Positions 1-64,000 of a DNA stretch of 64,000 nt are shown one piece after another. The stretch covers positions 695 to 64,694 of the forward strand of contig CAIJMQ010000121.1 of the NCBI GenBank assembly GCA_903821905.1, in the 5' to 3' direction. Source of the stretch: an uncultured bacterium. GTDB taxonomy: Bacteria; CAIJMQ01. The translations under genes and the position numbers were made by a program. The notes under the pieces were generated by a model, which was not told where the DNA came from, ran no database searches, and was given only the letters and a program-made list of their open reading frames with translations. The stretch's first letter is position 1. Each line of letters opens with the position of its first letter.

Positions 1-1346
1 TTTGTTCCGTTGTAATTCAAATGATTGCCGGAACCACTAGCAATATAAATACCGAGATTACTATTGGAATTAGCCGTATTGTCAGTTAAAATATTTGAGG
101 AAGAATTAAGATAGATACCGATATTGTTTAAGTTTGCTTCGTTGTAATTCAAATGATTGCCGGAACCTCCAGTAATAAAAATACCGGTATTACTATTGGA
201 ATTAGCCGTATTGCCGGTGCCTGGCGTTTCATCAAGACCTAAATTATTATTGGAGGAAGAATAAAGATAGATACCGTATTGGTTTGAGTTGGCTATAACG
301 TTTTTGATTATTGAACCGGTAGAATTGCTAAAATAAATTCCGTTTCCAAAATTAGTTATATTGGCGAAATTTTGAATAGTAATGTTGCTATAGCCACCTG
401 AATTATCAATACCATTAATACCACCTTCTCCATTTAAATTATGATTGCCGCCGTTAATAGTGATATCGCTGCTTCCAACGATTAATCCCAGATTCGTCGA
501 ACAAGTTAGATCTCCTGTAAGCGTATAAGTATAGCCACTTTTTCCTACAACCATATTGCTGCAAACACAGTTAGTGTCAGTTATTCCGTCGTAGTCGGTA
601 TCGCCGCAGGTTACAGTGTTAATGTTACTTGTGCCTAAATCCATGAAATCAGTTCCATTACCCGTCATTGTGTTGCTTATTAGGGTGTTGTTTGAGGAGT
701 CAGGATCAAGATAGATGCCGTATAAAGTGTTTAAGTTTGCAATATTGCTTATTAAGATGTTTGAGGAGGAATAAGAAAAATAAATACCATTCGCGTTTGA
801 GCTTGCTTCGTTGTAATTCAAATGATTTCCTGAACCACCAGCAATAAAAATACCGGTATTACTATTGGAATTAGCAGTGTTGCCGGTGCCCAATGTAGTT
901 CCTAGATAATTTTCGGAAGAATTAAGAAGATAAATGCCATCTTGAGTGTTTAAATTAGTAGTATTATTAGTTAAGGTATTGGAATTAGAAGAATCAAGAT
1001 AGATACCGTATTGGTTTGAACTTGTTGTAACGTTTTGGATTATTGAACCGGTAGAACTATATAAATAAATTCCGTTTCCAAAATTGGTTATACTAGCGAA
1101 ATTTTGAATAGTAATGTTGTCATAGCCACCTGAATTATCAATACCGTTAATGCCGCCATTTCCGGTTAAATTATGATTGCCACCATCAATAGTTATGCCA
1201 TCGCTTCCAACAATTAATCCCAGACTGTCCTCCGGACAAATTAAATCTCCTGTGAGCTGGTAAGTGTAACCGGACTCACCTACAACCGTATTGCCACAGG
1301 CACAGATAGTGTCAGTTGTTCCGTCATAGTCGGTATCGCCACAGTT
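1..1346. repeat. Tandem duplication of a ~735-nt (245-codon) beta-helix module inside the partial CDS; the second copy is truncated by the window edge
   Basis: The anchor cggtatcgcc (coding CGDT on the minus strand) occurs at 596 and 1331, an offset of 735 nt = 245 codons. Long near-identical stretches follow, e.g. 275-425 versus 1005-1160. A 66-nt indel (one coil) further in shifts the later anchor ttcgttgtaattcaaatgatt (about 139 versus about 808). Confidence 0.8.
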
Positions 1347-2495
1347 AGCGGTAATAGTGTTGTTTGTGCCTAAATCCAGGAAATTAGTTCCATTACCAGT
1401 TATTGCATTGCCTGTTAGGGTATTGTTTGAGGAGGAAGAATCAAGATAGATGCCGGTAGTGTTTAAGCTTGTAATATTGCCCATAAAGTTGTTTGAGTCA
1501 GAATCAAGATAGATGCCGAAATTAGCGTTTGACCTTGCAATATTGGCAGTTAGGGTGCTGTTCGAGGAATCAGGATCAAGATAGATGCCGTATTGGTTTG
1601 AGTTGACTGTAACTTTTTTGATTGTTGAACCGGTAGAATTGTCTAAATAAATGCCATAAACACCTGAACCTGCTGTTACATTCTCAATAGTTGAACCGGT
1701 AGAGCTTTTTAAATATACACCCGCCCAACTATTGGCTAACGTTGTGGCGTTTTTAACGGTTACATTAGTGCAGTTTATGCACCAAACCATCCCTATGTTT
1801 GCATTGCTGAAATCATGTGTTTGATTTGATTGACCGTAGTAATAATAGATAGGGTTGTCGTCACCGTCTTCTACTCCAGAGTAATTTGTAGTATCTATAT
1901 TATTATTGTAATCAGAAATAGCAGAGCCCGTTACAAAAAGATTGCCAGAGAGATTATCGTACATTTTATTGTTAGTAAGGATGCTACCTGGAGAATTGTT
2001 TAAATAGATGCCGTAGGTAGGATAACTATTATCGCCCATATAAGGGCCATTGCCATATATGGTATTGGTTATAACTTGTGCTCCTGGAGAATTATTCAAA
2101 TAAATACCTTTGCCGAAATAAACAATGCCTCCACCCCACTCTCCAAGAATAGATCCGAAATTCTCAATAATAACTCCGCTGTGGCCATTAGTATCAATTC
2201 CTATATTATTACCATTTCCGCTATCATTATAAAGAAAACAATGGTTTCCATTAATAGTAATCCCATCTGCTCCAACAATTAAACCAGTACCGCCGTAGCA
2301 ATGTAAATCACCACTTAAAGTATACGGGCCATAAGTACCTACTACGGTATCGCCGCAATTACAAGGGATATACGTAGTAGCATTTATCCATCCACAATTA
2401 GCCGCTTGAATAGTATTAGCCAATCCCAAAACAGCTGTGCTTATTATCAATATAGATAAAGAAACAAGTGCTAATTTTTTATTCTGTATTTTCAT
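1..2495 (-). CDS. Secreted multi-module right-handed parallel beta-helix (PbH1/NosD-like) repeat protein; C-terminal part lies beyond the left window edge
   Basis: Absent from the supplied ORF track because it has no stop inside the window. Hand translation of the minus strand from ATG 2495..2493 gives MKIQNKKLALVSLSILIISTAVLGLANTIQA/ANCGWINATTYIPCNCGDTVVGTYGPYTLSGDLHCYGGTGLIVGADGITINGN... The frame stays open down to nt 3. The body consists of ~22-aa coils of the form N..N.(Y)GIYL.SS.NN.L..N. There are three module heads of the form C.C(G/S)(D/N)T.VG..GYTY.LTGDL.C...GLIVG...ITI.GG. Confidence 0.85.
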   Translation of the reverse strand, partial: MKIQNKKLALVSLSILIISTAVLGLANTIQAANCGWINATTYIPCNCGDTVVGTYGPYTLSGDLHCYGGTGLIVGADGITINGNHCFLYNDSGNGNNIGIDTNGHSGVIIENFGSILGEWGGGIVYFGKGIYLNNSPGAQVITNTIYGNGPYMGDNSYPTYGIYLNNSPGSILTNNKMYDNLSGNLFVTGSAISDYNNNIDTTNYSGVEDGDDNPIYYYYGQSNQTHDFSNANIGMVWCINCTNVTVKNATTLANSWAGVYLKSSTGSTIENVTAGSGVYGIYLDNSTGSTIKKVTVNSNQYGIYLDPDSSNSTLTANIARSNANFGIYLDSDSNNFMGNITSLNTTGIYLDSSSSNNTLTGNAITGNGTNFLDLGTNNTITANCGDTDYDGTTDTICACGNTVVGESGYTYQLTGDLICPEDSLGLIVGSDGITIDGGNHNLTGNGGINGIDNSGGYDNITIQNFASITNFGNGIYLYSSTGSIIQNVTTSSNQYGIYLDSSNSNTLTNNTTNLNTQDGIYLLNSSENYLGTTLGTGNTANSNSNTGIFIAGGSGNHLNYNEASSNANGIYFSYSSSNILISNIANLNTLYGIYLDPDSSNNTLISNTMTGNGTDFMDLGTSNINTVTCGDTDYDGITDTNCVCSNMVVGKSGYTYTLTGDLTCSTNLGLIVGSSDITINGGNHNLNGEGGINGIDNSGGYSNITIQNFANITNFGNGIYFSNSTGSIIKNVIANSNQYGIYLYSSSNNNLGLDETPGTGNTANSNSNTGIFITGGSGNHLNYNEANLNNIGIYLNSSSNILTDNTANSNSNLGIYIASGSGNHLNYNGT

Positions 2496-2584
2496 AATTA
2501 ACATACTCTTAATATATTCACTCTATCAATATAATACTAGACATCAAAGTTACAATTCAAAATTTAAATTTGAATTTTAATTTA

Positions 2585-2962
2585 TTATTTTAATACTCTC
2601 TCAACTTTTATCTTCTCTCCGTCTTCTACTTTTGAAAATTGTTTTGCATCTCCTAACATTTTTCCAAAAATATTTACAGGACTTGCAGGTCTTATTTCTT
2701 TACCTTTGCTTATAGGAGTCGGACCAAAAAATATACAAAAACAACTACCTGATGGCCAAAAACCAAGATCTCCTTCTTGAACTATCTCTTTTGCATTGTT
2801 TTCTTCCAATCTTAAAGGAATAGAAAAATAGATTTCTTCCCCCCACCTATTAACTTCCTTCTCAATAGGGAGAATCTTCCACATCTTTTCAGCAGTATTG
2901 GAATTATTCAATTCAGCTTCCATCTGCACTTGAGATATTGAAATTTTTATTTTTTTAGCCAT
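2585..2962 (-). CDS. Small cyclophilin-like-fold protein (TM1367/PF04126-like), function unknown
   Basis: 125-aa ORF. The pattern ...WGEEIYFSIP...GDLGFWPSGSCFCIFFGPTP...PVNIFGK resembles the small cyclophilin-like family as I remember it. An AAAGGA RBS lies upstream of the ATG. Family assignment is from memory only. Confidence 0.5.
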   Translation of the reverse strand: MAKKIKISISQVQMEAELNNSNTAEKMWKILPIEKEVNRWGEEIYFSIPLRLEENNAKEIVQEGDLGFWPSGSCFCIFFGPTPISKGKEIRPASPVNIFGKMLGDAKQFSKVEDGEKIKVERVLK

Positions 2963-3050
2963 TATTAAATGATCCTTTTAACTTATTAATTAAAATTGTA
3001 GCATAGATTCAAGCTTAGTGGAATTTCAAAATCATCTTGGAGGGCGAGAT

Positions 3051-6000
3051 TTACAAACTCTTATTATTTTCTTCCTCAGTTACAAACACTGTCCCTTTAC
3101 CCAAAATTTCTTCAATTTTATCTATGAGGAGTTTACTTGGTTCTACTTTCATATAATTCCCAGCTAAAAGAACTGTTTCTTTGGAATCTCCAGAAACATG
3201 AAAATATACTTTGCTGTTACCTTTTGAAATCCGCAAAATATTCCTTAAAGTGGTAAAAATATCTTCGTTTGCCTGTGAATCATTAATATGTATGTGTAAT
3301 ATACGTTTTACCTCTGGAAGTGATGATAATCGAGGAATAGATCCCAGGTTTTTTATAACATCCGAGATGAGTTTCAAAGAAGAAGCAATTACTTTTAGTG
3401 TATCCCCATTCCTATCCAGTCTTCCTTCTACAATTACTTCTGAACCATCTGTTATATTAGTCTGTTCTTTCTCGAAAGCATCAGGAAATACCAAGACTTC
3501 GACATTTCCTTCCATATCTTCCAGTTTAAATATAGCCATTCTCTTCCCATCTTTTCTGGTAAATTTCTTCTGTATATTAGTTATTACTCCTCCTATTTTT
3601 ACCGATGCGGAACCGTTAAATTTGTGTAAATTAGTTGTATTGGCATTGGTAAACTTCCCAAGTATTTGTTCGTATCCAGCCAAAGGATGACCGGTTAAAT
3701 AAAAGCCCAAGAATTCTTTTTCAAATTTTAAAATTTCGGATTTACTCCATTGCGGAATTTTATTTACATCTTTTACTTCTTCATTTTCGGAAGCAGAAAA
3801 AAGAGCTATTTGTCCTTTCTTCTTTCCGGATTTTGCTTTTATATCGCCCTCCAACATGCTTATTAAATATGCCCGGTTATTATCCAAAAGGTCAAAAGCA
3901 CCACACTTAATTAAACTTTCAATCACTTTCTTTGAAACCTTTCTCGAGTCTCCTCTTTCAATAAAATCATACAAAGAAACAAAACTGCCTTTTTCTTCCC
4001 TGACTCTAATAATATCATCAACCGCCTGTTCGCCCACATTTTTAACTGCCGACAAACCAAACCTTATATTATTATCTACTACAGTAAAATTAGTTGAGCT
4101 AACGTTTATATCTGGTTGAAGAACTTTAATACCCATTTCCGTACATTCATTCATAACAATAGCCATTTTATCCCTGTTAGCTTTTTCAGAATTAAGAAGT
4201 GCCGCCATAAATTCCAACGGAAAATTAGCTTTAAGATAAGCGGTTCTATACGAGATAAAAGCATATGCAGTACTATGAGCTTTATTGAAACCATAACCGG
4301 CGAAATATGCCATATAGTCAAAAATTTTATTAGCTTTGGCTTCCGTAATACCATTTTTTTTAGCTCCCTTAACAAACTGGTCTCTCTTCTCATCCATAAC
4401 TTCCGGAATTTTTTTACCCATGGCAGCTCTTAAATCATCGGCATCTGCCAAAGAGAAATTAGCAATTTCCGAAGCTATCCGCATAACCTGCTCTTGATAA
4501 AGGATAATTCCATATGTTTCTTCCAGTATAGACTTTATTGAAGGATGGGGATAATCTATCGGCTCTTTGCCTTCTTTTCTTCTAATAAATGAATCTACCT
4601 GTCCTCCTCCTAACGGCCCGGGACGATACAGAGCTAAAAGAGCTACTAAATCTTTGAAACTTTCCGGATGCATTTTCTTTATCAATTCCCTCATACCTTC
4701 ACTTTCCAACTGAAAAACTCCTATGGTTTTTGCTGCTCTTAATAGCTTATAGGTAGGGGGATCGTTAAAAGGTAAAAGGTCAAAATCAATATCTATATTT
4801 TGCGTGGATTTAACTATTTCAACAGTGTTATATAATAAAGACAGGGTCTTCAATCCAAGAAGGTCCATTTTTAAAAGTCCAATCCTGTCCAAAGATTCCA
4901 TTGAATATTGGGTAAGAACTTCACCCTCACTCACTTGGTAAAGAGGTGTATACTCTGTTAAAGAATCTGCTGCTATAACAATCCCAGCAGCATGCGTTGA
5001 GGCATGACGAGGTAACCCTTCCAAAATATTCGATATTTGAAAAAGGGGCGGATACTTCTCTTGAAAATCTTGTAGTTCTTTATCCTTTTTCACAGCTTCG
5101 GATAATGTAAAATGTCCAAGCACGGGAATTTTTTTGGCAATCTGGTCAACTTCGCTGTAAGGCATATCAAGAACTCTACCAACATCCCTTATCACTGCTC
5201 TGGCTGCCATAGTTCCAAATGTAATTATTTGGGTAACCCTATCCTGGCCATATTTGCTTGTGACATAATTTATAACTTCATTTCTACGAGTATCAGAGAA
5301 ATCAATATCTATATCCGGCATCTTTTTCCGTCCAGGATTTAAAAATCTCTCAAAATATAATCCATACTCCAAAGGATTTATATCAGTGATACCTAACGAG
5401 AAAGCCACTAAACTACCTGCAGTAGAACCTCTGCCAGGTCCAACAGGAATACCTTTAGAGCGAGCAAAATTTATAAAATCCTGAACAATCAGAAAATAAC
5501 CGGAGAACCCCATTTTCTTTATTACTGATAATTCGTGTTCCAATCTTTCTATTGTTTTTTCATCAGCATCAGGTATCTTTCTCTTTAATCCATCGTAACA
5601 GAATCTTATAAGATATGAATCTAAGGTTTCTCCTTCAGGTACAGGGAAATGCGGAAGATGGAATTTTCCGAATTCCAACTCTAAATTGCATTTTTCAGTG
5701 ATTTCAATAGTATTGGTACAAGCTTCAGGATAGTCATTGAACATCTTTTTCATTTCTTGTGGTGATTTAAAATAGAACTCATCAGTCTGGAATTTTAATC
5801 TGTTTTCATCTTTTAAAAGAGATCCTGTTTGTATACAAAGCAAAGCATCATGTGCATAAGAGTGTTCCTTTTCAAGATAATGTACATCATTGGTAGCAAC
5901 TAACGGTATATCCAGTTTCTTGGCAATTCTGATCAGCCCTTCGTTAGCTTTCTTCTGTTCGGGCAAAGATAACTGCATAAGTTCCAAATAAAAGTTACCC

Positions 6001-6512
6001 TTGCCTAAAATCTCCTGTAAATTACCGGCTATTTGGATTGCTCCTTCTTCATCATTCTGTAATAGTTTCTGGGAGATTTCACCTTTAAGACATCCTGAAA
6101 GGGCTATTAACCCCTCCGAATATTTACTTAAGATTTCCTTGTCAATTCTCGGCCTATAATAGAATCCCTCCAAATAACCTATCGAATTAAGTTTCATCAG
6201 GTTTTTATAACCTTTATGGTCTTTACATAAAAGAGTCAGGTGATAGAAAGAAGTTTCACCACGCTCTATTTTTTTCTCTTTCCTGTCTTTGGGAGCCAGA
6301 TACATCTCGCTACCTATAATAGGCTTAATACCTTCGGAAATGGCTGTATCATAAAATTCAATAGCACCAAACATACAGCCATGGTCAGTTATGGCGAGTG
6401 CCGGCATCTTATATTCTTTCGCCTTTTTTACTAAGTCAGGAATCCTGCACATACCGTCTAAGAGGGAATACCCGGTATGCGTGTGTAAATGAACAAAATC
6501 AGAATGTTCCAT
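3051..6512 (-). CDS. dnaE: DNA polymerase III alpha subunit
   Basis: 1153 aa. N-terminal PHP domain motif HLHTHTGYSLLDG, conserved core (GPGRGSTAGSLVAFSLGIT, DIDIDF, GLLKMDLLGL) and C-terminal OB-fold region. Length is typical of DnaE. Confidence 0.95.
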   Translation of the reverse strand: MEHSDFVHLHTHTGYSLLDGMCRIPDLVKKAKEYKMPALAITDHGCMFGAIEFYDTAISEGIKPIIGSEMYLAPKDRKEKKIERGETSFYHLTLLCKDHKGYKNLMKLNSIGYLEGFYYRPRIDKEILSKYSEGLIALSGCLKGEISQKLLQNDEEGAIQIAGNLQEILGKGNFYLELMQLSLPEQKKANEGLIRIAKKLDIPLVATNDVHYLEKEHSYAHDALLCIQTGSLLKDENRLKFQTDEFYFKSPQEMKKMFNDYPEACTNTIEITEKCNLELEFGKFHLPHFPVPEGETLDSYLIRFCYDGLKRKIPDADEKTIERLEHELSVIKKMGFSGYFLIVQDFINFARSKGIPVGPGRGSTAGSLVAFSLGITDINPLEYGLYFERFLNPGRKKMPDIDIDFSDTRRNEVINYVTSKYGQDRVTQIITFGTMAARAVIRDVGRVLDMPYSEVDQIAKKIPVLGHFTLSEAVKKDKELQDFQEKYPPLFQISNILEGLPRHASTHAAGIVIAADSLTEYTPLYQVSEGEVLTQYSMESLDRIGLLKMDLLGLKTLSLLYNTVEIVKSTQNIDIDFDLLPFNDPPTYKLLRAAKTIGVFQLESEGMRELIKKMHPESFKDLVALLALYRPGPLGGGQVDSFIRRKEGKEPIDYPHPSIKSILEETYGIILYQEQVMRIASEIANFSLADADDLRAAMGKKIPEVMDEKRDQFVKGAKKNGITEAKANKIFDYMAYFAGYGFNKAHSTAYAFISYRTAYLKANFPLEFMAALLNSEKANRDKMAIVMNECTEMGIKVLQPDINVSSTNFTVVDNNIRFGLSAVKNVGEQAVDDIIRVREEKGSFVSLYDFIERGDSRKVSKKVIESLIKCGAFDLLDNNRAYLISMLEGDIKAKSGKKKGQIALFSASENEEVKDVNKIPQWSKSEILKFEKEFLGFYLTGHPLAGYEQILGKFTNANTTNLHKFNGSASVKIGGVITNIQKKFTRKDGKRMAIFKLEDMEGNVEVLVFPDAFEKEQTNITDGSEVIVEGRLDRNGDTLKVIASSLKLISDVIKNLGSIPRLSSLPEVKRILHIHINDSQANEDIFTTLRNILRISKGNSKVYFHVSGDSKETVLLAGNYMKVEPSKLLIDKIEEILGKGTVFVTEEENNKSL

Positions 6513-6530
6513 AATATTTATATTTTAGAA

Positions 6531-7280
6531 TTAGTACTCTACATCAACAAGAAATAACCCATGAGCAGGGACAACTTGTCCTTCCCTTTTTGCTTTCTTA
6601 TTTATAATCTCTTTGATTTCAGCAGGGTGCATCTTGCCTCTGCCAACTTCCAATAAGGTTGCGACTATATTTCTCACCATCTTATAGAGAAACGCATCTG
6701 CTTTTATATCAAATCTAACAACCGAGATTTTAGTTAAAAAGCTAATTTCTTCCTTTTTTATTTCTATTGATTTTACAATTTTTACTGTATTTTTTACAGG
6801 GCTACCGGAAGCTTGGAATGGAGAAAAATCATATTGTCCAATCAGGCATTCTGCTCCTTCCTGCATTCTTTTTATATTTAATTCATAAGGATAAAAATAA
6901 ACAAAATTTCTTAACCAGACTGGTGGCTCATTACTATAGACCAAATATTTGTAATGTCTCTGTTTTGCTAAATATCGAGCATGGAATTTATCATCCACAA
7001 TTTGTACATCTTTAATTCGTATGTCTGTAGGAAGCATACTATTCAAAGCTTTCTTTAGATTAAAAACGTTGAAATCTTTTTCTACCTTAAAATTCGCAAC
7101 CTGACCTAAAGCATGTGCCCCTGAATCAATTCTCCCCTGCCCTGCTATAGTAATTTTTTCATGAAATATTTTTTCAAGTTTCTTTTCGATTTTTTCTTGG
7201 ACTGTTATTTTCGTTTTTTGTCTCTGCCAACCGTGATAGTTAGTGCCTTCGTATTCAATAGTGAGTTTATAATTAACCAT
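6531..7280 (-). CDS. truA: tRNA pseudouridine(38-40) synthase
   Basis: 249 aa. N-terminal YEGTNYHGWQRQ and the catalytic-Asp motif GRIDSGAHALGQV are typical of TruA. Confidence 0.9.
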   Translation of the reverse strand: MVNYKLTIEYEGTNYHGWQRQKTKITVQEKIEKKLEKIFHEKITIAGQGRIDSGAHALGQVANFKVEKDFNVFNLKKALNSMLPTDIRIKDVQIVDDKFHARYLAKQRHYKYLVYSNEPPVWLRNFVYFYPYELNIKRMQEGAECLIGQYDFSPFQASGSPVKNTVKIVKSIEIKKEEISFLTKISVVRFDIKADAFLYKMVRNIVATLLEVGRGKMHPAEIKEIINKKAKREGQVVPAHGLFLVDVEY

Positions 7281-7360
7281 ATTTTAATATTTGAATTCTA
7301 AATTATTTAGCATTTTCCCATACTTTATATCTTCGTTCAACAAATGGTAGAATAAATAAA

Positions 7361-7984
7361 ATGCTGCTGGAAAAACTAATAGTAGGTCCTATAGAAACCA
7401 ATTGTTATGTAATTGGCTGCAAGAAAACTTTAGAAGGAATAGTTATAGATCCCGGAGCAGACGGAGAAAAAATTTTAAGGGTTATTAAAAGAAATAAGCT
7501 GAAAATTAAGTATATTGTTAACACGCATGCACATATAGACCATATCGGAGCCAATAAATATCTAAAAGATGCACTTGGGTCGGAAATTTGTATGCACGAA
7601 AAAGATATAAAATTTCTAGAGAATCCTTCCTTGAATCTTTCCGTTTTAATTGAAAGGGAAATATCTTTTCCGTATCCGGATATAATACTTACTGCAAGTT
7701 CTCAGATAAATATAGGGGATTTGCAAATATCAGTCCTACATACACCCGGACATACACCTGGAAGCATATCTCTTGTTATGAATGAATGCGTATTTACGGG
7801 AGATACTCTGTTTTCGGGAAGTATAGGAAGAACAGATTTCCCTTTGGCTAACTATTCTCAGCTTATGAGGTCTATAAATAAAATATTGGCTCTGCCGGAG
7901 AATTCCCATATTTACCCTGGGCATGGACCTTCTTCCCAAGTGGGTATAGAAAAAAGAGAGAATCCTTATTTAAAAAATAAATGA
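7361..7984 (+). CDS. MBL-fold metallo-hydrolase (glyoxalase II/YcbL-like)
   Basis: 207 aa. HxHxDH motif (NTHAHIDHIG) and later HTPGHTPGS and GD..F motifs. Confidence 0.8.
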   Translation: MLLEKLIVGPIETNCYVIGCKKTLEGIVIDPGADGEKILRVIKRNKLKIKYIVNTHAHIDHIGANKYLKDALGSEICMHEKDIKFLENPSLNLSVLIEREISFPYPDIILTASSQINIGDLQISVLHTPGHTPGSISLVMNECVFTGDTLFSGSIGRTDFPLANYSQLMRSINKILALPENSHIYPGHGPSSQVGIEKRENPYLKNK

Positions 7985-8859
7985 AGAGAATTGAAGAATT
8001 TTTGCAGTTTTTAACCGTCGAGAAAGGTCTTTCTAGAAATACCATACAAGCATACCAAGCCGACCTAAGAGATTTTTATGACTTCCTTTCTAAAGCAACA
8101 ATCTCTTGGGAAAATGTTAATTATCCCCTTCTAGTTTCATATATAGAACTCCTTAGAAAAAAGGGTTTTTCTTCTTATTCCATTGCACGTAAAGTTTCTG
8201 CTATACGCAGTTTCTTTAAGTTTTTATCTGGTCAGAAATACATAAAAGAAGACCCGACTATGATTTTAGAATCATTCAGAAGAGAACGGCATCTTCCGCT
8301 CGTTCTATCTGTCAGCCAAATAAATTCAATACTTGAAAATATCGATACCGTTAAACCATCAAACCTGAGAGACAAAGCACTCCTGGAACTGCTCTATGCT
8401 ACAGGCGTCAGGGTGTCCGAAATTGTAGATTTAAAAATTGAAAACATAGACATAGAAGTTGGATATGCAAAAGTTCTGGGAAAAGGCTCTAAAGAAAGAA
8501 TCGTTCCCATAGGGAAATATGCAACAAAATGGTTAAAGAAATACTTAGAAAACATAAGACCTGCTTTCAATAAAGGCATAGATTCAAAGTATGTATTCCT
8601 AAACAAAAGAGGAATGAAACTCTCCAGGCAGAGCATATGGAAGATAATTAAAAAATATGGAAGAAAGAGCGCAATCCCTAAAATTTCTCCCCACACTTTC
8701 AGACATTCTTTTGCTACACACTTATTGGAAGGAGGAGCAGATCTCCGCTCAGTTCAGGAAATGTTAGGGCATGTAGATATATCAACAACACAGATTTATA
8801 CTCAATTAAACCGAAAAATACTGAAAGAAATCCACAAGAAATATCACCCCAGAGGATGA
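7981..8859 (+). CDS. xerD: Tyrosine site-specific recombinase of the XerC/XerD type
   Basis: 292 aa. N-terminal SAM-like domain (FLTVEKGLSRNTIQAYQADLRDF). C-terminal catalytic region ATGVRVSE ... HTFRHSFATHLLEGGADLRSVQEMLGHVDISTTQIYT. XerC versus XerD cannot be separated by eye. ATGA overlap with the upstream MBL gene. Confidence 0.8.
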   Translation: MKRIEEFLQFLTVEKGLSRNTIQAYQADLRDFYDFLSKATISWENVNYPLLVSYIELLRKKGFSSYSIARKVSAIRSFFKFLSGQKYIKEDPTMILESFRRERHLPLVLSVSQINSILENIDTVKPSNLRDKALLELLYATGVRVSEIVDLKIENIDIEVGYAKVLGKGSKERIVPIGKYATKWLKKYLENIRPAFNKGIDSKYVFLNKRGMKLSRQSIWKIIKKYGRKSAIPKISPHTFRHSFATHLLEGGADLRSVQEMLGHVDISTTQIYTQLNRKILKEIHKKYHPRG

Positions 8860-9908
8860 GTCTGAGATACACCCTTTAAGTCTATTTCGTTACTCCTATG
8901 ACATGCAGCAAAATGGGGATGTTCTTTGTTATCCACCTTATTTTCTAAAAGCGGCGGGATATCGCGGCACCTCTGGATTACATATTTACAGCGTGGTGCA
9001 AATGGACAGCCTCGTATCTCCTTAGAAAGGTCAACAACCTCACCTGAAACGGTTTCTTCAAGCCATTTGCGGTGTGGGTCAATATCAGGAACTGCTGACA
9101 GCAATGCGCTTGTATAGGGATGTCGCGGCTTATTAAAAAGTGCTTCTGTTTGGGCTACTTCTGCCAATTTCCCTGCATACATTACCACTACTCTATTACA
9201 GATGTATCTGACAACACTCAAATCGTGAGTAATAAAAATATAAGTAAGATTCATTTTTTTCTGCATATCTTCAAGAAGATTAAGAATTTGTGCTTGCACG
9301 GATACATCCAAAGCAGAAACCGGTTCATCTGCCACTACCAGTGAAGGATTTAAAGCCAATGCACGGGCTATACTTATTCTTTGTCTCTGACCGCCACTAA
9401 ATGCATGCGGATAACGCCGCGTATAACGCGGGTCAAGCCCCACTAAACTCAATAGTTCTTCAACTCTTTTCTCGCACTGTTTTTGATTCCACCCATAAGC
9501 TCTCAGTGGCTCTGCAATCAATTCCATCACAGGCATACGGGGATTAAGAGACGAATATGGGTCCTGGAAAATCATCTGTATATCGCGCCGTACTGATTTT
9601 AGTTCTTTTTTCTCTAATATCGCCATATCAACCCTTTTGCCTTTGACTGTCTTTAAAAAAACATTTCCTCCGGTGGCATCTAAAGCACGCAATATAACTT
9701 TTGCAACAGTAGTTTTTCCGCATCCGCTTTCACCTACAAGACCAAGAGTTTCTCCCGGATAAACAGAAAAAGTGACATCATTTACTGCCCTAACATATCC
9801 TGTTACCTTACCTAAAAACCCCTTTTGGAGTGAGAAATACTTCTTCAACTCTTGTACTTCCAAAATAGGTTCAATATTTTTTTTATCTTTATTCTCTAAG
9901 TTCTTCAT
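8844..9908 (-). CDS. oppF: Oligopeptide/dipeptide ABC transporter ATP-binding protein (second ATPase)
   Basis: Walker A GESGCGKTT, signature FSGGQRQRISIA, Walker B LVVADEPVSALD, and a Cys-containing Opp/Dpp-type C-terminal extension. It is the last gene of an A-B-C-D-F ordered operon. Confidence 0.8.
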   Translation of the reverse strand: MKNLENKDKKNIEPILEVQELKKYFSLQKGFLGKVTGYVRAVNDVTFSVYPGETLGLVGESGCGKTTVAKVILRALDATGGNVFLKTVKGKRVDMAILEKKELKSVRRDIQMIFQDPYSSLNPRMPVMELIAEPLRAYGWNQKQCEKRVEELLSLVGLDPRYTRRYPHAFSGGQRQRISIARALALNPSLVVADEPVSALDVSVQAQILNLLEDMQKKMNLTYIFITHDLSVVRYICNRVVVMYAGKLAEVAQTEALFNKPRHPYTSALLSAVPDIDPHRKWLEETVSGEVVDLSKEIRGCPFAPRCKYVIQRCRDIPPLLENKVDNKEHPHFAACHRSNEIDLKGVSQTHPLG

Positions 9909-10953
9909 CGGAATATTGGAAACAGTTTACATAGTGACCAGAACTTATTTCTGTTCTGCCAGGTATTTTTTCATGACATTTCTTTCCTACCACTTTTTTA
10001 CAACGAGGATGAAAAGCACATCCAGAAGGTAAAGTATAAGAGTCAGGAACCGAACCTTCTATAGGATGTATTTTTTCTTTATTCCCGCTTAATCGGGGTA
10101 TGGACTCAAACAAAGCTTTAGTATAGGGATGGCAAGGATTGTCAAATATATTCTCTACGGGACCTTCCTCCACTATTCTACCAAGATACATAACATACAC
10201 ATGGTCAACCATATGCGCAATAACCCCGAGATTATGAGTAATAAGCATAAGAGATAATGAAAACTCTTTCTGCATACTTTTCATCAAACTAAGAACTTGA
10301 GCCTGAATAGTAACATCAAGTGCAGTAGTTGGCTCATCGGCTATCAATATTCTAGGATTACAGGCGAGTGCCATAGCAATCATTGCCCTCTGCCGCATTC
10401 CGCCGCTAAGTTGAAACGGATAATCATCAACTCTAACTTTAGGGTCAGGAACACCTACAAGGTCAAGTAGTTCTATTGTTCTCTGGCGAGCAGCTATTTT
10501 ATCCATATGCTGATGAATAATAAGAGCTTCAGAAATCTGATTGCAAATCGTGTAAACTAAACTAAAGGCAGCCATTGGTTCCTGGAATATCATCGCTATT
10601 TCTTTCCCTCTTATACTGCGTATTTCTTTGCCATCCGTGGTAAGCTTGGTTAAATCCTGTATAAGACCATCTTTTCTTTTAAAGTTAATCTCGCCCGTTA
10701 TGATTTTTGCCGTGCGTGGTAATATCTGCAATACGGAATAAGCGGTTATCGTTTTACCACAACCACTCTCTCCTAATATACCAATCGACTTACCAGACCA
10801 AACTTGGAAGTTAACTCCATTTACTGCGTTAACCGTACCTTCATCTAAATAAAACTTAACCCTTAAATCTCTCACATCAAGAATAAGGTTTTTTTCTTCT
10901 TGTATAACTTTGCCAGTATTAGATTCTTGAGACTTCAAAGTTTTAGATAACAT
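9889..10953 (-). CDS. oppD: Oligopeptide/dipeptide ABC transporter ATP-binding protein (first ATPase)
   Basis: Walker A GESGCGKTIT, signature LSGGMRQRAMIA, Walker B ILIADEPTTALD, and an Opp/Dpp C-terminal domain (CAFHPRC). Confidence 0.8.
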   Translation of the reverse strand: MLSKTLKSQESNTGKVIQEEKNLILDVRDLRVKFYLDEGTVNAVNGVNFQVWSGKSIGILGESGCGKTITAYSVLQILPRTAKIITGEINFKRKDGLIQDLTKLTTDGKEIRSIRGKEIAMIFQEPMAAFSLVYTICNQISEALIIHQHMDKIAARQRTIELLDLVGVPDPKVRVDDYPFQLSGGMRQRAMIAMALACNPRILIADEPTTALDVTIQAQVLSLMKSMQKEFSLSLMLITHNLGVIAHMVDHVYVMYLGRIVEEGPVENIFDNPCHPYTKALFESIPRLSGNKEKIHPIEGSVPDSYTLPSGCAFHPRCKKVVGKKCHEKIPGRTEISSGHYVNCFQYSDEELRE

Positions 10954-10971
10954 AATTTATGTCCTCAATAA

Positions 10972-12105
10972 TTAACCATTTGAATAGGGATCAGCTGCAT
11001 CCCTTAACCCGTCTCCAACAAAATTAAATGCCAACACAATAACAATCACAAATATTCCCGGGAATAGAAGCCATGGTGCCATAGCCACAGCTTGTATATT
11101 CTGTGCATCCTGAAGCAACACTCCCCAACTCACAATCGGCGGCCTGAGTCCTATCCCCAGGAAACTAAGAGCAGTTTCACCGAGTATCATACCGGGAATA
11201 GCTAATGTCGCAGAAGTTATGATGTGACTCATAAAAGAAGGCAGCAAATGTCTAAAAATTATTTTTGATTCGCTAGTTCCACATAGCCGCGCAGCAATAA
11301 CAAAATCTTCTTCTCTTAAAGATAGAAATTTTCCTCTTACCACCCGTGCCAATCCTGTCCATCCCAAGACAGACATAATAAGAGTTATTCCAAAGTATAC
11401 GCCTAAAGCAGACCAAGTAGCTGGAAGTGCAGCTGCAAGCGCCATCCACAATGGAATACCCGGGATAGACATGAGAGTCTCAATAATACGCTGGATAACA
11501 TTATCAATTAGACCTCCATAATATCCTGCAATTCCACCAAGAATTATGCCCAATATGAAACTCAATGCAACACCTATAAATCCTATAGATAGAGAAATCC
11601 TTGATCCATAAATCACGCGACTTAATAAGTCACGACCCAATCTGTCGGTTCCCAGCAAATGTATGTTACCTCTTTCTGCAACACCAAAAAGATGTATATC
11701 CATCTCCCAAATACCCCAAAATTTATATCTAGAACCATGCACAAAAAAATGGATGGGACATATGGCAGAATAATCCGCAACAGTTTTCCCTTCCCATGTT
11801 TTCGTATCAAAAATTTGTCTGGTTTTGTATACAAAAGGACGCAGGTGAAAATTCCCTTGTTTATCAATAAAATGGACTCTTTGAAGCGGTGCTTGAACAT
11901 AGTCCACATCTCTAAAAAATGGTTCATACGGAGCAACAAATTCGCAGAATATCGCAACAAGATAAAAAATAATCAGAACAACCATTGAAACAACAGCTAA
12001 TTTATGGCGTCTGAATCTCCACCACATCAAACGCCATTGTGAAGCTACAAATAGTTTTTCTTCTTTAGAAGTTTTCTTAATGTCTATTTTATTTTTATTA
12101 TTCAT
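10972..12105 (-). CDS. oppC: Oligopeptide/dipeptide ABC transporter permease (OppC/DppC type)
   Basis: 377 aa, multi-TM. Has the N-terminal extension typical of OppC and the EAA-loop region AARLCGTSESKIIFRHLLPS. Confidence 0.8.
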   Translation of the reverse strand: MNNKNKIDIKKTSKEEKLFVASQWRLMWWRFRRHKLAVVSMVVLIIFYLVAIFCEFVAPYEPFFRDVDYVQAPLQRVHFIDKQGNFHLRPFVYKTRQIFDTKTWEGKTVADYSAICPIHFFVHGSRYKFWGIWEMDIHLFGVAERGNIHLLGTDRLGRDLLSRVIYGSRISLSIGFIGVALSFILGIILGGIAGYYGGLIDNVIQRIIETLMSIPGIPLWMALAAALPATWSALGVYFGITLIMSVLGWTGLARVVRGKFLSLREEDFVIAARLCGTSESKIIFRHLLPSFMSHIITSATLAIPGMILGETALSFLGIGLRPPIVSWGVLLQDAQNIQAVAMAPWLLFPGIFVIVIVLAFNFVGDGLRDAADPYSNG

Positions 12106-13084
12106 ATCTGATACGCGGGTCGGAAATCACAAGTAAAATGTCCGACAAAAGTGTCCCAATCACAGTCAAAGTACTTATTATCAATATAAAACTCGCAGCA
12201 AGGAACATATCTTGGTTTAAAAGGGACTCTAAAAGCAAAGGGCCAACAGTCGGAAGTGATAATACGATTCCCACGATAGCTTCTCCGGAAAATAAGTAAG
12301 GTAGCGTCCACCCTACTGTACTGATAAATGGGTTTATAGCTATACGAACCGGGTATTTAAGAAGCAATTTTATAGGCCCTACTCCCTTGGCACGGGCAGT
12401 CCTCACATATGGTTTTTCAAGCTCGTCTATCAAATTGGCACGTAGAATACGAATTGAACCGGCTACACCACCGGTGCCTATCACAACAACCGGAATCCAA
12501 GCGTGTTTCAAAAGGTCTACAAACTTCCCCCAACTCCAAACAGCAACGGAATATTCTGGAGAAAACAATCCTCCGACACTGACTCCAAACCATTCAAAAG
12601 CCACGTACATCAAAACAAGGGCAAACATAAAAGCAGGCGTAGCAAGCCCGATGAAACCTAAAAAAGTAAACGTATAATCGCCGACAGTATAACGTTTCAC
12701 TGCCGAGTAAATACCGATAGGAATTGAAACTACCCATGTAAAAATCATTGATAAAAAAGTAAGTATAAATGTATATCCTATTCTTTCCCATATAAGCTGA
12801 TTCACCGGTAAATCATCGTGTGAAAAAGACCGTCCCATATCTCCATGAATAAATCCTGTTATCCATCTTAAATATTGAATATACAATGGCTTATCTAAAC
12901 CATACTGCGCCCGTAAAGTCTCAATACGTTCCATACTTATCTCTTGACCTTCCAATTGTAATTGCTGCAATCTGGATGTTAAAGCATCACCCGGAGGTAA
13001 TTGAATAAGGATAAAGGTAATAATTGATATGACAATCAGAGTGATTATCATTGTGAGTATTCGCCGAATAAGATAATTGGTCAT
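12098..13084 (-). CDS. oppB: Oligopeptide/dipeptide ABC transporter permease (OppB/DppB type)
   Basis: 328 aa. N-terminus MTNYLIRRILTMIITLIVISIITFILIQLPPGD and loop YVRTARAKGVGPIKLLLKYPVRIAINP are typical of OppB/DppB. Confidence 0.8.
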   Translation of the reverse strand: MTNYLIRRILTMIITLIVISIITFILIQLPPGDALTSRLQQLQLEGQEISMERIETLRAQYGLDKPLYIQYLRWITGFIHGDMGRSFSHDDLPVNQLIWERIGYTFILTFLSMIFTWVVSIPIGIYSAVKRYTVGDYTFTFLGFIGLATPAFMFALVLMYVAFEWFGVSVGGLFSPEYSVAVWSWGKFVDLLKHAWIPVVVIGTGGVAGSIRILRANLIDELEKPYVRTARAKGVGPIKLLLKYPVRIAINPFISTVGWTLPYLFSGEAIVGIVLSLPTVGPLLLESLLNQDMFLAASFILIISTLTVIGTLLSDILLVISDPRIRYE

Positions 13085-13121
13085 AGTAATTTCACTTCAT
13101 TGAATTAATTGTAATTACTTT

Positions 13122-15128
13122 TTATTTTTCCAAATACCACGTTTCCGGATAATACGGCAAACTCCATCTGCAATCCCATCCCCAATAACCGCTTTTGGGC
13201 ACATTATGTAACTTATTACTTACAATTAGAGGATGAGGAGCAATTCCAACCGTTCCTATTGTCCAAACATTCTCTGCATTTGAACGCAGTATTTTTTTCC
13301 CTAATTCTATGCGTTTTTGCTCATCAAAAGTTGTAATCATCTCCATCCACCAACTATACAGTTCTTTAATCACGGGGGGCGGTTCTTCACCTTTATCCCC
13401 ATTGGTTAAAAACCACCTTGTCCAACTACTCCACATGCCCGTCTCCCAGTTTAGATTCATTGGTACAAACCAGTAAGGTTGAGAGGGAAAAAGTATGTCT
13501 GTGCACCGGTCAGCATGCCATAGCGTCATATTCATAAGAGAACCTGTAGCTCTACTATTTACAATATTATATTGTTGAGCTCCGGAAATTTCTCTTAAAG
13601 CTATATCAATACCTATATTCTTCCAATACTCAACAACGAGTTCCATAGTCAAACCTTTAGGTGTCTCCATGGGAGTCCATTCAAGTGTAATATCAAGCGG
13701 TTTACCATTTGGACGTTCCCTCATATCGTCCCCATTTCTATCAATTACTCCCATCTCATCCAAAAGTTCAGAAGCCCTCTTGGGATCATATTCAGCATAG
13801 GCTTTAGCAAAATCCTCTTCATAGAACTCACTGGTAGGGAGAACTGTTGTCTGCCTAGGAATTCCGTGACCGTAATAAATAATCTGGTTAATCTCTTCTC
13901 TATTAATTGCGAGTGATAACGCCCTGCGGAATCGTGAGTCCCAAAACATTTCACGCAGTTCTTTATCGGGAGAATTAAAGTTGAATTGTATAGCAACATC
14001 TGTTCCCATAACACTACGCCACATATAAGTTTTATAGTTTCCTTTCTTTTCATGTAATTTAAATAGAGGAATATCCGATATTTGAGTTTGTTGTCCTGCA
14101 AAAGTAGCCTGACCTGTAGCCGCTTTTGCAGTCATCATGTCCTCGTTTTGCACAAAATGTATTTCTATCCTGTCAATGTAAGGAAGTTGATTACCTGCAG
14201 GGTCAATCTTAGGATAATAAGGATTGCGTTCTGCTATTAGAAGGGTTGGCGTCTTTTTTACTACGATAAATGGCTGCATGGATGGACATTTAACTTCCGG
14301 CTCATCAAGTTTAGCCATAAAATTATAATATTGAGTCCACTCATAAAAACCACGTTTTTTTACTTCTTTCATTAGCTCTTCTCTAGGAACAAAATCAGGA
14401 TGATAATTTTTCAAGTGATGAAAGGGCGGCGAAAACCCATCGGTAGAATTTTGTTGTGCCAGAAAATTAATGATATAAGGGTTAGGAACTGCTGAATGCA
14501 AAGCAACCGTATAATCGTCTATTTTTTCGAACTTCATTAGTTCTCCACCCATCTTCCAATTCCTGGAAATTGTTACTGTCTGCTCTTTATTTTGCAATAC
14601 ATGGTCATAATAGAACATAATGTCATCTGCCGTATATGGATAACCATCCGACCATTTCATCCCTTCCCTCAAATGTAGAATCAACGTCTTACCATCGTCT
14701 TTAAATTCCCACCCTTTGGCAAGGTTTGCCTGTATGCCTTTGACTTCCGGGTCCATAATAAGCAGCATCCCTGGAGGATTCAATAGTCCACCTTCTCCAA
14801 ATCCGCCAGTTGAGAAAACAACAGCTGTACCACCATATTGTCCTATTCTTTCACACGGTTCTACTACGATAGGGTCTTTAGGAAGTCTCTTTTCTACAGG
14901 TGGCAGTTTTCCGCTTTTAACTGCTTCATCCAACATTGGAGATTGATGAAACTTTGTAATACCAAGTTCGGAGGCGGTTTTTGGGTCATGGAACCAGCTT
15001 TCAGGCCAAGTATCTTTAGGTATAACTTGCCCTTGTACAAATTGAGAGGTAAAAAGAAAAGCAAATATTGCAAAAAATGTTGTTATCTTGGCCCGACTAT
15101 TAATAATAGACCTGTATATTGAATACAT
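13122..15128 (-). CDS. oppA: Extracellular solute-binding protein, family 5 (peptide/nickel type), unusually long at 668 aa
   Basis: Signal peptide, then the SBP_bac_5-like stretch DGKTLILHLREGMKWSDGYPYTADDIMFYYDHV. It is the first gene of the ABC operon. Substrate is unknown. Confidence 0.7.
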   Translation of the reverse strand: MYSIYRSIINSRAKITTFFAIFAFLFTSQFVQGQVIPKDTWPESWFHDPKTASELGITKFHQSPMLDEAVKSGKLPPVEKRLPKDPIVVEPCERIGQYGGTAVVFSTGGFGEGGLLNPPGMLLIMDPEVKGIQANLAKGWEFKDDGKTLILHLREGMKWSDGYPYTADDIMFYYDHVLQNKEQTVTISRNWKMGGELMKFEKIDDYTVALHSAVPNPYIINFLAQQNSTDGFSPPFHHLKNYHPDFVPREELMKEVKKRGFYEWTQYYNFMAKLDEPEVKCPSMQPFIVVKKTPTLLIAERNPYYPKIDPAGNQLPYIDRIEIHFVQNEDMMTAKAATGQATFAGQQTQISDIPLFKLHEKKGNYKTYMWRSVMGTDVAIQFNFNSPDKELREMFWDSRFRRALSLAINREEINQIIYYGHGIPRQTTVLPTSEFYEEDFAKAYAEYDPKRASELLDEMGVIDRNGDDMRERPNGKPLDITLEWTPMETPKGLTMELVVEYWKNIGIDIALREISGAQQYNIVNSRATGSLMNMTLWHADRCTDILFPSQPYWFVPMNLNWETGMWSSWTRWFLTNGDKGEEPPPVIKELYSWWMEMITTFDEQKRIELGKKILRSNAENVWTIGTVGIAPHPLIVSNKLHNVPKSGYWGWDCRWSLPYYPETWYLEK

Positions 15129-15145
15129 ATAATAATTTAACCTGG

Positions 15146-15174
15146 ATTATATTCACTCTTCAACGATTAATCAA
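15146..15174 (-). promoter_or_regulatory. Candidate sigma70-type promoter for the opp-like operon
   Basis: Minus strand reads TTGATT (15174..15169), a 17-nt spacer, then TATAAT (15151..15146). It lies only ~18 nt upstream of the ATG, so the leader would be very short. Confidence 0.4.
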
Positions 15175-15187
15175 TAGCGCGGAGAAG

Positions 15188-15215
15188 TTGCATTCCAAAC
15201 GAATTTATGTATAAT
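15188..15215 (+). promoter_or_regulatory. Candidate sigma70-type promoter for ileS
   Basis: TTGCAT (15188..15193), a 16-nt spacer, then TATAAT (15210..15215), ~38 nt upstream of the ileS ATG. It is divergent from the opp promoter. Confidence 0.5.
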
Positions 15216-15253
15216 ACGCAGTTACATTAAACGGTTTACAATCGTTATAAGCT

Positions 15254-18025
15254 ATGGTTAAAACAATAAATAAAGAAGATTATTCCCATACCTTAAATCT
15301 GCCTAAAACCAGATTTGATATGAAAGCCAATTTACCTCAAAAAGAACCCCTCACCCAGAAATTCTGGGAGGAAAATGACATATATCATAAGATGCTTGAA
15401 AAAGGTAAAAAGAAATATATTCTTCATGATGGTCCACCTTATGCTAACGGAGACATACACTTGGGACACGTTATAAATAAAGTTTTGAAAGATATTGTAA
15501 TCAAATATAAATCCTTAGAAGGTTATTCTACTCCTTTTACGCCGGGTTGGGATTGTCACGGATTGCCCATAGAACTGCAACTATTCAAGAAACTAAATAT
15601 CAAGAGAAAAGAAGAGATTGATGTCTTAGAGTTTCGAAAAAAAGCAAGAGAATATGCTCAAGGTTATGTGGAAATACAAAAAAACCAGCTTAAGAGATTA
15701 GGTGTAATGGGAGAATGGGATAGCCCATATGTCACAATGGATTATTACTATCAAAGCAAAATCATTGATGTATTCAAGGAACTTTCAGAGAAAGGCTATA
15801 TTTATTTAGATAAAAAACCTATTTACTGGTGTGTTTCCTGTGAGACTGCTTTAGCTGAAGCAGAAGTAGAATATTTCCCCCACACATCAGACTCTATCTG
15901 GGTAAAATTTCCTCTATTATCTTTAAAAGATACGTTTGTTATTGTTTGGACAACTACACCCTGGACTATTCCAGCCAATTTGGCAGTAGCTTTACACCCG
16001 GATTACGATTATGCATTGGTCCAGATTCAGAAAAAAGAAAAATGGATTATTGCAAAGGATTTAGTTGCTACTGTAATGGGACAATTAGGAATTAAAGATT
16101 ATGAGATTAAGAAAATAAATAAGGGGAAAGAATTGGAAGGGTTGGAATACAACCACCCTATCTTGGACAAGAAAGGCAAAATAGTAAACGCCAATTATAT
16201 AAGTTTGGAAGAAGGAACCGGATGCGTTCATATAGCACCTGGTCACGGACAAGAGGATTACCTTACAGGAATAAAATATAAGTTGCCTGTTTTTTCCCCT
16301 GTAGACGAAAAAGGTATTTTTACCGATGAAGTTCCAGAATTCCACGGAAGACACGTTTTTCAGGCAAACTCTTACATTGTGGAGTTATTACTTAAAGAAG
16401 GGGTACTTTTAAAAAGCGATAAGATAGAACATTCTTATCCGCACTGCTGGCGATGTAAAAAACCTGTAATATTCAGAGCATGCAAACAATGGTTTATCGG
16501 TGTAAATATTAAAAACTTAAGAGAACGTGTTTTAAAAAGTGTGAAACAAGTTCAGTGGGCTCCTGAAATTTCCATAAATAGAATGGAAGGCATGCTTAAA
16601 GTTCGTCCCGACTGGTGCCTTTCGCGTCAAAGATTATGGGGAGTTGGAATACCTGCTGTTTATTGCGAAAAATGCGGCAAAGAAATACTTGATAGCCGTA
16701 TAATGAAAAACGTAAGCGATATAATCAAAAAAGAAGGAGCAGATGCTTGGTTCAAGTACGAAGTTGAGAAATTCCTACCAAAAGATTTTTCGTGCCCAAA
16801 ATGCAAAAATAAACAGGGATTCAGGAAAGAGAAAGATATACTCGACGTATGGTTTGATTCCGGCATTTCACATGTTGCGGTTCTTAAAGATTCCGATGAT
16901 TTGAGCTGGCCTGCCGACATGTACCTTGAAGGGAGCGACCAGCACAGGGGATGGTTCCAAACATCACTCCTGACCTCTGTCGCTTTATATGACGAACCTC
17001 CATATAAAGCAGTCCTTACTCACGGTTTTGTAGTAGATAGTGAAGGTAAAAAGATGTCAAAATCCGTGGGGAATGTTACTAACCCGCAGGTTATAGTTAA
17101 CAGTCACGGTGCAGATATTTTGAGATTATGGGCTATATCTTCTGACTGGGAAACCGATATAAGGATTGGAGATGAGACATTAAAAAGATGCGTTGAAGCT
17201 TACAGAAAAATGCGGAACACCGCAAGATTTATGCTGGGTAATCTATACGATTTCAAATATCCGGAGAATGCACTACCCCAATCAAAATGGTTAGAGATTG
17301 ATAAATGGGCATATAACCGCTGCCTTATGCTTCTTGAAGATGTAAGGCAATCATACCAAAAGTTTCAATTCATCAAGGCATATCAGACAATCTATCAGTT
17401 TTCAAATATAGATATGAGCTCCACCTATTTAGACATACTTAAGGACAGGTTATACATTTTACCATCGGATTCAGATGAGAGACGTTCAGCTCAAACCGTT
17501 TTATATTTTATTCTTAGAACTTTAACCCAACTTACTGCTCCATTTATGTCTTTCACGGCAGAAGAAATATGGCAAAGTTTTAATTTTAAAGAAAAATCCG
17601 TATTCTTAACAGATTTACCCAAAAGACAAGAAATTGACCAAAAACTGGATAGTAAATGGGAAAAAATATTAAGCTTGAGAGAAGCCGTTCAGAAACACCT
17701 TGAAGAGACACGTCAGAAAGAGTTGATCGGTAGTTCTTCAGAAGCAGAGGTCATCCTATATGTAAAAGACTCCTATATTAAATCGCTTGATATTTCTAAA
17801 GAAGATTTGGCAACTATCTTTATAGTATCAAATGTAGGAATAGAAGATTTCAATAAAGTTAGTGAAGAAATCCAGGAAACAATTGAAGGAGTGAAAATTA
17901 AAATCAGAAAAGCAAAAGGTGAAAAGTGCGCCAGATGTTGGAAGTGGAGTGAAGGAGTAGATAAAACAAAAGAATTCCCTAAACTTTGTTCGAGATGTGT
18001 TAAAATAGTGTCCACTTTAAGGTAA
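15254..18025 (+). CDS. ileS: Isoleucine--tRNA ligase (type 1, with C-terminal zinc finger)
   Basis: 923 aa. HIGH motif (PPYANGDIHLGHVINK), KMSKS motif (KMSKSVGN), editing-domain insertion, and C-terminal CARCWKW...CSRC. Confidence 0.95.
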   Translation: MVKTINKEDYSHTLNLPKTRFDMKANLPQKEPLTQKFWEENDIYHKMLEKGKKKYILHDGPPYANGDIHLGHVINKVLKDIVIKYKSLEGYSTPFTPGWDCHGLPIELQLFKKLNIKRKEEIDVLEFRKKAREYAQGYVEIQKNQLKRLGVMGEWDSPYVTMDYYYQSKIIDVFKELSEKGYIYLDKKPIYWCVSCETALAEAEVEYFPHTSDSIWVKFPLLSLKDTFVIVWTTTPWTIPANLAVALHPDYDYALVQIQKKEKWIIAKDLVATVMGQLGIKDYEIKKINKGKELEGLEYNHPILDKKGKIVNANYISLEEGTGCVHIAPGHGQEDYLTGIKYKLPVFSPVDEKGIFTDEVPEFHGRHVFQANSYIVELLLKEGVLLKSDKIEHSYPHCWRCKKPVIFRACKQWFIGVNIKNLRERVLKSVKQVQWAPEISINRMEGMLKVRPDWCLSRQRLWGVGIPAVYCEKCGKEILDSRIMKNVSDIIKKEGADAWFKYEVEKFLPKDFSCPKCKNKQGFRKEKDILDVWFDSGISHVAVLKDSDDLSWPADMYLEGSDQHRGWFQTSLLTSVALYDEPPYKAVLTHGFVVDSEGKKMSKSVGNVTNPQVIVNSHGADILRLWAISSDWETDIRIGDETLKRCVEAYRKMRNTARFMLGNLYDFKYPENALPQSKWLEIDKWAYNRCLMLLEDVRQSYQKFQFIKAYQTIYQFSNIDMSSTYLDILKDRLYILPSDSDERRSAQTVLYFILRTLTQLTAPFMSFTAEEIWQSFNFKEKSVFLTDLPKRQEIDQKLDSKWEKILSLREAVQKHLEETRQKELIGSSSEAEVILYVKDSYIKSLDISKEDLATIFIVSNVGIEDFNKVSEEIQETIEGVKIKIRKAKGEKCARCWKWSEGVDKTKEFPKLCSRCVKIVSTLR

Positions 18026-18062
18026 TTACACAATTAAATATAAATAACGGAGGTTAAGACAC

Positions 18063-18434
18063 GTGAAAGCAAAGGAATTGAAGATATTTAAAGCAATACT
18101 TACAAAAGAAAGAGACAAAACATCTAAAGGATTAGATGAAAAAGAAAAAAATAGCATCGGAAAATCTCTTAAAGATTCATCCGGTGAAGTTTCTTCATAT
18201 AAAGTTCATATGGCAGACCTTGCTTCAGACAATGCCGAAGAAGATACTTCTCTTGACCTTTTATCTTCAGAGGAAAAACTTCTTAAACAGATACAAAAAG
18301 GATTAAAAAGAATAGAGGAAAAAGCTTATGGAAAGTGCACCAAATGCGGTCAAGATATCAGTATGAAAAGATTAAAAGCTATCCCCTATGCAGAATTATG
18401 TCACATATGTCAAGAGAAAGAGGAGCAAGGATAA
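18063..18434 (+). CDS. DksA/TraR-family C4-type zinc-finger protein
   Basis: 123 aa. GTG start preceded by GGAGG (18049..18053, 9-nt spacing). Coiled-coil N-terminal part and zinc finger CTKCGQDI...CHICQ. The position between ileS and lspA is a common arrangement. Confidence 0.75.
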   Translation: MKAKELKIFKAILTKERDKTSKGLDEKEKNSIGKSLKDSSGEVSSYKVHMADLASDNAEEDTSLDLLSSEEKLLKQIQKGLKRIEEKAYGKCTKCGQDISMKRLKAIPYAELCHICQEKEEQG

Positions 18435-18880
18435 CCGCCGTATTAATTTTAGTTTTGGACCAAATTTTAAAATTCCTTCTCTATAATAAAAATTTGATAA
18501 AGGAAGAATCCGCTATAATTAAGTGGTTGCTTTATATCGTTCCGGCATCTCATAACCCCGGCATAGCATTCGGTTTCTTTAGGAATCACGGTAATTTATT
18601 CATAATTCCAGCATCCATAGCTGTTTTATTTATATTTTTCATATATTTGCAGACGAGTACACAAAAAACTCTTTTTAGATGGGGACTCCTGTTAATCTTA
18701 GCAGGGGCAATAAGCAATCTTATAGATAGAATTATTTACGGTTCTGTGATAGATTATCTACTGCTTAATAAATTCCCCTACTCTTTTAACATTGCTGATT
18801 CATCTATACTGACAGGAGTGGGGCTGATAATAATAAAACTTATGAAAGATTCAAAAATACAAAAAGAAAAAAATATTTAA
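18398..18880 (+). CDS. lspA: Lipoprotein signal peptidase II
   Basis: Motifs NPGIAFGFF and FNIADSSI with four predicted TM segments. The track ORF starts at 18335, inside the upstream gene. I prefer ATG 18398 or 18407 (MSHMSRERGARITAVLILVLDQ...). The exact start is uncertain. Confidence 0.85.
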   Translation: MSHMSRERGARITAVLILVLDQILKFLLYNKNLIKEESAIIKWLLYIVPASHNPGIAFGFFRNHGNLFIIPASIAVLFIFFIYLQTSTQKTLFRWGLLLILAGAISNLIDRIIYGSVIDYLLLNKFPYSFNIADSSILTGVGLIIIKLMKDSKIQKEKNI

Positions 18881-18886
18881 TCTAAA

Positions 18887-19675
18887 ATGCATCCTATACT
18901 TTTTAGAATCGGTTCATTGGAAGTTTATTCTTATGGTGTTTTATTAGTAATAGCTTTCTATATAAGTTTATATTTTTTAACCACAGAAGCAAAAAGGAAA
19001 AAAATAGACACGCAAACAATATTAGACATTGCGCTTGTAGCGATTATATCGGGAATCCTTGGAGGAAAACTCGCTTATATTATTTTAAACCTTCAGCTTT
19101 ATATTCAAGAACCTTTTGATATAAATTTATGGCGTGGCGGTTTTATATTTAACGGTGGATTTTTTCTATCAATATTAACAGTCTTCATCTATGCAAAGAA
19201 GAAAAAATTGCCTTTTTTATTCATTATAGATTTATTTATCCCTTACGCTGCTTTAGGAGAAGCAATAGGCAGGATTGGCTGCTTCCTGAACGGTTGTTGT
19301 TACGGTAAACCAACAAAACTGCCGTGGGGACAAGTATTTACCCTGGACTCGCCGGCCGGTTTTCGCTACGGAGCCTTGCCGTTACAACCCACACAATTAT
19401 ATTCTTCATTTTTTTTATTCATCCTTTTCTTGATACTCAAAGAAACAAGAGACCACCAGAAATTTACAGGACAGACATTCCTCTTGTATTTGATTTTTTA
19501 TCCCACCTTCAGATTCTTTCTGGATTTCTTGAGGGGCGATAGATTGGGGCCATTTTTCTACAACTTAACACTCTTTCAGATAATATGTATTGGAATAGTT
19601 ATGATTGCTTTAGCGATTTTTACTTTCAAAAAGAGAAACAACCACTCAATACCCACCAACCTCACTAACCGATAG
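18887..19675 (+). CDS. lgt: Prolipoprotein diacylglyceryl transferase
   Basis: 262 aa, multi-TM. Has the signature GRIGCFLNGCCYGKPT and QPTQLYSS. Confidence 0.9.
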   Translation: MHPILFRIGSLEVYSYGVLLVIAFYISLYFLTTEAKRKKIDTQTILDIALVAIISGILGGKLAYIILNLQLYIQEPFDINLWRGGFIFNGGFFLSILTVFIYAKKKKLPFLFIIDLFIPYAALGEAIGRIGCFLNGCCYGKPTKLPWGQVFTLDSPAGFRYGALPLQPTQLYSSFFLFILFLILKETRDHQKFTGQTFLLYLIFYPTFRFFLDFLRGDRLGPFFYNLTLFQIICIGIVMIALAIFTFKKRNNHSIPTNLTNR

Positions 19676-19678
19676 TCA

Positions 19679-22186
19679 CTAATCCATTAAATCCACAATC
19701 TTAACTAAAGGTTTCAGAGACCATCTTACTACGGTCTTAAGACGAGGATGTTCTGATATAAAAGAAGCAATTCTTGGACCTACTTTGTAATATGTTCCAA
19801 CAAATATCTTTCCTAAAGAATTAGTCAAAAGATAATCATCTCTAAACTCAGATAACACCCTAACCTCTCTTGCCATAGGTGTTCCGTAACACGCCGTGGC
19901 TATGAAACAACCTGACAGTGAACCGGCACCACCGCCGCCGCCGCCACCACCACCACTACCATCACCGCCACTGCCGTCTCCTGTATCGCCCTCTGCCATC
20001 GTAGTAATCATACAAGGCGAAGAATAATCCGTATCAATACCGAAAGTATCTACAGCTGTTACCCAGTAATAATAAGTGGTCGCAGGAGTAAGAGTACTAA
20101 TATCGTAAAAATAATTATTCGTTATAACCGCACCGTTAACTTTTTCTTTTATTCCTGTTAAGGAAGTGCTCCTGTAAACGTTATATCCTGCCAATACAGA
20201 ACTTACTACGGAATTCCACCTTAGGGACACATATGTTCGTCCTGCTGTGGCTGTAAGACCGGTAGGAACGCTAATAAGAGAGAACAGAGCTGTATCTTCT
20301 ACGTCAGCTGGATTACCTGTTCCATCATCAGCATCATGATAAGTCACGGTTATGATATCATTATGATGAACCTGAAGTTTTCCATCTGCTGCAGCAGTCC
20401 CTACTTCCAAATTGATTGAACCTGTAAAAATACCGGTAGAATTACCTGTTTCGGTCAGGGTTTTAACTTCAGCAACAGCTTCTGTAGTAGATGTAAATTT
20501 CACAGTAGTAGTATCGGGACCACCTGTTGTATTCAAATCACCATCCAAAACAGTAACATTGACCACGCCACCAGCAGAGTAAGAATCTCTGTCAAGCCAG
20601 ACTGAACCAGCACCATTACGGGATAGTGAAACAGCCCATGATGGATTTGTTGTACTTGTATCTCCGGCATTCATTATAATTAACACTACATTGTCATAAG
20701 TATCGTAAGCTAAATCTACATATCCATCCTTGTGAGCGTCCAAAGAGAATGGATGGTCAGTACGTATTCCGGCTTTCTCGGTCACTAAGTTCACCGAGTA
20801 ATCCGTGGTGTTATCAAGTCCATTAAAATAGACCCAGTAATTCGCAACTGCAGGGTCTAATGCAATGGTAACGTAATCCGTAGCCCATTTGTCCATCCAC
20901 GCATCATAGTTGACATTAGTGCTGTCTATTGTAAATGGAATTCCGTCTGTAACTGCATCATATTGATACTCAAGCCATACTCCATCAAAAGTTGTTCCTG
21001 TAAGTTTAGCTCTATAATCAGCTCCGTCAGTATACATATCCTCCAAAAAGAAATTAGCCTCCGTGAATACATTGAATTCGTCTATAATGCTGGAACCATA
21101 CCCTCCTAACACAGTGTTTATTGCTGTAAGTCCATCGGTTGTCTGACATTGCTCCCAAATTTCTTTGATTATAGCATCTCCGCCTCCGCTGAAATCTTCT
21201 GATAATCTCTTGGCAAAAATGAAGTTCCCGTATTCGTGTCCTCCATCAAATGTTTCTAAACCATAACTGTCGCTGAATTGAAACCAATACGGTAAGTAGT
21301 TATAGTTATCATTTACAGCCGGCCAAACAACATCTTCCATATAAGTAGATGTTGTTTCCATCCACCAGACTTCTTCGTTTGCATCATAACTAAATTGAAC
21401 TGCATGGAAGAACTCGTGAGCTGCTGTGACCTTCGCTGCTCCATCAGCAGGAATAGGGTCATCATTTGGCGGCGCCCAACTATAACTCTTATTTACCGCA
21501 ATATAACTGTAGGAAGGGGTTGCAGGAGATTGCTCAGGGCACGTGTATCCATATAATCCAGTACCCAAGTCATAAATATAGACATCATATTTTCCATCCC
21601 CGCCATTGTTGGATGCAGCCAAATCGCTTGGCGGCGCATTATATCCCAAATTGGTCACTTCCTCAGTATAAGCAGTTTCAAAATAGCTGGATATTTTTGT
21701 GGCATAGGCAAGTGTAACGGCATTTGCTCCTGAGGTGTTGTAGTGTACTATGAAATGTGCAGAAGGGAAAGTTGAAGGGAAAGTGTCAACAATGCTGCCC
21801 TCACATATTAAACCATCATCCGGCCTTAGAAGAATATTACATTGCAGAATATCCTGTGTTTCTTGACTTAATTTATTCCAGTTCTTTTTTATCTCCAAGA
21901 TTGTCGGCGTGCCGCTTTTTCTAAACTTCGCATCCTCGGCAGATAACACATATTTCGTGCCGGATAACTTTTCCGGTTTAAACACCGCCCACGCCTTGTT
22001 TAATATGTATTCGTCAATCGTTATTTTTTGGGCTTTATAATCCGCCTGAATTCTCTCTACGGCACCAACCTTATTCCGGCTTTTAAGTGTTTCCGCTCCG
22101 GTGGGGGCAACTACTGCAAACATTGAAAACAATACTGTTAAAACCAACGCTATGCTTAAAACTTTTTTCTTATTTATTCTTTCCAT
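19679..22186 (-). CDS. Secreted putative zinc metalloprotease (HExxH) with beta-rich/FN3-like regions, a Gly-rich linker and a C-terminal CFIATACYG domain
   Basis: 835 aa. Signal peptide (VLFSMFAVVAPTGAET). AAHEFFHAVQFSYDANEEVWWMETT is HExxH followed by downstream Glu residues, which is gluzincin-like. FN3-like stretch LTATAGRTYVSLRWNS...YNVYRS...TTYYYWVTAVD. Linker GDGSGGDGSGGGGGGGGGAGSLSG, then CFIATACYGTPMAREVRVLSEFRDDYLLTN... Confidence 0.65.
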   Translation of the reverse strand: MERINKKKVLSIALVLTVLFSMFAVVAPTGAETLKSRNKVGAVERIQADYKAQKITIDEYILNKAWAVFKPEKLSGTKYVLSAEDAKFRKSGTPTILEIKKNWNKLSQETQDILQCNILLRPDDGLICEGSIVDTFPSTFPSAHFIVHYNTSGANAVTLAYATKISSYFETAYTEEVTNLGYNAPPSDLAASNNGGDGKYDVYIYDLGTGLYGYTCPEQSPATPSYSYIAVNKSYSWAPPNDDPIPADGAAKVTAAHEFFHAVQFSYDANEEVWWMETTSTYMEDVVWPAVNDNYNYLPYWFQFSDSYGLETFDGGHEYGNFIFAKRLSEDFSGGGDAIIKEIWEQCQTTDGLTAINTVLGGYGSSIIDEFNVFTEANFFLEDMYTDGADYRAKLTGTTFDGVWLEYQYDAVTDGIPFTIDSTNVNYDAWMDKWATDYVTIALDPAVANYWVYFNGLDNTTDYSVNLVTEKAGIRTDHPFSLDAHKDGYVDLAYDTYDNVVLIIMNAGDTSTTNPSWAVSLSRNGAGSVWLDRDSYSAGGVVNVTVLDGDLNTTGGPDTTTVKFTSTTEAVAEVKTLTETGNSTGIFTGSINLEVGTAAADGKLQVHHNDIITVTYHDADDGTGNPADVEDTALFSLISVPTGLTATAGRTYVSLRWNSVVSSVLAGYNVYRSTSLTGIKEKVNGAVITNNYFYDISTLTPATTYYYWVTAVDTFGIDTDYSSPCMITTMAEGDTGDGSGGDGSGGGGGGGGGAGSLSGCFIATACYGTPMAREVRVLSEFRDDYLLTNSLGKIFVGTYYKVGPRIASFISEHPRLKTVVRWSLKPLVKIVDLMD
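19745..19917. repeat. Dispersed repeat copy 1 (coding for the CFIATACYG C-terminal domain)
   Basis: Hand alignment to 23082..23254 gives 18 mismatches in ~173 nt (~90% identity). The rest of the two genes is unrelated. Confidence 0.85.
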
Positions 22187-22191
22187 AATTT

Positions 22192-22959
22192 TTACCTCGG
22201 TCCGGCAGGAACAACCTGCTCATATTTTGTTCTATTAATTAAATTTGGACTTACCTCTCCTTTATTTTCTACCTTTACGGAATAATGCGAGATGATAATA
22301 TCTTGCGGTGAAGGAATCCTGGGATATGAATTTACCCGTGTTGCCGTATAACAATCCAATAAATAATAAGAATTCTCTTTTTTTATTTCCAGACGGGTAA
22401 AATCCTCCGGTTTAATATTATATTTCTCTTTTGCCTCATCTGTCCATAATCCCAAATGTCTTTTTGTAAATATCTCCTCATCCTGTGCAGAAGAAGATAA
22501 CCCATATAATTTCAGATATATTTCAAATAAATTAATAACGTCTCTGTCTTTCTCCGGGCTGATGTTTTTCCCGTAATTTTCCAAAAATTTATTGAAATCT
22601 TCGGGAGATAAAAAATAAATCTTTTCGGAAGTGATTAAAATACAAAAATCGGGATTTATTCTAACAAGCCAATGTTCAACAGGAATAGACGGATATTTAT
22701 AACGGTATCCTATTTGATATTTCTTGTTCCAATCTTCCCCATATTTTTTATTTAAAGCAAATTTTGCGGTTTCAGCAGAGTCATTAATATTATAAGGATT
22801 GGACAAAGAATCGAAATTACTTGTTGTGACAGACCCCTTTACATCCGGGACTGCACTGCTTTTGCTTGAACATCCCGCCAAACAACCTACTCCCATGAAT
22901 ATTATTATCCCTATGATGCAATTTTTAATAGCACAGTTTAATATCTTCCTTTGAAGCAT
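22192..22959 (-). CDS. Lipoprotein of unknown function
   Basis: 255 aa. Signal sequence ending in the lipobox LAGC/SS (GVGCLAGCSSKS). No recognisable domain. It lies between the two CFIATACYG-domain genes. Confidence 0.6.
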   Translation of the reverse strand: MLQRKILNCAIKNCIIGIIIFMGVGCLAGCSSKSSAVPDVKGSVTTSNFDSLSNPYNINDSAETAKFALNKKYGEDWNKKYQIGYRYKYPSIPVEHWLVRINPDFCILITSEKIYFLSPEDFNKFLENYGKNISPEKDRDVINLFEIYLKLYGLSSSAQDEEIFTKRHLGLWTDEAKEKYNIKPEDFTRLEIKKENSYYLLDCYTATRVNSYPRIPSPQDIIISHYSVKVENKGEVSPNLINRTKYEQVVPAGPR

Positions 22960-22994
22960 TTTTAACTTTACCGGAAAAAAGGGGTGGTTCTATT

Positions 22995-25900
22995 TTAGTC
23001 ATTCTTTTCTCGGGAAACCACCAACTTTTCCGAAAAATACACTATCGGTTTCAACCCTGCTCTTACAAATTCTTTAAGTAAAGGATGTTCTGATATAAAA
23101 GAAGCAATTCTTGGACTTACTTTGTAATATGTTCCGACAAATATTTTCCCCAACGAATTAGTTATCAAATACTCATCTCTAAACTCGGATAACACTCTAA
23201 CCTCTTTCGCCATAGGTGTTCCGTAACACGCCGTGGCTATGAAACAGCCGGATAGCTTGCCAACTCTACCGCCGCCGCCACCATTGGTGCCGGTGTCAGT
23301 GCCATCTCCGCCGCCATCGCTAGTTCCACCTCCGCCTTCATCTTCCCCTGCCCCGGTATATGCCGGGGTTCCAAGCCAGGCAAGAATCGCAGTCATAACT
23401 CCGCTTCTGATGTGCTGATCGGAAATTGCTTCAAAACCCCAAGGTAAAAACACACTGGCACCCCGTCCCTGATAATAAGCTGTTCCTGCGGTTCCGAAGA
23501 AAGGCGTATCTCCTATACTACCTTCTATAGTATCAGGTCTTCCTCCGCCGGAAAAATCGTATTCAAATATCTTTCTTACAATAGGAGTATCGGTTTCCGG
23601 TTCAGCATCAACAAATAAAAATTGGTTCTGGGCACCGTAAGGTCCTGCAATATCAATACCGTAATTATCGTCTATTACAGGATTTCCAGAAATACTCTTT
23701 AGTTGTGTTAAATTTCCATATCCTAATGAAGAATAAACGTCGCTAATATGCATATAGCCGGTTAGAAACGTATTCAGTATCGAACTGGTATCATTCTTTC
23801 TTTCACACCAATATGCATTTTCTGATCTACCTGCACAACCCAAATCCAAGAGGATACCTTGACCAGATAAGAACAGCCGACCTGCATGATTATCCAGATA
23901 ATCTTCTAAAAGAGCTTGTTCCGGTCCAGTAAGCGTCTCTGTCATCCATATCGGGGTATCAGGAATATCATCATCATAAAAATAGGGACGCCAGTATCCG
24001 TTATAATCACCGGTCAGCCATATAACTTTATCATAATTATCCAGAAGGCCATTGTAGATTTCACCGTTCATTAAAGCATCGCCAGCATCTGTACCACCCC
24101 AAGCATCATCTTTTCCGGGATAGTGTGTCAGAGTATCATCAAAATCTACGTGCCAAATATCATAGGATTGCCCCAAATCATCAAGCGTCTTCAGATACCA
24201 GTCCTCATAACCATAAACAATATTACTTGGTACCGCAGAAGTAATATCAATCATAGCATTAAAATAATATGAAATAAGAGGATAACCGAAATCATCATCT
24301 ACAACTAAAATACCGGTATTAGTAGGAGTAAATTCATTCACTTCCTGAACATAAATCCAGCTTTCTTTTTCCCACCAGGTGCCCCAGTTAGAGGCAAGAT
24401 TATCATATCCCGGCTGTTCGACCTTTACAAAATAATATCCGGGGACAGTATTTAAAGTAGAGAAAGTATAATCTGCAGGTGAAGCAGGTGCAGGAAAATC
24501 TATTCCTATATCTCTTCTTATATCCATCCTCGTTATTTTTACCGGCGGAATTGAAGAGCCTACCGGTCTTCCAGGTGTTGTTATACCTACAGTAGTGACT
24601 GCAGAGCCGCCGGTCGGTATTTCATCTACTCCTATATCGTGTGATTCGTATTGAGGCAACTTAGTCCTTAAATTACTAAGAGCTAAACTTGGCGCTGAAG
24701 TCTGTGTTTCTATCGGTGTAAGTTGAGGATATGGAATCGGCAAAGCAGGGTCTCCGAATAATGTATATTCCCAAACTGTTTTCTGGCTTATGAAATGAGT
24801 CATATCGTTATTTTCTATAAAAGAATTAATAGGGCCTTGTGCTAATCCCCCAGGCACAGTCGGGGAACCGTAAACCAAATCGCCTATGTATTTGGGGGCA
24901 TTATTGAAACTTCTCATCGTATAGCTCAACAACTCATCCATATCAAAAAGTCTATCCTGATATAACACACCGTTATCGAAGAAAGGAATAATTCCTTGCC
25001 AGGCGGAACTAGTTAAACCGATATATGCTATACCTCCGCCTGTGGGAGATTCAACCACCGCTTCTCCAAAGGAAGGAGTGTTTCTGTCAAATCCTCCACT
25101 GCCACTGTTTCCATGACTGTACATACCTGCATTAGAAACCACAATCGGTATCTTGGAATCTGATGAAGTGTAGCCCAAAACATCGTCTCTATCTATGCGG
25201 CTGCCATCAAAGATTAAAGTAGTATCAGTTCCGTATCCCAATTCAAAAAGAAGACCGCAATCGGTATCATTAAGATAAGGAGCCACTGAAATGTCATTAA
25301 AATCATTACCCGCTACACCATCATTCCAATTTGTATGTCTAAGTTTCGTAATGTTGTTACCTTCAAAAAAACCTTGATTGGTAATATCAGCAAGGACAAA
25401 CTCATCCCAGAAAGCAAATACGCTCGGGTGAGAATCCCCTCCTGCAGTTACAACTTTTCTGAACCAATTAGACCATGCATTAGGAACCGCAACAGCGGTA
25501 AGGTAATTGTTACATTTAGTAAATATAGCTTGTGCCTCGACTAAACCGTTATCGTGTATCTCGTATCCGTCACCAGGTATAGGATGTGTAGTATCCGAAA
25601 GATCTTCGGCTTCCAAACCAACAGCAGACGGATCACCCAAAACCAGAAGACAGGTATCCGTATTATCTAAAATTTGGTAAGTAGCACCAATAGGAGCTGC
25701 AGTACCAGTGCCACCAGCAGTCGCAGGGGGATTGCCATCAGAAACTATCCACAATTCATCACCTACCCATCCACTAGCAACCCATGTTTTAGTACTATCA
25801 CATACATCACACTCATCGAAATTATAAGGGTTAAGACCTGTATCAGGTATAGCAGTAATCTCCGTAACGGTTCCGCTATCTTCAACAGGGAGAAGGTCAT

Positions 25901-26675
25901 GAACGGGTATTCTCCCGACTCTCAAGTTCGGTACCCAGTCTATTCCACCACCAGTACTACCACCATAATCAGGCGACGCATAGAAAAAATCGGTGGGAAA
26001 CCAAGTGCCATCGCCGAAAGGATATCCGGGATACGCGCTAAAATTCATCCATACATACCAGCTTTCCGGGACACCGTTGAAAGTCATAGCTCCACCGCTA
26101 CCGGCACCGGTTTCACCCAAGAGAAGCAGATATAGAAATTTGGGATGATTAATGCCGCCGTTATTAAAATCCCAGCTGTTCAGGGGTATAAAAGCACCTG
26201 TAGCATCCTGAAGTATATTAAAAGCATATACATAATCGTCTATGCCGTTTGTTTGAGTTCCATCGGGTAAACCTTCCGTTTTTAGTTGAAGCAACCCTCT
26301 TAATAATTTAACAATACAGAGATTGGGAAGGGGAGTCATTCCGGGAGGAGGATAATCGAACCCTGTAGGAATTAATGTAGGAGTAGCGGGAACAGGCGGT
26401 GGGTCTGCAGGAGAAGGTTCGAGTACACCCGAAGGCAAGTTATCGTAAGCGGCAACTATATTCTCTACTGTAACATAAGCTCCGTACATTGGTTTTGCTT
26501 GACCTACGTCTCCAGCATTTTGATGCATTGTAAGAAAACTTTGGGCTACTGTTTCAAATTTTGCGGACGTTATAATCAAAAGTTCATAGTCATAGGCTTT
26601 AACGATAGTAGAAAAAGAAAATAGAATAAGTAAACCCAAAGAAAATTTTATTAACAAAAATCTATTTTTCGTCAT
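22995..26675 (-). CDS. Large secreted peptidase-C25 (gingipain)-like protein, probably non-catalytic, with a C-terminal CFIATACYG domain
   Basis: 1226 aa. Signal peptide then YELLIITSAKFETVAQSF and RVGRIPVHD, both C25-like. The region LFELGYGTDTTL...IPIVVSNAGMYSHG...SFGEAVVESPTGGGIAYIGLTSSAW aligns by eye to the gingipain motifs YTGHGSETAW...PFIFDVACVNGDF...CFAEAL...GTVAIIAST, with His to Tyr and Cys to Gly changes. C-terminus is GGGGGRVGKLSGCFIATACYGTPMAKEVRVLSEFRDEYLITN... Confidence 0.6.
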   Translation of the reverse strand: MTKNRFLLIKFSLGLLILFSFSTIVKAYDYELLIITSAKFETVAQSFLTMHQNAGDVGQAKPMYGAYVTVENIVAAYDNLPSGVLEPSPADPPPVPATPTLIPTGFDYPPPGMTPLPNLCIVKLLRGLLQLKTEGLPDGTQTNGIDDYVYAFNILQDATGAFIPLNSWDFNNGGINHPKFLYLLLLGETGAGSGGAMTFNGVPESWYVWMNFSAYPGYPFGDGTWFPTDFFYASPDYGGSTGGGIDWVPNLRVGRIPVHDLLPVEDSGTVTEITAIPDTGLNPYNFDECDVCDSTKTWVASGWVGDELWIVSDGNPPATAGGTGTAAPIGATYQILDNTDTCLLVLGDPSAVGLEAEDLSDTTHPIPGDGYEIHDNGLVEAQAIFTKCNNYLTAVAVPNAWSNWFRKVVTAGGDSHPSVFAFWDEFVLADITNQGFFEGNNITKLRHTNWNDGVAGNDFNDISVAPYLNDTDCGLLFELGYGTDTTLIFDGSRIDRDDVLGYTSSDSKIPIVVSNAGMYSHGNSGSGGFDRNTPSFGEAVVESPTGGGIAYIGLTSSAWQGIIPFFDNGVLYQDRLFDMDELLSYTMRSFNNAPKYIGDLVYGSPTVPGGLAQGPINSFIENNDMTHFISQKTVWEYTLFGDPALPIPYPQLTPIETQTSAPSLALSNLRTKLPQYESHDIGVDEIPTGGSAVTTVGITTPGRPVGSSIPPVKITRMDIRRDIGIDFPAPASPADYTFSTLNTVPGYYFVKVEQPGYDNLASNWGTWWEKESWIYVQEVNEFTPTNTGILVVDDDFGYPLISYYFNAMIDITSAVPSNIVYGYEDWYLKTLDDLGQSYDIWHVDFDDTLTHYPGKDDAWGGTDAGDALMNGEIYNGLLDNYDKVIWLTGDYNGYWRPYFYDDDIPDTPIWMTETLTGPEQALLEDYLDNHAGRLFLSGQGILLDLGCAGRSENAYWCERKNDTSSILNTFLTGYMHISDVYSSLGYGNLTQLKSISGNPVIDDNYGIDIAGPYGAQNQFLFVDAEPETDTPIVRKIFEYDFSGGGRPDTIEGSIGDTPFFGTAGTAYYQGRGASVFLPWGFEAISDQHIRSGVMTAILAWLGTPAYTGAGEDEGGGGTSDGGGDGTDTGTNGGGGGRVGKLSGCFIATACYGTPMAKEVRVLSEFRDEYLITNSLGKIFVGTYYKVSPRIASFISEHPLLKEFVRAGLKPIVYFSEKLVVSREKND
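23082..23254. repeat. Dispersed repeat copy 2 (coding for the CFIATACYG C-terminal domain)
   Basis: See copy 1 (19745..19917). About 90% nucleotide identity and 54 of 59 identical residues at the protein level. Confidence 0.85.
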
Positions 26676-27418
26676 TTTTTATTCTCTCCACGACTCTTGG
26701 TGGATTGATAGTTGACTGTTATTTCCGCATCGGTAATAAGTATTGCGCGGTTTGAATTAGGGATATACTGCATAGGGAAAAATTTGATGAATACATATCG
26801 GTTATTGTTATCTTGTCCAGTAGAATAGGAAACTAAATTGCCAGGGAAGAAAGATTCTGAGTCACATGTCTTGCATTTGTTATAACTCTTATTTTCGTTT
26901 TTCCCGGTTGTGGTTTGTTTTCCGCCAGAAGTTTTAATTTGTTTTTCAGTATCGGCAGTTTGTTTTACTTTCTGCGTTTGTGTAACAGGCATAGGATTAG
27001 CAACAATATTCAATTTGTTCAAAATAGGTCTGTAAGAAACGCTGCTGACGCTTACTCCCGAAACTTCGCTGTTTATAGGTAAAGTGACTACGAATGACTT
27101 GAAAGGAAGCATTGGCTCGCCCGGATTGCCGTAAGGTTTTAAACCTTCTACCCTCACATAATCTTTGCCTTTTACATTATTAAGTGAAGTTTGAGCTGTA
27201 TCCAAGCTGAAATGCAGTATTTCTGTTTGTCCTCCTATACTGCGGACACTGCCTTCTGCGGATTTGGAAGTTAAAACGCCCGTGCCCTCCATACTGGATA
27301 TTACAGGGCCAAAAAATAGTGTTTTTGGGGGATTATTTTCAGCAAGAATGTAAGAACCGGCAGAAAGGAAAAGGAGAATTACCGTACAACCCAATAAGAA
27401 CAATTTTTTATTTTTCAC
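26672..27418 (-). CDS. Secreted protein resembling the N-terminal (pro)domain of C25-family peptidases, encoded as a separate ORF
   Basis: 248 aa. GTG start (27418..27416) with AAGGA ~10 nt upstream, and its own signal peptide. VRVEGLKPYGNPGEPMLPFKSFVVTLP and the C-terminal FFPMQYIPNSNRAILITDAEITVNY match what normally precedes the C25 catalytic domain. The stop overlaps the start of the next ORF (ATGA). Confidence 0.55.
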   Translation of the reverse strand: MKNKKLFLLGCTVILLFLSAGSYILAENNPPKTLFFGPVISSMEGTGVLTSKSAEGSVRSIGGQTEILHFSLDTAQTSLNNVKGKDYVRVEGLKPYGNPGEPMLPFKSFVVTLPINSEVSGVSVSSVSYRPILNKLNIVANPMPVTQTQKVKQTADTEKQIKTSGGKQTTTGKNENKSYNKCKTCDSESFFPGNLVSYSTGQDNNNRYVFIKFFPMQYIPNSNRAILITDAEITVNYQSTKSRGENKK

Positions 27419-27485
27419 TATTCTATATCCTTTTTGGTAAAGCCGTTAATGAATTTTAACTATTTTTAAATTTACAAGACTGAAG

Positions 27486-27514
27486 ATTTTAGAACTAAAA
27501 GTCCATTTTGTCAA
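27486..27514 (-). promoter_or_regulatory. Near-consensus sigma70-type promoter for the four-gene secreted-protein operon
   Basis: Minus strand reads TTGACA (27514..27509), a 17-nt spacer, then TAAAAT (27491..27486), ~65 nt upstream of the GTG start at 27418. Confidence 0.6.
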
Positions 27515-27740
27515 CAATTTTCTTCAGTTCTACTGTATCTTATGTGCAACTTGCGTGCCATTTAATGTCAACTTCAACTTAATGAACTTAAAAAATGTTC
27601 ATATATAGTTACCTTAACCGAATTTTTTGTACTTACCACTTTTCTTTATGAGTTTTTGAATGTGTGAATATTATCTCACAATTGCGAGCTATTGGTTACA
27701 CTCTAACCCTTCACACTCTGCGAGGTCAGATGACAGAAAT

Positions 27741-27769
27741 CAGAAACCAGATTTTTTATCTGTTCTCTG
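27741..27769 (-). terminator. Possible intrinsic terminator after the gspM-like gene
   Basis: On the minus strand, 3 nt after the stop: CAGAGAACAGAT-AAAAA-ATCTGGTTTCTG. This is a 12-position stem with 10 Watson-Crick pairs, one G-U wobble and one mismatch, followed by ATTTCTGTC. The U-tract is poor. Confidence 0.35.
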
Positions 27770-27771
27770 TC

Positions 27772-28290
27772 TTACTTCTTCTCCCATCTCGAAGCTGTGA
27801 AAGTAGCTTCAAGATATGAGCTATCCTTTGGAGAATTTATCTGTATTTCCTTTATCTTCAGATTATAAGGAGAATTTTCAAGAGTAAAAAGATAATTGAC
27901 GAGGTTCTGCATAGTGAAGTTTTTCATTTTAACTTCTACGCTTACTTCTTGGGAATCTTCCTTTTCTTTTACAGAAGAAGGGACAGATTTAATAGAAGAG
28001 ATGTTTTCGGATAATCCTTTACTTTTTGCTATTCTTTCTACTAATGAAAAAATACTCTCGCCTTCTTTAGATAAAGTTTCATCAGATGAATATTCTTTTT
28101 TAACGCTTAAGTATTCTGTTTTAAGTGTTTCCATTTCCCTTACTTCTTGCTCTTTTTTAGGTATTGCAGTTTTTAAAACTTTTATACGATTAAATGTGGG
28201 GAGTACGAAAAATATCGAATACAGCAGAATAAATACAATACCCTCTGCTAAAAAAACTAATAGTTTTCTATTTCTTAAGTAATCTTTCAT
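27772..28290 (-). CDS. gspM: T2SS GspM / PilO-like bitopic inner-membrane protein (module A)
   Basis: 172 aa. Short N-terminus, a single TM (LLVFLAEGIVFILLYSIFFVL), a coiled-coil and a periplasmic domain. It is the last gene of a G-H-I-J-K-L-M ordered set, with ATGA overlap to the L-like gene. Confidence 0.6.
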   Translation of the reverse strand: MKDYLRNRKLLVFLAEGIVFILLYSIFFVLPTFNRIKVLKTAIPKKEQEVREMETLKTEYLSVKKEYSSDETLSKEGESIFSLVERIAKSKGLSENISSIKSVPSSVKEKEDSQEVSVEVKMKNFTMQNLVNYLFTLENSPYNLKIKEIQINSPKDSSYLEATFTASRWEKK

Positions 28291-29720
28291 TTTTCACTTA
28301 TTTTTTTCCCAGACACAACATCGGGACGGACAGCGTTAACTTTCAATTTGAACGTCACACCTTTATCAGTCCTTTGAATTTCAACATCTATACCTGAAAA
28401 AAGTGGTAAATTTCCAAAAGTCTCTTTTATTTTATCAATATCTGCAGAAGATGAAGCACTACCAGAAATTGTTATATTGTCATCTTTTAATTTGAAGGAA
28501 TCCAGTTCTATCTGTAGGTTTTTATCTATATTCTGAGATATTACCCTTAAGGCTTCAAGTGGGCTTAAAAATTCTGATTTTGACTGAATTGCACTATTTT
28601 TAAGACTGTTGATTCTGGATTTCATCTGAAGAAGCGGGGTTCTTGTATCCGTAGCTTCAGGAAAAGTTTCTCTAAAAATATTTTCTACCCGGGAACTTAG
28701 CAAGTTAAATCTTTTTTCGTAGATACTCCTTTCAAACTGAAGCCTGAAACTGAGTATAATTAATACAAGAGTTACAAGAAAAAAGCTAAATCGTATTCCT
28801 TTCCTTTCCTTTTCCTTAAGAACTGATGGATAGAAATTTATTGAATGTGGTCTTAAGCTTCCATAACTGGCATAAAGTATTTCCGGGGTAAAATTTAAAT
28901 CTCCTTGCTCTACAGGTAACGCAGTATTAAGCTCTACAGATTTTACAGTAATATTAAAATTTTTAGTCAACCAATCACATGTTTTCGTTTGTTCTTCTAG
29001 TGCCTGCAGACCAGAAAAGTAAATTTTTCCGAGCCCGCTTTCAAAAAACTCAGAACCTTGGGAAAGTAAAACAGTGCTGATTTCTCTTTTAAGTTCTGAC
29101 TTCTCACTTATAAGGTTTTTTCTCCCGATGGGAATCTCCCTCAAATCTGTAAGTTGCCTATTCTTAAGTATAGAGAAAATATATGTTGAGTTCTCCCCTA
29201 TATATAACCATAATATGTTTTCCTTTATTTGAACATGAGATGCAAAAAGGTTAACAAGAGTAAGCGGGGTAAGATAGATCTCGTTACATGCTAATTCTGC
29301 AGAATTTATCAATTCTATCTGTTCATTCAAAATATCCTCTGGGATAACGAAAGTCATAACTTCCAGATTATTATTTTTTGCATGAACAGGATAAAAAAAT
29401 ACTTTTGTATTCTCCACAGGAATAGGAATATGCGGTTCTACGGCAAATCGTATGCTCTCCCTGATTTTGGATATTCTTCTATAAGGGAATGCGATTTTCC
29501 TTATATAAACAGATGACATCGGCAAAGAACAAATAGCTTGTACTGATACTGCTTTGTTATCTGAAACAAATTTTTTAATAAATTCTACTGCCTTGTCTTT
29601 ATTCCCGGCTTCTATTTCATATTCCTTATAATCTTTTATAAAAACCTTATCTTTCCCGATATGGAAAAACAGGAGTTTTAATTTGTTCTTATCTTTTTGA
29701 AAGGAAAGTAATTTCTTCAT
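28287..29720 (-). CDS. gspL: T2SS GspL-like protein (PilM-like cytoplasmic domain + TM + PilN-like periplasmic domain) (module A)
   Basis: 477 aa. ~315-aa cytoplasmic part, a single TM (FSFFLVTLVLIILSF) and a ~140-aa periplasmic part. Its position between the K-like and M-like genes supports the call. Confidence 0.6.
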   Translation of the reverse strand: MKKLLSFQKDKNKLKLLFFHIGKDKVFIKDYKEYEIEAGNKDKAVEFIKKFVSDNKAVSVQAICSLPMSSVYIRKIAFPYRRISKIRESIRFAVEPHIPIPVENTKVFFYPVHAKNNNLEVMTFVIPEDILNEQIELINSAELACNEIYLTPLTLVNLFASHVQIKENILWLYIGENSTYIFSILKNRQLTDLREIPIGRKNLISEKSELKREISTVLLSQGSEFFESGLGKIYFSGLQALEEQTKTCDWLTKNFNITVKSVELNTALPVEQGDLNFTPEILYASYGSLRPHSINFYPSVLKEKERKGIRFSFFLVTLVLIILSFRLQFERSIYEKRFNLLSSRVENIFRETFPEATDTRTPLLQMKSRINSLKNSAIQSKSEFLSPLEALRVISQNIDKNLQIELDSFKLKDDNITISGSASSSADIDKIKETFGNLPLFSGIDVEIQRTDKGVTFKLKVNAVRPDVVSGKKISEK

Positions 29721-29763
29721 TTTGATTTGGGATACAACGGTAGAATATAGAATTCATTATTCA

Positions 29764-30822
29764 TCAGTTTTCTTTCCAAAATTTCACTTTAACATCGGAC
29801 TGGTTTCTCTCTACAATCGCGATCACTTTTTTTTCTATTTTACCAACTTTAGTTTGTGCTGTGATAGTAAAAATATTGCTTTTAACATCAAAAAGTCCTG
29901 CTCCTGATATTTTCCCAACCACATCTTCAGGGAAAAATTCTTTAAGCTCTGACAGTTCGTAAAAAGGACTACCAATTCTATATTCCATTATATCAGTAAT
30001 TATAGCATCATCTATAATTTCAACTGTTTCTGTTCCCTTATCTCCAGAAGAAGAAATACAAGCTTGAATTGTAGATTTAAGTACTTCTTTGCCGGCAGTA
30101 TTGATATTTATTTTCCCATTGGTAAAAACAGTTATAAAATTTACCAACCCCGTATCACCGTTATAATTTTCTTTAGTTATACCCTTTATCATCATGACTT
30201 CTTCAACCGTATCAAGAGGAGCGTTCTTGCAAGGATATGGAAGAGGTAATTCTGCATAATAATCACTTTCAGCTCCTTTATTTTCACCAACTGTCACAGA
30301 TGAAAGTACGGTAACTTCATCATCAGCGTCTATCCAATCTATGATAGCGGGGACAATCGAGTATTCTAAGCCGATGTTATCGCAAAGCTCAAACATCTGC
30401 TCAATCCTTAAAGTTTTTCTTTCATTTCTTGCATTAAGATAATTCAAGTTTATCTTCCCGCTTTCGTCTCCTATATTTATTTTTACAATTCCGTCATCAA
30501 AGGTCAATTCCCCCTGTTTAGCCCAATCCTCTCCTAACCCGTCAATTTTCAAATCCTCGTCATTTTTAAGCACTGCAATACCATAATTTATTCCGCCTTT
30601 AGCTAAAGCAGAAGCTTTAAGAGAATCAATGGAATTTTGCAGAAGAGAAATCTCCTGATTCATTTTGGTGGATAAATTAATCGTTAAAGCACTTAAGACA
30701 GCCAGCATAATCAATGTAAAAATAAGTACCATTCCTTTTCTGCAGGATTGGGAACCGAGAATTACAGGTTGAATATTATGATTTTTAGTATTCTGACTTC
30801 TAATTTTGGATTTGTTACTCAT
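29764..30822 (-). CDS. gspK: T2SS minor pseudopilin GspK (module A)
   Basis: 352 aa. N-terminus RKG/MVLIFTLIMLAVLSAL is a pilin-like hydrophobic helix without Glu+5, typical of GspK. Also GKINLNYLN and the C-terminal helix-hairpin-helix GKININTAGKEVLKS, and FTITAQTKVG. Confidence 0.8.
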   Translation of the reverse strand: MSNKSKIRSQNTKNHNIQPVILGSQSCRKGMVLIFTLIMLAVLSALTINLSTKMNQEISLLQNSIDSLKASALAKGGINYGIAVLKNDEDLKIDGLGEDWAKQGELTFDDGIVKINIGDESGKINLNYLNARNERKTLRIEQMFELCDNIGLEYSIVPAIIDWIDADDEVTVLSSVTVGENKGAESDYYAELPLPYPCKNAPLDTVEEVMMIKGITKENYNGDTGLVNFITVFTNGKININTAGKEVLKSTIQACISSSGDKGTETVEIIDDAIITDIMEYRIGSPFYELSELKEFFPEDVVGKISGAGLFDVKSNIFTITAQTKVGKIEKKVIAIVERNQSDVKVKFWKEN

Positions 30823-30827
30823 AGGAT

Positions 30828-31412
30828 TTATATTCCCGTTGGGATATAGATTATTGTTGTAAATTTTTCTTTGTGTAATGAAGTTAATGTAATTCTGACA
30901 ATTTGCAGCTTTTGCCCTTCCTTTATAGAATCATACCAATTGTGCCCGTCTGAATATTTGAAACTAAAATCCTTTAAATCTTCGCTCCAAACATATGATT
31001 TAAAGATTACATTTTCTTCCAACGAGAAATTTATTAGAGGTTCTTCTTCTCTTGTAAGTAAATTTTGACCCTCATCATTGGTAATAAATTTATAAGTAAT
31101 TTTCATTAAACATGAAAAAGGGAAATATATAGACCCTGCTGTGGTATAGAAACTAAAGGTTTTTTCATCTCCTTCAAATGATTTTGTATCAGAAATAGAA
31201 TAAATTGAAGATATCTCATTATCCATTCTATTAAAGATATTTCTTGCAACGTAGTAATCTTCTTCCTTTGTGTCCCATTTTTCTAATGTATTCATAGTTA
31301 AAGAGTAAGTGGAAATAATTACCAAAAATATAAGGCTTGAAATTGCTAAAGCAATGAGAACTTCAAGGAGAGTAAAGCCTGAATAAATACTTCCTTTTTT
31401 TTGTTTCTTCAT
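30828..31412 (-). CDS. gspJ: T2SS minor pseudopilin GspJ-like (module A)
   Basis: 194 aa. Prepilin motif MKKQKKGSIYSG/FTLLEVLIALAISS. Size and position fit GspJ. Confidence 0.7.
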   Translation of the reverse strand: MKKQKKGSIYSGFTLLEVLIALAISSLIFLVIISTYSLTMNTLEKWDTKEEDYYVARNIFNRMDNEISSIYSISDTKSFEGDEKTFSFYTTAGSIYFPFSCLMKITYKFITNDEGQNLLTREEEPLINFSLEENVIFKSYVWSEDLKDFSFKYSDGHNWYDSIKEGQKLQIVRITLTSLHKEKFTTIIYIPTGI

Positions 31413-31413
31413 A

Positions 31414-31818
31414 TTATTTCTTTATCCCAGCCTGCTGAATATTTGCGGATAGGCAATAAGTATTAAGGACAATTTTTGTGTTTTCTGGGCCAGAGATAAC
31501 TATCTTTACGCTTTTTAATCCATCAATTTCCGTATCTTCTACTTTTCTCATCCAAGAGAATTCAGGATAGTCTGAAAAATCACCATCTTCGTCTCCTGTA
31601 ATAAGATTTTCTTGTGTAAAAGTATTGGTGAGAATTTCGTTCCCTAAAAATATAGCAGTCGTATAATAGCTTGAATGCATCCCTTCCCTTAAGGACAAGA
31701 GCTGCGAATGAATTAAAACAACCAGTGTAATGCTTACTATGGCAAGAGAAATTAGCACTTCAAGGAGAGTAAAACCTTTATTTTTTATTAAAAACCTAAG
31801 ATTGAATTTTCGTCTCAT
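31414..31818 (-). CDS. gspI: T2SS minor pseudopilin GspI-like (module A)
   Basis: 134 aa. Prepilin motif ...LIKNKG/FTLLEVLISLAIVS. Size and position fit GspI. Confidence 0.7.
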   Translation of the reverse strand: MRRKFNLRFLIKNKGFTLLEVLISLAIVSITLVVLIHSQLLSLREGMHSSYYTTAIFLGNEILTNTFTQENLITGDEDGDFSDYPEFSWMRKVEDTEIDGLKSVKIVISGPENTKIVLNTYCLSANIQQAGIKK

Positions 31819-32386
31819 ATTCTTGCAGATATCCTAATTCAATATGACTCTGACCTGTTAAAGGATTTACAAAAAGCGTGTAGGATTTTTCTTTCTCATC
31901 AATAAAATGTATGGTAACAGGTCCAACAAAACCGGAGGGATGAAAAATTAAAGGCGTTATTCCTTCAGTAATTTTATTACCTTCAGAATTTATTATATCC
32001 TGAACCTTCAAATAAGAGCTTATTCTTCTTGTACTAAGAATATTCTCCTCTTTATCTTCCCCTTCTAGTAAAGATATAGCCTTTAACTCATTTTTATCCA
32101 AATCAAATAGTAGGAGAATTTCTTCATTTTTGACTTGTGCTAAATTATATAGATATTTTATAGTCTGGGATATATTTTCAATATCTCTTTGTCTATCTAG
32201 TTTTGATTTAGGAATTTTAAGATTCGGCAAGACAAGAGCAAGGACCATACCAATAACTAAAATAACAAGGGACAATTCAAGAAGGGTAAAACCATTATTA
32301 CCTATTAAAGATTTTTTTTTGATATTATTACTCCAGATCCCAGGAATAGATATCCGCATCGAAGCCTTCCCCGCCCTCCTTACCAT
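31796..32386 (-). CDS. gspH: T2SS minor pseudopilin GspH-like (module A)
   Basis: Prepilin motif ...SLIGNNG/FTLLELSLVILVIG. The track start at 32386 lies deep inside gspG. ATG 32359 (MRISIPGIW...) is more likely, but the start remains uncertain. Confidence 0.65.
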   Translation of the reverse strand: MVRRAGKASMRISIPGIWSNNIKKKSLIGNNGFTLLELSLVILVIGMVLALVLPNLKIPKSKLDRQRDIENISQTIKYLYNLAQVKNEEILLLFDLDKNELKAISLLEGEDKEENILSTRRISSYLKVQDIINSEGNKITEGITPLIFHPSGFVGPVTIHFIDEKEKSYTLFVNPLTGQSHIELGYLQEYETKIQS

Positions 32387-32768
32387 CTCTTCCCAGAGAT
32401 ATTATGTCATAATCATTTTGTATCCCCGGGCACAAATAAATAAAAGGATTACCCCATGCATCCAAAGGAACTTTCCCTTTTTCTAAATATCCGCCCTCAT
32501 CGTAATTTTCAGGAATTTTTCCTGTAGTTGGTTTTTCTATCAAAGCTCTCAACCCCTGTTCAGTGGAAGGATAAAAACCGCAGCTCAATTTAAAAAGCTT
32601 CAAAGCCTGCTCAAGATTACTAATTTGAATCTTTGTTGTTTTAACTTTTGCGTTCTCGAATTGGACCATAAACTTCGGAGATACAATTGCTACTAATAAA
32701 CCAATGATGACAATTACTACCATTATTTCGATGAGGGTAAACCCTGCTTGATAATTTTTTATTTTCAT
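32328..32768 (-). CDS. gspG: T2SS major pseudopilin GspG (module A)
   Basis: 146 aa. MKIKNYQAG/FTLIEIMVVIVIIGLLVAIVSPKF, then DAWGNPFIYLCPGIQNDYDIISLGRDGKEGGEGFDADIYSW, which is the classical GspG C-terminal (calcium-site) pattern. Confidence 0.9.
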   Translation of the reverse strand: MKIKNYQAGFTLIEIMVVIVIIGLLVAIVSPKFMVQFENAKVKTTKIQISNLEQALKLFKLSCGFYPSTEQGLRALIEKPTTGKIPENYDEGGYLEKGKVPLDAWGNPFIYLCPGIQNDYDIISLGRDGKEGGEGFDADIYSWDLE

Positions 32769-32770
32769 TG

Positions 32771-33634
32771 TTATTCTCTCCTTGCAATCACTATTCTATC
32801 TATACCACTATAGTCTTTTTTTATAACTATGTCTTCAAAATTTCCTTTACTTTGTATAAGATTCTTTACAGCTTCTGCCTGGTCATAACCTACTTCCATT
32901 ATAAGATATCCGCCTTTCCTAAGAAGAAACTTACCACCTTCTATCAGTAATGGATAAAAATAAAGGCCGTCATATCCTCCATCTAAAGCTTCTTTTGGCT
33001 CATATCCCAATTCGGAAGCTAAATCACTTAACTGGCTGCTCCTAATATAAGGGGGGTTACTCACTAAAGCATCTATTCTACCTTTCCACTTCTTGTCATT
33101 AAAATAATCCCAGAGATTGCAATTAATGAAAGACACTGTATTTTCCATGTTCAATCTTTTCCTATTTTCGAAAGCAACATTAATAGCTTTTGATGAAATA
33201 TCAGTAGCATATACATAAATATCTTTATTGTATTTAGCTAATGATAAAGCAATATTCCCACAACCAGTTCCCACGTCAACTATAGTATGCTGACTGGCAT
33301 CTTGAAGTGGAAAAAGTTTTAATGTTTCCTCTACTAGAATTTCTGTTTCTGGACGCGGGATTATTACATTTTCATTTACTATAAAATCCAAAGACATAAA
33401 TTCTTTTTTGCCTATAATGTAAGCTAAAGGATAATGTTGAGCTCTTTTCTTTATTATGCTTGAAAATTTTTTAACGACAGAATCGGAAAGTTCTCTTGAC
33501 GGATGAGAATAAACATAACTTTTATCTTTACCCAGTAAATGCGATAGCAAAATTACGGTTTCAATATGTGGACTATCTATATTGGATTCTTCTATCGGTT
33601 GAACACCTAAAGATATAACATTTTCCAATTTCAT
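32771..33634 (-). CDS. prmC: Release-factor glutamine N5-methyltransferase
   Basis: 287 aa. SAM motif VDVGTGCGNIA and NPPY motif (SNPPYIRSS). ATGA overlap with prfA upstream. Confidence 0.9.
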   Translation of the reverse strand: MKLENVISLGVQPIEESNIDSPHIETVILLSHLLGKDKSYVYSHPSRELSDSVVKKFSSIIKKRAQHYPLAYIIGKKEFMSLDFIVNENVIIPRPETEILVEETLKLFPLQDASQHTIVDVGTGCGNIALSLAKYNKDIYVYATDISSKAINVAFENRKRLNMENTVSFINCNLWDYFNDKKWKGRIDALVSNPPYIRSSQLSDLASELGYEPKEALDGGYDGLYFYPLLIEGGKFLLRKGGYLIMEVGYDQAEAVKNLIQSKGNFEDIVIKKDYSGIDRIVIARRE

Positions 33635-34707
33635 TTTTGTTCAGCCTCTAATTGTTCTTTCAAAGGTTCTGTTATCAGTTCCAGTTTACCATCCAGAAGA
33701 TCTTTTAATCTATAAATTGTAACATTTACTCTGTGGTCTGTAATCCTTCCCTGAGAAAAATTATACGTCCTTATTTTTTCACTTCTATCACCGGTTTTTA
33801 TCTGGTTTTTCCTCTGCTCTGACATTTCCTCTGTTTGTTTATCCGTATAGTATTGAATAAGTTTCGCTTTAAGTACTCTTAAAGCCCGGGCTCTATTTTG
33901 ATGTTGGGATCTTTCGTCTTGGCATTGAACTCTTATTCCCGAAGGTTTATGGAATATGCGAATTGCTGAAGATGTCTTGTTAACATGTTGACCGCCAGGA
34001 CCTGAAGCTCTATATGTATCTATTTCCAAATCTGCAGGATTTATCTTTATCTCCATTTCTCCCACTTCGGGAAGAACTGCTACCGTAGCTGTTGAAGTAT
34101 GTACTCTTCCTAAAGATTCTGTCTCTGGAACCCGTTGGACCCGATGGACTCCTGATTCATACTTTAGACTTGCCCATGTACCTTCGCCTTCCACTACATA
34201 AATTATTTCTTTTAATCCCCCCCTATCGGAAAAATTAGAGTCCATTATTTCTATTTTCCATCCCTTTCTCTCGGCAAATTTTGAATACATCTTGAACAAG
34301 TCTCTGGCAAAAAGAGATGCTTCATCACCACCTGTCCCTGCTCTTATTTCCATAATCACATTACCCTGTTCTTCCCTGGAAATAGGTTTTAAAAGAGTAT
34401 TCCATTCTTTCTGTAAAGTTTTTTTTCTTTCTTCCAATCCTTTTAGTTCTTCTTCTACAAGACCAACCATATCTGAATCTTTCTCTTTGTTAAGCCACTT
34501 TTTTAGATTTTCGATTTCGGAAATTGTCTTCTGATATTCTTTGAAAGTTCTTATTTTAGGTTCTAATTCTTTTACAAGGCGGCTGTTTTCTTTCAATCGG
34601 ACTGGGTCTTTGATTATTTCAGGTGAAGAGAGGATAGCAGTAATTCTTGTATACTCCTGTTCAATCCTTTGTCCTTCTATATTTATATCCATGCTATTTA
34701 GAACCAT
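33631..34707 (-). CDS. prfA: Peptide chain release factor 1
   Basis: 358 aa. GGQ motif (SGPGGQHVNKT) and an RF1-type P-x-T tripeptide (RVPETE). Confidence 0.95.
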   Translation of the reverse strand: MVLNSMDINIEGQRIEQEYTRITAILSSPEIIKDPVRLKENSRLVKELEPKIRTFKEYQKTISEIENLKKWLNKEKDSDMVGLVEEELKGLEERKKTLQKEWNTLLKPISREEQGNVIMEIRAGTGGDEASLFARDLFKMYSKFAERKGWKIEIMDSNFSDRGGLKEIIYVVEGEGTWASLKYESGVHRVQRVPETESLGRVHTSTATVAVLPEVGEMEIKINPADLEIDTYRASGPGGQHVNKTSSAIRIFHKPSGIRVQCQDERSQHQNRARALRVLKAKLIQYYTDKQTEEMSEQRKNQIKTGDRSEKIRTYNFSQGRITDHRVNVTIYRLKDLLDGKLELITEPLKEQLEAEQK

Positions 34708-34783
34708 TGTGTAGTATTTAACAGTTAGTAACCAGTAGCCGGATAGACCAGGTTTTTGTTTTTTCTAAATATTTCACTAATTA

Positions 34784-34993
34784 CTATTTTGACTGTTTCT
34801 TGCCATATTTTTTTTCAAATTTTTCTACTCTTCCTGCTGTATCTACAAATTTTTGTTTACCAGTAAAAAAAGGATGACATTGAGAACATATATCTACTTT
34901 CATCTCTTTTTTTGTGGAGTGAGTAACCACTGCATTTCCACAGGCACATCTTACTGTAATTTTTTCATATTGTGGATGTATATCTTTTTTCAA
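34784..34993 (-). CDS. rpmE: 50S ribosomal protein L31 (Cys-containing type A)
   Basis: 69 aa: [20 protein letters not shown]...[24 protein letters not shown]. Confidence 0.95.
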
Positions 34994-35028
34994 GTTCGCT
35001 TCCTCCTTTTTTTAATTTTGCATTTTTA

Positions 35029-36321
35029 TCATACTTCCTTTAAATTCATGCTTTTCAAAAACTCCTTATTACCTTTGGTCTTACTTAGTCTTTCAAGAAG
35101 CAATGTCACTTTTTCTACCAGACTCAATGAGGATATTGCTTTTCTCAACATGTATATTTTTCTCAAATCGTCTTCTTCTATTAAAATTTCCTCTTTTCTT
35201 GTCCCTGAACGTTCTATATCTATAGCCGGGAAGATCCGTTTATCAACAAGACCTCTGTCTAAAATCAATTCCATATTCCCCGTACCTTTAAATTCTTCAA
35301 AGATAACATCATCCATTCTACTGCCTGTATCTATTAAACATGTACCTATGATAGAGAGGCTTCCACCTTCTTCAATATTCCGCGCAGCACCAAAAAACCT
35401 TTTCGGTTTAATAAGCGCATTGGAATCAACACCACCTGATAATAGCTTTCCGCCAGGTGGCATAATAGCATTATGCGCTCTGGCTAAACGAGTTATAGAA
35501 TCCAACAGTATTACAACATCTTTCTTGTGTTCCACTAATCTCTTTGCCTTATTAAGAACAATATCCGCTATCTGTATATGTCTCTCCGGAGACTCATCAA
35601 AAGTAGCCGCTATTACTTCCCCTTTTACCGAACGCTTCATATCTGTTACTTCTTCAGGCCGTTCTCCTATAAGTAGAATAAATTGAATTGTTTCGGGATC
35701 ATTCTTCGTTATTGCATTTGAAATTTTTTTCAGAAGGACCGTCTTGCCAGCACGCGGAGGAGATACAATTAACCCTCTTTGTCCTTTCCCAATAGGGATA
35801 AGCATATCAATAACTCGGGTAGATAGTTCTTCAGGTGTAGTTTCAAGCATAAAGCGAGGTTCTGGGAATATAGGGGTTAATTCCTCGAAAATCTTTATTT
35901 CCTTTGCATTTTCAGGATTATCGTGATTAACTCCGTCTACCCTCACAAGAGCGGGATACTTTTCATTTTCTTTAGGTGGTCTAACCTGACCTGAGACTAA
36001 ATCGCCTGTGCGCAAAGAAAACTTTCTAATTTGTGAAGGGGAAATGTAAATATCATCCGAAGAAGGCATATAGTTAAATTTCATAGAACGTAAAAATCCA
36101 AATCCTTCGGGTAGAATTTCAAGAACACCTTCACCAAAAATATACCCATTTTTTTCGCTCTGTTTCTTGAGAATTTCCATTGACAGTTCATCTTTATTTT
36201 TACTTTTGCTACTTTTTATACCCATATCCCCAGCTAAACCTTCTAGTTCTTTTACGGTTTTCTGTTTCAGTTCACCCATATTTACGCTTATACTTTTATT
36301 AACTTCTAATTCTTGACTCAT
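35029..36321 (-). CDS. rho: Transcription termination factor Rho
   Basis: 430 aa. Rho N-terminal domain, cold-shock-like RNA-binding domain (GFGFLR) and Walker [17 protein letters not shown]-terminal region is typical. Confidence 0.95.
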
Positions 36322-36355
36322 ATGTATTCCTCCTTACTCCTTTAAATTTTGTTTA

Positions 36356-36976
36356 TCAATGAATTTTTGATTGTTTATTTTTAGTTTTAAGATTAGTACT
36401 TATTTGTTTCACCTGGCATTCTGTATCTTTAAATGTACCATTGTTATCAACTATAAAATGAGCTTTTTTCGCCTTTTCCGCTAAAGGTAATTGCGATTCT
36501 ATTCTCTGTTTAGCTTCTTTTAGAGATAACCCTTTTTCTTTTCTTAAAGTCTCAATCTGTGCTTTTTGCTTTCTAACAACCACTATTATCTTGTCCACCA
36601 TATTTTCCATTTTAGCCTCAAAAAGAAGTGGTATGTCTACTACTACCCATTCCCTATTACTTTTTCTAAGTTGGTTTAATTTGTCCTTTATTATTTTTTT
36701 AACTGACGGATGAATAATACTTTCCAGTTTTTTTCTCTTGCATGGATTACTAAATATTTCCTGTCCGAGTTTCTTTCTATCTATGTAAGAACTATCTTTT
36801 AAAATCTCTTTACCAAAGTACTGAACTACTTCCTCCCATGTTTTTTCACCAGGACAAAGAAATTTATGAGCAATCTTATCGGCATCTATTATCTCCGCTT
36901 TTAGGAGCGAGGAAAACATTCTTGCTACTGTTGTTTTCCCCGTAGCTACGCTGCCTGTAATTCCAACGATTTTCAT
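36356..36976 (-). CDS. coaE: Dephospho-CoA kinase
   Basis: 206 aa. P-loop GITGSVATGKTT, and VVDIPLLFE. Confidence 0.9.
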   Translation of the reverse strand: MKIVGITGSVATGKTTVARMFSSLLKAEIIDADKIAHKFLCPGEKTWEEVVQYFGKEILKDSSYIDRKKLGQEIFSNPCKRKKLESIIHPSVKKIIKDKLNQLRKSNREWVVVDIPLLFEAKMENMVDKIIVVVRKQKAQIETLRKEKGLSLKEAKQRIESQLPLAEKAKKAHFIVDNNGTFKDTECQVKQISTNLKTKNKQSKIH

Positions 36977-37056
36977 TCATCCTTCTTAAGTTGAAGTGGG
37001 ACTGAAAGATAAATCAATTACAAAAGTTTTATTTTAAAAGAATAGTTCCCTTTTCT

Positions 37057-37956
37057 TTAAGAGAAAAGAGTTGGTTCAACTTCTTTCTTAAATTTTTTAA
37101 ATTCTAAGCCTTCAAATATTCTGTTCAACAAAGCCCAGTCTGGAATTGTAACCATTAATTCATCGACACTTACTTCTACAGGTACGTTTTTATCCAAAAT
37201 GAGCAGTTTTTTATTATTTAATGCGATGTTGAAATTGTTCTCTAAACTGGTTCCTACTTTTTTGTTTTTAATTCTCTCTTTAGAGGAAACCACATCTTCC
37301 AGAAAGCCAAACTCATTGAGAAGTTCCTTAGCAGTTTTTTCCCCTATTCCAGGAACTCCGGCTATATTATCTACCGAATCACCAATTAATGCAAGTAGGT
37401 CCGGAATTTTTTCCGGCAAGACACCGAATTTTTCTCTAACTTCCAAAGGCCCAAACAAATTATCTTCTTTAGAAGAGTTTAAAACATTTATTTTATCAGT
37501 AACTATCTGGAGCATGTCTTTATCTGAAGTAACAATTAGTATCTTATCAAAATCATCTCTAAACTTAGAAGCCAAGGTTGCAAGTATGTCATCGGCTTCG
37601 TACCCGTCCGCCTGCAAACATTTAAGATGAAAAGCATCCAGTATCTGGCTAATTCGTGGCAGTTGGCGATGTAAATCATCTGGCATTGGAGGACGATTTT
37701 TCTTGTAGTCGGCAAACTGATAATGTCTGAAAGTAGGAGTTTTGCTGTCAAAACAAATTGCCATATATTTTACATTCTTCTTATTAAGTAGCGACAACAG
37801 CATTTTTGTGAACCCATAAATAGCGCCTGTAGGAAAACCTTCTTTCGTAGTAAATTTAGGTAAAGCATGAAAAGCACGATAAATATAGGAACTTGCATCC
37901 AACAGATAAAGTTCTTTAATTGATTTGGTCACTATCAAACTTCTAACTTTTTGCAA
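37057..37956 (-). CDS. Stand-alone 5'-3' exonuclease / flap endonuclease (Pol I N-terminal domain only)
   Basis: 299 aa. LLDASSYIYRAFHALP, acidic-cluster motifs (EADD, DKD) and H3TH GVPGIGEKTAKELL. No 3'-5' exonuclease or polymerase domain follows; the ORF ends after ~300 aa. Confidence 0.85.
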   Translation of the reverse strand: MQKVRSLIVTKSIKELYLLDASSYIYRAFHALPKFTTKEGFPTGAIYGFTKMLLSLLNKKNVKYMAICFDSKTPTFRHYQFADYKKNRPPMPDDLHRQLPRISQILDAFHLKCLQADGYEADDILATLASKFRDDFDKILIVTSDKDMLQIVTDKINVLNSSKEDNLFGPLEVREKFGVLPEKIPDLLALIGDSVDNIAGVPGIGEKTAKELLNEFGFLEDVVSSKERIKNKKVGTSLENNFNIALNNKKLLILDKNVPVEVSVDELMVTIPDWALLNRIFEGLEFKKFKKEVEPTLFS

Positions 37957-39151
37957 AGAAGGGGTTACCTTGCGAATCTAAAACATGTACGGTTATGAAA
38001 ATCAATAGATGTTGCCTATCTACGCTGTTTATTTTTTCCTGGAAAAAAGCTTTCCCGATAATAGGTATATCACCAAGGAAAGGAACTTTAGAAATTAATT
38101 CTGTGGTTGCCTCATTCATCAATCCCCCAAGAACAATAGTAGTTCCATCATGTACATTAACATTGGTAGTAGCATCTCTACTGGTAAAAGTTGGCGGGGT
38201 AATTGTAATCGGCGCTTGACCAGTTATTTGAGATATAATGTAAGAAGTTGTTCCTGCCTGCATTTCACTTACTACAGGTTGCAAGAATAATCTGACAGAT
38301 TGTGTAGGACGAATTACAGTAGGACTTACATATAAAACTATCCCAACATCGCGGTCTATAAAAGTCCAGTCATAAGTAGTAGTTGTTGTTGCTGTTGTCG
38401 TTGTTGTGCCCTCAGTGGCTGCTGAAGAAACATCAACACTATCTACATACCGAACGGTCGTCACAAATCTTACATCTGCCGGTTCATTATTCAAAGTTGT
38501 TACTGTAGGTGCAGATAGAAATTTGGTATCTGCTCTGGTAGAAAGCATACGAAGTGTTGCTTGAAGCTGTGGATAATTAAAAGCTTGATAGGTCAGTTGT
38601 AAACCACCAGTACTACTACCAGTAGGAGCTGATACGCCCGATGTAATAGAACCACTAATTGTGTCGTAAGACCAGGCCGTACCCGCAATACCAGAATATC
38701 TCTCGTCTCTTCCAACAGGATTTGCCCAACTAAAAGATAAGGGGGTTACATCACCCCATTCCAACCCCAAATCCCTGAATGTTTTTTCTCCGACAATAAT
38801 AAATTTTGCCTCTATAGCAACTTGAGGGGGAACAGTAAGGTCTTTTAGAAATTCATCTATCTTTTTTAAATTTGATGGGGTATTCCTAACTATTAATTGA
38901 TTCTGACCTGGGAGAAGTGTAATTGAAGAACCTGGAGGTTGAGGAACAAGTTGATTAAGAACCGCTACAATATCCATGTCTGAGGTTCCAGCACCTGTTC
39001 CTGTAGCAGCTGTAGTTCCAGCAGCTGTAGTTCCAGCTGCAGCAGGTGCCGCTGCTCCTCCACCAACACCTACTTCTTGACTAAAAGTTTTTTCCATAGG
39101 AAGAATTATCAAAAAAGCTATTATAAATGTTAATGCTAACTTTCTATTCAT
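37943..39151 (-). CDS. Secretin (GspD/PilQ family) core: one N-type domain plus the secretin domain, lacking its own N0 domain
   Basis: 402 aa. Signal peptide and Gly/Ala/Thr-rich linker. N-domain end LIVRNTPSNLKKIDEFLKDLTVPPQVAIEAKFI. Secretin domain motifs LSAPTVTTLNNEPA, GIVLYVSPTV, TIVLGGLM, VPFLGDIPIIGKAFF, LLIFITVHV. Confidence 0.85.
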   Translation of the reverse strand: MNRKLALTFIIAFLIILPMEKTFSQEVGVGGGAAAPAAAGTTAAGTTAATGTGAGTSDMDIVAVLNQLVPQPPGSSITLLPGQNQLIVRNTPSNLKKIDEFLKDLTVPPQVAIEAKFIIVGEKTFRDLGLEWGDVTPLSFSWANPVGRDERYSGIAGTAWSYDTISGSITSGVSAPTGSSTGGLQLTYQAFNYPQLQATLRMLSTRADTKFLSAPTVTTLNNEPADVRFVTTVRYVDSVDVSSAATEGTTTTTATTTTTYDWTFIDRDVGIVLYVSPTVIRPTQSVRLFLQPVVSEMQAGTTSYIISQITGQAPITITPPTFTSRDATTNVNVHDGTTIVLGGLMNEATTELISKVPFLGDIPIIGKAFFQEKINSVDRQHLLIFITVHVLDSQGNPFFAKS

Positions 39152-39226
39152 TGGTTATACCCCTCTGTTTATTTTTTTCCTTTTTATTAAATTTTTTATA
39201 ATTATTTATATATTTATAACAGCAAA

Positions 39227-40861
39227 TTAATTTCCACTGCTACTGTTGCTGCTTCCTCCGGAACTATTCGATTGTCCGAATGTAATTGTGCTAAGCTGCA
39301 TTGGAGTTGGTTGAATCTGCCCGTTAATAGTTGAACCAGACTGTAAGTCAAAAATTCTAGTTTCCAATGCTTCCAATGGGACATTATCAAGCCTATCTCT
39401 TGTGGATATCCAAATAACGTTGGGGTATATTTCATAGTCTAAACCTTTTGGACGAAGTACCAAGGATAAAACATCAGAAAGTGGCATATCACGCAATGAA
39501 GCAGTAATATTATAGGTTTTCTCTGGGGTTGCAGTGGTTGTTGCTCCTACTGCTCCACCAACTACTCCAGCACCACCTCTTGCTGCACCACCACCTCCAC
39601 CAGCTCCAGGCGGTCCACCAACTCCAGCACCACCTCCTGCTGCTACACCTCCAACCCCAGCTGTAGGTGCTGCTTCAAATATAGCTTCATCAATCATCAT
39701 ATTTATACCGCTCTGTTTTGAAAGAAATAATATAACAGATCTTAAATCAGCACCAGTAAATTCCAGAGAAACCTTTTTCTCTTTGGCTTTCTTTGTGATT
39801 TCTTCTATAGCAAGAGCTTCTTCATCTTCTACTGTTTTTCCCTTCTTTTCTTCTTTTACTCCACCAACAACAGGCACATAAGCTTCATCAACTTTTAACC
39901 ATTTCTTTTCTCTTTCGGCTTTCTCTTTTTCTACATCGACTATACGTTCTGCTTTTGCCTTAGAAACTTCTGCTTGAGAAATAAGTATTTCTATACCTGG
40001 GTAATCCTCTTTTTCTTTTAAAACTTGTCCCCATATTTCAATTGCCTTATCGTATTCTTTATCTCTTAAATATTCCTTCCCTTTATTTACCATATTTTCT
40101 AGTTTCTCGGCATTATCTGTTTTCGCTCCAAACAATTTCATTTCTTCTGCAAGCTCCATATACTTTATTGCTTCTGTATCTGTGGGATTTATAGCAAGTA
40201 TTTTTTTGAGTTCATTAATAGATTCGTCATATTGTTTACTGCGATAGTATCTTTTAGCATTATCCCAATATTCTCTCATTTGTCCTGTTCTTTCTAATGT
40301 TTCTTTGATGTCTGCGTTCTTCTTGGATTTCTCCATTGCAATTTGGGTTTTTTCTATATATGCAATAGCATCTTTGTCCTTGGGATTAATTACAAGGATT
40401 TTATTAAACTCAAAAAGCGCTTCTTCATATTTCTCCTGTTCATAATAGGAGGTACCTTTATCTATATATGTTTTCTTTTTCTGTTCCTTTTCAAATTGAA
40501 TAATGTTTTGTTTCAATTCTGCTGTCTTCTTGGATTCTTCTTCACCTTTAATTATTGTATCTTCTGTCAATGCTTTCTTTTTATTGGCCATCTCATCGCT
40601 GCGAGCTATTATGCCCTTAATTTCCTCTGTCATTCCCGCAGGTGCGATTTTCAAAGCTTCTTCAAATTTTGACTTAGCTTGTTCAAATGCATTCAACTGT
40701 AAATATTCAAAACCTTCATCCAAAAGATTTTTCACCTGTTCCAGGTTTTCAGTTTCAGACTGCTGTTTTGTCTCTTCTTGTGCATAGACATAAATTGTAC
40801 CTGAAAACATCAGAAGTACAAGAAAACACCCCACAAATCTTTTATTTTTTAGGATATTCAT
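39227..40861 (-). CDS. Secreted TPR protein fused to a secretin-type N0 domain (the missing N-terminus of the downstream secretin)
   Basis: 544 aa. Signal peptide, ~6 TPR-like units and an E/K-rich segment. Then VSLEFTGADLRSVILFLSKQSGINMMIDE ...[~55-aa Gly/Ala tract]... YNITASLRDMPLSDVLSLVLRPKGLDYEIYPNVIWISTRDRL, which is the N0 pattern of GspD/PilQ. Confidence 0.7.
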   Translation of the reverse strand: MNILKNKRFVGCFLVLLMFSGTIYVYAQEETKQQSETENLEQVKNLLDEGFEYLQLNAFEQAKSKFEEALKIAPAGMTEEIKGIIARSDEMANKKKALTEDTIIKGEEESKKTAELKQNIIQFEKEQKKKTYIDKGTSYYEQEKYEEALFEFNKILVINPKDKDAIAYIEKTQIAMEKSKKNADIKETLERTGQMREYWDNAKRYYRSKQYDESINELKKILAINPTDTEAIKYMELAEEMKLFGAKTDNAEKLENMVNKGKEYLRDKEYDKAIEIWGQVLKEKEDYPGIEILISQAEVSKAKAERIVDVEKEKAEREKKWLKVDEAYVPVVGGVKEEKKGKTVEDEEALAIEEITKKAKEKKVSLEFTGADLRSVILFLSKQSGINMMIDEAIFEAAPTAGVGGVAAGGGAGVGGPPGAGGGGGAARGGAGVVGGAVGATTTATPEKTYNITASLRDMPLSDVLSLVLRPKGLDYEIYPNVIWISTRDRLDNVPLEALETRIFDLQSGSTINGQIQPTPMQLSTITFGQSNSSGGSSNSSSGN

Positions 40862-40864
40862 TCT

Positions 40865-42928
40865 TCAATTCTCCCTTTCCAAGATTTTCTCACTTTCATT
40901 TATTTTATTTTTAATTTGTTCCATTAACTGGGTTATGCTCTTTTCTAATTCGCTGTTTCCAAGTTCTTCAGTTACCTTCATTTTTGCACTATCTTCTTTT
41001 ATGTTATTACTCTCTATGAATTGATGACTTTCCTGAGATTGCAATTCAACTCTTCTTGGTAAATCATTCTTGTGAATAAAAGAGTTTACATCGCTTTCTA
41101 TAGTTTTTACTACTTGTTCCTTTATCTGGGGAGAAGCCATTCCCACCGCATCCTTGAAAATTGATTCTGCTTTATCAAATTGTCCTTCTGCTAAATATTT
41201 CATTCCATTATCTATTACTACCTTTACCTTATCAAATTGTTGTTTGTTTTTATACTCGTCTCTTGCTTTTTCCACCAAATCAAGAGAAGAAAGTGCTTCC
41301 GAATACGTTGGATTCAAATTTAATACTTCTTCAAACTTTGCTTTAGCTAAGTCAAATTTATTATCTTTCAAATACTCTTTACCTTCTGTCATCATTGTCT
41401 GCAATCTGGACTGATTAGCTTCTTCTTGGGATTTATCAAGCCGTTTTAACCATTCTTCGGCTTCAGAATAATCCGGTTTAACAGATAATGCCTTTTCAAA
41501 ATTAGTTCTTGCTTTAGCATATTGATTCTTATTAAAATTATCTACGCCGCTAGCTATATATACATCCGCTTGTTGTTGGAGCTTTCTATTATATATATTT
41601 TGTTTTGTCTTATCAATGTCATCCAGAAGAGTTTGAATCTCAGTTTGCTTATCTCCTGATGAAGCTATTTTCAACGCTTTTCTGAAAATTGCATCTGCTT
41701 TATCCAACTGTTCTGCTTCTAAATATTTTTTACCTTCAGTTATTAATCCTTCTATAACTCCTTTACTCTCATAATCCTTTTTTGCTTGTTCGGTTTCAGA
41801 TAAATACTGCAGTACAAGTTCATTCCCTGGTCTAATTTGTAACGCCTCTAAAAATTTTTTCTTAGCTTCTTCAAAATTATTTGCAGTTAGGTATTCTTTT
41901 CCCCGTTTTATTAATTCGCCCAACTTGTTCTCTTCAATCTGTTGTTTTGCTTCGGATACAATATTTTCTATTCTTCCAAGGTTTGCGCCTGCCTGATATT
42001 TTTGTTTCAATTCAGGGACAGAAGCAAGTAATGATTCTATTTCCCCCCTTCTCTTTTTCTCCTGGGGTAACAAAAGTTTAAGAGCTTCATTAAGACCAGT
42101 TTCTGCTTCTTCAAACCTGCCCATCTTGAGATTGTTTTTTCCTTCTTCTATTTTACTATCAATATTTGCAAGTAAATCTTTATCTTCTTTTGCCTGTCTT
42201 AATTTTTCAATCTTCTCTAAGTAACCCTGAGCTTTACTGTTGTCGGGTTGTAGTGTCAATACTTCCTTTAATCCTTTCTCTGCTTCATCAAATGCCTCCA
42301 TATTAATATTATTGCTTGCTTCTTCTAAAAGGTTCGATATGTGTTCAGCATTCATGCGGCGGCGTGCATTGCCTACTCGTACAAGTCCATCTTTAGCTTT
42401 ACGATTATCTGGAAAAATATCAAGCGCTTTATTAAAACTGGATTCTGCCCCATCAAGATTACTTGATTTTAAATATTCAAATCCTTGCATGATATAATTT
42501 TCAGATTCTTCTTTAGATTTTTTACCTTCATTTTTCTCTTGAAGTATTGCTATTTCTTTTAAAGATTGGGAAATTTTAATAGATATTTTCCCAAGAGAAG
42601 ATGCTTCTCGGTAATAGATTTTAGCACTATTGTTTTTATCTTCAGAAACGAGGTTCTGCGCTTTATTTCCATATGAAGAAATTTGCTCGTTTACCAAATT
42701 CAAAGTGTTTTCTAATTCTTTCTTGGCTTTATCTGGTTCCTTGTTTTTGATAAATAGATTTGCTGCTTCAATAGACTTTTTTGTTTGTTCTTCAAAATTA
42801 CGGATTAACGATATTTCTTCAGAACTAATACCGTTATCTGAATTATTACAATAAATATTTATTACTGGAAATAACCCAGACAAAACAAATAAAAATAAAA
42901 TTATCAAAAACGTTTTTTTAAAGTTCAT
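40865..42928 (-). CDS. Large TPR / coiled-coil repeat protein with an N-terminal signal or anchor
   Basis: 687 aa. Many units of the form G..YL....F..A...F..AL...P.N..A. Hydrophobic N-terminus. ATGA overlap with the upstream PilP-like gene. Confidence 0.7.
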   Translation of the reverse strand: MNFKKTFLIILFLFVLSGLFPVINIYCNNSDNGISSEEISLIRNFEEQTKKSIEAANLFIKNKEPDKAKKELENTLNLVNEQISSYGNKAQNLVSEDKNNSAKIYYREASSLGKISIKISQSLKEIAILQEKNEGKKSKEESENYIMQGFEYLKSSNLDGAESSFNKALDIFPDNRKAKDGLVRVGNARRRMNAEHISNLLEEASNNINMEAFDEAEKGLKEVLTLQPDNSKAQGYLEKIEKLRQAKEDKDLLANIDSKIEEGKNNLKMGRFEEAETGLNEALKLLLPQEKKRRGEIESLLASVPELKQKYQAGANLGRIENIVSEAKQQIEENKLGELIKRGKEYLTANNFEEAKKKFLEALQIRPGNELVLQYLSETEQAKKDYESKGVIEGLITEGKKYLEAEQLDKADAIFRKALKIASSGDKQTEIQTLLDDIDKTKQNIYNRKLQQQADVYIASGVDNFNKNQYAKARTNFEKALSVKPDYSEAEEWLKRLDKSQEEANQSRLQTMMTEGKEYLKDNKFDLAKAKFEEVLNLNPTYSEALSSLDLVEKARDEYKNKQQFDKVKVVIDNGMKYLAEGQFDKAESIFKDAVGMASPQIKEQVVKTIESDVNSFIHKNDLPRRVELQSQESHQFIESNNIKEDSAKMKVTEELGNSELEKSITQLMEQIKNKINESEKILEREN

Positions 42929-43650
42929 TCTTTTATACGTTGGGACTCGCCCCCACTCTTCAATTCGTATTTACCAGAATCTGATCTGGAGATTATAACT
43001 TTATTTTCATCAATACTCAATATCTTCCAACCTTCAACTTCATCTCCTGCGTTTGCAAAATAGGTCTTTTTTGTACTATCGTTTTGCAACATTGCTTGAA
43101 ACCCTTTCTCTATAGGCATAATACCTGTTAATTTGAAAGGCATTATTACAATCGAAGGTATCAATCGATATTGCTTCACTTCGTCACTAAGTATAACAAC
43201 ATCCCGAGTAATAGACACCACTGTAAAATTCTCCACCTTGTCGCCGACTTTAGCTTTATAAGTATTGCCTGTTTGAGAATTTCCAAAAGTAGCGGTAAGA
43301 ATACCTTCGGCATCAGAAACTACTCCAGTACATCCCAAATTCATCTGAGATGTAGCCGACCCTGATTTTTTAACATCCGTTGGAAAAAACATGTTTTTAT
43401 CAATTAATGGCTGGTATTGTGAAAAATCTTTCTTAATTAAGTAGGTACCAAAGTTCGGTTCATAAGGAGGAGGGGGATTAAGAGTTGTCCCTCCAGTTGG
43501 TTGTATTTTTATTTTGAAATCCTCAATTGCCTTGTTTCTATCTACCCCAGAAAATAAACGGACTGCTGTAATTATCAATATAACTAAAAGGAGACCAAGA
43601 ACTAATTTTTCATAATTTTCTTTAATCCACACTAATAGTTTATTAGACAT
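42925..43650 (-). CDS. Bitopic membrane protein with two PilP / GspC-HR-like beta domains
   Basis: 241 aa. N-terminal TM (LVLGLLLVILIITAV). Two similar segments, TYKAKVGDKVENFTVVSITRDVVILSDEVKQYRL and TYFANAGDEVEGWKILSIDENKVIISRSDSGKYEL, fit the PilP/GspC homology-region pattern (..vGd.v.gw.v.sI....v.l....g....l). Confidence 0.5.
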   Translation of the reverse strand: MSNKLLVWIKENYEKLVLGLLLVILIITAVRLFSGVDRNKAIEDFKIKIQPTGGTTLNPPPPYEPNFGTYLIKKDFSQYQPLIDKNMFFPTDVKKSGSATSQMNLGCTGVVSDAEGILTATFGNSQTGNTYKAKVGDKVENFTVVSITRDVVILSDEVKQYRLIPSIVIMPFKLTGIMPIEKGFQAMLQNDSTKKTYFANAGDEVEGWKILSIDENKVIISRSDSGKYELKSGGESQRIKE

Positions 43651-43695
43651 TATTTTTTCAACTTGGTCTTTATTCTTAATAAAGGAAATAATATA

Positions 43696-44526
43696 TCACG
43701 ATTTCCCCCATCTGATTACGGATAGTCTTAATTGTACCTGTATCTTTTTTCCCCCTACAGATCCAGTTTTAACAGTTCCCAATGTTTCCGATCTGGTTTG
43801 ATCTTGAAAACGTCCTGCCCGAGGATCCATTGAAGCATCAGATATTCCTGTCATTTCTTTGCCTTCTATTATCGACGAGAGGGAAAAGTTCTTTACTATA
43901 AAAAATCCCTGGTCGGTATTTTCCAATGTAAATAAAAGTTTTGCTAAAGAAAGGATATCGCATTTCACACTCAGGATTAATGGTATCTCCTCATACATGT
44001 CTGTTTTCGTTATTTCCCCCAACCCTATACTGTCTATTGAACTCACTCCTGTATCAATTAACAAATTAACAATCATTTCAGTAAGGTATAGATTTTTTAT
44101 TAGTTGGGGTGCTCCTTGGTCGGTCGGTAGACTATTATCTAATCCTAAACCTTCAGTAGTAATTTCGATTCCTTTTTCTTTAGCTTTAGTTCCAATCCGC
44201 TCTTTTGTATTTTTTAATTCTTCCATAAAAAACAGAGATAAATTAACACCTTCCGGAATAGATGACTCTTTTGCCACAGGTAAACTCTCTCTAATTTTTT
44301 TATATTTATCTGCTAATACAATGTTGTCTTTTTCCATGGCACTAATCAATTCGTCGGAAGGAAGATTGCCTGCGGAATAAATTTGTTGAAGCGTACTCTC
44401 TTTTTCTTTAAGCATTTTATTAGTTTCATTGTTATTTTTTAATAATAAATATCCAAACAAAGAAAATAATAAGACTATAATAAGCAAGGTTATTATATAT
44501 GGCAATCCTTGTTTTAACATAGTCAC
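43696..44526 (-). CDS. PilO / GspM-like bitopic inner-membrane protein (module B)
   Basis: 276 aa. TM (LPYIITLLIIVLLFSLFGYLLL), a coiled-coil and a periplasmic domain. Its position after the PilMN fusion (ATGA overlap) supports the call. Confidence 0.55.
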   Translation of the reverse strand: MTMLKQGLPYIITLLIIVLLFSLFGYLLLKNNNETNKMLKEKESTLQQIYSAGNLPSDELISAMEKDNIVLADKYKKIRESLPVAKESSIPEGVNLSLFFMEELKNTKERIGTKAKEKGIEITTEGLGLDNSLPTDQGAPQLIKNLYLTEMIVNLLIDTGVSSIDSIGLGEITKTDMYEEIPLILSVKCDILSLAKLLFTLENTDQGFFIVKNFSLSSIIEGKEMTGISDASMDPRAGRFQDQTRSETLGTVKTGSVGGKKIQVQLRLSVIRWGKS

Positions 44527-46394
44527 TTCCCAATAACTATTTCAAGTGTAAATTTAACTTCTTCTTCTTTATCAACTGTTGCTTCTGCTGCTGATGTAGT
44601 CCCTCTGGCTCCTTTGACCGGTCCCCTAATTCCTTCTGTTGTAGCAGATCGACCTCCCGAGCTATCTGATGTAGATACTACAGAAGTTATTCCTACAGTT
44701 TTAAATAAAGGTGAAGTCTTTAACTTGTTAATATACTCATCAACCGTAGGATAAGAAGCAGTAGTCCCACTTAAAGATATTTTATCTGTTAATAATATGT
44801 TTCCATTTCCTTCTGGTAAGGGAGTTCCCGTATTCGGATTTTTTCCTCCAGTTGGCATAGTTCTGGGGTCAATAGGAACACCCTTAGAATTTCCTTCGGT
44901 ATTCATTGCGGGCACTCTTCTATCTTCGCTTGGATTTGTTCTAACAGCACCTCTTACTCCTGTTGTTTCTCTCCCTGTTTCCAATGCTCCTGTAGTTATC
45001 TCCGTTATAGATATACTTGAAGGAGTAAGTTTAGAAATCTCAAGAAGTATTTTGGACAACTGCGATTTTTGTTTTAGAATCACTTCAATATTTTGAAATT
45101 TACTGATAATCTGTTGTCTCTCATTCTTCAATTCTTCAGCCTTAGACACATAGGGCTTGTAATTTTTAAGAATCGGCTCAATCATATCAATTTTTTCTTT
45201 TGTTAAATTATAGCTTCTTGTACCCAAAACCAATATGATCCAACCTATCAAAAATATCATAACAAAAGAAGAAATAAAGTATAACCTTTTATCCGCCAAC
45301 TGTCTCTTGCTTAGTAGTTTCGGAGGCAATAGATTTATCTCAATTGAAAAATGCTTCAATGCCCTAAGAGCTAATCCAGTAACAACACAAAAATTACTTG
45401 CACTATCGGTTAGCTTAGCAGGGTCATAAGCTATTTTATTAAACGGGTTAATTTCTTTCACTTCAACTCTGAACGAATTTTGCAGGAGGTTTATAAGATT
45501 AACATCTTGGGGAAATTCACCCGATATGTATATATATTGAAAGTGAGTTACTTTTTCTACTTGAGATAAATAGTAATTTGTAGTCCTCTTAATTTCTGCT
45601 ACTAAATCTTCCCAAACAGAAAGAATTAAAGGAGAAATATCTTTCACGCCTGCTTCCGACGTTACGTCGGAGCGGGCATACTTTTCAAGAATTTCTTCAG
45701 CTTTTTCAATATCCACTCCTTTTGACTCGGCGATTTTCTTAAGTATATTCTTCTTACCTATAGGCACTGCTCTGGTAAATGCCATTTCTCCCTTATTTTC
45801 AATAGAGACGTCAGTATAACTAAACCCGAAATTCACTAAAATTCCAACTTTTTCCTTAGGTAACAAATCATTAAAAACAAGACAGTTATGCAAAGCAAGT
45901 GATGAAGTGTCTACAACGTCAGGAATTTTATTTATGGAATTCTGCAAAACTTTGAGCAAATCTTCCACAAAACTTTGTTTTATTGCTGCCATTAGTACTA
46001 TTACGGGGCCCGGGACTTTACTAACAGGAGAAACTACTTGATAGTCCCATATAACTTCATTTAAAGAGAAAGGTACCTGCTGTTGAACTTCAAAAGATAT
46101 TACTTGTTTTAATTTGGAATAGGATACCGGGGGAAGTTTCACTTTTCTTACAAAACTTATCTGCCCACCAACACCTAAAGAAATCTCATCTTTGGCAGAA
46201 GCCAATCCTTCAAAAATTTTAATTATATTAGCAGCTAATAATTTTTTATCGTCTTCTTTATTACCTAAAGGAAGTTTTATTGACCTTGCCCCAACCAAAA
46301 CCACGCCATTAGGGCCTTGGGCAAGTTTTGCTAAATTTATGCGGTCATCCCTGATTTCTATTCCTATACCTGATTTAGCTCTTCTTTTGGGCAT
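44523..46394 (-). CDS. PilM-PilN fusion (GspL-like) assembly protein with a low-complexity periplasmic extension (module B)
   Basis: 623 aa. N-terminal actin-like PilM pattern (GIGIEIRDDRINLAKL..., SFVRKVKLPP, VDTSSLAL). TM LYFISSFVMIFLIGWIILVL. PilN-like coiled-coil and core, interrupted by Pro/Thr/Gly-rich tracts. Confidence 0.7.
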   Translation of the reverse strand: MPKRRAKSGIGIEIRDDRINLAKLAQGPNGVVLVGARSIKLPLGNKEDDKKLLAANIIKIFEGLASAKDEISLGVGGQISFVRKVKLPPVSYSKLKQVISFEVQQQVPFSLNEVIWDYQVVSPVSKVPGPVIVLMAAIKQSFVEDLLKVLQNSINKIPDVVDTSSLALHNCLVFNDLLPKEKVGILVNFGFSYTDVSIENKGEMAFTRAVPIGKKNILKKIAESKGVDIEKAEEILEKYARSDVTSEAGVKDISPLILSVWEDLVAEIKRTTNYYLSQVEKVTHFQYIYISGEFPQDVNLINLLQNSFRVEVKEINPFNKIAYDPAKLTDSASNFCVVTGLALRALKHFSIEINLLPPKLLSKRQLADKRLYFISSFVMIFLIGWIILVLGTRSYNLTKEKIDMIEPILKNYKPYVSKAEELKNERQQIISKFQNIEVILKQKSQLSKILLEISKLTPSSISITEITTGALETGRETTGVRGAVRTNPSEDRRVPAMNTEGNSKGVPIDPRTMPTGGKNPNTGTPLPEGNGNILLTDKISLSGTTASYPTVDEYINKLKTSPLFKTVGITSVVSTSDSSGGRSATTEGIRGPVKGARGTTSAAEATVDKEEEVKFTLEIVIGK

Positions 46395-46431
46395 TTTTCT
46401 TATATTATATTAATTTAGAACAAATCACGTG

Positions 46432-46470
46432 AATATATCAATATTAACAAATATTGGCAAGTTAGGTCAA
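46432..46470 (-). promoter_or_regulatory. Candidate internal promoter(s) in the only sizeable gap (173 nt) of module B
   Basis: Two overlapping minus-strand candidates: TTGACC-17-TTAATA (46470..46442) and TTGCCA-17-TATATT (46460..46432). The AT-rich background makes false positives likely. Confidence 0.3.
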
Positions 46471-46567
46471 GGTGTGAACTACATTCATTAAAGATTGAAA
46501 ATTACAGATTCAAGTTTGATCATTGAAGAATCTTTAATCTTAAATTTTAAATTTTGAATTTATTAAC

Positions 46568-49500
46568 TTATTCCCCAATCTCCCTAAAATACTTATAAAG
46601 ATTATCAGGAGAAACCGTCGAATACGGCGGATGATTCGGGTCAACTACAGTAAATATTTTTCGTGCAGGTGTCTGGTCAAAATTATTATGATTATTTTGT
46701 TCTCTAGCTTGCACTTCAAATATATAAGTTCCTTCTTTTAACCCTAAATAACTTGCACTATTATCTAACGGAACCCAACCAGTCCAACCGGAGTCTTTTC
46801 CTATTAAGTAATGTCTATATTCATAAGGCGGCATTCCACCTACTCCTGTAAATCTAAAAGTAACATCTCCGGATGTCTGATCTGACGGGCCATAAGTAAT
46901 AATAGTATCAGGAACTTCGGGAGATACATACCAGACCCAGATGACATCAGCGGAAACTCTTCGAGGAACAAGACTCTGGACACATGAACTTCCATTCTGG
47001 TCTTTTGCCTTCACCAAGAATCTGTACCATGTTCCCACTGTTAAATTTTCAAAAGAAGTGGAAGTTGCATCAGTCGTCCCAGGTACCAAACTCCAATCAC
47101 CAATATCATTGGAAGGGTCATAATAAGAGGGATCATAATCAGTTGTCCACACAGTTCCAGTCCAATGTTCCAACTTACTTTTGTATCTGCATTCAGTCGT
47201 ATCAATCTTAGTCCATCTAAACGAAGCATATGTGTGCGGGAACGGGTTTGACGGATATTGAGTAAGTATGACTTGTGGTACATCCGCATTAATTTGTATC
47301 GAATAGCCGTAAGTATTACTTGCCACCTGGAATTCTACAGGATGACCTGTTACTATTTCCACAGACTCTGTATCGGCATGCGAATAGCCCATATTAGGTG
47401 TAATCCATACTGTTGTTGTATCATTTAAATCCTTTTTAACTTCCAAATTTCCTTCATCTTTTATTCTAAACTGTATTAGATTTGTATCGCCGTTATCAAA
47501 TTTTACATTTGCATATAACCACACAAAAGTATTTCTTGTTTCGTCTGTCTCTTTTATCACGTTTCCTACATGATAAGGAAGAATAGTTTCATCATATAAT
47601 CGGATTTCACTACAGTCCTGCCATTGGCTCCAAACACGCGGTTCAGGAGACGTAGCAAGGCTGTATCTATACTGTGCACTGCCTTTATTAATTGATATCC
47701 CCGAACAGTCTGTGTCTTTCTCGTCAAATTCGATGGTAGCAGGATTGTGTCCTTTGTGTGATGGGTCACCGACTTCAGCGAGATTCTCATTATTCCTATC
47801 TTTCACCTTTACTCTTACAGTTACGTCTTTGGTAGGTATCCATGGTGAATCGGTTTGGACAATTTCCGTATTCCCACCATCCCATTCTACACACACTTCA
47901 TCCCAATAATAGTTGTCGGTCTGTAGATAATTGGCAATAGAATCTCCGTTATTAATTTTTATAGGGCCTTTTGTTGTTGCAGGCACATTTACCTGTTTCC
48001 CCGATTCCTGTGTTCCTGTTCCGCATACTAAATATGCGCCGGGCGGGGTTCTATCAAGTGTGAATGTTATAGGGCTGTAGCTATTCAAAGCATCCGATAT
48101 AAGTTCCGGATAAGTATCTTCGACATCATTCTTATTTTTTACCGTTAGCTGAACATAGAAAGTGTGGTCGCCTGTACTAGTATCAGTAACATCATCAAAG
48201 ATTTGTGATAGGTCAGGACAGTCATCAAGATCAAATGGCGGTGAATAATGGTCAGCGCTATAAATACTTGTTGAATCGTTTTCTTTGGTAGTGCCTGATA
48301 CCTTATCCCAATCGGTATATATCCATTGCCCCGGCATAATATCAATTCCCGGTTGAATTACTTGTATGTCAGAATCCCAAACTGGTACAAAATGATTGCC
48401 ACCCTCTTTATTAATAGTATAAATCTGAATTTGATATGACTTTAACGGCAAACCACTGCCGTCCACATCGAGATATTTCCATCTAAACTGCGGTGTAGCA
48501 TCGTGGACAGGTGCCATAGCAGGGAAAGGTTCCCAACCGTCATCTTGGTCAACAGGAATCTTGTCTTTATCAACCACATACAATTCTCTTATTTGTAAAC
48601 CCCAAGGATGTAGGCCTTGACCTAAATCAGGGCCTCTGAAAGCTGAGACATCTTTAGGAGAAGAGACACCACCTACTCTTGCCAGTTCTTTATATACTCC
48701 GGCACCGCCAGACACCACTGCTTCCAAACCGGAAGCAAGTTCAATTATAGTAGTATCTGCACTGGGGTAACTCACACTTTTTAATTCATAAACCGGTTCT
48801 ATATCAGTAGTGAAACTTCCAAAACTTACCTTTAAAGGACGATAAAGGTCGGTATCACTTGTACCAGTAGTTGGGTTTGCTAAAGTAATTTCAGTATCAC
48901 TTATCGCATAACTACCCAATACTGTGTATCCCGTATATCTATGCCCTTCTGGAGCTAATCTGACTATCTGGCTATCGCCGCTGTCAACTACCCAGCATTC
49001 GCCGGTTGATGGGTCCACCGATACTGAGGTAGGTGAAGAAAATCCGTAGATTTTAGTGTGCAGATTGCCTGAACCGCTGATATCATATCCATTAGTTATT
49101 TCTTTATCCAATCTTACTATGTATGAATCTCCGCCATCTTCGCCCTGACAGGCAACCCAGCAATCACCTGAAACAGGGTCAACAGCCACGGAAACGGGAT
49201 TATTAAAGCCTTTTATTATTTTGTGAGAACCAACATCATTGGTTATATCATATCCGGCTGTAGTTATATCTGCCTCGCCAATATTACCCTTTATCCAGAC
49301 AACAGTATCATCAGTATCAGTATTAGGGTCGTCATCAGCCACCCAACAATCACCGGAATTGGAATTAACAGATACTGATATGGGATTTAAAAATCCGTCT
49401 ATACGCGCAAGTTCTCTGCCTACGGGAATAGTAAATGATGGAGTGACAAAACTAGGCTGATTGAGAAAAATGTTATAGGCAAAAATGCTATTTGTATCGC

Positions 49501-52500
49501 CGTCATCCTGCTGCCATACCGCTACCGCATTATTTCCACTCATCGCTACTTGAGGAGAAGAAGCTTCACCATTATCCTGCTCGATAAGCTGACTATCATG
49601 CCAAGTTGCTCCGCCATCACTTGAGTAATTGAAATAAATACTATTTGCAGTGCCGTCATACTGCTTCCATACTGCTACTGCAGTATCACTGTTTATTGCT
49701 ATTTGAGGAGAAAAAGCCCAATCATTATCCATCTCAAGAAGCTGACTATCATGCCAAGTTGCTCCGCCATCACTTGAGTAATTGGAATAAATACTATAGA
49801 CAGGACCATCATACTGCTGCCATACTGCTACTGCAGTATCACTGTTTATTGCTATTTGAGGAGAAGAAGCACCACCATTACCCTGCTCAAGAAGCTGACT
49901 ATCACCCCAAGTTGCTCCGCCATCACTTGAGTAATTGGAATAAACACTACTACTTTGCTGCCATACTGCTACTGCATTATTTCCACTCATTGCTATTTGA
50001 GGAGAATCAGCTTCTTCAGAACCCATCTCGAGAAGTTGACTATCACTCCAGCTCGCTCCGCTATTAATAGAATAACTGGAAACAATATTACCTCCACCTA
50101 TGCCTGTTCCCTTCGTTTTGACTATGCGGCTATTTCCAGTATCCGCCACATAGATATAGCCCGTGGAAGAATCGTAAGAAATACCCTCGGGACCACTAAA
50201 CTGCCCAGCACCGCTACCTGCCGAGCCATAAGTAGTCCAGCCGGTGCCATCTATTTTGGTCTTAATTATGCAACTATTATCGATATCCGTCACATAGATA
50301 TATCCTGTGGAAGAATCGTAAGAAATACCAGTGGGCCAACTAAATCCTCCTAATATAGTCCAGCCGCTTCCGTCTATTTTGGTTTTGACTATAGAGCTAT
50401 TTCCCTCATCCGACACATAGATATATCCCGTGGAAGAATCGTAAGAAATACCATAGGGATAAGCAAATCCTCCTAATGTAGTCCAGCCGGTACCATCTAT
50501 TTTGGTCTTGATTATGCGACTATTATCGGTATCCGCCACATAGATATATCCCGTGGAAGAATCGTAAGAAATACCTCCTTCGATATAAGAAGTAAATCCT
50601 CCTAATGTAGTCCAGCCGGTACCGTCCATCTTTGTCTTGACTATGCGGTCATTGCCAGAATCCAGAACATAGATATATCCTGTGGAAGAATCGTAAGAAA
50701 TACCCTCGGGACCACTAAACTGTCCAGCACCGCTACCATATGAACCATAAGCAGTCCAGCCGGTGCCATCCATTTTGGTTTTGACTATGCGATGATTGAC
50801 GGTATCTGCTACATAGATATAACCCGTGGAAGAATCGTAAGAAATACCATAGGGATAATAAAATCCTCCTAAAGTCATCCATCCCTCAGATCCCTGCCAT
50901 ACTGCTGCCGCATTATTTCCACTCATCGCTACTTGAGGAGACAAAGCCGCATCATTACCCTGCCCAAGAAGTTGACTACCACCCCAATACCAGCTTGTTC
51001 CGCCATTAATAGAATAGTTGTAATAAGTACTACTATTCTGCTGCCATACTACTACTACTTTGTTCCCATCCATTGCTATGTCAAGAGATGGTATAGGTCC
51101 CAATGTTGTTGCTGTTTCCTCCGCATTCCCAAAAGTAATAAGATTATCTATCATAGAGTTGTACTGGGCTTTTATCCAGGCAGAGGAACGTGCTACATCG
51201 GAAATGCGGACTTCGTCTATTGTGCCGCTAAAATTTCGTTTAAAAGCGTTTTGAGGGTCTGCCCCTATCCAAAGGCCCGAAGCCGAGATAGGATTAGGGT
51301 TTAATGTTTGAACTGCAGTGCCAATATTTGTTCCGTCCTGATATAGTTTTAAATTAGTCCCATTCCAAGTTCCTACAATGTTATGCCAAGTAGTTCCCAG
51401 AGATGGTGTAACATCAACCTTATTAGAGAGAGTAGTATCTGCTATTTCGAAAAGTATTCTGTTCTGATGAGCACTCAAACTGTAACCATTCGTGTCGGTA
51501 GTGATATCTTCGGTTCCTACAATATACATGTTGCTATTAGTAGTTCCGGTATCGCTAACCCAAGCTTCTAAGGTTCCTGCCGTATTAAGATTTAAACTCG
51601 CATTACTTCCCATATTTACTTTTACAGTAGATGGTAGCTGTAGAAAACCGAACTTCACGTTGTATGGAGTTGCCCCTCGAGTCATGTATTCCACCCCGAT
51701 CTTAGAACTATATGACTGGTAGAAACATGAAAGGGTATCGTTGCTCGGAAAACTGGATTCAAATAACGCCCTAAAATAACCGTCTTTGTTTATATCTGCA
51801 GTCCAAGTTAATTCAGTATCCGCACTGAATGCCCAGTTCCCGTCGGTATAAGTCGGTGAAGTGCTGTCGACATACCACTGATAATATTGTGCTGCCGTCC
51901 CGGTTGGTGCACCAAGCACCAGACAGTATTTTTGGCCCGCAAGAACGCTCAACGGTGTAGTTAGAATGTGAGTCCTCCATGCAGCGCCTCCGCCAGGCGT
52001 AAAACTCGAAATTGTCCCTGTGTATAAAGCAGAACCTGTCGGTTTATTCTGCGCATCGGCGGCGTATATTTTTACTGTGATTGGTACATTGTTTGTACCC
52101 GCACCACGCTGAAGATAGAATTCTACCCGAAACAGGTTGTCATTAATCGTCGATATAAAGGATTGTGATTTCCAAGTAGTCGCCCCGTAAAAGGTTTCAT
52201 ATAAATCGCCACCAGATTCGTAAGATTGCATAGGTTGCCCACTAACACTCCAGTTTGTATCTGTCGGGTTGGTATCCCAAGTTCCATTCACGCATTTTTT
52301 GTAATAGATATGGACTGCAGTCGGTGCCCCTGCCCAAAAGCAGTACAGATTGTTTGTAGCGGGGTCCATGCTCAATACAGGCACCATCGCAGTAGCTGCA
52401 CTTGCCTGCACCGCCGCCTCAGTTCCCCACAATCCAGTACTGCCAATACGCTTGTTGTACATTATTCCTGTTGCTAAAGTATTGTTCAAATAGACGAGAT

Positions 52501-55500
52501 ATATATCATCACCGTTTGCCACTGCGGAATGACCATAACCAAGTTCTGCGTCTGCCATCGTCGTTTCTTCCGAACCCCAAGTAGAGCCGTTCCAGAGTTT
52601 ACCTTTACCAGGCTGGCCATCTCTGGAATAGATTGCATAAACTTTTCCACCTGTCAGAGGCAGGATTGAAACTCTCCAAGTAGTATCATTAGTTGCTGAA
52701 AGTGCGTAAGGAAAACCGCTTGCGGTGCTCCAAGTGCCGTTGTTATTCGCATTTTTGAATACTAATGGAAGGTATGTGGTGCTTGCCGCTGAAACAGAAC
52801 GATACATCCCTATCCAAGCGTACCCATTGCTGTCAATTGCAATCATAGGAGCAAGATAATTGTAATTTCCTGGATTGGTTATTACAAGTTGTTCCGCGGC
52901 GTTCCAAGTTATTGAACCGTCACTAACAGGCGTTCCCCTGCGATAATAGATATAATTCGTGCCCGTAGGATAAGTAAATCGAACGTAGTGAACATAGGTG
53001 CCGTCGAAACAGGCTGAACCGCTGTAACCGTAAGCAGCACCTCCATTAACCGCCCCAACACTCGTAAAACTGCTCCAAGTCGCTCCGTCTGCGCTTGTCC
53101 TATAGCCAAAGTTTGTTCCATCAACATACCAAACCCAATGTAGACCTGCAGCATAGAAAGTTTTACGCTGGTTGGGATACTGTGTTGCACTTGATATAGT
53201 GCTTGTCCCTATCACAGTGCTTGCCTGCACTACTACAGGATCTTCAAGAAAATTTTGTGCTTTGGAAATTTCTCCAGCTGTTTCTATCGGCTTATTAGCT
53301 GATGTTTTAGTACCGTTATTTGCATATGTTGTAGAGTCTTTAATGGAAGATACATTTGGGTCATCTTTCATATGGGTAACTAACTTGAAATTAGAATCCC
53401 AGACATTGGCTGCATCCTGCGCATCTGTAGCATCAGGATTGCCGTAATACATATATATAATAGTAGAATCCGTTGAACTTACTTTGGGAATTTTTACCCA
53501 AATTGTTGAGGTATCGGTCTCGTCCCATTTCTCTATTTCATATTTCAACGGGGTGTCTTCAGAACTAACAAACCTTATGTCTTGACCGGAATCTTGAGTA
53601 TTGCTGTAATCTATACGGGTTGGATTAAGTTCTACACATAATGGGAAATCGGTTAAGTCTGTATCTATTTTGGTGTGGTCTATAAAAATAGGTTTTCTGT
53701 ATTGCCATTTGCCATGTGTCCCTTCAAGAATCTGACTATCATGCCAAGTTGCTCCGCCATCGGTTGAGTAGTTGGAATAGATGCTATTTGCAGCGCCGTC
53801 ACTTTGTTGCCAAACCGCTACTGCAGTACTGCCACTCATTGCTATTTGAGGAGAATCGGCTTCTTCAGAACCTAGCTCGAGAAGTTGACTATCACCCCAG
53901 CTTGTTCCGCCATCAATAGAATAGTTGGAATAGATGCTATTTGCAGCGCCGTCATTCTGCTGCCATACTGATACTGCATTAGTACCACTTATTGCTATTT
54001 GAGGAGAAGAAGCCTCTCCGTTACCCCGCTCAAGAAGCCAGGGGATAGGAAACCATTGGGATTGCGCACCTAAAGATTCTTTCAAAGGAGAAGCTATCAC
54101 AATCTGGGTATCTGATTCAATACCTCCTATCATGTAGACATCAGTAAGATTATTACCAAAACTTATATTTATACCGGTATCCAGTTCTGATGTATCGGTA
54201 AGGGTTATGGTAGCAGTTCCTATGGAATGATATTGGTTTATGGTAGCGTTGATAGTTTTATATCCATCTTTGGATAGTTTAACCACTGCCGGAGCGTAAC
54301 TTGGAGTTGTTTCATCATAATGCAGCGTTTCATCATAAACTGCTAAGGAATATACACCCTGCTTGGTGTCTAGCTGACCTAAATCTGTCCAATTATTAGG
54401 ACCGTTATAACGATATACATGCCCGGATGGAGATGTTCCAGCATGCAGTTTGCCATTATAAACTGCTAAGGACGTAACAGTATCATTGGAACCTAACTGT
54501 CCTAAATCTGACCATATCCCATGCTTTTCACTATCAAGACCATCATAACGATATACATGTCCGGACGGAGATGTCCCGCCATACAGTTTGCCATTATAAA
54601 CTATTAAGGAATCTACAGATGTATTGGCACCTAAGGGAGGAATTAAGGGGCCTAAATGACCTAAATCTGTCCACTTATAACCGCCACCGCCACTAGTAAT
54701 AGGACCATCGTAACGATATACATGTCCAGACGGATATGTTCCAGCATACAGTTTCTCACCATAAACCCCGTCATCATAAACTGCCAATGAAAACACATGA
54801 TTACCTAATCCGCCTACAGGTTCCCACGTAGTCCCACCATCATAACGATATACACCCCCGGATGGATATGTTCCAGCATATAGTTGGTCATTATAAACTG
54901 CTAAGGAAAGTACATCCTCATCGGAACCTAATCTACCCACATCTGTCCAGCTGTGCCCCCCATCGTAACGATATACTCTGGCCCCATTCGAACTATCTGT
55001 TCCGGCATATAGTTTGCCATCATAAACTACTAATGAATATACCGATGACCCTCCCAACCATGTATCTTTCCAAGTGCTACCATCGTAATAAAATACGCTC
55101 GCCTGATCAGCTGTTCCAACATACAGTTTGTTATTATAAACTGCTAAGCAATATGCACTACTACCGGGATTACCGAATGGAGTGAACTTACCTAAATCTG
55201 TCCAGGTACTACCCCCATCGTAACGATATACCTTGGCCCTATTCGAACCAGACGATGCATAAGATCCACCATACAGTTTGAGATTTGGTTCGGGAGTAGC
55301 TACCCATGCCTCTCCATTTGAAGAATTGACAGAGATAGACTTAGGAGAATTAAAAACTTTTACTTTCGAAACACCCGCATAACGAATATTTTCTTCATCG
55401 CCAAAAGTGACGAGATGGGCAGAAGGAGTATCGCACTCTGAATAATAAGATGCTTTAATCCAAGCAGAAGAACGGGCTATATTGGAAATGCGGACTTCAT

Positions 55501-57277
55501 CAATCGTGCCTTCCATGCTTGAACCTATTCTAAGTGTTTTGTTTGCATCTCTTATGTATGCTGATATTGTTCCTGTGCCGTTTGGGGTTCCGTTTAAATA
55601 ATGGGTTACTTCTGTTCCCGACATCCTAACTGCTAAATATTGCCAACCAAAAGAAGGGCTACTCGTTGCCGGAACGGAATCAGATACAACACCACTGCCA
55701 CCGGAGAATGACGGAATACCGTCGTCCAAATAGTAATCATATGGCGCAGGTATGTCATTCTTGGTCTTACCAACTAAACCTCTGTATCCTACAAAATCTG
55801 TAACTTTAACCCATAACGAAATTGTAATATTTCCGGTAATAGCTAAACTGGAGGAATCAGGCACAATGATAGAATCTCCGGATGTAAACTCATCGGCTCC
55901 GTCTATTTGCGCTGCAGTATCTTTGCTAATGGAACCCAAAGGCGTGCCATCGTTACTGTTAAAGGTTGAATCATATCGAGTATCAGAAGAATCTTCCTCC
56001 AAATGCTGAACCATCATATAATTAGAATCCCACACATTTTCCGTATCTTGTGCATCTTGAGCACTAGGATTGCCGTAATACATATATATAATAGTAGTAT
56101 CTGCTGAGCTTATCTCCGGCACTTTTACCCAGACTACAGAATTGCTACCTTTATCCCATTTTTCTATTTCGTATTTTAATGGATTGCCTTCGGAATCAGT
56201 GAATCTTATATCTGCACCAGCATCTTTTGTATTATTGTAATCGATGCGGGAAGAATCAAGTTTCACACACAGCGGGAAATTCTCTAAATTTGCATCTATC
56301 TTGGTATAGTCTATGCTGAGTTTTTTCCTGAAATTCCATTTTTCATATTTAACTACTGAACCATCTCCTGTATTAGCAGCCCAAGCTGTATCGTATTCAG
56401 TATTGGTTCTATCAGAAATAGAATTGGCAGATACATCTTGAGGAGAAACGGATGTTTTGTCTCTGAACCTGTCTATATGAATGAGTGCGGTATCTTGACC
56501 AATAATAGAATGGTCGGCTGGCAAGCCAGAGATAGTGGTAAGAATATTGGGATTGGTTGTTTTATCTATATCTTTTATTTCTAAAACATAGGTGTTGGTT
56601 TTAGCTCGGTTATCGCTCTTAAAATCTATTTTCATTCCCGGCAGAATGCCGGTATCTTCGCTGTAAAGGTTGAACATGGTATCGCCGGCATCAAAACTAC
56701 TGTAATAATAAGGCGTTACTATTGCAGTATCGGGAGGTTCTATCCTGCCCTCACTGGCGAGTTGGGTAACTGACGAATCTTCATCTGATTTATCTGTTAT
56801 CCATACTCTCTCATTGCTTTGATTGGCAGAAACGGCAACCGGTTCGGCAAATCCCCCTGCTCTCACTAGCTCCATATAGATAGGAGAATCTGTTACATCC
56901 TCGGTTTTGTTATTAAAATTATAGAATTCTACAATCCAAGAATCCTGACCATCACCATCAAATTTTATGCTCTGAATCTCATAAACATTTTTTCTATCAT
57001 CTCCGAAACTTAATTTTAAACCCGGATAGAATAAAGCTGTGGGATTAGTGTTAACTCTTATTTCACTATCTGTTAAACTTACGTCTTCTTTAGGGTCTCC
57101 TGCTACACTTATAACAGTCGGTGCGTGGCCTTCTTTGTAAAGACGGCTTACTTGCTCATTACCTGTATCTGCTACCCACGCGTCTGAAAATGCGTATGAA
57201 GGGAAAAGAAGCGCAAGGATAATAACAAGTATTAAATTTTCCCTGAAGAATTTGTTTTTTATTAATCTGTTATTCAT
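46568..57277 (-). CDS. Giant (3569 aa) secreted mosaic protein with DUF2341, LamG, Kelch-like propeller, Asp-box (BNR) blades, a six-blade NHL propeller and Ig/FN3-like C-terminal domains
   Basis: Sec signal peptide (LILVIILALLFPSYAFS/DA). Two DUF2341-like segments (IDYTKIDANLENFPLCVKL...IRFTDSEGNPLKYEIEKWD...VWVKVPEISS..TIIYMYYGNP, and a second copy). Two LamG-like segments ending TIDEVRISN(/D)(I/V)ARSSAWIKA.Y. Seven YRYDGG..W.D.G...SLAVY..KLYAGT units. At least 9 S.DGG.(S/T)W Asp-boxes. Six GISYDSSTGYIYV.D..N.RI(V/I)KTK.DGTGWT units. Confidence 0.85.
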   Translation of the reverse strand: MNNRLIKNKFFRENLILVIILALLFPSYAFSDAWVADTGNEQVSRLYKEGHAPTVISVAGDPKEDVSLTDSEIRVNTNPTALFYPGLKLSFGDDRKNVYEIQSIKFDGDGQDSWIVEFYNFNNKTEDVTDSPIYMELVRAGGFAEPVAVSANQSNERVWITDKSDEDSSVTQLASEGRIEPPDTAIVTPYYYSSFDAGDTMFNLYSEDTGILPGMKIDFKSDNRAKTNTYVLEIKDIDKTTNPNILTTISGLPADHSIIGQDTALIHIDRFRDKTSVSPQDVSANSISDRTNTEYDTAWAANTGDGSVVKYEKWNFRKKLSIDYTKIDANLENFPLCVKLDSSRIDYNNTKDAGADIRFTDSEGNPLKYEIEKWDKGSNSVVWVKVPEISSADTTIIYMYYGNPSAQDAQDTENVWDSNYMMVQHLEEDSSDTRYDSTFNSNDGTPLGSISKDTAAQIDGADEFTSGDSIIVPDSSSLAITGNITISLWVKVTDFVGYRGLVGKTKNDIPAPYDYYLDDGIPSFSGGSGVVSDSVPATSSPSFGWQYLAVRMSGTEVTHYLNGTPNGTGTISAYIRDANKTLRIGSSMEGTIDEVRISNIARSSAWIKASYYSECDTPSAHLVTFGDEENIRYAGVSKVKVFNSPKSISVNSSNGEAWVATPEPNLKLYGGSYASSGSNRAKVYRYDGGSTWTDLGKFTPFGNPGSSAYCLAVYNNKLYVGTADQASVFYYDGSTWKDTWLGGSSVYSLVVYDGKLYAGTDSSNGARVYRYDGGHSWTDVGRLGSDEDVLSLAVYNDQLYAGTYPSGGVYRYDGGTTWEPVGGLGNHVFSLAVYDDGVYGEKLYAGTYPSGHVYRYDGPITSGGGGYKWTDLGHLGPLIPPLGANTSVDSLIVYNGKLYGGTSPSGHVYRYDGLDSEKHGIWSDLGQLGSNDTVTSLAVYNGKLHAGTSPSGHVYRYNGPNNWTDLGQLDTKQGVYSLAVYDETLHYDETTPSYAPAVVKLSKDGYKTINATINQYHSIGTATITLTDTSELDTGINISFGNNLTDVYMIGGIESDTQIVIASPLKESLGAQSQWFPIPWLLERGNGEASSPQIAISGTNAVSVWQQNDGAANSIYSNYSIDGGTSWGDSQLLELGSEEADSPQIAMSGSTAVAVWQQSDGAANSIYSNYSTDGGATWHDSQILEGTHGKWQYRKPIFIDHTKIDTDLTDFPLCVELNPTRIDYSNTQDSGQDIRFVSSEDTPLKYEIEKWDETDTSTIWVKIPKVSSTDSTIIYMYYGNPDATDAQDAANVWDSNFKLVTHMKDDPNVSSIKDSTTYANNGTKTSANKPIETAGEISKAQNFLEDPVVVQASTVIGTSTISSATQYPNQRKTFYAAGLHWVWYVDGTNFGYRTSADGATWSSFTSVGAVNGGAAYGYSGSACFDGTYVHYVRFTYPTGTNYIYYRRGTPVSDGSITWNAAEQLVITNPGNYNYLAPMIAIDSNGYAWIGMYRSVSAASTTYLPLVFKNANNNGTWSTASGFPYALSATNDTTWRVSILPLTGGKVYAIYSRDGQPGKGKLWNGSTWGSEETTMADAELGYGHSAVANGDDIYLVYLNNTLATGIMYNKRIGSTGLWGTEAAVQASAATAMVPVLSMDPATNNLYCFWAGAPTAVHIYYKKCVNGTWDTNPTDTNWSVSGQPMQSYESGGDLYETFYGATTWKSQSFISTINDNLFRVEFYLQRGAGTNNVPITVKIYAADAQNKPTGSALYTGTISSFTPGGGAAWRTHILTTPLSVLAGQKYCLVLGAPTGTAAQYYQWYVDSTSPTYTDGNWAFSADTELTWTADINKDGYFRALFESSFPSNDTLSCFYQSYSSKIGVEYMTRGATPYNVKFGFLQLPSTVKVNMGSNASLNLNTAGTLEAWVSDTGTTNSNMYIVGTEDITTDTNGYSLSAHQNRILFEIADTTLSNKVDVTPSLGTTWHNIVGTWNGTNLKLYQDGTNIGTAVQTLNPNPISASGLWIGADPQNAFKRNFSGTIDEVRISDVARSSAWIKAQYNSMIDNLITFGNAEETATTLGPIPSLDIAMDGNKVVVVWQQNSSTYYNYSINGGTSWYWGGSQLLGQGNDAALSPQVAMSGNNAAAVWQGSEGWMTLGGFYYPYGISYDSSTGYIYVADTVNHRIVKTKMDGTGWTAYGSYGSGAGQFSGPEGISYDSSTGYIYVLDSGNDRIVKTKMDGTGWTTLGGFTSYIEGGISYDSSTGYIYVADTDNSRIIKTKIDGTGWTTLGGFAYPYGISYDSSTGYIYVSDEGNSSIVKTKIDGSGWTILGGFSWPTGISYDSSTGYIYVTDIDNSCIIKTKIDGTGWTTYGSAGSGAGQFSGPEGISYDSSTGYIYVADTGNSRIVKTKGTGIGGGNIVSSYSINSGASWSDSQLLEMGSEEADSPQIAMSGNNAVAVWQQSSSVYSNYSSDGGATWGDSQLLEQGNGGASSPQIAINSDTAVAVWQQYDGPVYSIYSNYSSDGGATWHDSQLLEMDNDWAFSPQIAINSDTAVAVWKQYDGTANSIYFNYSSDGGATWHDSQLIEQDNGEASSPQVAMSGNNAVAVWQQDDGDTNSIFAYNIFLNQPSFVTPSFTIPVGRELARIDGFLNPISVSVNSNSGDCWVADDDPNTDTDDTVVWIKGNIGEADITTAGYDITNDVGSHKIIKGFNNPVSVAVDPVSGDCWVACQGEDGGDSYIVRLDKEITNGYDISGSGNLHTKIYGFSSPTSVSVDPSTGECWVVDSGDSQIVRLAPEGHRYTGYTVLGSYAISDTEITLANPTTGTSDTDLYRPLKVSFGSFTTDIEPVYELKSVSYPSADTTIIELASGLEAVVSGGAGVYKELARVGGVSSPKDVSAFRGPDLGQGLHPWGLQIRELYVVDKDKIPVDQDDGWEPFPAMAPVHDATPQFRWKYLDVDGSGLPLKSYQIQIYTINKEGGNHFVPVWDSDIQVIQPGIDIMPGQWIYTDWDKVSGTTKENDSTSIYSADHYSPPFDLDDCPDLSQIFDDVTDTSTGDHTFYVQLTVKNKNDVEDTYPELISDALNSYSPITFTLDRTPPGAYLVCGTGTQESGKQVNVPATTKGPIKINNGDSIANYLQTDNYYWDEVCVEWDGGNTEIVQTDSPWIPTKDVTVRVKVKDRNNENLAEVGDPSHKGHNPATIEFDEKDTDCSGISINKGSAQYRYSLATSPEPRVWSQWQDCSEIRLYDETILPYHVGNVIKETDETRNTFVWLYANVKFDNGDTNLIQFRIKDEGNLEVKKDLNDTTTVWITPNMGYSHADTESVEIVTGHPVEFQVASNTYGYSIQINADVPQVILTQYPSNPFPHTYASFRWTKIDTTECRYKSKLEHWTGTVWTTDYDPSYYDPSNDIGDWSLVPGTTDATSTSFENLTVGTWYRFLVKAKDQNGSSCVQSLVPRRVSADVIWVWYVSPEVPDTIITYGPSDQTSGDVTFRFTGVGGMPPYEYRHYLIGKDSGWTGWVPLDNSASYLGLKEGTYIFEVQAREQNNHNNFDQTPARKIFTVVDPNHPPYSTVSPDNLYKYFREIGE
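49480..50095. repeat. Tandem coding repeats: five ~50-aa Asp-box (BNR) blade units
   Basis: Unit is SPQIA(M/I).(S/G)..AVAVW(Q/K)Q.DG...SIY.NYSSDGGATW.DSQL(L/I)E. Near-identical DNA blocks (ctgactatcatgccaagttgctccgccatcacttgagtaattg) recur at ~150-nt spacing. Related units are at about 50890-51060 and 53730-54050. Confidence 0.8.
50110..50870. repeat. Tandem coding repeats: six NHL-type blades (123-144 nt each) with very high nucleotide identity
   Basis: The 37-nt anchor catagatata(t/g/a)cc(c/t)gtggaagaatcgtaagaaatacc occurs at 50149, 50293, 50416, 50539, 50668 and 50812. The spacings are 144, 123, 123, 129 and 144 nt, all in frame. Confidence 0.9.
54330..55245. repeat. Seven Kelch-like beta-propeller blade units (protein-level repeat)
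   Basis: Repeated (K/R/G/H)VYRYDG...W.D.G.LG......SLAVY(N/D)..LYAGT at ~45-aa spacing. Family assignment (Kelch-like) is by pattern only. Confidence 0.6.
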
Positions 57278-57309
57278 AATCTTTTAATTTTTACTTTTAC
57301 ATTTTACTA

Positions 57310-60300
57310 CTATCTCTCCATTACCACTATATATTTCTTCTCGCCTAAAATCTCGTATGTTTTATGATCATGACTAACAGTTCCATTATCGCTTTCTCTA
57401 AGCGCCTGCCCCTGCGATATTATCGTGAAAACTTTGGATTTGGTTGTTATGAGATTTGAGATTTTGGAGAAAGTATTTAAATCAATAGCCTTATGACCGG
57501 AGCTACCTTCTACATCCAAAATTTCCCCGATGGTGTGGAATGGGCTATTATTCTTTCTATGAGCTACTATAGAATCAGCAATATCTTTATCTATTCCCGG
57601 CAATGCCTGCAACACCACTGTATCAGCCGTGTTAATGTTTATTACTCCGTAGGTTTTGTATTCAGGAGCTAAAATGGCAGCGTCAAAATAAAGAGAAATG
57701 ACATCAGTATCAGGCGGGGCAATCTCCAACTGGAGAAATTCACCATCACTTCCGCTAGGGATTTTTCCTCCGATAGTTATCTGCCCAAAACAGGCAATAT
57801 TATCTTCTGAAAAAGACACAACTCTGGTTTCGCCGGATGGCTCAACTCCTGTTGTCACTGTTACCAGCATTGTATCTGAAACATCAATGCTATGTCTGGA
57901 CACTTTGCCTGAAATATAGAGAGTATAAATACCGGTATCAGGATTAATTCGCTGATTTATACCCCATGTCCAAATACCAGGACTACCACCCAGAGCGGAA
58001 ATAGAATAAAAGGGTGTCAAAAATGTATCACCAGCTGGTTGTTCAGGATCCCATCCCACCCCAGAATAATATGTAGAATTCTCCGCTTCCAATCTCTTCG
58101 CAGATACTGTAATTTTATCGGCAAGCGCTCTGATTTCATCTATATAGTCATTGTTGCTATTAGATAAATAACCTAAACGAGACCATTCATTCGTAGTATC
58201 GCATATGCTTACTTCCTTTATATCCCCTATTGTAGCAAACGGCAAATTTCGTATTTCCATATTAACATCCAAGGCTTTGTTATATATGCTATTTTCCCCA
58301 CCCGGAGTTCCGCCTTTAATACTTGGCACTTCCGAATCAGCATTATTAAGATGCCAAAAATCATCTACTCCATCGCCATCCAAATCATAAATAGCAGTCG
58401 GGTCATTTTTCTCCAGAGCTATAAATCCATACACAGGAGTAATAGTGTCAACTCCCGGAATATTTTGAATATAACAGACCTGATTTATATCCTTTGCCCG
58501 ATAATTGACCTGCGCCACGATTTTTCTGTCAGCCAATGGGCCTTTCCACAATGTAACAGCCTTAAGTGGAAAGAATATGTAATAGTTGGATGGCACTGAA
58601 ATGCTAATGAGATCCCCATCCCAAGCCCACTTGGTATTTATAGTTATTTTATTTGAAGTATTACTTATAATCTGTCGTGTAATCTGTCGTAGTTCAGCCC
58701 CACCACTTGTCGTATTAACTGTCATATTAGCCGTAATAGTTGCGCCTTTCCATTGGTCAACATCCCAAGTTTTGGTAACTTCAGTTAAGGTATTGTTATC
58801 CACGCCCGTAGGAATTCCAGAATCTTCCCACTGTTTAGGAATAATCGGGGAATCTTCAAAGATACCGCCCCTAAGAACAATTGTATCTCCTAAAACATTT
58901 TCTGCAATATTTACCGGGGAAGTAGAAAGTTGAAGCGCCCGAACGTGCTTATCAAGGTCAACTCCGGGCCAAGTATTCTTAAAAGCTATGTTGTCAATTC
59001 CTGTCCCAAACCTAGCGCCTAGTTTCACATCAGGGTCCAGCATAAATTCTAAATTATCATCCCTGTCAACCGTCAATACCATATAATCTTTTGCTTCAAT
59101 AATAGTATCATTAGGAATTCTTCCCACAAAACCGCCTGAAGTAGTAAGTTCCCATCCGCCAATCTCTATATCTGTATCGGATATATTCACAAGCTCAACA
59201 TATTCGCAGTCAGGTTGTTGTGAGAATTGGATATAACCAAGTCGGGCTCCCGTTTTTATAATGTGATAGGAACAACCGATATTAATGGTCGGGCTCCAAT
59301 TGCCATCTATCTCTACCGTATCGGAGGTATTATTAGTAATTGTGTGAGTCTGCCTTACTCCTGTACCGTCCATAATTTTAATAGTATCACCTACCCATTC
59401 GCCAGGTGTCCAACTATTTACTCCGGTTTTGGAACCATCCGTCAACCTGTTAATATCTGTGTCCGTAGCAGTTCCTTCTTCATCAAAAAGGTCAGGAGAT
59501 GTTTTCAATACTACCGTGTAGTCACCGGGAACAAGAGGATGTCCATATTCCGGATTACTTAGCAGTTTTGGCACCCCCAAATCTTCCAGTAACCAACCGC
59601 CCATGTTATGCCCGCCAACATTATCCTCTGCTAAAACAGTATCATTTCGATCATCATTATTATATATATAAACACCAAAACTATTATCTGTTGAAGGATA
59701 AACACAATCATCATAAGAAAGAACTCTGACCCTGTAGAAACCGCCACGTTCAAGATGAATTTTAGCGGTTATATCGGCGCCGGGCATTTTAGAATAAATG
59801 CCGGTATCAGGCGTATCTAAATACCAATTTGTTATCCCTAATTGGTTTGGTAGTGTTCCCAATGGGTTCTGATTCTTGAAAAGGTCTTTCGCTTCCCATT
59901 GATATGCAGGCTTGACCATAATTTCATTTATCCGTATTCCTTCAATACCGCGCGCTATTGTTGGTGTTTCGGCTCCGGTTTCATCGGTAATTTTAAGAAA
60001 AGTGGAGACATTATCGGTATCGGCATAATCTATCGTATTAACTGCACATTGAGCCGCTAATCGTTTGATGTAATCATAGGTATAATCGGGAGAAGAACCA
60101 ATCAAACCTTCCCAAGCATCATACATAACTGTATAAAGAGCCGTTGCATCTTTAACAAGATTTATATTCATCCTCAAAAACCCCGAATCATTTGTATTTT
60201 CATCTGAGGAATAGACGGTGATATAGGGGTCAATATCACCTAATGCAACACCAGCATCAGCTATTTCTTCAACAACTATAAATGGGTCATCGTAGTTAGC

Positions 60301-61215
60301 CTCACCAGCATCACGAATACCATTAGGAATAATGGTATCCTTAAAATAAGGATCCCAAGCAACAAATTCATATGGGTCATCTACCCCCTCGCCTGGTTCA
60401 TCACATCCGGCATCTCCAATATATTCACCATGGTCGGGTCTACCATTACCGTTAAAATCCATTGTTGTAACATCCCAATCAGCGTCGTTGTCTATTCCGT
60501 CATATTCTAAAATAATACTGTCGGCATCGTCATCAATATTTGGTTGCCCTGCCTGTGGAAACGGTGGTGGTGTTACAATACCATCTAAACCATAACGACC
60601 ACGATTTGTACCATGTACCACGCCATCTGCTAAATCCTGAGGATTGCCTAAACCCCAACCTAATTGGGTGTTACCTGCATTGAAAAATCTTTCCAAACTT
60701 ATTTCAAATGGCTTCCATCCTTGAACAGCACCTCTGTTCCCTGCAGTATTTATATTTATTTTACTTGATTCATCGATTATTAGGACTGCATAACGACCAA
60801 CTGTATCGCTGCCGGTATCATCGGTAACATATATCCATTTGGACTCGTTACCACCAGTCCCATTATTTGTTACAGTTGTGTCATCTAAATTAACTTCCGA
60901 ACCGCCGAAAACTGAAATATTAGAAACAGGAGTCGTGTCATACCCCCAATTTTCGCTGTATGCATCATATCCTGTATCGCCTCCGTCTGATTTAAGGACT
61001 GCAATTGCGTGGTCTATTCCCGATTTTGCGATGTAGGATGCCTTCAAACTGTTTACGTAATTGAATGCGGCTTTTTCTTCCATCCGCATTGTATACATAA
61101 ATGAGACACCTATGGCTGAAAGAATAGCAATAATCGCAACAATAATAATAAGAGCCATACCGGATTTATTTTTAGAATCTGGAATAGTATCTTGAATTTT
61201 GAATTTATTTCTCAT
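57310..61215 (-). CDS. Giant (1301 aa) GspK/PilX-like minor pseudopilin with a ~1000-aa insertion including a lamin-tail-domain-like module and acidic calcium-binding-like loops (module B)
   Basis: N-terminus KNKSG/MALIIIVAIIAILSAIGVSF is a pilin-like helix without Glu+5, as in GspK. KININTAGNRG near the N-terminal part. C-terminus VININTADTVVLQALPGIDKDIADSIVAHR...SKVFTIISQGQAL is the GspK HhH end. The insert contains RINEIMVKP ... EYVELVNISDTDIEIGGWEL (LTD-like) and D-rich loops (DIDDDADS, DGIDNDADWD, DLDGDGVDD). ATGA overlap with the J-like gene upstream. Confidence 0.7.
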   Translation of the reverse strand: MRNKFKIQDTIPDSKNKSGMALIIIVAIIAILSAIGVSFMYTMRMEEKAAFNYVNSLKASYIAKSGIDHAIAVLKSDGGDTGYDAYSENWGYDTTPVSNISVFGGSEVNLDDTTVTNNGTGGNESKWIYVTDDTGSDTVGRYAVLIIDESSKININTAGNRGAVQGWKPFEISLERFFNAGNTQLGWGLGNPQDLADGVVHGTNRGRYGLDGIVTPPPFPQAGQPNIDDDADSIILEYDGIDNDADWDVTTMDFNGNGRPDHGEYIGDAGCDEPGEGVDDPYEFVAWDPYFKDTIIPNGIRDAGEANYDDPFIVVEEIADAGVALGDIDPYITVYSSDENTNDSGFLRMNINLVKDATALYTVMYDAWEGLIGSSPDYTYDYIKRLAAQCAVNTIDYADTDNVSTFLKITDETGAETPTIARGIEGIRINEIMVKPAYQWEAKDLFKNQNPLGTLPNQLGITNWYLDTPDTGIYSKMPGADITAKIHLERGGFYRVRVLSYDDCVYPSTDNSFGVYIYNNDDRNDTVLAEDNVGGHNMGGWLLEDLGVPKLLSNPEYGHPLVPGDYTVVLKTSPDLFDEEGTATDTDINRLTDGSKTGVNSWTPGEWVGDTIKIMDGTGVRQTHTITNNTSDTVEIDGNWSPTINIGCSYHIIKTGARLGYIQFSQQPDCEYVELVNISDTDIEIGGWELTTSGGFVGRIPNDTIIEAKDYMVLTVDRDDNLEFMLDPDVKLGARFGTGIDNIAFKNTWPGVDLDKHVRALQLSTSPVNIAENVLGDTIVLRGGIFEDSPIIPKQWEDSGIPTGVDNNTLTEVTKTWDVDQWKGATITANMTVNTTSGGAELRQITRQIISNTSNKITINTKWAWDGDLISISVPSNYYIFFPLKAVTLWKGPLADRKIVAQVNYRAKDINQVCYIQNIPGVDTITPVYGFIALEKNDPTAIYDLDGDGVDDFWHLNNADSEVPSIKGGTPGGENSIYNKALDVNMEIRNLPFATIGDIKEVSICDTTNEWSRLGYLSNSNNDYIDEIRALADKITVSAKRLEAENSTYYSGVGWDPEQPAGDTFLTPFYSISALGGSPGIWTWGINQRINPDTGIYTLYISGKVSRHSIDVSDTMLVTVTTGVEPSGETRVVSFSEDNIACFGQITIGGKIPSGSDGEFLQLEIAPPDTDVISLYFDAAILAPEYKTYGVININTADTVVLQALPGIDKDIADSIVAHRKNNSPFHTIGEILDVEGSSGHKAIDLNTFSKISNLITTKSKVFTIISQGQALRESDNGTVSHDHKTYEILGEKKYIVVMER

Positions 61216-61877
61216 TGTCTGCTCCCCGGTATATTTACAACAGTAATGAAAGTGTCATGTCTTATATCGTCTTTCTCCGGCTCATATTGCATAACAAGAG
61301 TAATTTTTACTGCTTTAGGTAAAGCATAAATTCCCGGGGAAGTTGATATTGTAGCTCTCTCGAACTTGGAGGTAGTTTTATCCCAATATTCAAATTTAAG
61401 GTCACTCACACTACCAATTAATGCATCACTATCTTGATTCCCGTGTCTGGTATTAAAATCAAAATCAGTTGAATTCGAAGTATAATGTCTCATAACAGTA
61501 TCCGCCTTATTATCACCTGCAGTACCATTCAACCAATACCCCACTTCACATAAATCGCCTTTTTCATTAGGGATAATAAAATAAAATTCATCTCCTATAC
61601 TATTTGTTCGGTCTCCACTAGCCACATTCCAAAGTTCGTAATGAGCTCCTATCCTTTCATCTACCATTGCTTGTTCTATTTCTCTTGACATCATATCAAG
61701 AGCAGCTCGTGCTTCTGAATAAATAAGCGCTTTGTTGGAGCCCCTTCTCTGAGAAAACAAACTGCCCTGAAACACCGAAAATACGGTTGAAGATATAACC
61801 GCCAAAATAGCAACAACAACCATTACCTCTATAAGAGTCAATCCCATTGCGGATTTAAAAATTTTTAATTTATTCAT
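61212..61877 (-). CDS. Minor pseudopilin, GspJ-like (module B)
   Basis: 221 aa. Prepilin motif MNKLKIFKSAMG/LTLIEVMVVVAILAV. Position immediately before the K-like gene, with 4-nt overlaps on both sides. Confidence 0.65.
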   Translation of the reverse strand: MNKLKIFKSAMGLTLIEVMVVVAILAVISSTVFSVFQGSLFSQRRGSNKALIYSEARAALDMMSREIEQAMVDERIGAHYELWNVASGDRTNSIGDEFYFIIPNEKGDLCEVGYWLNGTAGDNKADTVMRHYTSNSTDFDFNTRHGNQDSDALIGSVSDLKFEYWDKTTSKFERATISTSPGIYALPKAVKITLVMQYEPEKDDIRHDTFITVVNIPGSRQ

Positions 61878-62425
61878 CGGTATTTCTCATAAAAAGGGTT
61901 TGAAATGTAAGTGATAAATGTATCGGCTCTTTCCTTATCAGCTTCCATCCAGTAAACAGCGACATAAACTTTTTGGCTTAACAAAACATCGTCCCAATCT
62001 CCAGGTCGTCCAATAATTCCATTTCCGTTTGCATCCCAATCCTCAACTTTAATATATACATCCATCCCAGTAGTATCTCTATAGTCATATTCAATAAAAG
62101 GGAAATGATTAGTGTAATCTATTTTTGCATCTGTATCAGTAAATGGACCTGTATCTTGGCGTGCCAACTCAAAATATCCTACTCCATCAACATTGGTTGA
62201 AGCTAGATCATCGACTGTATCATAAATAGATGCGGCTGTTTTTATATTTTCTATTACTCTCTGGGCAAGAATACTTGCTGCTGAAAAGTTGGATGCTCTG
62301 CGGGAAGCTTTTAATCCGATAGGAAAAAGATTCGCCAATGCAACCAAAGCTATGGATAGGATAGCAAGAGATATGGCAATTTCAAGAAGAGTCATACCCT
62401 TATTATTAATTCTTAACTTTTTCAT
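61874..62425 (-). CDS. Minor pseudopilin, GspI-like (module B)
   Basis: 183 aa. Prepilin motif MKKLRINNKG/MTLLEIAISLAILS. Confidence 0.6.
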   Translation of the reverse strand: MKKLRINNKGMTLLEIAISLAILSIALVALANLFPIGLKASRRASNFSAASILAQRVIENIKTAASIYDTVDDLASTNVDGVGYFELARQDTGPFTDTDAKIDYTNHFPFIEYDYRDTTGMDVYIKVEDWDANGNGIIGRPGDWDDVLLSQKVYVAVYWMEADKERADTFITYISNPFYEKYR

Positions 62426-62943
62426 TCTACTGTTACCCTTCCCGTAAGACTATTAAAGGTAATTCTTTTAGTGTCAGAAGTAGATTCTTCCAAAAGAATA
62501 ATCGATGCATTTGCCGTACATCCGCCATTTGGTTTAAATTCTATCCAGTATATATCTCCACCGGGAGGATAACTAAATGATGTTGAGAGTTTCCAGTCAC
62601 TGGTAGAATCATCAAACTTCACAAATTCAGGTAATTTCTGCCAATTTTCTGAAACAGTATCTACACCATTTTCATTAAGATAAATACCGACAGCTTGATT
62701 AACCGTATCCAAAACTGCCCTGTAATGTTTTCTATATGTAATAGCAGCTTCACGGCTTTTTCTTAAAGCGGACATAACCATATCGCTACCTGCTCTTAAA
62801 TTACGGCCGCGCGCAAAACTTCTGAAAACCGGCATTGAAGCAGCAATTAATATAGCTATAATCGCCACCACCACCATCAGCTCCATAAAGCTGAAGCCTG
62901 CTTTATTTGACCGGCAATTGATGGATTTTTGATTTTTATCCAT
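62422..62943 (-). CDS. Minor pseudopilin, GspH-like (module B)
   Basis: 173 aa. Prepilin motif ...CRSNKAG/FSFMELMVVVAIIAILIA. Confidence 0.6.
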   Translation of the reverse strand: MDKNQKSINCRSNKAGFSFMELMVVVAIIAILIAASMPVFRSFARGRNLRAGSDMVMSALRKSREAAITYRKHYRAVLDTVNQAVGIYLNENGVDTVSENWQKLPEFVKFDDSTSDWKLSTSFSYPPGGDIYWIEFKPNGGCTANASIILLEESTSDTKRITFNSLTGRVTVE

Positions 62944-62946
62944 AAT

Positions 62947-63591
62947 CTATTTCGCTTCTCTCCAACTCTTATTTACATCCCAGTTGTTTATGTCGTCGTT
63001 ATGATCATGGTGAGCTGTAGGAAAAGTAGATTCATAATTTGCCGAATCCCCACCAGTTGAATTTGAAGTTTTATTATCTCTCCCCATGGAGTAAATGTAA
63101 TAACTAAGATTTCTAGCTGGTGCTACCCAACTACCATCGCCAGCTTTTGGGTAATCTGTGCCATCAACCTGATTACATGCAGGAGGGCTACCAGGACAGA
63201 TATCTCTAGGATGTTCATTTTTAAGATATACATAATCTTGTTTCCATGGGTCTTGCTCTATACCTTTTATGTATGGACCATGCCAATTCTTAGCTTCAGG
63301 AGCGTTTACATCTACTCCTGTACCTGTATCTACTCCTGTTAACCAATCTTTTAACTCATGAAGTGTTGTGGGCGGATATCTTCCTGTATCCGTTTCATAC
63401 ATAGCAAGAGCGCCTTCTATGGCAGCGATGTCTGCTTCTGCTTTGGTTATTTTTGCTTTTTCTATTCTACCTGCTAAATTGGGGACCATTATTCCGGCAA
63501 GCAGAACTATAATAGCGATTACGACCATCAATTCCATAAGGGTGAAACCACCGTTTCTCATTGAAGATTCTGGAATCTGGAATTTTTTCAT
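62947..63591 (-). CDS. GspG-type major pseudopilin with an internal Cys-pair insertion and a His/Asp-rich C-terminus (module B)
   Basis: 214 aa. MKKFQIPESSMRNGG/FTLMELMVVIAIIVLLAGIMVPNL. GspG-like WHGPYIKG..QDPWKQDYVY ... YYIYSMGRD ... DDINNWD. Insertion NEHPRDICPGSPPACNQVDGTDYPKAGDG. Confidence 0.75.
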   Translation of the reverse strand: MKKFQIPESSMRNGGFTLMELMVVIAIIVLLAGIMVPNLAGRIEKAKITKAEADIAAIEGALAMYETDTGRYPPTTLHELKDWLTGVDTGTGVDVNAPEAKNWHGPYIKGIEQDPWKQDYVYLKNEHPRDICPGSPPACNQVDGTDYPKAGDGSWVAPARNLSYYIYSMGRDNKTSNSTGGDSANYESTFPTAHHDHNDDINNWDVNKSWREAK

Positions 63592-63603
63592 ATTTTCTCC
63601 TCC

Positions 63604-64000
63604 TTATAAATTACCGAAAGTTATTGTCTTTGAAACTTTTACTGTCGTTCCATCGCTACCAGTAGCTGTGATAGTGTAAGAACCTGTTCCCGGAACAATA
63701 GAATAACTGCCTCCCCAAGGAGTTGTTGACACCTGATCACTGGAGATATAAGGACCTTGTCCGGTGGCAGTCCACAATTCACTCAAACTAGTTGGAAGTC
63801 TACCGTTATCAATCTGGAAAAGATTGACTGATTTGATAAGGACATCAATATCTGCAGTTGCCTTAGCTATTCTTCCCCTTTCTACGTTTTTGGCTACATT
63901 AGGTATCATTACTGCAGCAAGAATCATGATGATCGCAATTACAGCCATAAGTTCAATAAGGGTAAAGCCCATTTTCGTTATTGGTAATTTAACATCTTTC
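63604..64000 (-). CDS. Type IV pilin / GspG-like pseudopilin; true start probably beyond the right window edge (module B)
   Basis: The track ORF starts MG/FTLIELMAVIAIIMILAAV, which would leave only a 2-aa leader. The frame is open upstream to nt 63997 (...KDVKLPIRKMG/FTLIEL), which fits a normal prepilin leader whose Met lies outside the window. Confidence 0.75.
   Translation of the reverse strand, partial: KDVKLPITKMGFTLIELMAVIAIIMILAAVMIPNVAKNVERGRIAKATADIDVLIKSVNLFQIDNGRLPTSLSELWTATGQGPYISSDQVSTTPWGGSYSIVPGTGSYTITATGSDGTTVKVSKTITFGNL

Follow-up and report, generated by a model that had tools for sequence, protein, structure and literature searches.

A mosaic 3,569-residue candidate tip adhesin encoded within a type IV pilus-like operon of an Omnitrophota-like bacterium

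PilC/PilY1 proteins are large, Sec-exported proteins of the type IVa pili of Neisseria, Pseudomonas, Acinetobacter, and Myxococcus. Their genes directly follow those of the pilI/J/K-type minor pilins. They have a conserved, propeller-bearing C-terminal part, and the rest of the protein is variable. According to one proposal, the peptide at the extreme C-terminus completes the sheet of PilK in trans (PMC13533445). MshQ, from the MSHA pilus of Vibrio cholerae, is a non-PilY1 protein of ~1200 aa. Its gene comes next after mshDOP, the homologues of pilIJK, and the protein is predicted to donate its C-terminal strand to MshP (PMC13533445). In the proposal of the same 2026 study, most type IV filaments are licensed to assemble once PilK has gained a beta-strand, be it in cis or in trans, and further tip subunits that have gone unrecognised could be found by modelling (PMC13533445). 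In Methanococcus, large DUF2341 proteins are embedded in T4P loci and have been hypothesised to be at the pilus tip (Makarova et al. 2016, PMC4858521). The Omnitrophota have very long adhesion or carbohydrate-binding proteins, encoded beside secretion or pilus genes, that were read as serving prey or host attachment. These giants exceed 30,000 aa, with many TM regions and SecA-like DEAD domains, and lie beside GspD/E/F-RcpC-type or Tad loci (West-Roberts et al. 2023 bioRxiv; 2026 bioRxiv 10.64898/2026.06.07.730766).

The DNA analysed here is a stretch of 64,000 nucleotides (the window) from an Omnitrophota-like bacterium. An ORF at 46568..57277 (-) encodes a protein of 3,569 aa, labelled BIG, within an operon of pilus-type genes (Table 1). 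The order is two G-like prepilin genes, three minor pilins, a giant GspK-like gene, BIG, a PilM-PilN fusion, an Amuc_1100-like gene, TPR genes, and a secretin. The five prepilin-type genes span 61212..63972 (-) and the downstream assembly genes span 37943..46394 (-). BIG has the same gene position, after the minor pilins, as pilY1 and mshQ (PMC13533445). With its PilM-like protein, Amuc_1100-family protein, and TPR and secretin components, the machine resembles the PVC-type machine encoded by Amuc_1098-1102 of Akkermansia muciniphila, which has a TPR-bearing secretin, whereas TPR and secretin are separate genes here. BIG is read here as an adhesin at the tip of a type IV pilus-like filament of the PVC/Omnitrophota type, functionally analogous to PilC/PilY1 and MshQ. 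From sequence, a probability of roughly 0.55 is assigned to this reading.

Table 1. Features of BIG and of genes discussed with it; residue numbers are those of BIG.
Feature	Position	Strand	Evidence or remark
G-like prepilin gene 1	63604-63972	-	Pfam, prepilin motif
G-like prepilin gene 2	62947-63591	-	Pfam, prepilin motif
N_methyl minor pilin 1	62422-62943	-	Pfam, prepilin motif
N_methyl minor pilin 2	61874-62425	-	Pfam, prepilin motif
J-like prepilin gene	61212-61877	-	Pfam, prepilin motif
Giant GspK-like minor pilin, 1301 aa	57310..61215	-	LTD insert and HHH_3/T2SSK domain
Signal peptide, residues 1-30 (MNNRLIKNKFFRENLILVIILALLFPSYAFS|D)	57188..57277	-	Sec type, not prepilin
Conserved N-terminal module, residues 31-312	56342..57187	-	NHL-like blade segments alternating with two small beta domains
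DUF2341 copy a, residues 313-490, frame part	55808..56341	-	Pfam; AF2 pLDDT 85-97
LamG/ConA-like lectin copy a, residues 491-630, frame part	55388..55807	-	Pfam, AF2, Foldseek
Frame blade, first half, residues 631-664 (...FNSPKSISVNSSNGEAWVA)	55286..55387	-	
Cassette of seven Kelch-like (VYRYDG) units, residues 665-995	54293..55285	-	Within blade hairpin
Frame blade, second half, and small beta domain sd3, residues 996-1078	54044..54292	-	
BNR/Asp-box units 1-2, residues 1079-1190	53708..54043	-	
DUF2341 copy b, residues 1191-1362	53192..53707	-	51% aa identity to copy a
528-aa insert, residues 1363-1890	51608..53191	-	Asp-box-like repeats and weak DUF4082-like region
LamG copy b, residues 1891-2055	51113..51607	-	Pfam, paralogy
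BNR unit 3 and N-terminal half of unit 4, residues 2056-2133	50879..51112	-	Custom HMM
NHL x6 propeller, residues 2134-2397	50087..50878	-	Lodged inside BNR unit 4
C-terminal half of BNR unit 4 and units 5-7.5, residues 2398-2610	49448..50086	-	
Conserved C-terminal NHL-like blades (GF.NP.SVSV....G.CWV) and sd4, residues 2611-2905	48563..49447	-	
Conserved C-terminal beta-sandwich array (Y_Y_Y x2, fn3-like), residues 2906-3546	46640..48562	-	
Near-invariant C-terminal tail, residues 3547-3569 (...HPPYSTVSPDNLYKYFREIGE)	46571..46639	-	Conservation, motif scan
PilM-PilN fusion	44523-46394	-	
Amuc_1100-family orthologue	43696-44526	-	
241-aa ORF	42925-43650	-	
TPR gene	40865-42928	-	
TPR+STN gene	39227-40861	-	
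Secretin	37943-39151	-	
Canonical GspK, 352 aa, second (T2SS-type) pseudopilin cluster	29764..30822	-	Cis terminal strand (...IAIVERNQSDVKVKFWKEN)

Homologues were searched with the N-terminal 660 aa, the C-terminal 951 aa, and the last 150 aa of BIG; the last query gave one additional fragment only. The orthologues are labelled Omnitrophota and one homologous fragment is labelled Planctomycetota. In the four orthologue loci that reach far enough on both sides (L003, L005, L006, and the P0145 locus), BIG lies between the giant GspK-like gene and PilM-PilN at 43-69% protein identity. In two further loci (L001 and L002), the K-like flank alone is visible. In one relative (L007), the gene is followed by mobile and toxin-antitoxin genes and not by PilM-PilN.

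The continuous 10.7-kb frame, the Sec signal, and the 32-nt spacing from the giant GspK-like gene, all noticed in the sequence-only reading, were borne out. The ORF has no internal stop. Its DNA tandem repeats are mutually 76-85% identical, so assembly collapse is no obvious risk. The predicted cleavage site is ...PSYAFS|DAW, and the mature protein is soluble and acidic (385.6 kDa, pI 4.45) with residues 10-36 of the precursor as the sole hydrophobic segment. A prepilin reading of the N-terminus was rejected, as the motif G|F/M-T-L-x-E is absent from BIG; it is present in all six operon pseudopilins. The signal peptide is unusually conserved, with 14 of its 30 columns invariant among orthologues. 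Promoter and terminator scans gave counts at chance level.

Most of the domains previously suggested for BIG exceed their Pfam cut-offs. DUF2341 (PF10102) scored 119.4 bits over two stretches (cut-off 23.4; 90-142 bits in orthologues), Laminin_G_3 (PF13385) scored 109.9 bits, also over two stretches (cut-off 27.6), and NHL (PF01436) scored 131 bits for the six-unit array (cut-off 20). The frame blades at 2611-2905 reached 28.1 bits against NHL when scored alone. The Asp-box call stood in part: BNR_2 (PF13088, cut-off 31.4) gave 28.9 bits for whole BIG and 34.4 bits for segment 2401-2610 alone, and a custom HMM counted 7.5 BNR units, each ~51 aa. The Kelch call fell short, as none of the Kelch Pfam models was above cut-off on the VYRYDG units (Kelch_FKB95, 20.3 bits vs 70). 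DUF6242 scored 35.8 bits on these units (cut-off 29). The array is a seven-unit propeller-type repeat whose Kelch identity is not demonstrable. VYRYDG-type motifs were counted seven times (683-954), GISYDSSTGYIYV six times (2144-2365), and TIDEVRIS at 591 and 2019.

Residues 31-664 were modelled with AF2. The DUF2341-LamG part had a pLDDT of 85-97 and the N-terminal module 30-78. With Foldseek, the DUF2341-LamG model matched ConA-like domains at E 1e-9 to 1e-7. The nearest solved folds were the clostridial neurotoxin Hc, the trans-sialidase lectin domain, and AbnA domain 4, which are receptor- or carbohydrate-binding ConA-like domains. A 'mini-frame' model, in which all blade segments of BIG were joined to see whether the N- and C-terminal ones build a single propeller, had an uninformative pLDDT of 39 from a 4-sequence alignment. 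Sequence searches against solved structures gave nothing useful for the 528-aa insert, the C-terminal 690 aa, or the N-terminal 660 aa of BIG, nor for the 276-aa Amuc_1100-like ORF or the GspK C-terminus.

BIG had been described as a duplicated supermodule of DUF2341, LamG, propeller, and BNR units, with roughly 70% DNA identity judged by eye between 56030-56330 and 53400-53700. The identity was measured at 71.5% (203/284). The two DUF2341 domains are paralogous (311-487 vs 1188-1362, 51% aa identity, E 1e-54, 70% DNA identity) and the LamG pair weakly so (30% identity, E 4e-13). The propellers differ in kind and order, and a recent duplication of the whole supermodule was rejected. In the second copy, DUF2341 and LamG are 528 aa apart (1363-1890), separated by an insert that is absent from orthologues.

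Nested insertion of cassettes into a shared frame replaces the duplication idea. Five full-length orthologues (2,039-3,370 aa) have a constant frame in common with BIG. It consists of the N-terminal blade module, DUF2341a-LamGa, a split blade, the C-terminal blades, and a beta-sandwich stalk. The N-terminal module (31-312) has 52-70% identity across all orthologues and is paralogous to residues 2714-2879 of BIG itself; the matches of the beta-sandwich array are orthologues only. Orthologue length differences, which had been put forward as a check, are accounted for by the nested cassettes and not by supermodule copies. Four kinds of lineage-specific loop cassette occur: Kelch-like, 8-unit BNR, and NHL propellers, and additional lectin pairs of DUF2341-LamG. 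The content of the middle region is hypervariable among the orthologues, which are 2,039-3,569 aa long. The Kelch-like cassette stands where L003 and P0145 have 3-5 residues and is otherwise found in P0147 only. The NHL propeller is lodged in its BNR unit with identical junctions in P0145, and DUF2341b-LamGb is placed between BNR units. BIG is a clean example of how a giant bacterial surface protein can grow by nested insertion.

The two GspK-type proteins of the window end differently. The giant GspK-like protein ends in ...EKKYIVVMER, followed by three stop codons, and it shares the end ...YEILGEKKY[IM]VV[MIV]ER with four orthologues. The canonical GspK runs 13 residues past this end (...VKVKFWKEN). 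BLASTP paired EKKYIVVMER of the K-like protein with EKKVIAIVER of GspK, which goes on with NQSDVKVKFWKEN (10 residues, E 0.011). With hhalign, the K-like C-terminal region aligned to canonical GspK at a probability of 88.5% (E 2.7e-6), and the alignment stopped 29 residues short of the GspK end. In an alternative register, the sheet of the GspK-like protein may already be complete. The canonical T2SS-type cluster is adjoined by a C25 peptidase, which is its likely substrate.

The end of BIG, ...NLYKYFREIGE, is near-invariant among orthologues. It forms a conservation island (0.845 vs 0.674 for the C-terminal 960 aa) after a variable stretch at 0.58. The motif K[FYW][FYW][KR]E, which was noticed post hoc, matches at only three places when the window is read in all six frames, and these include KYFRE, 3 residues before the BIG stop, and KFWKE, 1 residue before the GspK stop. 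The tail of BIG appears to match what the shortened GspK-like protein lacks, which fits strand donation in trans. The window is a natural paired case. One GspK has its strand in cis, and the giant GspK-like protein without one is followed by a ~386 kDa protein with a strand-resembling tail.

In the proposed mechanism, BIG would be exported into the periplasm by Sec. Its last ~10 residues (NLYKYFREIGE) would then provide the final beta-strand for the pilin-fold sheet of the GspK-like protein. The I/J-like minor pilins would recognise the pair of K-like protein and adhesin, the filament would be primed, and the adhesin would be carried out via the secretin by the filament. The frame would keep the adhesin on the tip. 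Specificity could be set by the cassettes, which may bind to glycan or surface ligands of a prey, a host, or a substrate.

The tip adhesin reading is suggested by the gene position, directly after I/J/K-type minor pilins and before PilM-PilN, and by the Sec-type signal, as all neighbouring pilins have the prepilin motif. The shortened GspK-like protein and the conserved BIG tail point in the same direction. So do the conserved C-terminal third with its propeller, as in PilY1, the hypervariable middle, and the modelled resemblance of DUF2341-LamG to binding folds. In addition, archaeal T4P DUF2341 proteins have already been proposed as tip adhesins (PMC4858521). There are also points against it, among them the shortness of the K-like/GspK end alignment and the post hoc motif. 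The secretin channel may be too narrow for a protein of 386 kDa in which propellers sit inside propellers. The model also leaves unexplained why conservation is as high in the N-terminal module and signal peptide as at the C-terminus. The locus L007 lacks the downstream PilM-PilN linkage, and genes for an extension ATPase and a platform protein are absent from the window. BIG has no match to the PilY1/PilC C-terminal domain or vWA (Pfam/NCBIfam, E<=0.01), nor any Pfam or NCBIfam match to DUF6701, which we take to be the MshQ-specific C-terminal region.

BIG had also been put forward as cargo or partner of the filament. Conserved gene order and the C-terminal tail favour partner, and a released cargo is less likely. 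It is unlikely that BIG is a T2SS-like cargo that a pseudopilus piston pushes out and that then binds glycans, either free or at the cell surface. In favour of this, the operon pilins are T2SSG/J/K-like by Pfam, and the other, canonical T2SS cluster of the window has a likely substrate, the C25 peptidase, beside it. However, PilM-PilN, the Amuc_1100-like protein, and the TPR-secretin genes indicate a T4P-like machine and not the GspL/M type. The GspK-like protein also lacks the strand that GspK proteins of T2SS retain in cis, and a near-invariant extreme C-terminal tail is unexpected in a released cargo. We know of no sequence signature for T2SS substrates. Beta-propeller platforms do occur in many of them (PMC13533445), and large Omnitrophota proteins have repeatedly been reported beside T2SS-like loci and read as secreted effectors; yet Pfam/NCBIfam and segment-wise domain scans of BIG found no catalytic domain.

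It is rather improbable that BIG is a cell-surface or S-layer-like adhesin independent of the filament, co-located and co-transcribed as both serve attachment. The sequence-only reading had DUF2341+LamG proteins often occurring near pilin-like or MotA/ExbB-like genes. This was weakly borne out by the names MshQ and ExbB among the source names of BIG homology matches and by two papers, but not by the generic DUF2341-LamG proteins sampled on long contigs, where pilin neighbours were found in 0/3 and one lay within a phage. The DUF2341-LamG module itself is therefore no pilus marker, and its presence in many unrelated contexts would suit an independent adhesin. So would the broken linkage in L007 and the resemblance of the NHL-like blades of BIG to those in SLH-domain surface proteins. 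Against this, the order of K-like gene, BIG, and PilM-PilN is strict in all loci that are long enough. The 32-nt gap has no terminator-like site on the gene strand, and domain and hydrophobicity scans found no anchor (SLH, PEP-CTERM, LPXTG, T9SS CTD, or transmembrane segment) in BIG. It is very improbable that BIG is a periplasmic or outer-membrane machine part (gate, stator, or alignment partner of the giant K-like protein) that is not displayed externally, for although its size is possibly incompatible with secretin passage, both termini are strongly conserved, and DUF2341 is also fused to MotA/ExbB-type proteins, hypervariable cassettes are typical of exposed binding proteins and BIG has lectin-type folds and no membrane segment.

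As a putative tip adhesin, BIG differs from the described proteins in several ways. It is two to three times larger than PilC/PilY1, and its N-terminus is conserved as well. Its putative acceptor, with HHH/T2SSK and LTD domains in 1301 aa, is unlike the partner of PilC/PilY1, and its variability takes the form of nested whole-domain cassettes. The DUF2341/LamG content and the position after pilIJK homologues are shared with MshQ, the V. cholerae protein being compared by description; one DUF2341+LamG_3 match to BIG (P0034) has MshQ as its source name. What sets the BIG family apart is its propeller cassettes and C-terminal stalk. The Methanococcus proteins belong to archaeal systems with other pilins and machinery, and the case made for them involved neither a K-like partner nor a tail. 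Unlike the Omnitrophota giants, BIG has 3,569 aa, is soluble with one hydrophobic segment, has no SecA match, and lies inside a minor-pilin/PilMN operon.

From its sequence, BIG is best read as a PilY1/MshQ-like tip adhesin whose binding cassettes would be swappable. If the tip adhesin reading is true, the PilK strand-addition mechanism extends to Omnitrophota/PVC bacteria and BIG is by far the largest known tip adhesin, which raises how so bulky a protein passes the secretin. The variable cassettes would then be a handle on the attachment targets of uncultured, possibly epibiotic or predatory cells. More tentatively, and with the odds somewhat against it, BIG could be the first representative of a tip adhesin family (2,000-3,600 aa) that has gone unrecognised in PVC/Omnitrophota bacteria. 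Its C-terminal strand would lock onto the giant GspK-like protein, and a 'propeller within propeller' frame with exchangeable loop cassettes would give prey or host specificity in ultra-small, possibly predatory bacteria. The N- and C-terminal NHL-like blades may even close into one split propeller. The signal peptide of BIG also contains a conserved KFFRE motif, which may mimic the KYFRE tail and so regulate docking.

The gene for the 3,569-aa protein BIG (P0144) is an uninterrupted ORF of 3,569 codons. It lies 32 nt behind the gene for the giant K-like protein, a GspK-like minor pilin. Both the continuity and the spacing had been claimed by the sequence-only reading, and both were borne out. 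BIG had also been described as starting with a Sec signal, not a prepilin motif, and this holds. The sole hydrophobic segment in a hydropathy scan is residues 10-36, the Sec-type signal peptide has its cleavage site at ...PSYAFS|DAW, and the motif G|(F/M)(T/S)L(I/L/M)E, found in each of the operon's six pilin-type genes, is absent from BIG. Mature BIG is soluble and acidic (385.6 kDa, pI 4.45). Between 63972 and 37943 every gene is on the minus strand, and the gene order and proteins are kept at 43-69% identity in four loci of relatives (L003, L005, L006, and that of P0145). Promoter-like and terminator-like sites are as numerous as expected by chance, and neither end of the BIG gene has a terminator-like site on the minus strand. 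The window does not include the ATPase and platform genes.

Table. Coordinates of BIG, its operon, neighbouring genes and relatives
Feature	Position	Detail
Operon 1, two T2SSG-like pilins		(-)
Operon 2, three N_methyl minor pilins		(-); last is J-like
Operon 3, giant K-like pilin	57310-61215	(-); 1,301 aa; Lamin Tail Domain (LTD) insert 668-719; HHH_3/T2SSK 1191-1242, near C-terminus
Operon 4, BIG	46568..57277	(-)
Operon 5, PilM-PilN fusion	44523-46394	(-); 623 aa
Operon 6, 276-aa ORF	43696-44526	(-)
Operon 7, 241-aa ORF		(-)
Operon 8, two TPR proteins		(-); second with STN domain
Operon 9, secretin		(-)
Housekeeping genes between both pilin clusters	32771-37956	(-); 5'-3' exonuclease, CoaE, Rho, RF1, PrmC
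Second pseudopilin cluster, canonical T2SS-type	27772-32768	(-); GspG, three N_methyl pilins, 352-aa GspK, GspL_C protein, GspM
Directly after T2SS-type cluster	22995-27418	(-); Propeptide_C25 protein, 1,226-aa Peptidase_C25 (gingipain-like) protein
Frame, signal peptide	residues 1-30	57188-57277 (-)
Frame, N-terminal module	residues 31-312
Frame, DUF2341a	residues 313-490
Frame, LamGa	residues 491-630
Frame, blade, first half	residues 631-664
Frame, blade, second half, and small domain	residues 996-1078
Frame, C-terminal blades	residues 2611-2905
Frame, C-terminal beta-sandwich region	residues 2906-3569
Self-BLAST pair, DUF2341	311-487 vs 1188-1362	51%, E 1e-54
Self-BLAST pair, LamG	524-698 vs 1943-2139	30%, E 4e-13
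Self-BLAST pair, N-terminal region	32-151 vs 2760-2879	35%, E 2e-12
K[FYW][FYW][KR]E match 1	3 residues before BIG stop	KYFRE
K[FYW][FYW][KR]E match 2	1 residue before GspK stop	KFWKE
K[FYW][FYW][KR]E match 3	BIG signal peptide	KFFRE
Full-length orthologue P0145		2,448 aa
Full-length orthologue P0146		2,175 aa
Full-length orthologue P0147		3,370 aa
Full-length orthologue P0148		2,088 aa
Full-length orthologue	L003:9962-16081	2,039 aa; MAG labelled Candidatus Omnitrophota bacterium
Genes inserted before BIG orthologues	L002:4463-5264, L003:9083-9682, L005:3700-5422	small genes

The last ~10 residues of PilC/PilY1 supply the final beta-strand to a PilK-family minor pilin in trans, and the same strand is present in cis in T2SS GspK proteins (Ellison et al., PNAS 2026, PMC13533445). 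The same donation was predicted for MshQ, a large protein that is not PilY1 and whose gene comes straight after the pilIJK homologues (PMC13533445). The window appears to contain both situations. The canonical GspK (29764-30822, -) ends in ...SNIFTITAQTKVGKIEKKVIAIVERNQSDVKVKFWKEN. The giant K-like gene terminates in three consecutive stop codons, and its product and four orthologues (1,184 to 1,472+ aa; contig ends truncate three of them) share the end ...SKVFTIISQGQAL...YEILGEKKY[IM]VV[MIV]ER. The C-terminal regions of the two proteins align in hhalign with a probability of 88.5% (E 2.7e-6), reaching FTIISQ/FTITAQ. BLASTP pairs EKKYIVVMER of the K-like pilin with EKKVIAIVER of GspK in a short, weak alignment (E 0.011), by which GspK has 13 more residues beyond the K-like end. 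Since the second cluster has its own GspK, the genome seems to possess two K-type pilins, of which only the canonical GspK has the terminal strand.

The BIG tail, ...HPPYSxVSPxNLYKYFREIGE, was found in 7/7 sequences reaching the C-terminus. Its conservation is 0.845, compared with 0.674 overall and 0.58 in the preceding stretch. The motif K[FYW][FYW][KR]E, picked post hoc, matches only three times across the 64-kb window, all six frames counted. Together, the K-like end, the GspK comparison, the conserved tail and the shared motif make strand donation by BIG the most economical reading. The tail would provide the strand missing from the giant K-like pilin, and BIG would stay at the filament tip, as proposed for PilY1 and MshQ. 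The best-supported explanation, with a probability of roughly 0.55, is that BIG is a tip adhesin of the PilY1/MshQ type and completes the truncated giant GspK-like pilin. The suggestion that BIG is a partner of the filament is therefore retained in this form, given the conserved synteny and tail, although the downstream linkage is broken at one locus (L007), where mobile genes stand where PilM-PilN would be. No match to PilY1, vWA or DUF6701 was found in BIG. With its 386 kDa and nested propellers, BIG may be difficult to move through a secretin. The conservation of the N-terminal module and signal peptide is higher than expected, and the docking model gives no account of it. In the signal peptide, 14/30 columns are invariant across orthologues (KNKF[FLI]R[ED]NL), and its KFFRE is similar to the KYFRE of the tail.

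BIG had been read as a duplicated DUF2341-LamG-propeller-BNR supermodule. In tiled self-BLAST, DUF2341 and LamG are indeed paralogous, and BNR-type units are present at three places. However, 528 residues separate DUF2341 from LamG in the second copy, and the two copies are followed by propellers of different kinds, so duplication of the whole supermodule was rejected. The two DNA stretches named in the sequence-only reading (about 56030-56330 and 53400-53700) are 71.5% identical, in agreement with the ~70% claimed. The counts of VYRYDG units (seven), GISYDSSTGYIYV units (six) and TIDEVRIS motifs (two) match that reading as well. Tandem repeats in the gene are 76-85% identical in DNA. Most domain calls were also real. 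Pfam identified DUF2341 (119 bits) and Laminin_G_3 (110 bits) in two stretches each, and NHL (131 bits). Segments scanned alone gave BNR_2 at 2401-2610 (34.4 bits, cut-off 31.4), NHL in the C-terminal frame blades (28.1 bits) and Y_Y_Y in the C-terminal 664 residues (36.4 bits). The seven units of the "Kelch-like" array stand, but its segment reached no Kelch model in the Pfam scan, only DUF6242 (35.8 bits, cut-off 29).

Searches with parts of the protein yielded a small family, including fragments labelled Candidatus Omnitrophica (one) and Planctomycetota (one). By segment-by-segment BLAST, a frame is common to all full-length orthologues at ~40-70% identity, lowest in LamGa, and all segments outside it differ. 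The Kelch-like array (665-995) is present only in BIG and P0147 among the orthologues, in place of 3-5 residues of the others in the blade hairpin ...GEVWVADTGDSCVVKL... A custom HMM found 8 contiguous BNR units in P0146 and 7.5 each in P0145 and BIG. In these last two, NHL x6 interrupts a single BNR unit, at the same point in both (in BIG, SPQVAMSGNNAAAVWQGSEGW / NHL x6 / IVSSYSINSGASW...). DUF2341b-LamGb of BIG is inserted between BNR units 2 and 3, and the 528-aa insert within it was found only in BIG. BIG is thus a conserved frame into which cassettes are nested, as many as three levels deep, and this picture should replace the supermodule reading. DUF2341b is 51-55% identical to the "a" copies, compared with 36-44% to the other orthologues' second DUF2341; LamGb is nearest to their second LamG (41-42%). 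We infer an intragenic duplication or conversion confined to the DUF2341 part, which would explain the DNA-level similarity. On a short contig (L001:4075-6468), the orthologue stops at 797 aa within a ConA-like domain that continues in P0147. This version is probably a frameshift, truncation or contig-end artefact.

In an AF2 model of residues 31-664 (30-sequence alignment), DUF2341-LamG has a pLDDT of 85-97. Foldseek against PDB matched it to ConA-like receptor- or carbohydrate-binding domains, such as clostridial neurotoxin Hc, the trans-sialidase lectin domain and AbnA domain 4. The pair is a widespread extracellular module that is also found without pilins nearby, for example beside phage terminase and portal genes. 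It is thus a sign of binding and not, by itself, of a link to pili. Pfam/NCBIfam and segment scans detected no catalytic family in BIG. At L011:8001-11390, two DUF2341-LamG pairs occur in a 1,129-aa protein whose gene lies beside those for terminase, portal and capsid, which suggests use of the module by phages too, possibly as a receptor-binding protein.

The local Pfam copy gave no match for the 276-aa ORF. Its orthologues (43-54% identical) have precomputed PF28028 Amuc_1100 matches, which places the machine alongside Akkermansia's pili-like cluster of the PVC type. That cluster also has a secretin with TPRs. Its PilQ (Amuc_1098) is a 907-aa fusion of both, whereas in the window (37943-42928, -) TPR (687 aa), TPR+STN (544 aa) and Secretin_N+Secretin (402 aa) proteins are separate, apparently dividing the secretin function among three genes.

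In some relatives, small toxin-antitoxin, IS200 or Avd-like genes are inserted in the short gap that separates the BIG orthologue from the K-like gene (DUF2204 nucleotidyltransferase, Rv0078B, an IS200-type Y1 transposase and a 23S_rRNA_IVP (Avd-like) four-helix protein). At the P0145 locus, the J-like gene has an Avd-like match. The relatives' loci with Avd-like genes showed no reverse transcriptase, so a diversity-generating retroelement is not indicated. The region downstream of P0148 (L007:6930-16556) contains an IS200-like gene and two nucleotidyltransferase/HEPN toxin-antitoxin pairs, and a further very long gene (>2,258 aa) extends past the end of the locus. The Peptidase_C25 protein beside the T2SS-type cluster is a plausible T2SS substrate.
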